Source of the DNA: an uncultured cyanobacterium
Lineage (GTDB): Bacteria; Cyanobacteriota; Cyanobacteriia; Leptolyngbyales; Leptolyngbyaceae
Assembly (NCBI GenBank): GCA_963766075.1
Contig: CAVYAN010000005.1
Span: 1 to 39,750, forward strand
Reading direction: 5' to 3'
Length of the DNA stretch: 39,750 nt
Numbering within the stretch: position 1 is the stretch's first letter; each line of letters opens with the position of its first letter. Both the position numbers and the translations under genes were made by a program. The notes below the pieces were generated by a model. That model was not told the DNA's origin. It searched no databases and saw only the letters and a list, made by a program, of their open reading frames with translations. Shown in pieces: positions 1-39,750 of this stretch.

Positions 1-1
1 C

Positions 2-136
2 CAAGAAGCGGCCAAAGTTTGCCTGGAGTGCGGCGAACGATACTTTCATGCCATAACCCTGGATGCGATCGATCAATTGCTCAAAACAGAGCACCCAGTG
101 AAACAAAGGCTAGAGGTTGAAGTGGTTAGTTTGTAA
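2..136 (+). CDS. YgiT-type zinc finger protein, 3' end only (runs in from the window edge)
   Basis: Not in the ORF track. Frame 2 reads QEAAKVCLECGERYFHAITLDAIDQLLKTEHPVKQRLEVEVVSL*. The VCxxCGExYF motif and short tail resemble the second knuckle of YgiT/MqsA-type Zn fingers. Confidence 0.7.
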   Translation, partial: QEAAKVCLECGERYFHAITLDAIDQLLKTEHPVKQRLEVEVVSL

Positions 137-600
137 TGACTGTGTGCAGCGCTCTTTTCAGACCAATCCCAATGCCAGCGAGAGCGATCGGCAGATGTGC
201 GGCATTACCAAGCACAAGTGATGGGAGATGAGGGAAGGGGATATTTGCTTTCCGATTCCCTAGAATGAGGTCATCAACTCTAGCATTGACTGCACCCCGA
301 ATCTGATTCAACTCGTGTAAGGGGGATTTGTGTATACACGCCCAAATCGGGAGAGGGATTTAGAGTGAAGGCGGCAAACGGGGGATGCACTCGCTTTATT
401 GCTCACCCCGCCGATTGTAATCAACCAAATAACCCCCAACATCAAACATCACATTGTCATAGTCATAGAAGCAGCAGATTAAATCACAGCAAAATCTAAT
501 CAATTGCTTAGATAGGTGCTCAAGCGATCGCCCAATCCGCCTTCCCCAAAGACCTTTTAGTGGAAATCACCTCATTATTTATTCCGAAGAGGTATTACTT

Positions 601-2027
601 ATGAGCACTGCCCTCAAGCCTGAGAATCTCACCCCGAAAGCACTAGAGCCAGAGGCACCGAAAACACCAGAGCCAGAGGCACCAACAGCACTAGAACTAG
701 AGGAGCCAAAAGCCCTAGACCCCGAAGAGCCGGGACTCGAAGCAATTCATCCTCCACACCGATTGCGCAAATGGCTGCTGGGCCTTGTTGCGCTAGTTTC
801 CGTTATGGGAGTTGGCTATCTAGCGTATCGCCAACTGGTGATCGTCCCGCAACAGGCAGCAAAGAATAAGGTGCAAACGGCTTTAGTAGAGCGGAGCAAC
901 CTGCCAATTACGGTTTCTGCCAATGGGACAGTGCAACCTGAAAAATTAATTAATGTGAGTCCTAAAACATCGGGGATTCTGAAACAACTGCTGGTCAAAG
1001 AAGGGGATCTGTGCAGCAAGGGCAGGTGCTGGCTTACATGGATGCCTCAAACCTTCAGGGGCAACTCCATCAAGCCCAGGGGAATCTCGCAGTCGCAACG
1101 GCGAACCTGCAAGGAGTCACCACCGGAAACCGACCACAAGACATTGCCCAAGCGAAAGCCAAATTGCAGGATGCCAAATTTGCCCTCCGCCAAACGGAAG
1201 ATGATTTACAGCGCAATCGGGCATTATCTGAGGCGGGAGCGATTTCTCAGCAAGCCTTCGATATTGTAGTGACGGCTCGAGATCGCGCACAGGCCCAAGT
1301 GAAGCAATATCAGGAGGCGCTGGCTCTTTCCCAAGCGGGGTCACGATCTGAAGACATCGAGCAAGCCCGAGCCCAGGTGGCAGCGGCCCAAGGAGCGGTG
1401 CAAATTATTCAGACTAATCTCAACGATATGGTGATTCGGGCCCCCTTTAGTGGGATTGTTGCCCGTAAATTTGCTGATCCCGGCTCCTTTGTGACCCCCA
1501 CCACAGCAGGCAGCTCGGTGTCCTCGGCAACATCGTCCTCCATCCTGTCTCTGGCCTCCACAAACCAGATTGTTGCCGAGGTGGCAGAAGCTAATATTGC
1601 CCAAATTCATCTCGGGCTGGTGGCGACCATTCAGGTCGATGCCTACACGGGGAAAACCTTTACCGGACGAGTGACCCAAATTGCGACCCAGTCGGTTGTG
1701 ATGCAGAACGTGACCAGCTTTGAGGTGAAGACCTCGGTGTCCGATCCCCAACATCTGCTGCGATCGGGGATGAATGTAAATGTGGTGTTCAAAGCCGGAG
1801 AGTTAACCAATGTGCTGTTAGTGCCGACGGCAGCAATTGTGCAACAAAACAATACCCAGGGCGTATTTGTAGCAAAAGATAAAGGCGATTCAGTTTTCGT
1901 GCCTATTGTAGTCGGGACAACGGTGAATGACAAAACCGAGGTCAAGTCTGGATTAACCGGGACCGAACATGTTCTACTCAGCTTTCCATCCGGAACCCGC
2001 AAAGTTTCTACTGGCAGACCTTCATGA
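601..2027 (+). CDS. Efflux RND/MacA-type periplasmic adaptor subunit (HlyD family); one-base frameshift at ~1008-1010
   Basis: ORF 601-1269 gives the TM anchor and SANGTVQP..VSPKTSG..LLVKEGD. ORF 1011-2027 continues VQQGQVLAYMD, coiled coils, IRAPFSGIV and LRSGMNVNV. The halves join if one base is added at GAT-CT-GTG. GAGG SD lies upstream of ATG 601. Confidence 0.9.
640..735 (+). repeat. Four degenerate 24-bp in-frame tandem repeats in the adaptor N-terminus
   Basis: Encodes ALEPEAPK / TPEPEAPT / ALELEEPK / ALDPEEPG. Confidence 0.8.
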
Positions 2028-2039
2028 GTCTTGATCCCA

Positions 2040-3359
2040 ATGAAAAAACCGGCTAATTTCCAGGCAACTGTCCGACCTCGCCAGCGGGGTGGAGTCCGAT
2101 CTCGCCGTTCTCGCAAGCGCCGTGTCTCTTTCAGTGAAATTCTGACCATGTCGGTCGAAACCCTGTGGGGCAACAAATTGCGCACTGGCTTGACCATGCT
2201 GGGGGTGATTATTGGCATCTCTTCGGTGATTACAATTACTGCTGTAGGGCAGGGCGTGCAGAACTCAATCGAGACCCAAATCCAAGCGTTGGGAACGAAC
2301 GTGATGATGGTGTCGGCAGGGGCCGCTAGAAATGGTGGGATTAGCCAAGGAGCAGGCTCGGCCAGTACATTAACGTGGGAGGATGCTCAGGCGATCGCTA
2401 AACAAGTCCCCGCCGCACAGTCCGTTACGGCATTCCTACAACGGGGTTCAATTCAGGTTGTAAGGGGCAATACCAATATTGCCACAACCCTTGTAGGCAC
2501 GGATTTGAACCTTCCCAAGATCCGAAACATTCAGCCTCAACTCGGACTGTTTTTTAGTCAAGGGGATTTGGATGCTGCCCATCCAGTCGCATTTCTTGGC
2601 TCCAAGGTGCGGGATGAATTGTTTAGCACCGATGAATCTGTCATTGGCGCTGATTTACGAATTCGGGGCAAGCGGTACACCGTCGTTGGGGTCGCGGAAT
2701 CGAAGGGATCGGCGGGCGGCCAGGATCTGGATGATGTAATTTATATCCCACTCACCAATATGTCCGCCCAAATTGTGGGCAATAATGCGTTGACGGGTGT
2801 AGCCATTAACGGATTTTGGGTCGAAGCTAGCGACGGCGATCAGCTCAACTCGGCTCAATTTCAGGTGACAAATATTCTGCGGCTGCGGCATCGCCTGCAT
2901 CCATCGGATATCGATGATTTTCGGATTACCAATCTCGTGGATATTATCAGCACGTTCGGTAGTGTGATGGAGTCATTTACTTTGATGGTGGGGGCGATCG
3001 CGGGCATTTCCCTGGTCGTGGGCGGCATTGGCATTGCCAACATTATGCTGGTTTCGGTGATGGAACGTACCCGAGAAATTGGCATTCGTAAAGCCGTTGG
3101 GGCCACCAGCGGCACAATTCTGAACCAGTTTTTGACCGAAGCGATCGTCATCTCCACGGTGGGGGGTGTGATTGGTGTGGGTCTAGGCGTTGGGTTTGCG
3201 TTTGCGGCGGCAACCGCGTTTAAATTCCCGTTCATTGTTCCCCTGTGGTCAGTCGGGGCAGGATTTGGCCTTTCATTCATTGTTGGCGTTTTGGCTGGCG
3301 GCATCCCGGCTCGCAACGCGGCCAAGTTAGATCCGATCGCGGCTTTACACAGTGAGTAG
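2040..3359 (+). CDS. MacB/FtsX-family ABC transporter permease
   Basis: NKLRTGLTMLGVIIG at the start, periplasmic domain, GGIGIANIMLVSVMERTREIGIRKAVGA, and ARNAAKLDPIAAL at the end. ATG 2040 is preferred over TTG 2031. Confidence 0.93.
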   Translation: MKKPANFQATVRPRQRGGVRSRRSRKRRVSFSEILTMSVETLWGNKLRTGLTMLGVIIGISSVITITAVGQGVQNSIETQIQALGTNVMMVSAGAARNGGISQGAGSASTLTWEDAQAIAKQVPAAQSVTAFLQRGSIQVVRGNTNIATTLVGTDLNLPKIRNIQPQLGLFFSQGDLDAAHPVAFLGSKVRDELFSTDESVIGADLRIRGKRYTVVGVAESKGSAGGQDLDDVIYIPLTNMSAQIVGNNALTGVAINGFWVEASDGDQLNSAQFQVTNILRLRHRLHPSDIDDFRITNLVDIISTFGSVMESFTLMVGAIAGISLVVGGIGIANIMLVSVMERTREIGIRKAVGATSGTILNQFLTEAIVISTVGGVIGVGLGVGFAFAAATAFKFPFIVPLWSVGAGFGLSFIVGVLAGGIPARNAAKLDPIAALHSE

Positions 3360-3467
3360 GTCGGGACTGTCTTCTGCCCCCTGCATGTCTTCTGTCCCTT
3401 GACTGTCTCCCGCCCGCTCCTTTCTGTCTTTTTTATAATCACTCAAGTAATCACGAGAGTAATCACT

Positions 3468-4199
3468 ATGGCAACCATGATCACAATGGAGGGCATCACG
3501 AAAACCTATCACTTTGGAGAATTGGACGTGCCCGTTTTGAGGCAGATTGATCTGGAGATCGCCGATGGGGAATATGTCGCAATTATGGGAGCCTCGGGTT
3601 CTGGGAAGTCAACGCTCATGAACATCATTGGCTGTCTGGATCGACCGACGAGCGGGCGGTATGTTTTGGACGGTAGAGACCTGACCACACTGGATGATGA
3701 TGGGCTGGCCAATATCCGCAATCAGTATATTGGCTTTGTGTTTCAGCAGTTTAATCTGTTACCCCGCTTGACGGCCCTCGAAAATGTGATGCTGCCGATG
3801 GTTTATGCCGATGTTTCACGATCGCAGCGTCTAGAATCTGCAACTGCCGCCTTAAAAAAGATTGGCTTGGGCGATCGCTTAACCAACCGACCCAGCCAAC
3901 TTTCCGGCGGCCAACAGCAGCGGGTGGCGATCGCGCGGGCCTTGGTCAATCATCCCGCCTTGATCTTAGCCGATGAACCCACGGGCGCCTTGGATTCCAA
4001 AACATCCCACGACATTATGAATTTGCTCACCGCCTTAAACCAGCAGGGGACAACCATCGCACTCGTCACCCATGACGCGGCAGTCGCCGCCCAAACCCGC
4101 CGAGTGATTCAGATGCAAGACGGCGTTATTGTCGAGTCCCAACCGCGATCGCCCGTGGCCCAACGCCCTACCCCGGGCCGAACAATGCTGCCAGCCTGA
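3468..4199 (+). CDS. ABC transporter ATP-binding protein (MacB/LolD-like)
   Basis: Walker A GASGSGKS, signature [15 protein letters not shown], Walker [13 protein letters not shown]-loop VTHD. Confidence 0.95.
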
Positions 4200-4254
4200 G
4201 TCACAGGCTAAGCAGCAGCATAACAAGGATGTTGATCGGCTTGATCCAGGTGTG

Positions 4255-4596
4255 TTAATACAAAATTTGATAGATCGTGATCATGCAAATGATCCCGAAA
4301 AGGGCTGTATAAATTAATTTTGTGTATTTGGCCAGCCAAGCGGGCAGATAAATATCAAAATTGGCCTGAGTCGAATCAGTGTATTTTCGGGCCAGAAGAT
4401 TTAAGGGACAGCGAGATTTAAACCCCAGTAGGACCAGTCCCTCTAGACAGACAAAGCCATACCCCAGCCAGAGCCAGTGATCCAGCTTATCGGCGATCGC
4501 GGCATAAAGCATGTAGAAAATCACAACATTGAAAAATACCCAAATCACCGTGTGAATGCCCTTAATCAGCCTCAATTGAGTTTTATTGTGCATCAT
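4255..4596 (-). CDS. Small hypothetical membrane protein (about 3 TM, CPL motif)
   Basis: 113-aa hydrophobic ORF with GAGG SD, 22 bp downstream of the ATPase in the same orientation. Confidence 0.75.
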   Translation of the reverse strand: MMHNKTQLRLIKGIHTVIWVFFNVVIFYMLYAAIADKLDHWLWLGYGFVCLEGLVLLGFKSRCPLNLLARKYTDSTQANFDIYLPAWLAKYTKLIYTALFGIICMITIYQILY

Positions 4597-4618
4597 GCCT
4601 CTACCCCACTCTGGGAAC

Positions 4619-7561
4619 CTAATGCCGTTGCTGATGCTGGCGTAGTAACTTGCGAAGCTCCTCTGCGCCTAGTAAGATTGGCGGACAAATGAGTAAAATC
4701 AACCATTGCCAAGGTGCCATTGGCGAAGTGGAAAAGACCTGTCGTAACTGGGCAATTTCAATGATTGATACAATCAATAGCCATTCCGTCGCAATTCCTA
4801 CCCAAATGGCAGGATTAGAAAAGAATCCTAATCGAAAGATAGAAGTCCGTTCCGAGCGACAAGCAAAAACGTTTCCATCTTGACAAGCAACAATAATCGC
4901 TAAAGTCATTGTCGTAGCTTGAGCGTAAATAAAAGTAATCTCTGGATTGGCGGTATGCGAGAGAATGGTAGGCGCGATCGCCTGTAATGAGGCAAAGTCA
5001 TAACCATAGCTTCGCCAAACCATGAAAAACCCAATCATCCCCAACGTTGCCTCAATTAATCCCAGGAAACAGTAAGCCCGTAAGAGTAAAAAGCGGTCTA
5101 GTAATGGTTGTGATTTTAGGCGTGGTGGTAGTTGCATTGTTCCCAACTCAGCACGTTCAATTCCCAGTGCTAATGCAGGCAAAATATCAGTCCCCAAATC
5201 AACGATCAGAATTTGCATAATGATTAACGCTGGGGGAATTTTGAAGAGCACCATGGCCAGAAACGGTACGAGTTCGGCAACATTAGATGCCAAAATATAG
5301 GTCATAAACTTGCGAATATTTTGATACACTGACCGTCCTTGCTCAATTGCGACAACAATCGTGGCAAAGTTATCATCGGTCAGCACAATATCCGCTGCTT
5401 CACGGGCCACATCCGTACCGTTTTGCCCCATCGCAATCCCGATATTAGCCGCCCGCAGGGCCGGAGCATCATTCACCCCGTCACCCGTCACCGCAACGAT
5501 TTCGCCAATATCTTTGTACGCCTGCACCAATCGTAATTTGTGCTCCGGTGACATCCGCGCAAATACCAAGCCAAAACGATATTTCACCACCTGCCGCAGT
5601 TGGGCGTCGGAGAGATGTCCCATGGCCTCACCCGTAACCACACGCACGTTGCCGGTGACTAAACCAATTTGACGAGCGATCGCCTCGGCTGTCAGGCCAT
5701 AATCTCCCGTCACCATCGTGACCGTGATCCCTGCTTGGTGGCATTGGGCGATCGCCCGCGCCACCTCAGGACGCGGTGGATCGAACATGGCGACCAGACC
5801 CACAAAGATCAGATCCTGTTCTAACTCCTGGGCCTTCAGATCAAGCAATTCCGGCCCACCCGGACGCGCCGCCAAACCTAACACGCGAAAGCCCTGTCGG
5901 GCTAAATCATCATTGGCATTGACAACCTGATTGTAATCATCCTGGGTTAATGTCTGCGTTTCACCATCGCGCAAAATCCCATGGCAATGCTTCAGCACTT
6001 CTAGGGGAGCGCCCTTAGTAAAGGCCAGATTAGGCAATGTGCTTGACCATAGTTCTGAAGATTGCCAATTCAACACTACCGTCATCATCAAACGGCGCGA
6101 GTCAAAGGGAATCTCCCGCAGGCGAGGGAACTGTTTTTGGAGGATTTCTAAATTCAGTTTGGCTTTGGCTGCCGCAACTAGCAACGCCGCCTCGGTCGGA
6201 TCGCCAATTTCTTGCCAACGACTCGGCGTATTCAGATGTATCAGACGGGCATTAGAACACAGGGCTGACCCGATCAGCAAAATCTGGGCTTTCCAAGCAA
6301 TTTCAGAGTGTGTGGGCAGGTTAACCCGGCCTTGAGTCGGATCGTAGCCTGCACCCGTGATTTCAACCAGGGCGTTAGCGCGTGCATCTAGTGATCGATC
6401 AGAATTAGTCTTGATAGTATCGGACTGAGCTTGATCTGTTTGGGGTTGATGCGGGAGCCAAAGATAACGTACGGTCATTTCATTTTTGGTCAAGGTGCCC
6501 GTTTTATCGGTACAAATCACCGTAGTTGCACTTAAAGCCTCCACCGCCGAGAGCCTTCTCACAAGGGCGTTGCTCCGCGCCATCCGCCGCACGCCGATCG
6601 CCAAGGATAAGGTGACCGTTGGCAATAATCCTTCTGGCACCAGTGCCACGATGATCCCAATTGCAAAAATAAAGCTTTCTTTTACCTCTATACCGACTAA
6701 GAAGTAGGCCAGCAAAAAAACGATCGCCCCCATACTGACTGCGATCGCGGTGATCATGCGGACAATCCGCCCCACTTGAACTTCTAACGTACTGGGCTCC
6801 CGCTTCACCACCGTGGTTAAATGCGCCACTTGACCAAACTCAGTCTGCGCACCCGTCGCATAGACCACTGCTACTGCTCTTCCGGCGGCTACGGTTGAAC
6901 CCGCTAAGACCAAATTGGCAATTTCTCCCGGATTAACTTGCTCTTGGATGGGTTCTTCCCCTGAATGCAGCAGGGGTTTGCCACCCCGCACCGATACCGC
7001 CTCCCGCAACCGCACCGGGTAAGCATTACGGGCAACCGGCAGTGACTCCCCTGTCATCACCGAGATATCAAGGTATAAACTTTCGGACGAGATCAACCGG
7101 GCATCGGCGGCAATGCGATCGCCTTCTTCCAATTGCATAACGTCACCGCGCACCAGTTCTCGGGCCGGGATCTGCGTCAGGTTGCCATCCCGATAGACTT
7201 TCACCTGCATCGGCAGGACTTTTTGCAAGGCCGATAGCGCTTTTTCAGCTTGAAACTCCTGCCAAAAACTAAAGATGGCATTAATCCAGATCACTGCCCA
7301 AACCGCCCAGCCCAGCTCCGGCGTCCGCGAAACAAACGCCAAAATCCCAGCCACCCAGAGCAGCAACGCCATAAAGTGGGTCAATTGATCCACAAACCGC
7401 AGCCACAAGGGCCGATGGGCAGGTTCCGGCAATTCATTGGCCCCAAATTTTTCTAGCCGTGCGATCGCGTCATCCGACGATAATCCCTCGGCAGCCGTGC
7501 CTAAGGATTCATAGACGGCCTCACAGGATAATGCCCAGAGGGGTTGGTGCACTGACGCCAT
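4619..7561 (-). CDS. Cation-transporting P-type ATPase with Na+/K+-ATPase-like (P2C) signatures
   Basis: TGES, PEGLLPTVT, DKTGTLT, KGAPLE, MVTGD, TGDGVNDAPAL and DLGTD motifs. ATG 7561 has an AAGGAG SD. Confidence 0.95.
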   Translation of the reverse strand: MASVHQPLWALSCEAVYESLGTAAEGLSSDDAIARLEKFGANELPEPAHRPLWLRFVDQLTHFMALLLWVAGILAFVSRTPELGWAVWAVIWINAIFSFWQEFQAEKALSALQKVLPMQVKVYRDGNLTQIPARELVRGDVMQLEEGDRIAADARLISSESLYLDISVMTGESLPVARNAYPVRLREAVSVRGGKPLLHSGEEPIQEQVNPGEIANLVLAGSTVAAGRAVAVVYATGAQTEFGQVAHLTTVVKREPSTLEVQVGRIVRMITAIAVSMGAIVFLLAYFLVGIEVKESFIFAIGIIVALVPEGLLPTVTLSLAIGVRRMARSNALVRRLSAVEALSATTVICTDKTGTLTKNEMTVRYLWLPHQPQTDQAQSDTIKTNSDRSLDARANALVEITGAGYDPTQGRVNLPTHSEIAWKAQILLIGSALCSNARLIHLNTPSRWQEIGDPTEAALLVAAAKAKLNLEILQKQFPRLREIPFDSRRLMMTVVLNWQSSELWSSTLPNLAFTKGAPLEVLKHCHGILRDGETQTLTQDDYNQVVNANDDLARQGFRVLGLAARPGGPELLDLKAQELEQDLIFVGLVAMFDPPRPEVARAIAQCHQAGITVTMVTGDYGLTAEAIARQIGLVTGNVRVVTGEAMGHLSDAQLRQVVKYRFGLVFARMSPEHKLRLVQAYKDIGEIVAVTGDGVNDAPALRAANIGIAMGQNGTDVAREAADIVLTDDNFATIVVAIEQGRSVYQNIRKFMTYILASNVAELVPFLAMVLFKIPPALIIMQILIVDLGTDILPALALGIERAELGTMQLPPRLKSQPLLDRFLLLRAYCFLGLIEATLGMIGFFMVWRSYGYDFASLQAIAPTILSHTANPEITFIYAQATTMTLAIIVACQDGNVFACRSERTSIFRLGFFSNPAIWVGIATEWLLIVSIIEIAQLRQVFSTSPMAPWQWLILLICPPILLGAEELRKLLRQHQQRH

Positions 7562-7580
7562 GCTGATCGACTCCTTCACC

Positions 7581-8876
7581 TTAGGGCTGCAACAAAATTT
7601 CGGCATCTACGGGCATCCCCGGTTTCACCAGACCCGTGGGCTGATCCAGGCGCAGCTTTACCCCAAACACCTGCTCCACCCGGTCTTTTTGAAAATACAC
7701 ATTCTCCGGCGTAAACGAAGCCTTAGCATCGATCGCGGCCACTGTGGCCGATAGCGGATGCTGATGCTGGGGGTCATTGTCGAGGTAGACGCGGGTCGGC
7801 TGCCCCACCCGAATTTGCGCGATTTGGCCACCCGGAATAAATCCCCGCATGTACACCTGACTTAGATCAACAATCCGCAGCAGTGGGCGACTGGGCAGCA
7901 CGACGGTGCCCGGTTCCACACTGCGCGTTGTCACCACTCCCGCGATCGGGCTGGTGACTGTCAAATTATTTAATCGGCTCTGAATCAGCTTGCGGTTAGC
8001 CTCGGCGGTTTTGACATCGGCCTGGGCCTCTAACAGAGCAACCCTAGCCTGGTCAACCTGGGCTTGCACGCGACTGACCGTCGTGGCCTGTCGTTCCGGG
8101 TTGAGGCGAGTCGTTTGGGCCTGAGTGGATTTGCCCTGGGCGATGGCGATCGCGCTCCGGGCTACTTTCACCGCGGCTTCCCGGCTTTGCAGTGCCGCCT
8201 GGGCGGTGTTAAATGCCGTTTGGGCCAAATCCGCCCGCTGTTGGGTTTCGGCCCCCAGATTGGCGAGGTGGACAAAGCGATCGCGATCGACGCGAGCCTG
8301 TTCCCGTAAGGCCCGAATTTCTTCGACTTGGGCTTCGGCCTGTTGCAGAGCCGCTTGGGCCGTGGCCACCAGCGCGTCAGCTTCTGCGACCTTTCCGGTC
8401 GTATCGCCCTCAGTCTGTTGGAGATTGAGCCCTGCATCTGCCCTCTGACTCTCGAACATGGAAATTTGGAGGCGGGCCGCCGCTTCGCGCTGTTTAGCAG
8501 CGTCCAGTTGGGAATTGGCAGCGGCCAGTTCGGACTGCACTTCTGCGTCATCTAGCCGCACTAATAGCTGGCCCTGGGTGACCGTCTCGCCCTCTCGCAC
8601 CGTTACGGTTTCGACCCGACCCGCACCCTTGGTACTGACATCGGTTTCATAGCCTTCAATGCGCCCGCTCACGGGAATGAAGTCTGGGGGTTGAGATCGG
8701 AAGAATCCATACCAGACTCCTACCCCAATACTGGCGACGGTCACGGATCCGATCAGCGGCCACAGCCACCGGCGGTTCGGATGGACAGGAGGGGACTGTG
8801 GTGGGGACGGCACGGCGATCGCGGGAATCTCTGAGATGGCTGGGACTGGTTTAGAAGTATTTTTTAATTGCGTCAT
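7581..8876 (-). CDS. HlyD-family secretion/efflux adaptor (YbhG-like)
   Basis: TM anchor, VSGRIEG, VREGETVTQGQLL, long coiled coil, SPIAGVV, ASFTPENV and KPGMPVDA. Confidence 0.9.
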   Translation of the reverse strand: MTQLKNTSKPVPAISEIPAIAVPSPPQSPPVHPNRRWLWPLIGSVTVASIGVGVWYGFFRSQPPDFIPVSGRIEGYETDVSTKGAGRVETVTVREGETVTQGQLLVRLDDAEVQSELAAANSQLDAAKQREAAARLQISMFESQRADAGLNLQQTEGDTTGKVAEADALVATAQAALQQAEAQVEEIRALREQARVDRDRFVHLANLGAETQQRADLAQTAFNTAQAALQSREAAVKVARSAIAIAQGKSTQAQTTRLNPERQATTVSRVQAQVDQARVALLEAQADVKTAEANRKLIQSRLNNLTVTSPIAGVVTTRSVEPGTVVLPSRPLLRIVDLSQVYMRGFIPGGQIAQIRVGQPTRVYLDNDPQHQHPLSATVAAIDAKASFTPENVYFQKDRVEQVFGVKLRLDQPTGLVKPGMPVDAEILLQP

Positions 8877-8957
8877 AATGCAGTGCATCCTTAAACTTAA
8901 ACCTGAAATTAAACTTGCATAAAAGTGAATCAGTCTTGCATCAGTCTTGTATTAGTA

Positions 8958-10082
8958 TTAACTGAGTTGTCTGCGATACCGATGACTGCTCACCAGTAAG
9001 GTTGCTAAGGCAAACACAACCATGGCGATCGGATGCGGCCACCACACCGCTGGCCCAGTCCCTTTGAGCAAAATTCCCCGGAGAATGATCAGGTAATGAT
9101 ACAGGGGATTAATTTGAGCGATTCCCCGAAATAGCGCTGACATACTGCCGACAGATGTGACGGCTCCCCCCAGCAAAATAATCGGAATATTCAGGAAAAT
9201 GCCGATGAGGATAGTTTGTAACTTATTTTTAGAAAAAGTGGAAATCGCCAGCCCAATCGCGACCCCAATTTGCAGATAGAGCATCGAGAATAGTAATAAC
9301 AGCAGCAAATTGCCACGAAACGGCAATTGAAACACGACATAGGCCACCACAAAGCACAGCAGCAAAGTGCCGGTCAGTAATCCCGAAATCGGGACAATTT
9401 TGGAAATCAGAATAGCGGTAGAGGCCACGGGGGTCATCAGCAGTTGCTCCAGGGTGCCCTGATCCTTTTCCCGCACGGCCTCCACGGCTGCGGCCAAAAT
9501 TGCGCTGAGGGTGATGATCGCCCCAATTACACCGGGGACAAAAAACCAGCTATCCAGGGTGCCGGAATTGTAGCGAAACGTGATATTTGACTGAATCGGA
9601 ATGGCCAATCCTGCCGATAGGGGCTGGTTTTGTGCCAGCAGGTTTAGGTTGAATTGCGTGGCGATTTGGGCGACATAGCCTTTGACTAAACCGGAACTGT
9701 AGGCATTGATGCCATCCACCACGATCGCCACTTCGGTTGTGCCGCTCTGCAACAGATCGCGGCTGAAACTGCTCGGAATCATCAACCCCACATCGACTTG
9801 GCCGTGCGCCACCTGTTGGGTCAGGGCGGGTTGGCTCGGGGGATAGCGATCGGCCAGAAACACCTGATTTGCGGTGAAGGCATCAACCAAGTCTCGACTG
9901 AGCGCTACTTGATTCTGATCGAGAATACCCAACCGGAGATGGGAGATGCTGGAATTCAGGACGTAGCCAAAAATCACCATCGAAAGCACGGGGGCGATCG
10001 TCAGAAAAATCACCAATTGCCGATTGCGTAACAGTTCGGTGGTTTCTTTAATTAACAGGGCTAGGAGACGACGATTCAGCAT
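8958..10082 (-). CDS. ABC-2 type transporter permease (YbhR/YbhS-like)
   Basis: LLIKETTELLRN start, FFVPGVIG, VREKDQGTLEQLLMTP, NPLYHY..RGILLKG. Confidence 0.9.
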   Translation of the reverse strand: MLNRRLLALLIKETTELLRNRQLVIFLTIAPVLSMVIFGYVLNSSISHLRLGILDQNQVALSRDLVDAFTANQVFLADRYPPSQPALTQQVAHGQVDVGLMIPSSFSRDLLQSGTTEVAIVVDGINAYSSGLVKGYVAQIATQFNLNLLAQNQPLSAGLAIPIQSNITFRYNSGTLDSWFFVPGVIGAIITLSAILAAAVEAVREKDQGTLEQLLMTPVASTAILISKIVPISGLLTGTLLLCFVVAYVVFQLPFRGNLLLLLLFSMLYLQIGVAIGLAISTFSKNKLQTILIGIFLNIPIILLGGAVTSVGSMSALFRGIAQINPLYHYLIILRGILLKGTGPAVWWPHPIAMVVFALATLLVSSHRYRRQLS

Positions 10083-10273
10083 GGGGATTGGGAGTAAGGG
10101 CAATTCATTCCTCTCAGCAACGCCTCTCAGCAACGCCAGTGTTCTAGGCTCAATGGTATGGCTTAAACATGAGGAACTTGTGAGGATTGCTTTTGATTGC
10201 AGCTCTGGAGATTGGAGCGATCGCGAAAGAGAATACTTCTGTTGCAGAAACTATCTTTTTAAATGGGGATCAC

Positions 10274-11130
10274 TACAACGTTTTTCAGGTAAATATGTCA
10301 CAGTCAAATAGCCGTAGATTAGTAGATAGCCATGAAACCTTACCCCATTGAATTGCGAGAAAGAATCATCACGATTTACGAAGCCGGGAACATCTCCATT
10401 CGGAAGCTAGCGGAGCGATTTGCTGTGAGCAAGGGGTTCGTGCAGAAAATGCTGAAACAACAGCAGGAAAAAGGCCACGTCAACCCTGGCAAGCAGGGCG
10501 GCCACATGAAAGGGGAACTCGATGGGCGCGAGGTGGATCTGGCGGCGATGGTGGAGCAGCATCTAGATGCAACCCTGGCCGAGTACTGTGAATATTGGGG
10601 AGAGCAATATGACCAATGGGTTAGTCCGAGCACTATGTGTCGAGCGCTGCAAAAAGCTCGACACACCCTAAAAAAAAAGACCTTACGCAGCACGCAAGCC
10701 GCGACCGAACGGGTGCAAAAACTGAGAGTTGAATACTGGGAAGCGGTGAAAGATATAGCGCCGGAGAATCTGATATTCCTCGATGAGATGGGGGTTTTAC
10801 TGGGTTTGACCCGCACCCATGGGCGTAGTTCGAATTGTGGACGGGAGCCGCAGTAGTAATGGATAATCTAGCGGCGCATAAAATGGCGGCGATTACACCG
10901 TTGATTGAAGCCGCTGGGGCTAGAGTCATTAATTTATCTCCTTATTCGCCAGAGTTTAATCCGATAGAGCTGTGGTGGTCACAACTGAAAGCTTTTCTGC
11001 GAACGTTTTCACCGACGACAACGCAGATGGTCGATACGCTGATTGGAACAGCACTCGATTTAGTGAATTCTGAGCATCTCCGTAACTGGTTTGCTAACTG
11101 TTGTTACTGTATCTCATAAACCTGAAACGT
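10274..11130 (+). mobile_element. IS630-family element, internally deleted, right end damaged
   Basis: Left end TA-CAACGTTTTTCAGGT at 10274. Only ACCTGAAACGT (11120-11130) remains of the right inverted repeat. A transposase lies inside. Confidence 0.85.
10332..11119 (+). pseudogene. IS630 transposase with an internal deletion and frameshift at ~10830
   Basis: N-terminal HTH (MKPYPIELRERI), A-run LKKK and IFLDEMG (first D), then an abrupt jump to LWTGAAVVMDN..LSPYSPEFNPIE. The segment normally between RTHGRS and VVMDN is missing. Confidence 0.85.
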
Positions 11131-11348
11131 CACGGAGGCTCCTCGTTTGCCGCTCAAATCGGGAACAATCCACTCCTCTAGCACCGACTCATCCAGCCAA
11201 AAGGTGAGACTTCCCCTCTGTTTCAGACCCGCGTTATACTCAGACCCGTTGCGGATGCGGTATTGAGCTTTCATGGCGGGTCTTTGTGTGGTAACTGAAA
11301 TTTACCATGCCTTTTCCGCACCCGACCCCTGTTTCATGCAACAACGCC
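11126..11348 (-). mobile_element. IS5-family (IS903 group) left-end remnant with truncated transposase starting at ATG 11274
   Basis: Not in the ORF track. Terminal GGCGTTGTTGCATGAAAC (11348-11331) resembles the IS903 IR GGCTTTGTTGAATAAATC. Minus frame reads MKAQYRIRNGSEYNAGLKQRGSLTFWLDESVLEEWIVPDLSGKRGASVTF. Confidence 0.85.
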
Positions 11349-11612
11349 GCAGAAATGCCGAGTCTAGGGAGGCTGGTTGGATCGCCTCCATCCTGCTGTG
11401 CATAACTTTGATGCGATCGCCCAAAGTTAATCTCCGTAACAATACAGGGTGATCTGGGAGGGCAGCCAAACCCACCTCAAACTGTTAGAACAGTTCTTAA
11501 TATTGAGAATCATCACAATCCTGCAAAAAGTATCTAATTTATCAGTTAGCTTGTAGGCATCTACTGTAGTGATTTGCCCATCTCTCCTTTGCTCGGCAGA
11601 CAGTAGAGTCCT

Positions 11613-12041
11613 ATGAAAATCCGATTGGAACGAAGATTGCCAAGTTGTCCTGCAACACTCCCATGCACAGTGTGCCGCCAACCCTTTGCCGTGAATTCGA
11701 TTCGCACGTTACTCTACAGTAATCACGGCTGGTTGAAGGGTGATGTTTGTCCACACTGCCTAAAGCTCAGCCCAGACAAGTTCAAACAACTCCTGTGGGC
11801 CCAATCCGCTCGTCTTCTGAATCCTCCCTCTCCAGGCCCATCCCAAACTCTATTGCGGCATCAAGAGTCCTTAGAATGCTTAGAACTCTCCCAGGAAGAC
11901 CTACACCGCCCGACGGGGTGGCAGTGGTGGCTGAAACGCTTGGCCATCTTTGCCCAGGAGTCCCAAGAGTTAGAAGCTACCCGTCTGGGGTTGAACTCTG
12001 CTAATTCCCCGCAGCGATCGCGCCTGGAAAAACTGTTATGA
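11613..12041 (+). CDS. Hypothetical protein with two CxxC pairs (putative Zn ribbon)
   Basis: 142-aa ORF with an ATG start, CTVC...GDVCPHC, filling an otherwise empty gap. Confidence 0.65.
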   Translation: MKIRLERRLPSCPATLPCTVCRQPFAVNSIRTLLYSNHGWLKGDVCPHCLKLSPDKFKQLLWAQSARLLNPPSPGPSQTLLRHQESLECLELSQEDLHRPTGWQWWLKRLAIFAQESQELEATRLGLNSANSPQRSRLEKLL

Positions 12042-12095
12042 GGATCTTTGGTAAGAAGCCCTTTGGCACTGTGCACTCTCATAAACTTCGCCCAT

Positions 12096-12129
12096 AAAAA
12101 ACGAGGCCACCACAGAAATGGTGACCTCG
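12096..12129 (-). terminator. Intrinsic terminator downstream of fmdB
   Basis: Minus strand CGAGGTCACCA-loop-TGGTGGCCTCG followed by T6. Confidence 0.7.
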
Positions 12130-12190
12130 GTCCCCTAGATCAATCGAGGAAGAATCATAGGCCAATCGCGATAATGTGCCGATCGCGATG

Positions 12191-12451
12191 CTAATGGGTA
12201 ATCATCCAGGGACGGCCATCGTTACAGCTTTTCGCGCGAGGTTTTTCGGGTTCGCGATCGCGCTTCACTAACTGGGGCTCCGGGTTTTCGCGCTTCAGCC
12301 GCATGGTGCCAGACAGTAGGGCAGGGGGCGAAAAAATCCGGCGTCCCGGCTCGTGGCAGGTTGGACAATGGGCAGGATTGCTCGATTCCACCAGCGATCG
12401 CCACAGGTCAAATACACCACAGGCATCACACCGAAATTCATAAAGGGGCAT
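12191..12451 (-). CDS. fmdB: FmdB-family zinc-ribbon regulatory protein
   Basis: MPLYEFRCDACG...CPTC...RRIFSPP...RPWMITH, directly downstream of the formamidase, with a GGAG SD. Confidence 0.9.
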   Translation of the reverse strand: MPLYEFRCDACGVFDLWRSLVESSNPAHCPTCHEPGRRIFSPPALLSGTMRLKRENPEPQLVKRDREPEKPRAKSCNDGRPWMITH

Positions 12452-12542
12452 ACAGGTCTCCCAGGCAAGGCTGACGAACTCTATTGGGGGGCAGAGGCAG
12501 GGCGATCGACGCATCACCCTGTCTCTCGTACTCAACAAGACA

Positions 12543-13751
12543 CTAAACAGGCAGGATATTTTGATCGAAAATGGCCGTAGGAATGGCAATCGTACAGCAA
12601 GCATTCGGAACATCCACAATGCCGCTGATGCGGCCCTCCACGGGGGCACAGCTTAGCAACAAGTAAGCTTGTTCACCCGTAAATCCGAATTTCTTGAGGT
12701 ATTCAATCGCATTCAGACATGCACGACGGTAGGCAATATGGGCATCCATGAAATATTGCTTACCCGTGAATTCATCCACGGAAATTCCTTCAAATACCAG
12801 GTATTCCGAATAGTGAGGCTCAACCGGACCCGGCTTGAAAATCGGGTTGACCATGCCATATTTTTCCACTCCGCCCTTGATGATATCGACATGCAGGTCA
12901 ATAAAGCCTGACATTTCGATCGCACCACAGAAGGAAATTTCACCATCCCCCTGGGAGAAGTGAATATCGCCCATCGACAGTTTGGCGCCTTCCACATACA
13001 CCGGGAAGTAGATCCGGGTGCCGCGTGACAGGTTCTTGATATCACAGTTGCCGCCATGTTCGCGGGGGGGCACGGTACGGGCTGCTTCTGCGGCGACGCG
13101 ATCGTAGTCGGCTTTGTCCAACGTGCCCAAAATCGCATTGGTGGGATTTGGCAAAGCTGCCAGTACGGGCACCCCATCAATATTTATACCGGCTCCATAG
13201 GTGCGGCGATCGGGCTGGCTAGACATCAACTCCGCTTCCCGCTTGTTCCAGGCGGCTAGCAGGTCGTGGGAGGGCGCACAGCCAATCAACCCGGGATGGG
13301 TAATGCCTGCAAATTTGACACCGGGAATGTGTCGCGACGAAGTGTAAATCCCTTGAAAGTCCCAAATGGCCTTGGCAGCATTGGGAAAATGGTCGGTCAG
13401 AAACCCCCCACCATTTTTGTGATCAAAGATGCCGGTGAATCCCCATTCATCACCCTGGAGAGCGCCAATATCAACTAAATCCACGACCAAAATATCACCC
13501 GGTTCTGCACCATTGACCCAAATAGGACCGCTCAGTACATGAACAACGGATAGGTCAACATCTTTCACATCACTGGGATCATCATTATCTTTGATCTGAC
13601 CATCGGTCCAGTCTTTACACTCAATCCGAAAGACATCGCCCGGATTTACCGAGACGACAGCGGGAATGTCAGGGTGCCAGCGGTTATGACCGGGCAATTC
13701 CTGTTGATCCATGGGTTTGGTCAAATCGACTTTGAACAGAGTCTTAGGCAT
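12543..13751 (-). CDS. fmdA: Formamidase (acetamidase/formamidase FmdA family)
   Basis: HNRWHPDIP, ECKDWTDGQI, HPGLIGCAPS, RTVPPREHGGNCDIKNLSRG, GDIHFSQGDGEISFCGAIEM, GIVDVPNAC; GAGGAG SD. Confidence 0.96.
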   Translation of the reverse strand: MPKTLFKVDLTKPMDQQELPGHNRWHPDIPAVVSVNPGDVFRIECKDWTDGQIKDNDDPSDVKDVDLSVVHVLSGPIWVNGAEPGDILVVDLVDIGALQGDEWGFTGIFDHKNGGGFLTDHFPNAAKAIWDFQGIYTSSRHIPGVKFAGITHPGLIGCAPSHDLLAAWNKREAELMSSQPDRRTYGAGINIDGVPVLAALPNPTNAILGTLDKADYDRVAAEAARTVPPREHGGNCDIKNLSRGTRIYFPVYVEGAKLSMGDIHFSQGDGEISFCGAIEMSGFIDLHVDIIKGGVEKYGMVNPIFKPGPVEPHYSEYLVFEGISVDEFTGKQYFMDAHIAYRRACLNAIEYLKKFGFTGEQAYLLLSCAPVEGRISGIVDVPNACCTIAIPTAIFDQNILPV

Positions 13752-13847
13752 GAAATTCTCCTCGTTCTACACACTAACGCATAGCAAAATCGTCAGACCG
13801 GGCGGGGCAGGTACAATAACTGCCCCCTATACCGGTATTCATTCTCC

Positions 13848-15491
13848 TCAAGCCGGTGCTGCCTTACAGGCATCGTGGCATTGGGCGTCGAGACTGCAAC
13901 AGAGTGAACAAATCGAGCCTTGATACACGGGGCAGTAGGCCATATCCTCGCGCTCGTATTCGTACTCGCAAATCGAACATTCGGTCAGCTCAGCAACCTC
14001 TGGGTTATCACGGAAATTGACATCTTCGCGAGCAATGTAGTATTTGCCCTTGGTGATCACCGCAATGATGGGGGATAGGATAAAGGAAATACCCAGAGCG
14101 ATAAACGTCGAAAATGCCTGAGCCGCTGGACCCATCAGCCCAAAAAAGGCAATTACAGAGATCACCGAACCCACAACCATGGAGCCAAACCCGACCGGAT
14201 TGAAGTCGTACAAATGAGCGCGTTTGAACTCAATGTAGGAGGGGCTTAAGCCTAAGGGTTTGTTGATCACCAAGTCCGCAACCAGGGCACCTACCCAGGC
14301 GATCGCCACGTTGGAATAGAAGCCCAAGACCCATAGCAGTACTGAAAACACACCCATCTCTTGCAAGGTCAGGGCGATGATCAGGTGAAACACCAGCCAA
14401 ACGACGCGACCGGGGTGGGCGTGGGTTAACCGAGAAAAGAAGTTCGACCAGGATAGCGAACCCGAGTAGGCGTTCGTAACGTTGATTTTGACTTGGGACA
14501 AGATCACGAAAACCGTTGCCAGGAACATGAATACGGCAGGGTCGGGGAAGATTTCCTTGAACCCTTCGATGTACATGTGAATCGGTTCGTTGGCTTTGGC
14601 AATATCGACGCCGTTTTTGACTGCGATCGCCGTGAAGAAGGCACCCGCCCACTGTTTCCACGCGCCCAAAATCACCCAACCCGGACCAGCGACCATGACC
14701 GCCGTCCACCATTTGCCCTTGTTTTGCTCCGTCAAATCCGGCATGAACCGCAGGTAATCAACCTGCTCTCCAATTTGAGCAATTAAGGAAAGTGCAACCC
14801 CAGCTCCGGTGGCACAGAGGAGAATGTCAAACCCGGAACCACTCGGAGAGGTTCCCCCAAAGCTAAACCAGGTAGACAACGCTGTTGGATCCTTGATCAA
14901 CACGGCAAACCAAGGCGCAAACATCCCCAACAACCAAATGGGTTGCGTCCACACCTGCAACTGGGCCAGCAGGGTCATGCCAAAGACCACCAGCGGGAAA
15001 ATCGCCACGGTACAGAGCAGATAGCCCCACATTAGGGGCAGACCGAAATAAATTTCGATTGCCTGGGCCATGATCGCCCCTTCTAGGGCAAAGAAAATGA
15101 AACAAAATGAGGCGTAAATTACCGATGTGAGGGTAGAGCCGATATACCCAAAGCCTGCGCCCCGGGTCAGCAAATCCATGTCAATGTTGTAACGGGCGGC
15201 GTAGTAGGAAATTGGAATCCCCGTGACAAAGATAATGACGGCGGCAATAAAGATTGCCCAGAAGGAGTTGGTGAATCCGGAACTGATGGCGATCGAACCC
15301 CCGATCGCAAAATCCGCGAGGTAGGAAATCCCCCCGAGAGCAGCGTTCGCTACCGTAAACTCAGACCATTTGCGAAATGAACGGGGCGCATAGCGAAGCG
15401 AATAGTCCTCTAGGGTTTCATTCACAACCCAAGAACTGTAATGGCGTTTTGATTTTTCTAATCGAGCACTAGCGGCTTCGGTTCTACTCAT
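13848..15491 (-). CDS. Purine-cytosine permease (NCS1)-like multi-TM transporter with C-terminal Cys-rich domain; putative amide/urea-type importer
   Basis: About 12-13 hydrophobic segments, ETLEDYSLRYAP, DMDLLTRGAGFGYIGST, QIGEQVDYLRF, KINVTNAYSGSL and an 8-Cys tail. ATG 15491 has a GAGG SD. Lies immediately upstream of fmdA. Confidence 0.85.
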   Translation of the reverse strand: MSRTEAASARLEKSKRHYSSWVVNETLEDYSLRYAPRSFRKWSEFTVANAALGGISYLADFAIGGSIAISSGFTNSFWAIFIAAVIIFVTGIPISYYAARYNIDMDLLTRGAGFGYIGSTLTSVIYASFCFIFFALEGAIMAQAIEIYFGLPLMWGYLLCTVAIFPLVVFGMTLLAQLQVWTQPIWLLGMFAPWFAVLIKDPTALSTWFSFGGTSPSGSGFDILLCATGAGVALSLIAQIGEQVDYLRFMPDLTEQNKGKWWTAVMVAGPGWVILGAWKQWAGAFFTAIAVKNGVDIAKANEPIHMYIEGFKEIFPDPAVFMFLATVFVILSQVKINVTNAYSGSLSWSNFFSRLTHAHPGRVVWLVFHLIIALTLQEMGVFSVLLWVLGFYSNVAIAWVGALVADLVINKPLGLSPSYIEFKRAHLYDFNPVGFGSMVVGSVISVIAFFGLMGPAAQAFSTFIALGISFILSPIIAVITKGKYYIAREDVNFRDNPEVAELTECSICEYEYEREDMAYCPVYQGSICSLCCSLDAQCHDACKAAPA

Positions 15492-15861
15492 TTGACCTCT
15501 TTTCAACCGATTTAATGATGTGATGACAGGGCAATTGTTGAAGATAGCAGGATAGTCAGAATTATTGAATCGAGGTGTATCCCATCCAATGGCAACTATC
15601 ACAGTTGGCATTGGACAAATAGTCCAAAGAGGTTTTTTAACGTCAACATAGAAGTTACTTGTGTAGAGTTATTTGCATGGAGAATTCGAGAACGAGCCAA
15701 CGAGTAATTAAAAACCTTGCCCCAGGCTTCGGCTAGGAGCGGATCTCCTGGAGATCCGACTCCACAATGCGAGGTGGAGCCTTTGCCTGGGAATTCCCAG
15801 GCGGAACCTATTAGCCTGGTAAGGGTTGGTTATGCACCGGATTGCCCTGTGCGGGAAGCAA

Positions 15862-15945
15862 GCTACGACTACGCTCAACCCTCATTGTCCCAGTGGGCTG
15901 AACGCTGTCGTAGCATTGCCCCAGTGGGCTGAGCGTAGTCGAAGC
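15862..15945. repeat. REP-like palindromic element with an internal 31-bp duplication
   Basis: Arms GCTACGACTACGCTCAACCC / GGGCTGAGCGTAGTCGAAGC (18/20 complementary). CATTGyCCCAGTGGGCTGA occurs at 15883 and 15914. Confidence 0.75.
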
Positions 15946-15972
15946 CCTACCCATGCCCTAAGATTGCGTGAA

Positions 15973-16437
15973 CTAATGGGAATGGTGTGAGGGATGGACA
16001 TGCGGCAGGATAATGTAAAGCTGGTCGGGCGTATTCTCTAAAGCTCTAACTTCTGCGGTGGCGGGGATGGGCATGCCCTCGGCGATTAACGTTTCTTTGG
16101 GATGGGCCAGGAGGTGAGACTTGAATCCGGCATCTTGGGAGGCTCGCAATAAAATGCGCGATCGCACCGCCCGTTGGGGATAGATTGATCCCAAGGACTC
16201 CTGCAACTGTTGCAGTTCCGTCTCCGTCATCAAGGGGAGTACGAAAAAAATCTGACCCGGTTGACTTTCTAAAACCGTCACCTGTTGCGATTCTGGAATG
16301 GGGATTGCCATATCCTGAAGAATGGCCTTGGGATTCACGAGCAATTGTGCCCGAAACTCCGGTTGATGGATGGCTTGGGCAATCACCTGGATGATCGATG
16401 GGGTGGGCGGTGGCAGAGTGGTCGATGGCATAGACAT
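15973..16437 (-). CDS. Protein of two tandem NHLP-leader / nitrile hydratase alpha-like repeats with a His-rich tail
   Basis: Repeat 1: VIAQAIHQPEFRAQLLVNPKAIL..IPIPESQQVTVLESQPGQIFFVLP. Repeat 2: ILLRASQDAGFKSHLLAHPKETL..MPIPATAEVRALENTPDQLYIILP. Ends HVHPSHHSH. Confidence 0.8.
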   Translation of the reverse strand: MSMPSTTLPPPTPSIIQVIAQAIHQPEFRAQLLVNPKAILQDMAIPIPESQQVTVLESQPGQIFFVLPLMTETELQQLQESLGSIYPQRAVRSRILLRASQDAGFKSHLLAHPKETLIAEGMPIPATAEVRALENTPDQLYIILPHVHPSHHSH

Positions 16438-16511
16438 GGTGAATCCTGTGTGATGATAGAGATACTTTTATGGGCTGCTCAAGCTGATGCTCAATTTGAT
16501 TTCCACGCTCG

Positions 16512-17168
16512 TCAGGCGGGTTGTCTAAGGGCTGATATTTTGGGCTGTACCGGTTGCTCCGATGCTAAAATTTCTAGGGCTCTGAGGCGAACTTGATAGG
16601 TTTTCCAGCGCGATTTGTGGGTTGTTTCCTGGGCGAGATGGCATAGAACATCGTAAAGACTGTTGCAGGCGGACCGGAATGAATAGCCGAACTGGATTGC
16701 CAAGGCGATCGCTTGCTGATCCGCCGCTGCCGCCTCTCGGAGGCTTTGTTCACCGCGATGCCGCTGATACAGTTGATTGCCTGCTAATCCAGCAACGACC
16801 AAACCCAGGACGAGCAGAATAATATTCTGCGCGGCTACTTCGGTGAGTGAGAAGGCCAGCCCCCCAATCATTACAGGCATTTCCCAGGCAAAATGGTTAA
16901 CCGTGCGGTGTTGAATGCGGGCCACTTCGTGCCAAAACAGCAAGTCGCGTTGATGGGTGGGGAGCCTCCCCCAACTCACCCAATCGACTTGAATGGCAAA
17001 CTGCTGTTTGCCGATGCGCGCTGTCGTAATTAAGGCTGGATTGACATCGGGCGATCGCACGATTTTGATATTAGATAGCCGCATCTGGGATGCCCAGTCC
17101 AAGGGCAACAGTCCATCCAATCGCTGCACTTCATCAATTTCCGTCAACCATTTCGTTTGAGCCTTCAC
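16512..17168 (-). CDS. DUF3318-like cyanobacterial membrane protein
   Basis: EVQRLDGLLP, QRDLLFWHEVARIQ, two TM helices, AADQQAIALAIQFGYS, YQVRLRAL. GTG 17168 with GGAG SD chosen; alternative start TTG 17189. Confidence 0.75.
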   Translation of the reverse strand: MKAQTKWLTEIDEVQRLDGLLPLDWASQMRLSNIKIVRSPDVNPALITTARIGKQQFAIQVDWVSWGRLPTHQRDLLFWHEVARIQHRTVNHFAWEMPVMIGGLAFSLTEVAAQNIILLVLGLVVAGLAGNQLYQRHRGEQSLREAAAADQQAIALAIQFGYSFRSACNSLYDVLCHLAQETTHKSRWKTYQVRLRALEILASEQPVQPKISALRQPA

Positions 17169-17665
17169 AACTGAATATCTCCACTCCAAAGGGGATTAAA
17201 AGAATCGAATAAACTAATCATAGAAATCAATGAGAAACCTATCGAGAATCGGATTTCCCTGAAATCTGATTCAAGCAACAGGGTTAAAGCAATACGGTTT
17301 GAGAGCGATAACTGCAAACAACTGCTCCGCAGACTGCAAGCTCTTCAGACTCGTTTACAGGAAGACCAACCTGACCGATTCTTAAAGAGCGATAGAGCTG
17401 TTACCGATTTCCCAAGGCCTGTCTGCGTGTAAGCAGAAGGGGCTATGTGGATATGTGCAGGGTGAATATCTGCGTAGGCACCCAGCCCCCTGAAGCATGG
17501 GTGAAAAAGATAACTTATCGATAGCCAACCTTACTTCTGAGAAGCGTGCTTCCGAGAACCTTAGTTCCCGAGAACCTTAGCTCTTGAACACTGGATTGAT
17601 AGCAGAGGGTATGTAGTCGTCCGTGATTTGTAGCTGAATCATAGGGAATCGTTCTCTATGATTTT

Positions 17666-17708
17666 GTATACTGGTCTACAAATTAATTATTAACTGGTTA
17701 ACTATCTT
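17666..17708 (+). promoter_or_regulatory. Canonical NtcA-activated promoter: GTA-N8-TAC plus -10 box
   Basis: tttTGTA-TACTGGTC-TACAaat (GTA at 17666, TAC ending 17679), then 23 nt, then TATCTT (TAN3T) at 17703-17708, pointing to the sensor kinase gene. Confidence 0.8.
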
Positions 17709-17945
17709 GCAAAAAACTGTCTTACTACGTCTCAGTATCGACAATCAAGGGGGGAAATGTGGTCATCTTGTGAGAAAACCGTGTCCACCGCTACTGAAGG
17801 GAGTTCCATTGACCTTGACAATACGAAAATATTTTTTATTTCACTGCTTGCCTAGCCCTATTCCCGCCGCCCTATTCTCTCAATACGGATCCGTGCCCTC
17901 CATGCTGCTCCATGCTGACCTTCTAGAATTAGAGCTCTGACCCCT

Positions 17946-20803
17946 ATGGCCATTCAGCCCAGCTCAAAAGTTGCTGAGGATCGGCGTAAATACAACACTT
18001 GGGTAGCCACGGAAACCCTCGAAGACTATGCGTTGCGATTTGCCCCCCAGTCTTTTCGGCGGTGGTCGGAGTGGACAGTGGCCAATACGGCGATCGGGGG
18101 ACTGTCGTTTTTGGCGTTGGAAGCCATTGGCGGCTCTATTACTATTCGTTACGGGTTTGCCAATTCCTTCTGGGCGATCGTCGTCGTGGGCCTGATCATT
18201 TTTCTGACAGGATTGCCGATCGCCTACTATGCCGCCAAGTACAACGTCGATATGGATTTGTTGACGCGGGGTGCAGGCTTTGGCTACATCGGCTCCACGA
18301 TTACATCCCTGATCTACGCCTCTTTTACCTTTATCTTCTTTGCTCTAGAATCCGCCATTATGGCGCAGGCGCTGGAATTGTATTTTCAGTTGCCGCTCCC
18401 CATCGGTTATGTCGTGTGTTCCCTGGTGATTATTCCCCTGGTGTTTTTTGGGGTGACTCTGATTAATCAATTGCAATTTTGGACCCAACCCATTTGGATT
18501 GGTCTGATGGTGCTGCCCTATCTCTGTATTTTGTACAAGCAGCCGGAAGCCGTTACCGACTGGCTCCACTTTGCCGGAGAGTCGGGGAGCGGCGCTAGAT
18601 TTGATCCCCTGTTGTTTGGGGAGGCGGCGACGATTTCCTTTTCCTTGATTGCCCAAATTGGAGAGCAGGTGGACTATCTGCGCTTTCTTCCCAATAAGCA
18701 GGCGAGCAACCGCCGCTCCTGGTGGTTAGCCCTGCTCTTGGCGGGTCCGGGCTGGATTCTTTTTGGCTGTGCTAAGCAATTGGGGGGTTCATTCTTGGCG
18801 ACCTTGGCCATCAGCCATGGGGTGAGCCTGGAAAAGGCAAAAGAGCCAACGCAAATGTATTTGGTGGGATTTGAGTATGTTTTTAGCAATCCGGCGGTGG
18901 TGCTGGCAGTCGTTACGCTGTTTGTCCTGATTTCGCAGATCAAAATTAACGTAACCAATGCCTATGCTGGGTCCTTGGCTTGGTCCAACTTCTTCTCGCG
19001 CCTGACCCACAGCCATCCAGGCCGGGTGGTATGGTTAGTCTTTAATGTGGCGATCGCCCTTCTACTTATGGAGCTCGGGGTGTTTGCTACCTTGGAGGCC
19101 GTGCTAGGACTCTATTCCAATGTGGCGATCGCGTGGGTCGGTACATTGGTGGCCGACCTAGTGATTAATAAACCCCTTGGCCTCAGCCCCCCCATATTGA
19201 GTTTAAGCGCGCCCACCTCTACCACATTAATCCGGTGGGGTTTGGCGCGATGGCGATCGCCTCCCTTGTTTCCATCCTGGCCTTCTGGGGCCTATTCGGG
19301 GAGATTCCCAAGGCCTTTGCCTCTTTTATTGCCCTCGGCTTAGCTTTGCTTCTGGCTCCAGCGATTGCCCTCCTGACCAAAGGTAAATATTATATTGCGC
19401 GGGCAGACACCTATTCGAGAACCCTATACAATGATCCCAACGAGCCTTCCACGCAGTGCAATATCTGTGAGCAAGTCTACGAACCCCCGGACATGCTCTA
19501 CTGCCCGGTCTATGCCAGTCCGATTTGTTCCCTTTGTTGCAGCTTGGATGCCTGTTGCCACGATGCCTGCAAAGTTGCCGTCGAACCTGTCGAAATTGCT
19601 GTGCCTCCCCACGATGCCCCCTCTGTGACTGCCGTTTCTACCCTATCGGGTGGGCGGGCATTTTCTTATCCAAATTTGTCCCATAAAGTTTCGCCCCAGT
19701 TCGGCAATCGCTTTCTCAGGTACCTCTGGGTGTTTATCTCCCTATCGGGAATTGCCGGAGCAGCCTTGGCCTTTGTGTATCATCAGCAGATGGTGGCGGC
19801 AGCAGCCCTGCCCTCGATCACCATCAAGCATTTGACAGCAACGCTGCTGGGAGCCTACGGCATTTTTCTAGTTCTGATTGGGATTGGGTCTTGGTGGTTG
19901 GTCCTGACCCAGGAAAGTCGGCAATTGGCCCAGGAAGAACTGGATCAGCGCAATCTGCAATTGCAGCAAGAGGTCCAGGAGCGGCTCTTAGCCGAGACGC
20001 AACTCCAGGAAAAAGCCCAACAGTTAGAGAAAACCCTCTTGGAATTGCAGCAGGCCGAGGCACAACTAATTCAAACCGAAAAAATGGCGGCCTTGGGGGG
20101 ACTCGTCGCCGGGATTGCCCACGAGATTAACACGCCGATCGGCATTGGGGTAACGGCGGCCTCTTTGTTGATGGAGAAAACCGAGGCATTTTCCGCCCTA
20201 TCTAAGACCGGGACCATGAAGCGATCGGACTTAGAAAGGTTCCTAGACATCGCGCAGCAAAGCAGTCGGATGGCCTTGACCAATCTGAATCGAGCCGCCG
20301 AGCTGATCCAAAGCTTCAAACAGGTGGCGGTCGATCAGTCCAGCGAGTCGAAGCGGGTTTTTAATGTCAAGCTGTACCTTGAGGAAATCTTGTTGCAGTT
20401 GAGTCCAAAGCTCAGGGCAACGCCCCATCATATTGTCGTTGAGTGCGATCGCAGCCTCACCTTCAACAGCTATCCTGGTGCCTTCTCGCAAATTGTCACC
20501 AATTTAGTGCTTAACTCCCTGCTGCATGCCTTTGCCCCCGATCAATCCGGCGCAATTACCTTGACAGCCCGCCGGAGCCACACCCACCTGCTCTTTGAAT
20601 ACGCCGACAATGGCTCTGGCATTGCCCCTCCGCACTTGGATAAAATTTTTGATCCCTTCTTCACCACCAAACGCGGCCAAGGCGGCAGTGGCCTCGGGCT
20701 ACACATCGTCTACAACCTTGTCACCCAAAAACTCGGCGGCACCATCCAATGCGAAAGTCAGCCCGGTCACGGCACCAAATTTATCATCACCCTTCCGTTC
20801 TAA
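17946..20803 (+). CDS. Histidine kinase with an N-terminal NCS1-like permease domain and Cys-rich domain (transceptor type); one-base frameshift at C7 run 19187-19193
   Basis: ORF 17946-19343 aligns by eye with the 13848-15491 permease up to INKPLGLSP. The other frame continues IEFKRAHLYHINPVGFG as in the paralogue, then the Cys domain, 2 TM, coiled coil, H-box GIAHEINTP, N-box NLVLNS, DNGSG, FDPFFTTK and GSGLGL. Confidence 0.9.
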
Positions 20804-20890
20804 TCCGACTCCATACCCTCCTAGAGTATTTTTAACAGCACTCCGTGCCGCTACGCTAGAGCATTTTTAGTTGTCCCCTTTCCCTGGCCC

Positions 20891-22039
20891 ATGACTCCCT
20901 TCCTGCCAGCAGATGATGACGATGAAATTCGGTTTGCTGCCGAGACGGAACCCAGCCCACCCGCAGCCAGTTGGAAGATTCTGATTGTGGATGATGAAGC
21001 GGAAGTCCACAGCATTACCCAACTGGCGCTGCGGGATGTCACTTTTGCAGGGCGATCGCTCAGCTTCATCAGCGCCTATTCGGCCCAGGAAGCCAAACAC
21101 CTGATTCAAGTCCACCCAGATACCGCCATTATTTTTCTGGATGTGGTGATGGAGAATGAAAGTGCGGGGCTGTATTTGGTTAAATACATTCGCGAGGAAT
21201 TAAATAATCCACTGGTCCGGATTATTTTGCGAACAGGACAGCCCGGTCAAGCCCCGGAAGAGGTGGTGGCGGTCAATTATGGCATTGACGACTACAAAAC
21301 TAAAACGGAACTGACCGCCCAGAAATTGGCGATCGCGGTGATCACAGCCCTGCGGGGTTTTTCGACCCTAATGCATTTGCTAGACGACAGTCGTCATCTA
21401 GAGTCGGAGCTGATCCAGCATAAACAGCGGGAAATTGAGCTGCGGATCAGTGAAATGAGTGCGATCGACAAAGTGCAGCAATTGGAGCAATCCTTGCAAT
21501 CCCTGCGGCAAACCCAACTGCAATGGCGCGACCGCCCCACGGGCCTTCGCCCCAGTCCCCTCAGCCAAAAAGTCACCGAAACCACTCAGGAACTGATTAA
21601 TCTCCCTGCCGCCACTGACAGCTTTCAAACGGTTTCCATCGTCACGCGGTTGGCCCGCATGGTCCTGCGGATCACCGATGAACATGCAGCACGGCTCGGA
21701 CTCTCGCAAACCAAACTGGCCGTGTTGATTTGCCTCAGCGGTGAAGCGGAACTCTGTGCCAGTCCTTCGGATTTGGCCAAGCATTGCGGGGTGTCCCGCG
21801 CCGCCATGACCGGACTTCTGGATGGCCTAGAGCAAGATGGGTATGTCGAACGCGACAGTCACCCCTCCGATCGCCGCGCTTTAATGATCAAACTCACTCC
21901 TAAAGGCCAGCAGTTTCTTGAATGGCTTACCCCCCAGGATCAGTATCAACTGTCGGAAGTGATGGATGCCCTCAGCGACGCCGAGCGTCAGAAGTTGATG
22001 GAATTAGCCCTCAAGTTGACTCAAATGTTCGCGGCATAG
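20891..22039 (+). CDS. Response regulator: REC domain, coiled coil, MarR-type wHTH
   Basis: KILIVDDE, IFLDVVME (phospho-Asp), ILRTGQPG and DDYKTK. The C-terminus has GLSQTKLAVL..SPSDLAKHCGVSRAAMTGLLDGLEQDGYVER..SDRR..LTPKG. Confidence 0.9.
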   Translation: MTPFLPADDDDEIRFAAETEPSPPAASWKILIVDDEAEVHSITQLALRDVTFAGRSLSFISAYSAQEAKHLIQVHPDTAIIFLDVVMENESAGLYLVKYIREELNNPLVRIILRTGQPGQAPEEVVAVNYGIDDYKTKTELTAQKLAIAVITALRGFSTLMHLLDDSRHLESELIQHKQREIELRISEMSAIDKVQQLEQSLQSLRQTQLQWRDRPTGLRPSPLSQKVTETTQELINLPAATDSFQTVSIVTRLARMVLRITDEHAARLGLSQTKLAVLICLSGEAELCASPSDLAKHCGVSRAAMTGLLDGLEQDGYVERDSHPSDRRALMIKLTPKGQQFLEWLTPQDQYQLSEVMDALSDAERQKLMELALKLTQMFAA

Positions 22040-22059
22040 AGCCGGATGTGGCGTAAGGC

Positions 22060-22153
22060 GGAATTAAAAGTTAAAAATGTAAAATTAAAAACGGTGAGCC
22101 CGTAGGCGGGCCGGACCGGCTTGTTTAATTTTTAATTTTGCATTTTTAATTCC
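22060..22153. repeat. Inverted heptamer (STRR-like) array flanking a GC-rich core; MITE-like hairpin
   Basis: GGAATTAAAA-GTTAAAA-ATGTAAA-ATTAAAA ... TTTTAAT-TTTGCAT-TTTTAATTCC with CCCGTAGGCGGG in the centre. Confidence 0.7.
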
Positions 22154-22240
22154 ACCCAAGTTTATGGTGAAATGAAGTCTGGAGCGATCGCCTCCACGCA
22201 CATCTATTTCACGCATTTTTAACTCACACATTTTTAATCT

Positions 22241-23468
22241 ATGAACGCTTCCATGAACGCTGTCCTTCCGTTCGCTGCGGTTTTTGCCCTCACCAGTTTT
22301 ACCCTAGCGGGGTGTGGTCCGTCGGGTTCCCAGCCTGGTACGGATGCATCGTCATCGGGAACAGGCAATGCTGGGGCGATCGCGATCGGTATTGGTGTCG
22401 CCCAAACCAGCAACGTAGCCCTGCTGGGACAGGAGCAGGTGGCCGGGGCCAAAATTGCCGAGAAATATTTTAACGACAAGGGTGGCATTAACGGCGTTCC
22501 GATTAAGCTGGTGTTTCAGGATACGTCGGGGGATGAGCAAGGCGCAGTGAATGCCTTTCAAACCTTGATCACCAAGGATAAAGTCGTGGGCATTGTGGGA
22601 CCAACTCTCTCTCAGCAGGCTTTTGCCGCCGATCCCATTGCCGATCGCGCCAAAGTGCCTGTCCTTGCCCCCTCCAATACAGCCAAAGGTATTCCCCAGA
22701 TTGGGGACTTTATCGCCCGCATATCCGCCCCGGTCGTGGTTGTTGCTCCCAACTCCGTTAAAGCCGCCCTCAAAATCAATCCCCAAATCAAAAAGGTTGC
22801 GGTTTTCTTTGCCCAAAATGATGCGTTCAGCAAATCAGAAACCGAGATTTTCCAAAAGACCGTCCAGGATCAAAACCTCGATCTCGTGACGGTGCAAAAG
22901 TTTCAAACCACCGATACGGACTTTCAAACCCAGGCCACCGCAGCAATTAACTTGAAACCGGACCTAGTGATCATTTCCGGACTGGCGGCGGATGGGGGCA
23001 ATTTGGTGCGGCAACTGCGCGAGTTGGGCTACAAAGGCGTGATCATTGGCGGCAATGGCCTGAATACCTCCAATGTTTTTTCCGTCTGCAAAGCCTTGTG
23101 CGATGGGGTGCTGATTGCCCAGGCGTATAATCCCCAGCAGGCAGGGGCGGTGAATCAAGCCTTTCGCGAAGCCTACAAAGCCCAGTTCAAGAAAGAACCG
23201 CCCCAGTTTAGTGCCCAAGCCTTTACGGGGGTGCAGGTATTTGTGGAGGCGCTACAAGCCGTCGAATCGCCAAACCAAAGTGGGGCAAAAACCCCTGGCC
23301 GATTTGCGCGTTGCCCTGAATCAGCAACTCTTAACGGGCAAGTACAGCACACCCCTCGGTGATATTTCCTTTACCCCAGAAGGCGAGATTGTGCAGAAAG
23401 AGTTCTATGTGGCCCGGATCAAAATGGATGCGGATGGCAATAATGGTCGATTCGAGTTTTTGAACTGA
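22241..23468 (+). CDS. Liv/Nat-type (branched-chain amino acid/amide family) ABC substrate-binding lipoprotein, copy 1; extra A at 23265-23266
   Basis: Lipobox LAGC, GGINGVPIKL, GIVGPTLS, DGGNLVRQLRELGY. The paralogue has GTC GAT CGC where this copy has GTC GAA TCG C, and the C-terminus continues in ORF 23211-23468. Confidence 0.9.
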
Positions 23469-23494
23469 AGAAATCGGACGACCGAGACTGCTCC

Positions 23495-23633
23495 CTTCGA
23501 CTCCGCTCAGGCATCCACCTTTCGCTGGCTGAGCGTCAGGGATCCATCTTTCGCTGGCTGAGCATCAGGAATCCATCTTTCGCTGGCTGAGCGGAGTCGA
23601 AGCCAGCTTGCGTCCTGAGCGAAGTCGCAGGAC
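23495..23633. repeat. REP-like element with three tandem 29-bp internal units
   Basis: Perfect 16-bp IR CTTCGACTCCGCTCAG (23495) / CTGAGCGGAGTCGAAG (23587). Units TCAGGnATCCAyCTTTCGCTGGCTGAGC start at 23507, 23536 and 23565. An extra hairpin copy lies at 23612-23633. Confidence 0.85.
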
Positions 23634-23781
23634 AAAACATCTAGGGGCGTTCTGGAGTTGCTAATTATGATCGTCGCTAAATTCGAACTGCGGTTGTGAT
23701 TTATTACATCTTTTATAAAAATTAGATGCCAAATACTTTACAAGTACAAATATTTTTAGATGTTATTTGATTATAAAGTTG

Positions 23782-24996
23782 ATGACTAAATTATTCTCCA
23801 TTTCTCGGACGCTTCGGTCAATGCTGGGATGCTTGACCGGAGTGTGGTTATTATCTAGTTGCCAAGCGTCTTCCAATAGTCCCGCCCAAACAACTGTTTC
23901 CCAACCCATTCCCATTGGCATTGCCCTGGCCCAAACCAGTAATCTGGCGCTACTGGGGCAAGAGTCTGTCAATGGCGCTAAGATCGCGGAAGACTATTTC
24001 AATGCACGCGGGGGCGTGAATGGTACGCCCATCCAATTGATTTATCAGGATGCAGGCGGTGATGAAACTGCGGCAATTAATGCCTTCCAAGCCCTGATCA
24101 ATCAAGCCAAGGTCGTAGGCATTGTAGGGCCATCGTCCTCACAGCAAGCCTTTAGTGCTGACCCGATCGCCGATCGCGCCCAAGTGCCGGTGGTCGGCCC
24201 CACCAACACCGCCAAGGGCATTCCCGAAATTGGGCCATTCATTGCCCGCGTTGCGGCTCCGGTGACGGTGCTGGCTCCCAATTCCCTGAAGGCAGCACTG
24301 AAATTGAATCCGAGGATTCGGCGGGTAGCGGTGATGTATGCCCAGGACGATGCCTTTAGCAAGTCGGAAACGGCCATTTTTCAGCAAGCGATTCAGGCAC
24401 AAAAGCTGGAGACGATCACGATCCAGAAGTTTCAAACCACCGATACCGATTTTCAGGTGCAATCCACTACGGTGATTAACTTGAAGCCGGATCTGATTGT
24501 GATTTCTGGTCTGACGGCGGATGGCGGCAACCTAGTGCGGCAATTGCGGGAATTGGGCTATGCCGGGGTAATTGTTGGCGGCAATGGGTTCAATACGCCG
24601 AATCTGTTTCCACTGTGCAAACGGTTGTGCGATGGCATTCTGGTGGCTCAGGCTTACAGTCCTGCCCATGGGAATGCGGTGAATCAAGCTTTTCGGGCGG
24701 CCTATAAGCAGCAGTACAAAAAGGAGCCGCCCCAGTTCAGCGCCCAAGCCTTTACGGCGGTGCAGGTGATGGTGGAGGCGCTGCAAGCGGTCGATCGCCA
24801 AAGCAAAGTGACGGGGCGATCGCTGGCCGCTGCCCGAATCAGTTTGAATCAGAAGATTCTGGCAGGGCAGTATGATACGCCATTGGGCCAGTTGACTTTT
24901 ACTCCTGAGGGGGAAGTGATCCAACAGCAATTTTATGTGGCCCAGATTCGGATGAATGCCGAGGGCACCCAGGGAGAGTTTGTTTTTCTGCCCTGA
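23782..24996 (+). CDS. Liv/Nat-type ABC substrate-binding lipoprotein, copy 2
   Basis: Lipobox LSSC; closely paralogous to copy 1 along the whole mature protein. Confidence 0.92.
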   Translation: MTKLFSISRTLRSMLGCLTGVWLLSSCQASSNSPAQTTVSQPIPIGIALAQTSNLALLGQESVNGAKIAEDYFNARGGVNGTPIQLIYQDAGGDETAAINAFQALINQAKVVGIVGPSSSQQAFSADPIADRAQVPVVGPTNTAKGIPEIGPFIARVAAPVTVLAPNSLKAALKLNPRIRRVAVMYAQDDAFSKSETAIFQQAIQAQKLETITIQKFQTTDTDFQVQSTTVINLKPDLIVISGLTADGGNLVRQLRELGYAGVIVGGNGFNTPNLFPLCKRLCDGILVAQAYSPAHGNAVNQAFRAAYKQQYKKEPPQFSAQAFTAVQVMVEALQAVDRQSKVTGRSLAAARISLNQKILAGQYDTPLGQLTFTPEGEVIQQQFYVAQIRMNAEGTQGEFVFLP

Positions 24997-25086
24997 GTTG
25001 ACCCGCGGTGTTGAGTTATATACCCGGTCTATCGGGCAGCGAAGGCATAGCGTTGGGATGGACGTAAACAGTGAGCCACCACCAGT

Positions 25087-25566
25087 CTAGGATTCCAGCG
25101 CCGCATTCAGTGCCTCTACTTCATTAATGGCTAGTTCCAGTTCCAGTTGGTCTTGGGCCAGTTGCTGCTCTTGCTGATAGTGACGTAATGCTTCTGCGAT
25201 CGTGAGTTGCAGATCAATATCGCTCCAGGGTTTGGCCAGAAACCGGTAGAGGTTTCCCCGATTGACCACATTACCCACATCTTCGGCTCGTGCCTGTCCC
25301 GTTAGCATCACTTTTAAAATATGGGGATAACGGGCATGGAGTTCAATCAAAACCTGATCCCCCTTCATCCCTGGCATAATTTGGTCAGCAATGACCAGCG
25401 GAATTTCTACCCCCTCAGCGACGAGTTCCTCGACTAGGGCCAATGCCTCGCCTCCACTTTCGGCGATTTCAATCGCATACCCCGGAAAATATCGCATTAA
25501 TTGAGTTCTCAGGGTGAAGAGAACATTTTGTTCATCATCAATACAGACAATGGTGGGATAACTCAT
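25087..25566 (-). CDS. Response regulator receiver protein with a short coiled-coil tail
   Basis: IVCIDDE, LVIADQIMPGMKG, MLTGQA, FLAKPW. Confidence 0.9.
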   Translation of the reverse strand: MSYPTIVCIDDEQNVLFTLRTQLMRYFPGYAIEIAESGGEALALVEELVAEGVEIPLVIADQIMPGMKGDQVLIELHARYPHILKVMLTGQARAEDVGNVVNRGNLYRFLAKPWSDIDLQLTIAEALRHYQQEQQLAQDQLELELAINEVEALNAALES

Positions 25567-25684
25567 AACGGGTTTCTAGATAGGACGTTGCTTATTAATC
25601 AAGAAGGGTGAGATGACTCGGCTCCGAATCACTCTTCTCCAAGTGCTGGATTGCTCATTATTGACAGAGTGTCCAATCGGAAAG

Positions 25685-28600
25685 CTATGAAGAATCGTGT
25701 GGTTGCGCATTTGGCAACGGCAACCACACGGTGAAAGTCGTTTGCCCCGATTGGCTGTGTACTTGAATATCACCCGCGTGCTTTTGGACAATCTGGCGAA
25801 CAATATCCATGCCAAGGCCACTTCCCTCACCCCGAAGCTTGGTGGTAAAAAACGGTTCAAAAATTCGTGATTGGATGGCTTCGGGAATGCCACCGCCAGA
25901 ATCGGTCACCGACACTGCTACTTGGTTGGCTTGCTGAATCACTTGAAGCTCTAACTGACCCTGCTCAGGCATAGCATGAAGGGCATTATCGATGAGATTT
26001 ACCCACACCTGGGTCAACTCATCTGGGTTGCACAGAATGGGGGACACTGCATCATAGTAACGCACGACTTTAATGCCTTGATTGAGACGATTTTGGTATA
26101 GCGTCAGCGCCACTTCCAGACTATCGGTGATTTGAACGAGACTTTGCTCGCTGGCATCGCTGCGATGGCTATAGGTTTTAAGGGCAAAGACGATCTTAGC
26201 GGCCCGATTGACTTCCTGTTGAATGTTAAGGGCACTTTGAGATTGTAATACAAGGTTGCATGCAACTTGCAAAATCTCATGACAGTTGGGAGCTTGCAGA
26301 ATGGACTGATAGGATGTCAGGGCGGATCCGCCTAACTGCAACAGGGTCAGTTGAGTGGCAATAGTGTGGACGTTGCTAATGCCTTGAGTTTCCAGGGCCG
26401 TTTGAAACTGCCGCCGCTGTTGCCGTTCTTCTCGGGTCGAGAGGGCTGGTTGGGGGTGCAGCGCTGTACTCACCAAGGCCAAAAAATCTGCGTGCTGTTG
26501 AGGAGAGAGCTTTTGCAAAAGCATCGGCAACTGGTGGAGAGTGGCATGAAAGCCCGCCATCATATTACTGGTTGCACCCCGAATCACGCCTAGAGGAGTA
26601 TTGATTTCGTGGGCGATGCTGGCGGTGAGTTGTCCTAAAGCCGCCATCTTTTCAAATTGGATCAGTTCTGCCTGGGTGGCTTGCAGGTCGGTTAAGGCTT
26701 GCGATAGTTCTTCAGTGCGTTCCGCGACGCGTGCTTCCAGGGTTTGGGAATATTCTTCGAGTTGGTAATTCGCTTGCGCTAGCTGTTGAGTCTGATGTTG
26801 AAGTTGCGCTTCAGTGGCTTTGCGATCGCTAATATCGCGAATAATAGTAGACACATACTCCAGCGTGCCATCGGCAGACTTGTGTGCCATCACCCGTTGA
26901 GAGACTGGTAACTCCTGCCCATTGGGAGCCAAGAGTCCCGTTTCTCCAAACCATTGCCCCTGTTGCATAACCTGTGGTAATCCCTTTTGGTGGAAAAGTT
27001 CATTCGCCCAGTCAGGATGAAATTCTCGGATGGAATGGTTTGTCAGTTGTGTATTGGGCGCAAAGTTGCAAAAGCGATAGAATGCCTGGTTCATCCAGAT
27101 GATTTTGCCGTCAAGGCTAGCGATGCCGATGAAGTCAGAGGAGGATTCTAGGATGGTGAGTAGGCGATCCTGTTTCTGTTCTAAAAGTTTGCGATCGCTA
27201 ATATCGAGCAAAACACCATTCCAGGTTACCAACCCGTCAGCCTGTCGTTTGGGCTGGGAGGCAACCTGCACCCATTTCACCTTTCCGGTCGGTGTAACAA
27301 TGCGAAATTCTTCTCGAATCGGGGTGAGCTGCTGCGCTGACTGGCGGAGCACTTGGACAATCTGAGGACGATCATCCGGATGTTCAAAATCCCGCAGGCT
27401 ATATTGCCCTGAAATCATCGCCTCGGCAGGCACTTCATAGATCTCATAGCACCCAGAACTAATATAAGAGGTGAAAGAAGAGCCATCTTCAGGATTCATG
27501 CAAATTTGGAAAATCACACCCAGCAGATTATCCGATATGGTTTGGAAGCGGGCTTCGCTAGAACGCAGATGGGCGAGTGCTTGTTGAGATTGTTGATAGA
27601 GTTGAGCATTCTCTAGGGAAATGGCAGCTTGGGCACAGAGGATATTGAGGATGGCAAGGCGATCGCGCGTAAACGCCCCCACGGTTAAACTATTTTCTAG
27701 ATATAAAACCCCCAGTAATTGTCCTTGCTTGAGAATGGGATTGCATAGAATGCTCTTGGGTTGATGTTGAGCAAGATAGGGATCACCGGCAAATTGTGGA
27801 TTGTCGCACGCATCATTCACCACGATCGGTTCTAAACTATGTTTGGCTTGATTGACTAAACTAATTGCTACCGCGTCACTTAATTCTAAAGGGATAGGAG
27901 ATGAGAAGATGTGTGTGGGTTTTCCTGCTGCTACTGAGGCGACAATTTGTAATGTTTGGTCGGATTGTAAAAGTAAGACGCATTTATCAGCACCCGCATT
28001 GATAACGGTAATGTTTAAAAGCGTTTCCAGAAGTTTTTCCAGCTCTATTTCCCCTGAAATTGCTTGAGAAGCTTTGAGGAAGGTTGCTAGGTCGAGGGCT
28101 TCAGCATCACTGCTAACCGCTGTAATCGTATCTTGCTCAGGCCAACTAGAGGCATAAGTTCTCTGTAAAATCGTGACCAGGAGGTGGGGATAACGCTGCT
28201 TTAAGTCGGCGACTTTAGCGATCGCGCCCCAACGCACATACCCATAATACGCCTCAGTCATATAGACTTGGGCGATTTTTTCTTTGCCCCAGTCCACATA
28301 AAATCTAGCCGCAAGTTCGTTGGCTAGGGCTTCTTCTTGGATATATCCATGCTCTTTTGCTGTAGCGATCGCCCCATTGTAGAGAGCCATTGCCTGACTC
28401 GATTTCCCCAGCACTCGCAAGCGCTCAGCTTCTAATAGAAAAACTTTATTTTGATAATTCATGGGTGCCGATTTTGCCAACTTCGTCAGATGTTTGATCG
28501 TCGCCATGACTTTTCTGAGATTGGCTTTTTGGGGCTTTTGAGATAGGGCAGAGCACTGTGCGAGCCAGACCAAAGCGGCGTAAAAATAAAACAGCGTCTT

Positions 28601-31600
28601 GATGAATGTGCCATCGAGAATTCCGATATGGGCTTCTACGATTTCTATTTGTTGTAGGGCAAGAGGATAGTGCTGAAACAAGAACGCCAGATGGAGTTTT
28701 CGGAACCCGAGATAAACCTGGATTTGCCGATCGTGGGAGGAAATGGTTGTTTCGTCAAAAAACCGACCGCCAATGTGAAAAGCATTGTCTATTTCAGTCG
28801 TGAGATTTTCTACAACTTGGCAGTTGCAGTCGTAGATATTGGTCATTGCGACCTGTTGCAGGCGATGCAAAGCAGGACGATTGGCGATCGCGTCCCGGAG
28901 CAAATCGGCGAGATTTGTACCGATCCAAAATGATTGGGTAAAGTATACGCAGAGACTATAGGCGGCATACTCGGCATCCCCGACCTCCAAACTCACCTGA
29001 TAGGCTTCCATCAACACCGGTAATACGGTATGTATCGACTCCTTCCGGTAGGTAATAAACCGAGTCCACAAGAATAGCGTCGGCCCTAAGGCTGCCTTGG
29101 ATGAGGTTTGGTGACATAACTCGATCGCTGCCTTGCCGATGGCATACCCCGTATCTATCCGACCCAGCTTTTCGCAGAGCAAAAAAGCGTAGATCATGTA
29201 ACCCATGGATGACTTAGGAATATTGCCATAACGTAGGTAGAAAGAGATGCCAGCGTAGGTCATGAATGGCAACATCTCTGGCCTATAGCTTTGAACGGCT
29301 GCACCCATAGCGCTGGCCAACTGGCAAGCGGCTAATTTATAAGGATTTGACATCGGGGGTAAGGCGAGCAAATCCCGTGGGGTAAGGCCCCTCATGCGGT
29401 AGACAGTAGTCAGGAATCCCACAATGGTTCGCAGTTGAGAGGCTTCTCGGGGGAGGTGCATCCCAAAACTGGGCAAAATCTGACGGGCATAGGCGATCGC
29501 CTCCCGGGCCTGATTTTGGGCCACCAGCGCGAGCAGGTGAATCTCATAGAATTTCACGCGGTCGAGCTGATTTCTAGCTTGTTTTAGCCCAATTTCAATG
29601 AGGATGGTCATCTTGGCATAGGCACCAGAGAGATAAGCAACTTCAGCCGCTAGCTGATGGACTTGCAAACTGAACCTGTATTGGGTTGCCCAAGCCTGAG
29701 CCGATAAAAGTTGCAACCCTGCATCAAGATACCTCATGGCGGCATCGTAGGCGGAAGAGGCGCGAGCTTTTTTGCCTGCTTGCCAGTTTAGTTCTGCAAG
29801 TAATTCTCGCTCTACTGGCTGATGAATGAGTGAGACGCCAAGATTGAGATGATTAACAATCTGAAATAAGTTTTCCTCACGGGCGTCGATGGGTGTGCGA
29901 TCTAACAGCAATCGACCGATATGGAGATGGGCGGCTTCTTTTTGAGTTGCAGGAATGAGGGAATAGGCCGCTTGCTGTACGCGATCGTGCAGGAATCGAT
30001 AAGCACATACGCCAGAATCCAGCATCTCAGTTTTAGCAGAAGGCTCTTTGCTGCCATTTAATTCCTGATGAACAATATCGGAGTCTTCTTGAAAAAACTT
30101 GTAGATTTGATTGAGAGGGATGATGAGTCCTGCGGCCAGTGCTGGCCATAATGCAGTAGTTACCTCAGTGGGCGATTGATCAGACACGATCGCCAATGTC
30201 TGTAAATTAAACTGCGCTCCAATACAAGCGGCCAGTTTTAGCAGTTCTTGAGTAGTGGGAGTGAGTTTCTGTAACTGCTGCGCCATAAACTCCGCGACAT
30301 CAGAGGTCAAACTTTGCACCTTAATATGACTGATATCACATTGCCAATAACCACCATTGGGATGGCGATGGATAAAACCATCTTCATACAGTGCTTTCAG
30401 AAATTGCTTGGTAAAGAATGGATAACCGTGAGTTTTTTGGTATAGCAAATCAGTTAATGGTTGTGCAAGCCAGCGATTACACCTCAACGTATTCGCAACT
30501 AATTGATTCAGAACGTAGGGACTCAAGGGTTGTAAAGCAACGCGCTGGACTCGACTCGATTTGCCAATCTGATTCACGGTTACCATCAGCGGATGAGCGG
30601 GCGATACTTCGTTATCACGATAGGTGCCCAGTATCAGTAGATATTTAGTATCTTGCATTAAGACTTGCAACAGGCTGAGGGAGGCTGCATCGGCCCATTG
30701 CAAATCATCCAAAAACATCACGAACGGATGCTGGGCGGTTGTAAAAACTTGAATGAATTTCTGGAACAAAAAATTGAATCGATTCTGTGCCGCATTACCA
30801 GAGAGCTCGATGACCGGGGGTTGATGGCCGATGATTCTCTCTAGCTCAGGGATAACGTCAATCATGACTTGACCGTTTTCACCGACTGCTTCGAGAATTT
30901 GGGTTCTCCAGGCAGCCAGTTGGATATCACTCTCACTCAGCAGTTGCCCCATTAGGTCGCGGAACGCTTGCACAAACGCAAAAAATGGAATATTGCGCTG
31001 CAACTGATCATATTTGCCCTTAATAAAATATCCGCGCTGCCTGACAATGGGTTTCTGAACTTCATTCACCACGGCAGTTTTGCCAATGCCGGAAGACCCG
31101 GTCACTAGGATTAGTTCGGTGCTACCTTGGGCAACTCGATCAAAGGCATCTAGCAAGGTTTGCACTTCCACAGCGCGACCGTAGAGTTGTTCAGGAATCA
31201 AAAAGTGATGGCTAAAATCCCTGGTAGCAATCTTAAACGGCGTAATGGTGCCAGTTTGCTTGAGGTGCTGCTGAGCAATTTCTAAGTCATACTTCAAGCC
31301 CAGGGCACTTTGGTAGCGATCTTCGGCATTCTTGGCCATCAGTTTGGCCACGATTTGCCCGATCACAAGTGGCAACTCTGGCTGCAATTCGTCCACCAAG
31401 GGGACAGGTTGTGCGAGATGACAGTGCACTAACTCCAGTGGATCGTCAGATGGGAAGGGTAATTGCCCGGTCAGTAGTTCAAAGAGCGTCACGCCCAAGG
31501 CATAAAAATCACAGCGATAGTCAATTCCTCGATTCATCCGGCCTGTTTGTTCTGGGGCCATATAGGCTAGCGTGCCTTCTAGGATGGTGGTGCTGACGAT

Positions 31601-32092
31601 GTCTTGGGTTTCGTGGGGAAGTCGTGTGGCTAACCCAAAATCGGTCAGTTTTACCTGTTGGGTGGTGGGATGAATCAGAATGTTGCCGGGTTTGATGTCT
31701 TTGTGAATGACTCGCTGGTAGTAGAGACCATCCAGAATTGTGGCGAGTTGGAGGGCGATCGCCAATATTTCAGGTAAGTTCAGGGAGTAGGTGGCAATGT
31801 AATCTAAGAGAGAAATGAACCCTTCGTCTGGCATGATGATCACGGCCCCGTTGCCGTGGGGAGCGAAGCTGATGGGTTGAATTACGCCTGCTAGATGTAG
31901 GTTTTTGGCAATGGTGTAGTCGTTATACAGGCGTGACAGGTCTTGTACGGTGGGGAAATTGTCGCTCAAAACTTTCAGTACGACAGGCTGTCGATTGGTC
32001 AATTGCAGGCCCCGATAAATCAAGGTTCTGTCTCCTTGATAAAGTAGTTGGGTGAGATGATAACCAGCAATGGGAGAAGAATCAGTGTCCAT
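25685..32092 (-). CDS. HstK-type hybrid kinase: Ser/Thr kinase, AAA/STAND ATPase, helical region, GAF, 2 PAS, histidine kinase
   Basis: HKDIKPGN, DFG, YMAPEQTGR; GSSGIGKT, FLDDLQWAD; FLHDRVQQAAY; GAF (LYLENSL); PAS/PAC (DISDRK twice); IAHEINTP, NLIDNA, GSGLG. Confidence 0.95.
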   Translation of the reverse strand: MDTDSSPIAGYHLTQLLYQGDRTLIYRGLQLTNRQPVVLKVLSDNFPTVQDLSRLYNDYTIAKNLHLAGVIQPISFAPHGNGAVIIMPDEGFISLLDYIATYSLNLPEILAIALQLATILDGLYYQRVIHKDIKPGNILIHPTTQQVKLTDFGLATRLPHETQDIVSTTILEGTLAYMAPEQTGRMNRGIDYRCDFYALGVTLFELLTGQLPFPSDDPLELVHCHLAQPVPLVDELQPELPLVIGQIVAKLMAKNAEDRYQSALGLKYDLEIAQQHLKQTGTITPFKIATRDFSHHFLIPEQLYGRAVEVQTLLDAFDRVAQGSTELILVTGSSGIGKTAVVNEVQKPIVRQRGYFIKGKYDQLQRNIPFFAFVQAFRDLMGQLLSESDIQLAAWRTQILEAVGENGQVMIDVIPELERIIGHQPPVIELSGNAAQNRFNFLFQKFIQVFTTAQHPFVMFLDDLQWADAASLSLLQVLMQDTKYLLILGTYRDNEVSPAHPLMVTVNQIGKSSRVQRVALQPLSPYVLNQLVANTLRCNRWLAQPLTDLLYQKTHGYPFFTKQFLKALYEDGFIHRHPNGGYWQCDISHIKVQSLTSDVAEFMAQQLQKLTPTTQELLKLAACIGAQFNLQTLAIVSDQSPTEVTTALWPALAAGLIIPLNQIYKFFQEDSDIVHQELNGSKEPSAKTEMLDSGVCAYRFLHDRVQQAAYSLIPATQKEAAHLHIGRLLLDRTPIDAREENLFQIVNHLNLGVSLIHQPVERELLAELNWQAGKKARASSAYDAAMRYLDAGLQLLSAQAWATQYRFSLQVHQLAAEVAYLSGAYAKMTILIEIGLKQARNQLDRVKFYEIHLLALVAQNQAREAIAYARQILPSFGMHLPREASQLRTIVGFLTTVYRMRGLTPRDLLALPPMSNPYKLAACQLASAMGAAVQSYRPEMLPFMTYAGISFYLRYGNIPKSSMGYMIYAFLLCEKLGRIDTGYAIGKAAIELCHQTSSKAALGPTLFLWTRFITYRKESIHTVLPVLMEAYQVSLEVGDAEYAAYSLCVYFTQSFWIGTNLADLLRDAIANRPALHRLQQVAMTNIYDCNCQVVENLTTEIDNAFHIGGRFFDETTISSHDRQIQVYLGFRKLHLAFLFQHYPLALQQIEIVEAHIGILDGTFIKTLFYFYAALVWLAQCSALSQKPQKANLRKVMATIKHLTKLAKSAPMNYQNKVFLLEAERLRVLGKSSQAMALYNGAIATAKEHGYIQEEALANELAARFYVDWGKEKIAQVYMTEAYYGYVRWGAIAKVADLKQRYPHLLVTILQRTYASSWPEQDTITAVSSDAEALDLATFLKASQAISGEIELEKLLETLLNITVINAGADKCVLLLQSDQTLQIVASVAAGKPTHIFSSPIPLELSDAVAISLVNQAKHSLEPIVVNDACDNPQFAGDPYLAQHQPKSILCNPILKQGQLLGVLYLENSLTVGAFTRDRLAILNILCAQAAISLENAQLYQQSQQALAHLRSSEARFQTISDNLLGVIFQICMNPEDGSSFTSYISSGCYEIYEVPAEAMISGQYSLRDFEHPDDRPQIVQVLRQSAQQLTPIREEFRIVTPTGKVKWVQVASQPKRQADGLVTWNGVLLDISDRKLLEQKQDRLLTILESSSDFIGIASLDGKIIWMNQAFYRFCNFAPNTQLTNHSIREFHPDWANELFHQKGLPQVMQQGQWFGETGLLAPNGQELPVSQRVMAHKSADGTLEYVSTIIRDISDRKATEAQLQHQTQQLAQANYQLEEYSQTLEARVAERTEELSQALTDLQATQAELIQFEKMAALGQLTASIAHEINTPLGVIRGATSNMMAGFHATLHQLPMLLQKLSPQQHADFLALVSTALHPQPALSTREERQQRRQFQTALETQGISNVHTIATQLTLLQLGGSALTSYQSILQAPNCHEILQVACNLVLQSQSALNIQQEVNRAAKIVFALKTYSHRSDASEQSLVQITDSLEVALTLYQNRLNQGIKVVRYYDAVSPILCNPDELTQVWVNLIDNALHAMPEQGQLELQVIQQANQVAVSVTDSGGGIPEAIQSRIFEPFFTTKLRGEGSGLGMDIVRQIVQKHAGDIQVHSQSGQTTFTVWLPLPNAQPHDSS

Positions 32093-32369
32093 CGTGCCTG
32101 AACAGCGCTGTTATTAGTATCTTTACTGGCTTATCATAGCGGCTATAAAATTACTGGACAATAGGCAGAGTAGCTAGTAGGCGAGGACTCTATGGGAGGT
32201 AGGGGCAACATGTCCTTCCCTCAATCATCTCCTCATTACGCCGTGCTTGGGTCAATCATGAGTTTGATAATTTGTTCACTTTCGACGGCTCCCAGAATTC
32301 CTAGCTATCCCCGTTCTGCCGCACTCCCTAAAACCTCAAATACTTCCCAGGGCACCCATGCGGCATCGC

Positions 32370-33604
32370 TCATCCCTGTATATCTTGGGTCCCCAGTGGG
32401 TGGGCCCCTTCTGGGGTGACTCCGGGCAATTCCGGTAAAGTCGGCGCAGGAGTTGGGGTGAGATAGCGTTCCAATGGGGTCGCGAGGGCAATTAATCCAG
32501 GTAGCATCAGATTAATCAGCATAATCCTGAACAAGTGGGCGCTGGCAACAATTTCGACATTGAGATCGAGGGTTGTAGCAATCCAAATCATCTCTGGAGA
32601 ACCGCCTGGAGCAGTCACGAGCAAGCAGGTGAGCCAATCCCAATCGGTGAGCCGGTGGGCGATCGCTGCCGCCCCGAACCCGGCCAAAAAGGTGAGGAAC
32701 ACAGGCACAATCGCGCGGGCGATCGTCATTTTATTCAGCGTATTAGACGTGCTACTCCAATACTCCCCAATCGTAATTCCCAACAACACTTGGCCCAGAA
32801 TATTCAACGCCTTAGGTAATCTAAAATCCTCAATGACGCCCAGGGAAAATACCCCGCACAGGGCATTGACAGCCCCATTAAACAGAACCCCTACCAAAAT
32901 CGCACAAAAGAATGTGGCTACCGGAATTTTGAGGGCCTGACCCAAGGGAATCACCGCTGCCGTTACAGCCAAGATCAGGGGAATTAGCAGTAGGGTCTGA
33001 GGGTCCGTATGGCTGATCTCCTGGGTGAACGCCGCCAAGGTTTCCTGCCAATGCTCCGCTGGTACCCCCGGTATCAGTAAGGGTACCCCCCCAATGACTG
33101 CCGTAAACCGCAGCAACTGCACCAAAGACACCAACGTGGGATCCTTGCCATAGTCCGCCGCAATCGTAGCCATAATGCCAATATTGCCGGGTGTTGTGGC
33201 CAGTACCGCCGTCACCCAATCGGTCTGCTGGTAACGGGCATAGAGATAAGCCACCCCACTCCCACTGCCTAACAGCACCAAGCCCAGCAGCAGAAATAAC
33301 GGCAATTGGGGCAGCAGCGTGGCCAAATCGCGATGCTGAATGGCCAATCCGGCAGTCAGCCCGACCAAAACCTGCCCTAGCTTGCGGGCACTGCGATTGG
33401 GTTGGGCCTGGGCATTGATCCGGGCCCGGTAGGCAGAAAAGGCAAGGGCTCCTGCCCCAATGCCGCCCAGCATCCAAGCACCGCCGCTGCACCCGAGGGC
33501 GATAAATCCCATGCCGAGGACGATCGTCAGGATCGTTCTAGGATCACCACCAGCAGTTTTACGGCCCTGCGATCGCCCAATTTTGGCAGGATCTGCTCCG
33601 TCAC
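32370..33604 (-). CDS. AbrB-family (putative ammonia monooxygenase-like) membrane protein; probable one-base frameshift at ~33535
   Basis: Duplicated halves with GQVLVG/GQVLLG and TPGN/APGG motifs. A better start is GTG 33604 with AGGTGAGG SD, reading MTEQILPKLGDRRAVKLLVVILE and joining (L)ILTIVLGMGF with one added base. Confidence 0.8.
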
Positions 33605-33658
33605 GTACCCATGCCTCACCTGTAATGACAGCCAATACAGACCATCATACGGTCGAAC

Positions 33659-34450
33659 CTACAGGCCGTTGGCAATTTCCGAGAGTTTTCGTTCTGGGTT
33701 ATCCGTTGTAGCAAGGCTGTCCGCCTGCGTGAGCAAGGCGTGCAACTCCGCCGTTACTTGGGGATTGGCAGGCTCTTGGCGACGCGCTTGCAACAGGGCA
33801 TCCAAGGCGTCATACCAAATACCATTTTCAGCATACAGAACCGCCTGCTCCACCAGGGATTTGCCAATGACTTGGGTCTGCAAAGCAGGCTGATCCGTGA
33901 CTTCTATGAAACTGCGGGCAGTAATTTCACTGGCTGGACTATTGGGACAAACCGCCCATAGGGTCCAACGATAGCGAATACCGGGCTTAAGCTGCACATG
34001 AGCAGGCAAAACCATTCTGAAGATCCCCGGTTTTGCCATGGGCACGTCCTGGATCACCAGCGGCTCTGCCGCACTCGGATCAGACAGAATAAACTTGACC
34101 GCTATGGCCTGTGTGGTATCCGTATGCCAGTGCAGAGCGGGCCGGACGGCAGTGGTCAGTAAGCGGGTGTTTCCACTGGGGACCAAAGGCGTAATCGTCG
34201 TCGGGTGCAGAGGGTCAGCGGCTGTGCAAGTGGGGATCGCCTGCCCCCGTCGTCCACCGGAAAGCGTACTGCCAATGCTGCCCATGTTCCGCTTGGGCTG
34301 CCAGCGCACTCTGGGATGCGAGTTGGGGACTGGGGCGATCGGGGGTTGCGCCGTTGCAGGACAATATCCACCGATTATTAGAACATCAAGAAAGCAGATG
34401 CTAGCCAGTATCGAGACGGTCAGAACCAAACTGGGTTTGAATTGTAACAT
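33659..34450 (-). CDS. DUF928 domain-containing exported protein
   Basis: Signal-like N-terminus, SGGRRG..C, PLVP, LKPGIRYRWTL..C, YAENGIWYDAL. Confidence 0.85.
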   Translation of the reverse strand: MLQFKPSLVLTVSILASICFLDVLIIGGYCPATAQPPIAPVPNSHPRVRWQPKRNMGSIGSTLSGGRRGQAIPTCTAADPLHPTTITPLVPSGNTRLLTTAVRPALHWHTDTTQAIAVKFILSDPSAAEPLVIQDVPMAKPGIFRMVLPAHVQLKPGIRYRWTLWAVCPNSPASEITARSFIEVTDQPALQTQVIGKSLVEQAVLYAENGIWYDALDALLQARRQEPANPQVTAELHALLTQADSLATTDNPERKLSEIANGL

Positions 34451-34850
34451 AGGGGGAAGATCGTCCTGATGGCATGGGGGGATGAAGCAGCAGCAGCGGG
34501 TTGGGTCCGTGATGGGGGAAAGCTACGCACAGGCATAGCCCATACCGGACAGCGCTAAACCAGAATCTATTGATGGTACCCACAACGGTGGACTGAATAT
34601 AGCACCCACCTGAACCTTCATGATCTCGACAAAATCACTCAGATGATGTGCAACTCAGAGCACAGGCGATTCAGAGCTTTCGGGACTCAACTGTCATACA
34701 AGCCAGCCACCTGCCGATCCGGATAAAGTCTGGAAAATTGTGGCAGCATACTTTCATGTTCCAATTTTCATGTTCCGATTCAGCAGAGCCTCAGGGGCCT
34801 AGCGGGCCTAACGACATTGCTGACTTTAATCATTTTGGTGCTGGCTATCT

Positions 34851-36603
34851 ATGAAAACAGGACGTGAGAAGGGTCAAGGGCATCATCGAATTGTGCTGGG
34901 CTCCGGTTTGGTTGCCGCCTGTGGAGTAGTGCTGCTGCGATGCGTGGGGATGTTGCAAATCTGGGAACTCACGGTGTTTGATCGGTTGTTGCAACTGCGG
35001 CCCGCAGAAAAGCCAGATACCCGGATCGTGCTGGTCCAGGTGGGGGAGGCGGATCTGCAAAAGCTGGGGAATGCCACCCTGTCGGATCGCGTAATTGCCC
35101 AGTTGCTCCAGCGGATTAAGGCCCAAGCCCCTCGGGTGATTGGCCTTGATCTGTATCGGAATTTGCCCATGGAACCGGGGCATGAAGTCCTCCTTCAAGT
35201 ATTCAAGTCCACACCCAATCTGATTGGCATTCAAAAAGTAATTGGCACGGCAGAACTGGCCGCAGTACCTGGAAATCCGGTGTTGCTGCAAGCGGGGCAA
35301 CTGGCTGCGAGTGATTTGGCAGTCGATTTTGATGGGCGGGTGCGGCGCGGGTTGCTGTTTCCCAAGGTGGTTGCCGATGGGTCTGTTGCCATCGAGGGCA
35401 TTGGGCTGCGGGTGGCGTTGGACTATCTCGCTGGGGAGGGAATTGAACCCGATGCCCAGGCCCAGTGGCTACAGCTCAATGGGGTCAAGTTTCCAGAGTT
35501 GCTAGCCAACGCGGGGGGCTACGTGGGAGCTGATACACGGGGCTATCAAATTTTGCTGAATCACCGGAGTGGCGGACAGCAATTTCTAGCGGTGTCTGCT
35601 TCGGAAGTTTTGGCGGGTAGAGTGCCACCGTGGCTGATGCGGGATCGGGTGGTGATGGTGGGCAGTACTGCGGTGGGAGATGCTGATGTGTTTTTTACAT
35701 CCTATAGTTCGTCGCTGGGGGGGATGGGAGGGCAGCCTCGGACGATGTTTGGGGTGGAACTGCATGCGACGCTGGCTAGCCAAATTATCAGTGCGGTGTT
35801 GGATGGGCGATCGCTGAATTTGGGCTTTGCCGAAGTGGATAGAGTTTGGGTTGATTTTGCTGGTGGCCTGTGGCAGCAGTTGGATTTATGGTCAACGGTT
35901 TTCGCCCTGGCGCAAGTGGGGACTGATTGCGGGCCTAGTGGGTCTTCTCAGCTTGGGGAGTTACGGGGGATTGGTGCTGGCGGGGTGGTGGGTGCCGCTG
36001 GTGCCGCTGCTATTGGCGATCGCCTTGGGAACGGCGGGGATGTTGGTCTACGATGCGCGGCAGTTGCGGGCATTGTCTACCCGCGATGAGCTTACCCGAT
36101 TGGCCAATCGGCGCGTGTTTAATGAGGCGCTGGAGCGGGAGTGGTGGCGGGCTTTGCGATCGCAAACATCCTTGGCTTTAATTATGTGTGATGTGGATTA
36201 TTTCAAAATCTATAACGATACCTATGGGCACCCCCAGGGGGATGAATGTTTACGCCAGGTGGCCCAAGCTTTGCAGACTGCCCTACAGCGTCCGGCGGAT
36301 TTAGCGGCGCGCTATGGCGGGGAAGAATTTGCGATTTTGCTGCCCAATACGGATGGGACCGGGGCTGTCCAGGTGGCGGAAAAGCTGCGGGACGCGGTGC
36401 GATCGCGGCGATTGGCCCACGGCGGTTCCCAGGTTTCCGATTGTGTCACCCTCAGTTTTGGGGTGGCGAGTATGATTCCGGTGCCGCATTGGCTGCCGAC
36501 GGGGTTGGTGAAGGTTGCGGATTCGGGGCTGTATGCAGCGAAGCAGCAGGGACGGAATCGGGTGGTGCTGGTAACGGGGGAACTGCTGGATTCACGATTT
36601 TGA
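34851..36603 (+). CDS. CHASE2-domain diguanylate cyclase (GGDEF); extra A at 35817-35818
   Basis: CHASE2 motifs (DTRIVLVQVGEADL, PRVIGLDLYR, DFDGRVRR, GVELHA). Removing one A gives RSLIWALPKWIE, 3 TM, DELTRLANRR, DVDYFK.YND.YGH..GD, I-site RPAD and GGEEF. Confidence 0.9.
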
Positions 36604-37267
36604 GCATTTGGTTACCGCCGACTTGAAGTTCGTAGGGAACGGTTTCGACGGTGGCGTGGTAGCCGAGGTGGGTAAGCTCTTGGATCAGGGGAGCCACATA
36701 GGGCGAGGGATGAAGGGCGAGGGTCATCAAGGGAAAAACTCGGACTTCGGGACTGATGCGCAGCATTTCCAGGAGCGATCGCCGATGGAAGTCATAGTCG
36801 TAATGGTCGGAGTAGAGAAACAGAAAATGGGAGCAGAGGGCTAAGTCAAAGCAGTTATCCGCCCAAGGCAGATGGGGCAATTCCCCGACGATATAGCGCC
36901 CTTGGGCCTTGCCGAGATCATAGTCCGCCAGGAATGTGTCAATGGCCTGGATGCGGCGTTGGCGAAGCGCTTCGGGGGATTGGTGATAGGTCCATACCCA
37001 GTCATTGGGCGTGGCCTTGACCTGGTTAATGATGCGATCGACGACGGCATCAAAGCGGTGCCGAATGTCTGCGCCCGTGAATTGATAGACCGGATCGACG
37101 GAAATTACGGGATTTCCCTGGTGCGCCAGTTCAGCGTTGAAGCTGGCTGGACCGTCGCCGATGCCGACAATGCGGCGATGCAAATCGGCCCCATCCAGGT
37201 TAAACATGTGCCTGTATTCAGACAGCGATCGCCCAAAGGGGACAACCGATTCGAGCACCATGGCCAT
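36452..37267 (-). CDS. Class I SAM-dependent methyltransferase-like protein (3' end uncertain)
   Basis: PFGRSLSEYRHMF, GIGDGPASFNAE, FDLALCSHFLFLYS, EVRVFPL, YELQVGGNQML. The last ~50 codons overlap the cyclase antisense. Confidence 0.8.
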   Translation of the reverse strand: MAMVLESVVPFGRSLSEYRHMFNLDGADLHRRIVGIGDGPASFNAELAHQGNPVISVDPVYQFTGADIRHRFDAVVDRIINQVKATPNDWVWTYHQSPEALRQRRIQAIDTFLADYDLGKAQGRYIVGELPHLPWADNCFDLALCSHFLFLYSDHYDYDFHRRSLLEMLRISPEVRVFPLMTLALHPSPYVAPLIQELTHLGYHATVETVPYELQVGGNQMLKIVNPAVPPLPAPPDSVPAASLHTAPNPQPSPTPSAANAAPESYSPPQN

Positions 37268-37364
37268 AATGCACTGTGGGAAAGGAAATCCGAAAGTTGG
37301 GAATTACTTGGGATTATAGGCTGTAGCTTGAGATAATAGGGGATATTTGTTTCATGCTGAATTC

Positions 37365-39002
37365 ATGGCTGTTTCTCCTTTTGCGGCTGAGCGTTTGCTG
37401 TTTGACCCGGCCACACCGAGGGCGGATGCAGTGCCTGTTGTTTTTGCGTTTCCCAATGAGTACACGGTCGGCATTACCAGTTTGGGGTACCAAATTGTGT
37501 GGGCCACGTTGGCTCTGCGGCAGGATGTGCGGGTGAGTCGGTTGTTTACGGATGTGCAGGAGTCGTTGCCGGAAGCGCCGGAACTGTTGGGATTTTCGGT
37601 GTCGTGGGAGTTGGATTATGTGAATGTATTGGGCTTGCTGGAGCGTTTGGATGTGCCCTTGCGGGCGGGCGATCGCACATCCTCCCATCCCCTAGTGTTT
37701 GGCGGTGGCCCCGTACTGACGGCGAATCCCGAACCCTTTGCGGATTTCTTTGATGTGATTTTACTGGGGGATGGCGAGCTGCTGCTGGGAGAATTTATCA
37801 CGGCCTATCATGCTGTGCGGCAGGCCGATCGCGCCACGCAACTGCGGCATTTGGCCCAGGTGCCGGGGATTTACATTCCCAGTTTGTATGCGGTTACCTA
37901 TGCCAGTGCCGAGGGGGCGATCGCGGCGATTGTGCCCGTGAATGCCACTATTCCGGTCCAGGTCCAAAAACAGACCTATCGGGGCAATGTGCTCTCTGCC
38001 TCCACGGTGGTGACGGAAAAGGCCGCCTGGGAAAATATTTTCATGGTGGAGGTGGTCCGAAGTTGTCCGGAAATGTGTCGGTTTTGCCTCGCGAGCTATC
38101 TGACGCTGCCGTTTCGGGCGGCCAGTATGGAGCAGTCCTTAATCCCCGCGATTCAGCAGGGCCTGAAAGTCACCGATCGCCTGGGTTTTTTGGGGGCTTC
38201 GGTCACACAGCATCCAGAGTTTGAAACCTTGTTGGAGTACATCAATCGTCCGGAATACGATCAGGTTCGCCTCAGTTTATCGTCCGTTCGTACCAACACC
38301 GTCACCCCACAGCTCGCCCAAACCTTGGTGAAGCATGACAGTCGATCGATCACCATTGCGGTGGAAAGCGGCAGCGATCGCCTACGGCAGATTGTCAACA
38401 AAAAACTCACCAATGACGAAATTATCCAAGCGGGCATCAACGCCAAAGCGGGCGGACTCAGTGCTCTAAAACTCTACGGCATGGTGGGCCTTCCCGGTGA
38501 GGCCCCGGAAGATGCCGAGGCAACCGTCTCAATGATGAAATCCCTCAAGAAAGCCGCCCCTGGTTTGCGCCTAACCCTCGGATGCAGCACCTTTGTGCCC
38601 AAGGCGCACACGCCCTTTCAATGGTTTGGGGTGAATCCAGAGGCCGAAAAACGTTTGCAGGGCTTGCAGAAGCAATTGCGATCGCAGGGCATGGATTTTC
38701 GTCCGGAAAGCTATAGCTGGTCGGTGATTCAAGCCTTGATTTCCCGAGGCGATTGCCGCCTGTCCCCCCTGCTGGAACTGACACGCCACTATGGGGACTC
38801 TCTGGGCAGCTATCGCCGCGCCTTTAAAGAACTGCGGGGGACATTGCCACCCTTGGAATTCTACGTGCATGATACCTGGCACCCTGACCAGGTACTGCCG
38901 TGGAGCCATTTACAAGGTCCCTTGCCGGATAGTACCTTGCTGAAGCATTTGGCCAGCGCCATGGAGCACTTCCCTACGCCGACCCCCGTATCGGTCAGCT
39001 AA
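37365..39002 (+). CDS. B12-binding-like domain radical SAM protein
   Basis: FPNEY..GITSLGYQ, GGGP..TANPEP, EVVRSCPEMCRFC (CxxxCxxC), AVESGSDRLR, KLYGMVGLPGE, FVPKAHTPFQW. Confidence 0.9.
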   Translation: MAVSPFAAERLLFDPATPRADAVPVVFAFPNEYTVGITSLGYQIVWATLALRQDVRVSRLFTDVQESLPEAPELLGFSVSWELDYVNVLGLLERLDVPLRAGDRTSSHPLVFGGGPVLTANPEPFADFFDVILLGDGELLLGEFITAYHAVRQADRATQLRHLAQVPGIYIPSLYAVTYASAEGAIAAIVPVNATIPVQVQKQTYRGNVLSASTVVTEKAAWENIFMVEVVRSCPEMCRFCLASYLTLPFRAASMEQSLIPAIQQGLKVTDRLGFLGASVTQHPEFETLLEYINRPEYDQVRLSLSSVRTNTVTPQLAQTLVKHDSRSITIAVESGSDRLRQIVNKKLTNDEIIQAGINAKAGGLSALKLYGMVGLPGEAPEDAEATVSMMKSLKKAAPGLRLTLGCSTFVPKAHTPFQWFGVNPEAEKRLQGLQKQLRSQGMDFRPESYSWSVIQALISRGDCRLSPLLELTRHYGDSLGSYRRAFKELRGTLPPLEFYVHDTWHPDQVLPWSHLQGPLPDSTLLKHLASAMEHFPTPTPVSVS

Positions 39003-39031
39003 GGGTATACAAGGTAGCACAAGGCTCCATC

Positions 39032-39750
39032 CTAGACCTGAACATCCACCCGGTGATTGAGGCTGGGCATTTGCCGACGGACTTGTTCGAGGCGGGAAGG
39101 ATTAATGGCGGCGATCGCCACACCGGGCTTATCCCCTGCATCGGCCAACACCGTCCCCCAGGGATCGACAATCATCGCGTGGCCGTGGGTGTGGCGCATG
39201 GCGTAATGTTGTCCGGTTTGGGCCGGGGCGATTACATAACAGGTATTTTCAATGGCACGGGCTTGCAGCAGCACCTGCCAGTGATCTTTGCCGGTATAGG
39301 CGGTAAAGGCAGCCGGAACAAACAGCACCTCTGCTCCCATTTTGGACAAATAACGATAGAGTTCTGGAAACCGCACGTCGTAGCATACCGATATGCCCAG
39401 CTTACCTAATTCCGGGGAATCGTAGACTGGGGGCAAGTTGGTCCCGGCCAGGACCGTGCCCGATTCCTGATACGTGTTGCCATCGGGGAGATTCACATCA
39501 AACAGGTGCATTTTTTGATACCGCGCCAGTCTTCACCGTTGGGAGACACCAGCAGGGCAGTGTTATAAACCTTGCCGTTGCCCGTGGGCACGGGAAAGCC
39601 CCCGCCCAGAATGGTGATTTGGAAGCGCTGAGCCACGGTTTTGAGGAACTTTTCGGTATCGTGGGCGATGGTGTCTGCCTGGGCCATTTTTCGGCTTCAT
39701 CACCCAAAAAAGCAAAATTTTCCCGGCAGGGCAACCAGGTCTGCCCCTTG
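39032..39750 (-). CDS. Carbon-nitrogen hydrolase, Nit1-like (deaminated glutathione amidase-like); 5' end outside the window, three one-base frameshifts
   Basis: Reconstructed QGADLVALPENFAFLGDEAEKMAQA..KVYNTALL..RYQKMHLFDV..VCYDVRFPELYR..ARAIENTCY..GHAMIVDPWG, with the E-K-C triad intact. Shifts occur at ~39724, ~39690 and ~39531. Confidence 0.9.

Follow-up and report, generated by a model that had tools for sequence, protein, structure and literature searches.

The window, here the whole analysed stretch of 39,750 nucleotides, contains a divergent locus in which a minus-strand arm ending in fmdA and fmdB and a plus-strand arm encoding a predicted two-component system are separated by a shared intergenic region (Table 1). 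Outward from the promoter, the minus arm carries DUF3318, a gene for an NHLP-leader-like protein, a CodB-fold permease, fmdA, and fmdB, and the DUF3318 gene leads the same arm in relatives too. Every gene named in the original prediction was recovered at its predicted position, although the reading frame of the kinase, the identity of a supposed nitrile hydratase (NHase) subunit, and the direction of the promoter required correction. The hairpin downstream of fmdB is likely to mark the end of the amide operon, judging from its terminator-like sequence. Sigma-70 and terminator scans gave counts near the shuffle level (15 vs. 11.4 and 23 vs. 15.6, respectively), and no Rfam family matched at the gathering threshold within the window or in the C75 locus described below.

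Table 1. Coordinates of predicted genes and promoter features at the divergent amide locus.
Feature	Position	Strand	Basis or remark
Terminator-like hairpin 3' of fmdB	12102..12129	-	12 pairs + T-run; consensus match only
fmdB, zinc-ribbon protein, 85 aa	12191..12448	-	TIGR02605, 47.5 vs. cut-off 31.3; PF09723
fmdA, formamidase (predicted), 402 aa	12543..13751	-	NF045496; PDB 2wkn
Free CodB/NCS1-fold permease, about 547 aa, eight-cysteine C-terminal tail	13848..15488	-	AF2 fold; start set from relatives
Tandem NHLP-leader-like protein, His-rich tail	15973..16437	-	TIGR03793; alignment
DUF3318 membrane protein, first minus-arm gene	16512..17189	-	PF11780; start codon uncertain
-10 box TATGAT (predicted)	17638..17643	-	22 nt from NtcA box, faces minus arm
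NtcA box GTA-N8-TAC (predicted)	17666..17679	.	Consensus + class II layout per PMC3898017
20-bp palindrome, consensus ATAGTTAA-N4-TTAACTAT	17686..17705	.	2 mismatches here; predicted REC-MarR operator
Histidine kinase with whole permease-like sensor domain	17946..20803	+	Split by frameshift at 19187-19193
REC-MarR response regulator, 382 aa	20891..22039	+	PF00072 + PF01047
Two Liv-type binding proteins, Peripla_BP_6	22241-24996	+	Pfam

FmdA is a predicted formamidase, scoring 667.5 against an NCBIfam equivalog cut-off of 500 (NF045496) and matching a PDB entry named 'formamidase' (2wkn) with an E-value of 1.6e-166. The small protein encoded second in the arm had been described as NHase-alpha-like, but a role as an NHase subunit was rejected: its score against the NHase alpha profile TIGR01323 is 38.5, below the equivalog cut-off of 249.85, and it contains no cysteine and hence none of the metal-binding Cys residues of NHase alpha. 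It is instead a tandem NHLP-leader-like protein that matches TIGR03793 in two stretches (97.5 against a cut-off of 50.9), and the true nthA of this genome sits on contig C75, outside the amide locus. No RiPP core peptide follows the leader-like region, which is succeeded by just a short His-rich tail in seven homologues; profile searches found no RiPP-modifying enzymes in the locus, and the leads returned for this protein by the ESM Atlas were all below 0.9.

The AF2 model of the free permease (pLDDT 80) is closest in a fold search to CodB (Z 31.8, rmsd 3.9, 397 aligned), followed by Mhp1 (Z 24.6) and a next match at 23.4. The likeness to CodB rests on this fold search, PDB sequence searches having given nothing meaningful, and a weak profile match to NCS1 was also obtained (277 columns, P 0.005). 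The earlier label of an NCS1-like permease thus stands for the fold but not for Pfam, since this protein has no Pfam match at all and PF02133 matches none of 58 homologues. Across 58 homologues, the eight cysteines of the C-terminal tail are invariant. The protein is predicted to be an amide importer.

The kinase is composed of a permease-like domain, a Cys8 segment, two further membrane helices, and HisKA and HATPase domains, in that order, and its H, N, G1, and G2 boxes were all found. Its N-terminal part matches PRK11017 only at E 9e-6, the sensor domain has no SSF match in Pfam, and the free permease, which is 63% identical to the sensor domain, reaches Z 19–23 with SLC5 chains versus 31.8 with CodB. 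For STAC, a search of Pfam profiles gave no match in the kinase, where the Cys8 segment follows the transporter domain. The idea that the kinase arose recently and locally by duplication of the neighboring permease was rejected, as sensor domains cluster together, apart from cyanobacterial free permeases, in a quick tree from which contig-cut kinases were excluded. The fusion is encoded in one frame of about 920–1070 aa at 43 of 44 loci classed as kinase fusions, the exception being cut by a contig end; the permease-kinase fusion originally proposed is therefore borne out in relatives, although the gene is split in this assembly.

Both domains of the predicted REC-MarR regulator were confirmed by Pfam, and receiver residues D34/D35, D84, T115, and K138 are kept in all 12 REC-bearing rows aligned. 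The pair accordingly carries the hallmarks of two-component signaling, namely the H/N/G boxes of the kinase and the acidic pocket, phospho-Asp, Thr, and Lys of the receiver. A survey of gene neighborhoods upheld the anticipated linkage with amide genes: REC-MarR adjoins the kinase at 19 of 23 type-A kinase loci, and fmdA, amiE, or a urtA-like gene lies in the fetched stretch at 15 of the 23, whereas REC-MarR or an amide gene was found at none of the 21 type-B loci. Because REC-MarR is missing from 103 of 123 fmdA genomes in the sample, the amide-gated version appears to be a minority add-on. The two Liv/Nat-type proteins of the original prediction do both belong to Peripla_BP_6, but their membership in the amide system was rejected, given scores of 28 and 33 bits against the UrtA profile (cut-off 493) and the lack of a homologue of either in 54 related loci. 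Their homologues elsewhere precede a LivH-like permease gene (so labeled from sequence), and the first of the two is frameshifted near 23270–23295.

Two NtcA boxes of the form GTA-N8-TAC occur in the window, one of them between the arms. Class II NtcA promoters combine GTA-N8-TAC with TAN3T at a distance of about 22 nt (PMC3898017), and the minus strand from 17679 to 17638 has this layout, predicting an NtcA site whose conserved -10 element points at the DUF3318-to-fmdB arm and not, as had been proposed, at the kinase. The palindrome lies 6 bp upstream of this box, and the same succession of palindrome, gap, NtcA box, 22 nt, and TAN3T characterizes 22 tabulated promoters. The 22-nt spacing is constant (22/22), the NtcA box carries one mismatch in two promoters, and the gap is 2–6 bp (2, 3, 5, and 6 bp were seen, 5–6 bp most commonly), apart from one of 13 bp.

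The full pattern of palindrome, NtcA box, and -10 element was found in 17 of 22 REC-MarR genomes, a count that is partly circular and comes from related, non-independent genomes, compared with 1 of 103 fmdA genomes lacking REC-MarR and 0 of 125 for the reversed control. A first composite pattern had missed the short gaps (12/22 vs. 3/378; reversed control 9/400), and its three outside matches were not at amide genes. Among fresh loci, defined as those not used in deriving the pattern, it was present at 12 of 20 distinct REC-MarR loci, including 11 of the 13 with an amide gene in view, and at none of seven MarR-only loci; each of the 13 fresh sites whose target could be seen is oriented towards amiE, fmdA, or a DUF3318-permease arm. 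The REC-MarR genomes missing the pattern have half a palindrome (G005), the 13-bp gap (G162), a palindrome without an NtcA box (G248), a promoter off the contig (G303), or a site preceding an unrelated PPC-domain gene (G038). The full pattern also accompanies amiE at a contig end in G278, a genome in which neither kinase nor REC-MarR was found. REC-MarR-less genomes with the permease arm (G014, G054, G232, and G140) have no palindrome in that position, the best candidates carrying 5–6 mismatches. In G140, G254, and G338, stand-alone marR genes are closely preceded by similar palindromes, as is expected of MarR-type operators. The palindrome by itself is weakly specific, because reversed controls match 7/27 and 5/27 genomes. 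From these sequence patterns, REC-MarR likely binds the palindrome at 17686–17705.

We consider it rather probable that this is a two-input promoter, at which REC-MarR would block NtcA for as long as the permease-fused kinase has sensed no small amide. REC-MarR would sit on the palindrome and, bound 2–6 bp from the NtcA box, would keep NtcA off; the transporter-like domain of the kinase would bind formamide, acetamide, or a similar small amide, and the amide-bound kinase would alter phosphorylation of the regulator, freeing the promoter. Under nitrogen shortage, NtcA with 2-oxoglutarate would then activate the freed promoter, the permease would bring the amide in, and FmdA would release ammonia, while nitrile hydratase genes of the regulon would make amides from nitriles. 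In keeping with the original prediction, we infer that NtcA is involved and that two inputs are needed.

MarR proteins are mostly repressors, which argues against an alternative in which phosphorylated REC-MarR is a co-activator that aids NtcA and RNA polymerase, like NtcB at nirA. Co-activation would suit a site upstream of a class II NtcA box, where co-activators act, and 5–6-bp gaps that place the two centers about two helical turns apart; the transporter-fused kinases CrbS and RpuS also act via activators, according to the accessible part of their description (PMC9100948). However, NtcB co-activation is reported to require a 15-bp spacer and to be lost at +/-5 bp (bioRxiv 2022.10.10.511513). 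The gaps of 2, 3, 5, 6, and 13 bp seen here are short and variable, unlike that fixed spacer, and blocking therefore fits better. As genomes without the regulator (G232 and G054) also retain ordinary NtcA-type boxes ahead of amiE or the permease, co-activation by REC-MarR seems unlikely.

The blocking model would be compatible, as far as relatives are concerned, with the sensor being a pseudogene in this strain and the operon being locked in one state. The kinase is indeed not a single open reading frame here, and the neighboring binding-protein gene is broken as well. The kinase break falls in a run of seven C residues, however, and both halves keep 85% and 72% identity to an intact relative. 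Moreover, 10 of 97 distinct conserved genes of this assembly are frameshifted, which we take to include photosystem I, glutamate synthase, and argC homologues, and its single dnaE is likewise in pieces. The kinase frameshift is thus probably an assembly error, and a pseudogene is quite unlikely. A search of longer proteins for an intact kinase of near-identical sequence reached 72% at best, cluster look-ups returned singletons, and no sequencing runs were listed for positions 17500–23500.

The predicted regulon extends beyond this locus to amiE and a UrtA-like ABC importer and, in two genomes, to cobalt-uptake and nitrile hydratase genes. On contigs that lack the regulator, the DNA pattern by itself picked out sites leading to amiE (G092, G083, and G113), to DUF3318 (G337), and, in G233, to cobW-cbiM-cbiQ together with a nitrile hydratase operon. 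The best other copy of the palindrome in the present genome (G000:C75:11102) has one mismatch, as do sites found here for 7 of 40 permuted palindromes, and is flanked by a cbtB-like gene and an FGE-cobW-nthB-nthA operon; no palindrome was found in the region checked in four nitrile-hydratase-bearing REC-MarR genomes. The commonest target of the site is amiE, so formamide is not supported as the specific signal. The same circuit might instead answer to urea, a nitrile, a derivative of cyanide, or a product, for example ammonium or formate, as could be suggested by the UrtA-like ABC operons flanking 8 of 23 type-A loci and by the site at nitrile hydratase and cobalt genes in two genomes. Since the site goes with amiE and fmdA arms, the linked urtA-like binding proteins do not reach the UrtA cut-off (424 vs. 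493), and most linked urtA-like promoters lack the palindrome, a non-amide signal is very doubtful.

Highly improbable is the cascade of the original prediction, in which NtcA transcribes the kinase-regulator pair and this alone induces the permease-formamidase arm: a single box between the arms could serve both directions, and a TAN3T (TATCTT) does lie at 23 nt on the kinase side, both in the window and in two relatives, but an NtcA box is present in only 10 of 24 kinase upstream regions (absent from 14), the -10 faces away from the kinase in 8 of those 10, and the kinase-ward TAN3T, found in just three regions and seen in the same reverse orientation at amiE promoters without a divergent gene, is the edge of the palindrome. 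A kinase-facing NtcA promoter was rejected accordingly.

Parallels to the proposed gating by REC-MarR exist in several systems. In the acetamidase operon of Mycobacterium smegmatis, the MarR-family negative regulator AmiA reportedly holds the amidase off until amide is present, with sensing said to occur via AmiC and to involve no kinase, receiver domain, or NtcA; the two systems are set side by side here by description and not by sequence. As in our kinase, a whole LeuT-fold transporter domain is fused to a histidine kinase in CbrA/CbrB, CrbS/CrbR, and RpuS/RpuR, and RpuS/R turns on a transporter operon via a conserved promoter motif, according to the accessible parts of these sources (PMC13022988; PMC9100948). 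The sensors described there are SLC5, whereas the present one is CodB/NCS1-like with a Cys8 segment and no STAC by Pfam, its partner is REC-MarR, and its targets are nitrogen-scavenging genes under NtcA. At nirA, NtcA at -41.5 is likewise combined with an upstream pathway-specific regulator, so that use of an alternative nitrogen source is under two-input control; NtcB, however, is described as an activating LysR tetramer that covers -100 to -64, separated by a 15-bp spacer (bioRxiv 10.1101/2022.10.10.511513), in contrast to a 20-bp palindrome 2–6 bp from the NtcA box and a two-component REC-MarR that is a predicted repressor. The fmdCABDEF cluster of Methylophilus methylotrophus also joins fmdA-fmdB to amide uptake genes and shares the regulatory logic proposed here, being induced by formamide or urea and repressed by ammonia; uptake there is by a porin and an ABC system, and the part of the source available names no sensor kinase ('two-component' has 0 occurrences; PMC10781810). 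In Arthrospira PCC 8005, fmdA and nitrile hydratase rise under nitrogen limitation with no amide in the medium, as far as the accessible text reports (PMC4509649; PMC8400943), whereas amide gating is predicted here.

Taken together, we lean slightly towards a dedicated cyanobacterial amide/nitrile regulon in which an NCS1-type transceptor kinase controls a REC-MarR anti-activator, and this in turn gates NtcA at a single defined operator placed before genes for formamidase, aliphatic amidase, amide importers, and cobalt-nitrile hydratase. A literature search that covered few subscription journals returned no account of the cyanobacterial regulator, its operator, its coupling to NtcA, or an NCS1-fused kinase. 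Candidates for the sensor, the regulator, and the precise DNA site can now be named for the use of amides and nitriles as nitrogen in some cyanobacteria, and their presence suggests that these compounds are encountered often enough to repay sensing. Substrate-specific partners of NtcA are best known from NtcB and nirA; if the model is true, it would add a second design, two-component and probably acting by repression, and would represent the first case, within the literature searched, of NtcA promoters coupled to a two-component system that senses a substrate. The promoter could also be put to use in cyanobacteria as an amide-inducible switch. Permease-fused kinases form a widespread family, with no characterized member within the literature searched, and the model, if true, would provide this family with a testable set of sensor, regulator, and DNA site.

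Among 400 other genomes of the class, the permease family was found in 49 and fmdA in 123, with both in 35, and REC-MarR, a response regulator with receiver and MarR domains, was found in 22. The 54 loci fetched around permease-family matches comprise 23 permease-fused kinases of type A (kinase core at least 69% identical to that of the window), 21 of type B (~30%), and 10 free permeases or contig-cut pieces. REC-MarR is adjacent in 19/23 type-A loci and an amide gene is in view in 15/23, upholding the predicted linkage of this pair with amide genes; both counts are 0/21 for type B. Of the 120 REC-MarR matches listed, all those bearing an organism name are cyanobacterial. The window's entire gene set recurs at a single locus in 4/54 cases, and the commoner layout places the pair beside amiE (an aliphatic amidase; score 703 against a cut-off of 427), fmdAB, and a UrtA-like ABC operon. 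Downstream of amiE there are often two tubulin/FtsZ-like genes, then a small gene of unknown function and cobW (locus L053, 14352-18031; also L048, L051, L063, L092, L109, L129, and L143). The type-B loci include L030-L044, L050, L052, L055, L060, L062, L017, and L020; two of their kinases adjoin nitrate-type ABC and narB-like genes, and two precede a REC-PAS-GGDEF-EAL gene.

Features of the window
Feature	Coordinates	Arm
HlyD-type gene, split	601-2027	
IS630-type transposase in two frames	10332-11119	
142-aa Cys-containing gene, no family match, convergent with fmdB	11613-12041	
fmdA, then fmdB, then terminator-like hairpin	3' of permease	minus
Permease gene	13848-15488	minus
Short repeats, many copies elsewhere in genome (NHLP-permease gap; after first binding protein)	15490-15970; 23470-23640	
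NHLP-like gene, 154 aa	between DUF3318 and permease	minus
DUF3318 gene	16512-17189	minus
NtcA box	17666-17679	
Permease-fused kinase	17946-20803	plus
REC-MarR	20891-22039	plus
Inverted repeat between regulator and first binding protein	22040-22240	
Two Liv-type binding proteins, 68-72% identical to each other	22241-24996	plus
2135-aa Ser/Thr kinase-AAA-GAF-PAS-His kinase with single-domain receiver	25087-32092	

The window is one entire contig of a 5.0-Mb genome that is 85% complete, and both the genes it carries and the names of its relatives mark it as cyanobacterial. The putative formamidase FmdA passes the formamidase equivalog cut-off. The permease, proposed earlier to be NCS1-like, has no match in Pfam, yet its predicted model (pLDDT 80, pTM 0.83) agrees with that proposal, its closest fold being CodB (Z 31.8, rmsd 3.9, 397 aligned), followed by Mhp1. 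The free permease travels with DUF3318 and the NHLP-like protein, and several relatives have homologues of the 142-aa gene beside the permease arm (L013, L023, L024, L027, L028, and L146). The N-terminal part of the kinase is 63% identical to the adjacent permease, and both contain a Cys8 segment, which does not vary among 58 free homologues.

The kinase frame is broken in a C7 run (19187-19193) and the first binding-protein gene near 23270-23295. Assembly error is the likelier cause, since 10/97 distinct conserved genes of the genome are frameshifted (11/98 entries, the kinase being entered twice) and its single dnaE is also in pieces (L066, 3274-5623). One of the frameshifted genes is, we take it, a photosystem I core gene. 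With about one in ten conserved genes affected, split genes in this assembly are to be doubted. The long, AT-rich inverted repeat scores well for folding (z -3.7). It occurs once in the genome, Rfam gives no match for it, and it may be the terminator of the kinase-regulator transcript or a leader. The tandem Liv/Nat-type binding proteins had been counted as parts of the system, a role not borne out by the comparison: 0/54 loci carry homologues, no membrane partners are encoded beside them, and homologues elsewhere precede a LivH-like permease gene in 2/5 genomes searched, the match to which sits on contig C96 of the window's genome.

The original prediction placed an NtcA promoter before the kinase, in a cascade from NtcA through the sensor to the operon. 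TAN3T is present on either side of the NtcA box; the side conserved in aligned relatives is a TATGAT-like -10, 22 nt off, towards DUF3318 or amiE. Neither the kinase-facing promoter nor the cascade is supported by the 24 kinase upstream regions examined (one just 84 bp long), 14 of which have no NtcA box, while 8 of the 10 boxes present are directed away from the kinase; TATCTT additionally lies towards the kinase in 3 of these 10. The kinase-side TATCTT forms the border of another element, the palindrome ATAGTTAA-N4-TTAACTAT, a predicted REC-MarR operator. The order in 22 tabulated promoters is palindrome, a gap of 2-6 bp (13 once), NtcA box, 22 nt, and -10.

This full pattern was found in 17/22 REC-MarR genomes (a partly circular figure), in 1/103 fmdA genomes without REC-MarR, and, as a reversed control, in 0/125 genomes. 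For a fresh test 47 loci were fetched, 19 duplicates of earlier loci dropped, and 7 MarR-only loci set apart; the full pattern occurs in 12/20 distinct REC-MarR loci and 0/7 MarR-only loci. Where an amide gene is in view the count is 11/13, the remaining two having the palindrome only, and each of the 13 sites whose target can be seen is oriented towards amiE, fmdA, or the DUF3318-permease arm. Pattern-only searches recovered unlinked sites upstream of amiE in three genomes (G092, G083, and G113), before DUF3318 in G337, and before cobalt-uptake and nitrile hydratase genes in G233. The best other copy in the window's genome (contig C75) sits in the interval that separates a cbtB-like gene from a nitrile hydratase operon; an NtcA box with one mismatch is 3 bp away, and the -10 of that box is directed to the cbtB side. 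A chance extra palindrome site in this genome is not rare (7/40 permutations); it is the position of this copy, judged after the fact, and not its mere presence, that is evidence. The operon is complete (FGE-like, cobW, nthB, nthA, and an accessory gene; C75:10500-15700, L066 6200-12700) and divergent from the cbtB-like gene and two unknown membrane proteins. No copy of the palindrome shares a contig with a nitrilase-family gene (C65:40325-41227) that is 34% identical to amiE and perhaps an AmiF-type formamidase. In three genomes, palindromes related to this one are found upstream of stand-alone marR genes; one such gene in G140 (L029, 6220-6780), with two of them upstream, adjoins fmdB-fmdA-permease and may represent a form of the switch that lacks the kinase.

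Against the proposed switch, amiE of G278 carries the full pattern, yet no kinase or regulator was detected there; the full pattern is absent in five REC-MarR genomes, and the site in the checked region of four REC-MarR genomes with nitrile hydratase. Searched by itself, the palindrome gives many background hits, and the sampled genomes are mutually related. At two loci a REC-histidine kinase hybrid follows the type-A kinase in place of REC-MarR (L016, 6091-8034; L047, 6889-8445), and their genomes are without the full pattern.

Most likely, both inputs join at a single promoter instead of forming a cascade. NtcA at -41.5 is the known class II activator (PMC3898017), and NtcB co-activation depends on a spacer of 15 bp, a change of +/-5 bp abolishing it (bioRxiv 2022.10.10.511513). 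A palindrome 2-6 bp from the NtcA box at variable spacing fits a blocker better than a co-activator, and REC-MarR would therefore repress the promoter until the kinase signals. The predicted kinase ligand is small amides, since FmdA, AmiE, and nitrile hydratase share them as substrate or product.

In its predicted way of working the locus resembles the CbrA/CrbS/RpuS transceptors, with a CodB-like sensor here and SLC5 there, and NtcA with NtcB, from which it differs in regulator family and geometry. The Methylophilus methylotrophus fmd cluster has the same logic (PMC10781810), and fmdA and nthAB of Arthrospira are reported to rise under nitrogen limitation without amide supplied (PMC4509649). 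No published description of this circuit was found in the literature searched, which spans only a minority of subscription journals.

Follow-up and report, generated by a model that had tools for sequence, protein, structure and literature searches.

Precursors of the NHLP (proteusin) type, which are recognized by the TIGR03793 model and represented by the entries 8TB1 and 9CJX, are defined by the presence of a Gly-Gly motif together with a core that varies (Haft et al. 2010, PMC2887384), and their leaders have been portrayed as rigid folds that bind to enzymes through contacts between the proteins (PMC12537861). The NHLP-Burk group (TIGR03795), as described by Haft et al., comprises tandem pairs and fusions that in some species place two NHLP-type units on one polypeptide; these are found near cyclodehydratases and have Cys termini (PMC2887384). 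As presented in the sources cited, PalX (PMC10853753) and Os1348 (PMC7726476; 6LK7) belong to the NHLP clan, possess a short or unclear core and no classic Gly-Gly core, and are single-domain proteins encoded beside modifying enzymes. Two repeats of the same fold are also present in the alpha subunit of nitrile hydratase (NHase) and the gamma subunit of thiocyanate hydrolase (TIGR01323 and TIGR03887). The pocket of NHase is formed together with its beta subunit.

The DNA studied here, which we refer to as the window, is a stretch of 39,750 nucleotides from an uncultured cyanobacterium. It encodes a core-less protein with two NHLP leader repeats (the double-NHLP protein; Table 1), which is probably a functional, non-RiPP member of the formamidase cluster that surrounds its gene.

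Table 1. Features of the formamidase cluster and its surroundings; positions are those of the window.
Feature	Position	Strand	Remarks
CxxC...CxxC protein	11613..12041	(+)	142 aa, no known family; convergent on the cluster
FmdB zinc-ribbon protein	12191..12451	(-)	TIGR02605; behind fmdA
Formamidase FmdA	12543..13751	(-)	NF045496, 667.5 bits (cut-off 500)
Stand-alone permease	13848..15491	(-)	Cys-rich C-terminus; NCS1/cytosine-permease-like, via a weak match of a paralogue
Core-less double-NHLP protein	15973..16437	(-)	154 aa; ORF call, TIGR03793
His tail HVHPSHHSH	15976..16002	(-)	occupies the place of cleavage site and core
NHLP repeat 2	16003..16173	(-)	residues 89-145; C-terminal end YIILP
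NHLP repeat 1	16234..16398	(-)	residues 14-68; C-terminal end FFVLP
DUF3318 paralogue	16512..17189	(-)	second DUF3318 copy; predicted membrane protein; Pfam PF11780
Predicted NtcA-activated promoter	17638..17679	(-)	GTA-N8-TAC at 17666-17679, TATGAT 22 nt downstream
Divergent permease-histidine-kinase fusion and response regulator with MarR domain	17946..22039	(+)	

The TIGR03793 model matches the double-NHLP protein in two stretches with 97.5 bits (cut-off 50.9), and the scores obtained with the models for NHase alpha (TIGR01323; 38.5 bits, cut-off 249.85) and NHLP-Burk (TIGR03795; 19.4 bits, cut-off 41) lie far below and below their respective cut-offs. The two halves of the protein align with each other (33% over 52 amino acids, E 2e-11), the second repeat is devoid of the ELSD..GG segment of true leaders, and the helical linker that follows the first repeat carries the family-specific residues T71, L78, R89 and R92. 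There is neither a Cys residue nor a Gly-Gly pair in the polypeptide, which ends in LPHVHPSHHSH, and an AGGA sequence is located 6 nt upstream of the first ATG of its gene. The anatomy put forward in the original prediction (two leader repeats, no Cys, no Gly-Gly, no core, a His tail) is thereby borne out, and so is its statement that the window holds no NHase beta subunit and no RiPP enzymes: Pfam searches of the 31 window ORFs found no NHase beta, YcaO, LanM or C39 peptidase family and no RiPP modifier or exporter family, and the related loci were compared by tblastn with the window genes and by ORF inspection. An AlphaFold2 model based on a 105-row alignment (pLDDT 91, pTM 0.80) predicts three helices and two strands for each repeat with a helical linker in between, and the sequence is 40% identical to 8TB1 across 60 aligned residues. 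The best score of a Protein Atlas search (0.78) carries no information, and the fact that fused, longer forms were found in 0 of 7993 candidates is weak evidence.

Protein searches yielded 58 orthologues, a set that omits partial-length matches and one distant match (P0210). Together with the ratios of non-synonymous to synonymous substitution given below and the high confidence of the structural model, they establish the reading frame as real and not as a chance occurrence. Gly-Gly is present in none of the 58 proteins, 53 contain no Cys, and no hypervariable core rich in Cys, Ser and Thr was found in the place where it would be expected; the tails that follow the last Pro are His-rich and 3 to 20 residues long. 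Judged by its sequences, the family lacks both the Gly-Gly motif and the variable core by which NHLP precursors are defined. It shares with them the leader domain, matched twice in the double-NHLP protein, and differs from them not only by the missing ELSD..GG segment and core but also by an invariant terminal His and by a locus that contains a formamidase cluster instead of a modifying enzyme or exporter. Unlike the single-domain PalX and Os1348, the double-NHLP protein is built of two domains, and an active modifier is not recognisable beside it.

Several positions set the family apart. In 58/58 orthologues a His lies no more than five residues from the last Pro, at the end of repeat 2, as is the case in only 5/81 other double-NHLP proteins, and the residues Q51, R89 and R92, invariant throughout the 58 orthologues, occur in 5, 4 and 2, respectively, of the same 81 proteins. 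Their invariance within the family and rarity outside of it suggest a new binding surface. The dN/dS ratios range from 0.09 to 0.28 in six unsaturated pairs of orthologues, and by this sequence-based measure the family is under purifying selection. These data bear on the reading that the gene is a decayed precursor, or an in-trans leader for other RiPP genes, that is carried along by chance. The name that NCBI attaches to family members ('NHLP leader peptide family RiPP precursor') would agree with such an origin, as would the split gene copy in genome G043; however, four neighbouring genes are split in G043 as well, which points to assembly errors, and purifying selection, invariant residues and fixed gene neighbours all run counter to decay. 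Since the dN/dS values and the synteny already largely refute this reading, we consider it hardly credible. A search for other TIGR03793 genes retrieved nothing besides NHase alpha in 9/9 carriers searched, and a leader acting in trans was rejected on these grounds. The original prediction had named orthologues with GG-core peptides or a location in RiPP clusters as the marks of a decayed precursor; what was found are 58 proteins without Gly-Gly, low dN/dS ratios, and orthologues that follow the formamidase cluster and not RiPP clusters.

The two-repeat layout was originally taken to resemble complete NHase alpha and to hint at an evolutionary connection. This argument loses its force, as tandem repeats are common in ordinary precursors: in a representative library, at least two repeats were present in 144 of the best 150 hits, 68 of these 144 proteins possess a Gly-Gly-type site downstream of their final repeat according to a strict pattern, and the CxLCSC motif occurs in none of the best 150. 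Since the library was queried with a two-repeat profile, these numbers establish that the layout is widespread but give no measure of its frequency. Multi-leader NHLP precursors appear to be common, and up to four leader repeats were seen in P0019, P0021, P0023, P0028 and others, several of which precede a single Gly-Gly core. Other core-less double-NHLP proteins exist that are without the terminal His (P0138, P0147, P0150).

The closeness to NHase alpha that the layout seemed to imply was not upheld by comparisons of the repeats either. Those of the double-NHLP family share a mean identity of 28-32% with the repeats of 131 such multi-repeat proteins and of 20-26% with those of NHase alpha (15 cyanobacterial proteins), and the linker is 35 residues long in 24/24 orthologues, as compared with a median of 34 (range 1-82) in the 131 others and 21 in 15/15 NHase alphas. 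Both family repeats have a leader-type first helix and an LP end, unlike NHase alpha, whose first repeat ends in the Cys motif and whose second repeat is without a leader-type first helix. Repeat identity and linker length fit an origin from double-leader precursors better than one from NHase alpha, and the truncation of a double-leader RiPP precursor is, from the sequences, likely the simpler reading of how the family arose. Its closest relatives by identity are uncharacterised double-leader precursors such as P0020, P0030, P0036 and G260:C4, which also have two repeats and a linker of similar length; they retain Gly-Gly and a variable core, whereas the family stops 3-20 residues past the last Pro.

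Superposition of the predicted structure gave a divided answer. NHase alpha is the best structural match of the model, and 127 residues spanning the two repeats can be superposed (Z 9.0), yet the rmsd amounts to 6.7 Å; a separate superposition gave a TM of about 0.53 and an rmsd of 7.6 Å. Apart from this deviation near 7 Å, the double-NHLP protein differs from NHase alpha in the missing CxLCSC motif, the missing beta partner and the 35- rather than 21-residue linker. A phylogenetic tree calculated from 111 columns, with 13 orthologues, 15 NHase alphas and a subset of 50 from the 131 other proteins, recovered the double-NHLP family as one clade (support 100/99) that is not joined to NHase alpha; a tree of single repeats gave no resolution. 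When a joint clade with NHase alpha was enforced, it was not rejected on these 111 columns (AU p 0.24), a result that would accommodate the reading of the double-NHLP protein as a binder of nitriles or amides that either descends from NHase alpha and has no Cys or stands midway between NHase alpha and RiPP leaders. The shared two-repeat layout, the structural match over both repeats and the adjacency of fmdA and NHase genes in G044 and G072 can also be cited in its favour; we nevertheless regard it as very improbable in view of the lower repeat identity, the different linker, the leader-type first helix and LP end of both repeats, the topology of the best tree, and a beta subunit that does not travel with the double-NHLP gene (no match to NHase beta in the ORF lists of nine double-NHLP loci). 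The genome under study does encode a complete NHase (beta, alpha, accessory protein and CobW-like GTPase), on a separate contig (G000:C75:13900-15700). NHase alpha is present in 17/121 cyanobacterial genomes, in 2/8 double-NHLP carriers among these and probably in one of three further carriers; with 3/11 carriers there is no enrichment, and a role of the double-NHLP protein as an NHase accessory factor was rejected.

The double-NHLP gene was found in 11/90 genomes of one cyanobacterial order, with a patchy distribution over six genera, and in none of 400 further genomes of the phylum, in which two weak matches turned out to be ordinary Gly-Gly precursors; relatives with titled records are from cyanobacteria. 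Its neighbourhood was compared in 15 loci (11 genomes, one titled contig and three metagenome contigs, including two near copies). A DUF3318 paralogue adjoins the gene in 15/15 loci and lies upstream of it in 14, and the stand-alone permease gene is located within 7 kb in 13/15, the contigs of the other two being short. The location beside an amidase operon that had been noted at the outset is correct for the window, where fmdA is followed by the gene for the FmdB zinc-ribbon protein, and fmdA lies within the double-NHLP locus in 9/15 loci and 7/11 carrier genomes; the CxxC...CxxC protein is encoded in 8/15. In some genomic location, fmdA is present in 11/11 carriers, as compared with 43/121 genomes overall. 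Among these 121 genomes, eight harbour the double-NHLP gene and all of them possess fmdA, as do the three carriers outside this set. The stand-alone permease is even more restricted (9/121 genomes); the eight carriers are all included, so that none has the double-NHLP gene without it. Since the carriers are kin, these counts lack independence and are presented without a test statistic. Genome G090 possesses the DUF3318 paralogue, the permease and fmdA, yet lacks the double-NHLP gene, and together with 35 of the 43 fmdA-containing genomes it indicates that this gene is dispensable for formamidase. From these co-occurrence counts, the DUF3318 paralogue and the permease are the genes that the double-NHLP gene follows most closely, and its connection with formamidase (fmdA) runs via these two; neither NHase nor RiPP machinery shows such a link.

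Further features in and around the cluster are short direct and inverted repeats at 15862-15945, between the double-NHLP and permease genes, which have about 20 similar stretches in the genome and lengthen a gap that is far shorter in most relatives, and an IS630-type transposase in two ORFs at 10332-11119 (+), beside the cluster. A B12/radical-SAM protein is encoded at 37347-39002, 21 kb from the double-NHLP ORF.

A canonical NtcA-activated promoter consists of a GTAN8TAC box and a -10 box of the TAN3T type about 22 nt downstream (PMC3898017). The predicted counterpart in the window occupies the region that separates the DUF3318 paralogue from the divergent permease-kinase gene and is oriented towards DUF3318 paralogue, double-NHLP protein, permease and fmdA, in this order; a second -10-like hexamer at 17703-17708 faces the opposite direction. 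By itself the NtcA pattern is at chance level in the window (two found, 2.3 expected), and therefore its conservation is what counts. In the genome as a whole, a -10 element accompanies 24 of 389 NtcA-type boxes on either side and a single one on both sides. Box and -10 at 22 nt in the direction of the DUF3318 gene are found in 8/15 regions (relatives and window), and GTA, TAC and TATGAT are invariant in the alignment of these eight; one of them comes from G021, a genome in which the double-NHLP gene was not detected, and stems from a contig that ends inside the DUF3318 gene. The exact NtcA box is absent from 3/15 regions and stands without a gene-ward -10 in three more, and the region between the two permease genes of G043 has NtcA boxes with a -10 at 21 nt. 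In terms of sequence, the cluster is thus preceded by a conserved promoter motif of the NtcA class II type, and this conservation in 8/15 regions predicts that the cluster is induced under nitrogen limitation. Scans for sigma-70 promoters and terminators gave results at chance level.

The NCS1-like permease with its Cys-rich C-terminal domain, for which searches retrieved no Pfam family and no solved relative by sequence, exists both as a stand-alone protein and as part of a fusion with a histidine kinase. In G030, G052 and G061 this fusion, a candidate transporter-derived amide sensor, is encoded together with fmdA, an ABC transporter and a second amidase. A single ORF of about 930-940 amino acids specifies it in relatives; in the window a frameshift within a C homopolymer near position 19190 breaks its gene (17946-20803), which reflects either a pseudogene or an assembly error.

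Taken together, we tentatively suggest that the double-NHLP protein is a core-less double leader with a metal-binding His and functions, without catalysis of its own, as an accessory subunit in an amide-uptake module whose induction by NtcA is predicted, a reading to which we assign a probability of roughly 0.45. A double-leader RiPP precursor would have lost everything past the last Pro of its second leader; nitrogen limitation would induce the DUF3318 paralogue, the double-NHLP protein, the permease and formamidase together via NtcA; the permease would import formamide or a related compound for subsequent use by FmdA; and the double-NHLP protein would dock, in the manner of structured NHLP leaders on RiPP enzymes, through its family-specific residues on a membrane neighbour, either the DUF3318 paralogue or the permease, and its terminal His may bind a metal ion. 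Against this proposal stand the gene content of G090 and of the 35/43 fmdA genomes that lack the gene, the location of fmdA outside of the locus in 4/11 carriers, the six promoter regions without an exact NtcA box or a gene-ward -10, the six of 58 tails in which only one His is present, not enough for storage, and the tree, which does not prove descent from precursors.

The putative membrane partner belongs to a family that is found in 115/121 genomes, mostly as a single copy; the core copy of the genome under study is located at G000:C67:11237-11809, and the term DUF3318 occurred in no paper found by our literature search. The model of the paralogue (pLDDT 85) is mostly helical and suggests a gluzincin/M48-like fold, with structural matches to BepA (Z 10.2, rmsd 3.9 over 142 aligned residues), ZMPSTE24 (Z 8.9), Ste24 (8.5) and BlaR1 (8.3). 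As the model is mostly helical and Foldseek retrieved no match at E <= 0.001, the gluzincin assignment should be taken as a lead. Both the paralogue and the core copies carry HExxR, a degenerate zinc motif that is changed further to HQxxR or YExxR in two paralogues, so that the DUF3318 paralogue is, as far as the model and this motif go, likely a pseudo-peptidase. A complex prediction for the double-NHLP protein and the DUF3318 paralogue scored 0.05 against a mark of 0.32 and speaks neither for nor against binding. In G005, the DUF3318 paralogue (L020:5522-6181) has an internal stop, and the double-NHLP gene is intact there.

A constant neighbour with a predicted peptidase-like fold would also suit a genuine precursor that has no Gly-Gly site and whose core is very short and His-rich; the DUF3318 paralogue would process it into a signal or metal-binding peptide. 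There are precedents for parts of this scheme, as PalX is described as an NHLP precursor whose C-terminal core comprises 8 residues and which is encoded beside a histidine kinase (PMC10853753), and HEXXH enzymes are reported to be active in RiPP pathways (PMC12636437). However, the degenerate motif of the DUF3318 proteins and a tail that can be as short as three residues, attached directly to the last strand, speak against it. The NHLP exporter TIGR03796 is present in 3/8 carriers as compared with 42/121 genomes overall (an NHLP-type exporter is encoded on contig C22 of the genome under study), and YcaO and LanM were not found in that genome, which is 85% complete; the LanM control matched nowhere. 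We therefore consider a short-core precursor decidedly improbable, and return to the accessory-subunit proposal.

The terminal His also invites another interpretation. His-rich tails bind metal in UreE, HypB and SlyD, and the double-NHLP protein might be a free metal chaperone or buffer whose tail brings Zn, Ni or Co to metal sites of the cluster, with the NHLP fold as a mere scaffold. Its proposed clients would be the FmdB zinc ribbon, the Cys-rich tail of the permease, the CxxC protein and possibly FmdA, which matches the sequence of structure 2WKN, an FmdA-family structure that we take to hold a metal site. The tails have at least two His in 52/58 orthologues and at least three in 37/58, and CxxC-type motifs are present in three neighbours, as a chaperone would have it; yet in several members the tail has shrunk to x-x-His. 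Moreover, 35/43 fmdA genomes and G090 manage without the gene, and there is no link to the cobalt enzyme NHase (3/11 carriers). A chaperone function is, in our estimate, unlikely, and a metal-binding role within the accessory subunit, as judged from the conserved His, is plausible.

A whole family that falls outside the definition of a precursor and is yet kept in a nitrogen-scavenging cluster makes it likely that leader domains are used outside of natural-product synthesis. A bolder reading, which we consider rather doubtful, is that RiPP leader domains were recruited for primary metabolism: after the loss of its core, a double leader would have gained the invariant terminal His and the new Arg/Gln surface residues, and the resulting protein, the DUF3318 pseudo-peptidase and the NCS1-like permease would form a module under NtcA control by which amide uptake is gated or sensed in dependence on metal. 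If true, an evolutionary route that began with an enzyme subunit and led to the RiPP leader would here have returned to a metabolic accessory protein, and the near-universal DUF3318 of cyanobacteria would become accessible to functional study for the first time, a copy of which the predicted promoter would tie to nitrogen control. Parallels for a re-use of NHLP domains outside of RiPP synthesis are offered by double NHLP domains fused to STAS (P0033, P0166, P0157), with an additional Trans_reg_C DNA-binding domain in two of the three; these are probable signalling proteins. No published description of the double-NHLP family was retrieved by a literature search of openly accessible main texts. 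Its narrow range limits the impact of these findings; the protein itself is small, soluble and confidently predicted, and has few candidate partners. It should be noted that automatic annotation labels NHLP matches as RiPP precursors, a name that members of the double-NHLP family bear as well.

Among the proteins related to NHase alpha, the comparison also brought up a 344-amino-acid NHase-alpha-like protein (L032:3225-4259; G026:C217) with insertions and a CTVCSC motif, whose gene is followed by a divergent beta-like gene. By eye, its long N-terminal extension resembles a twin-arginine signal, and from its sequence this protein is possibly an exported NHase.
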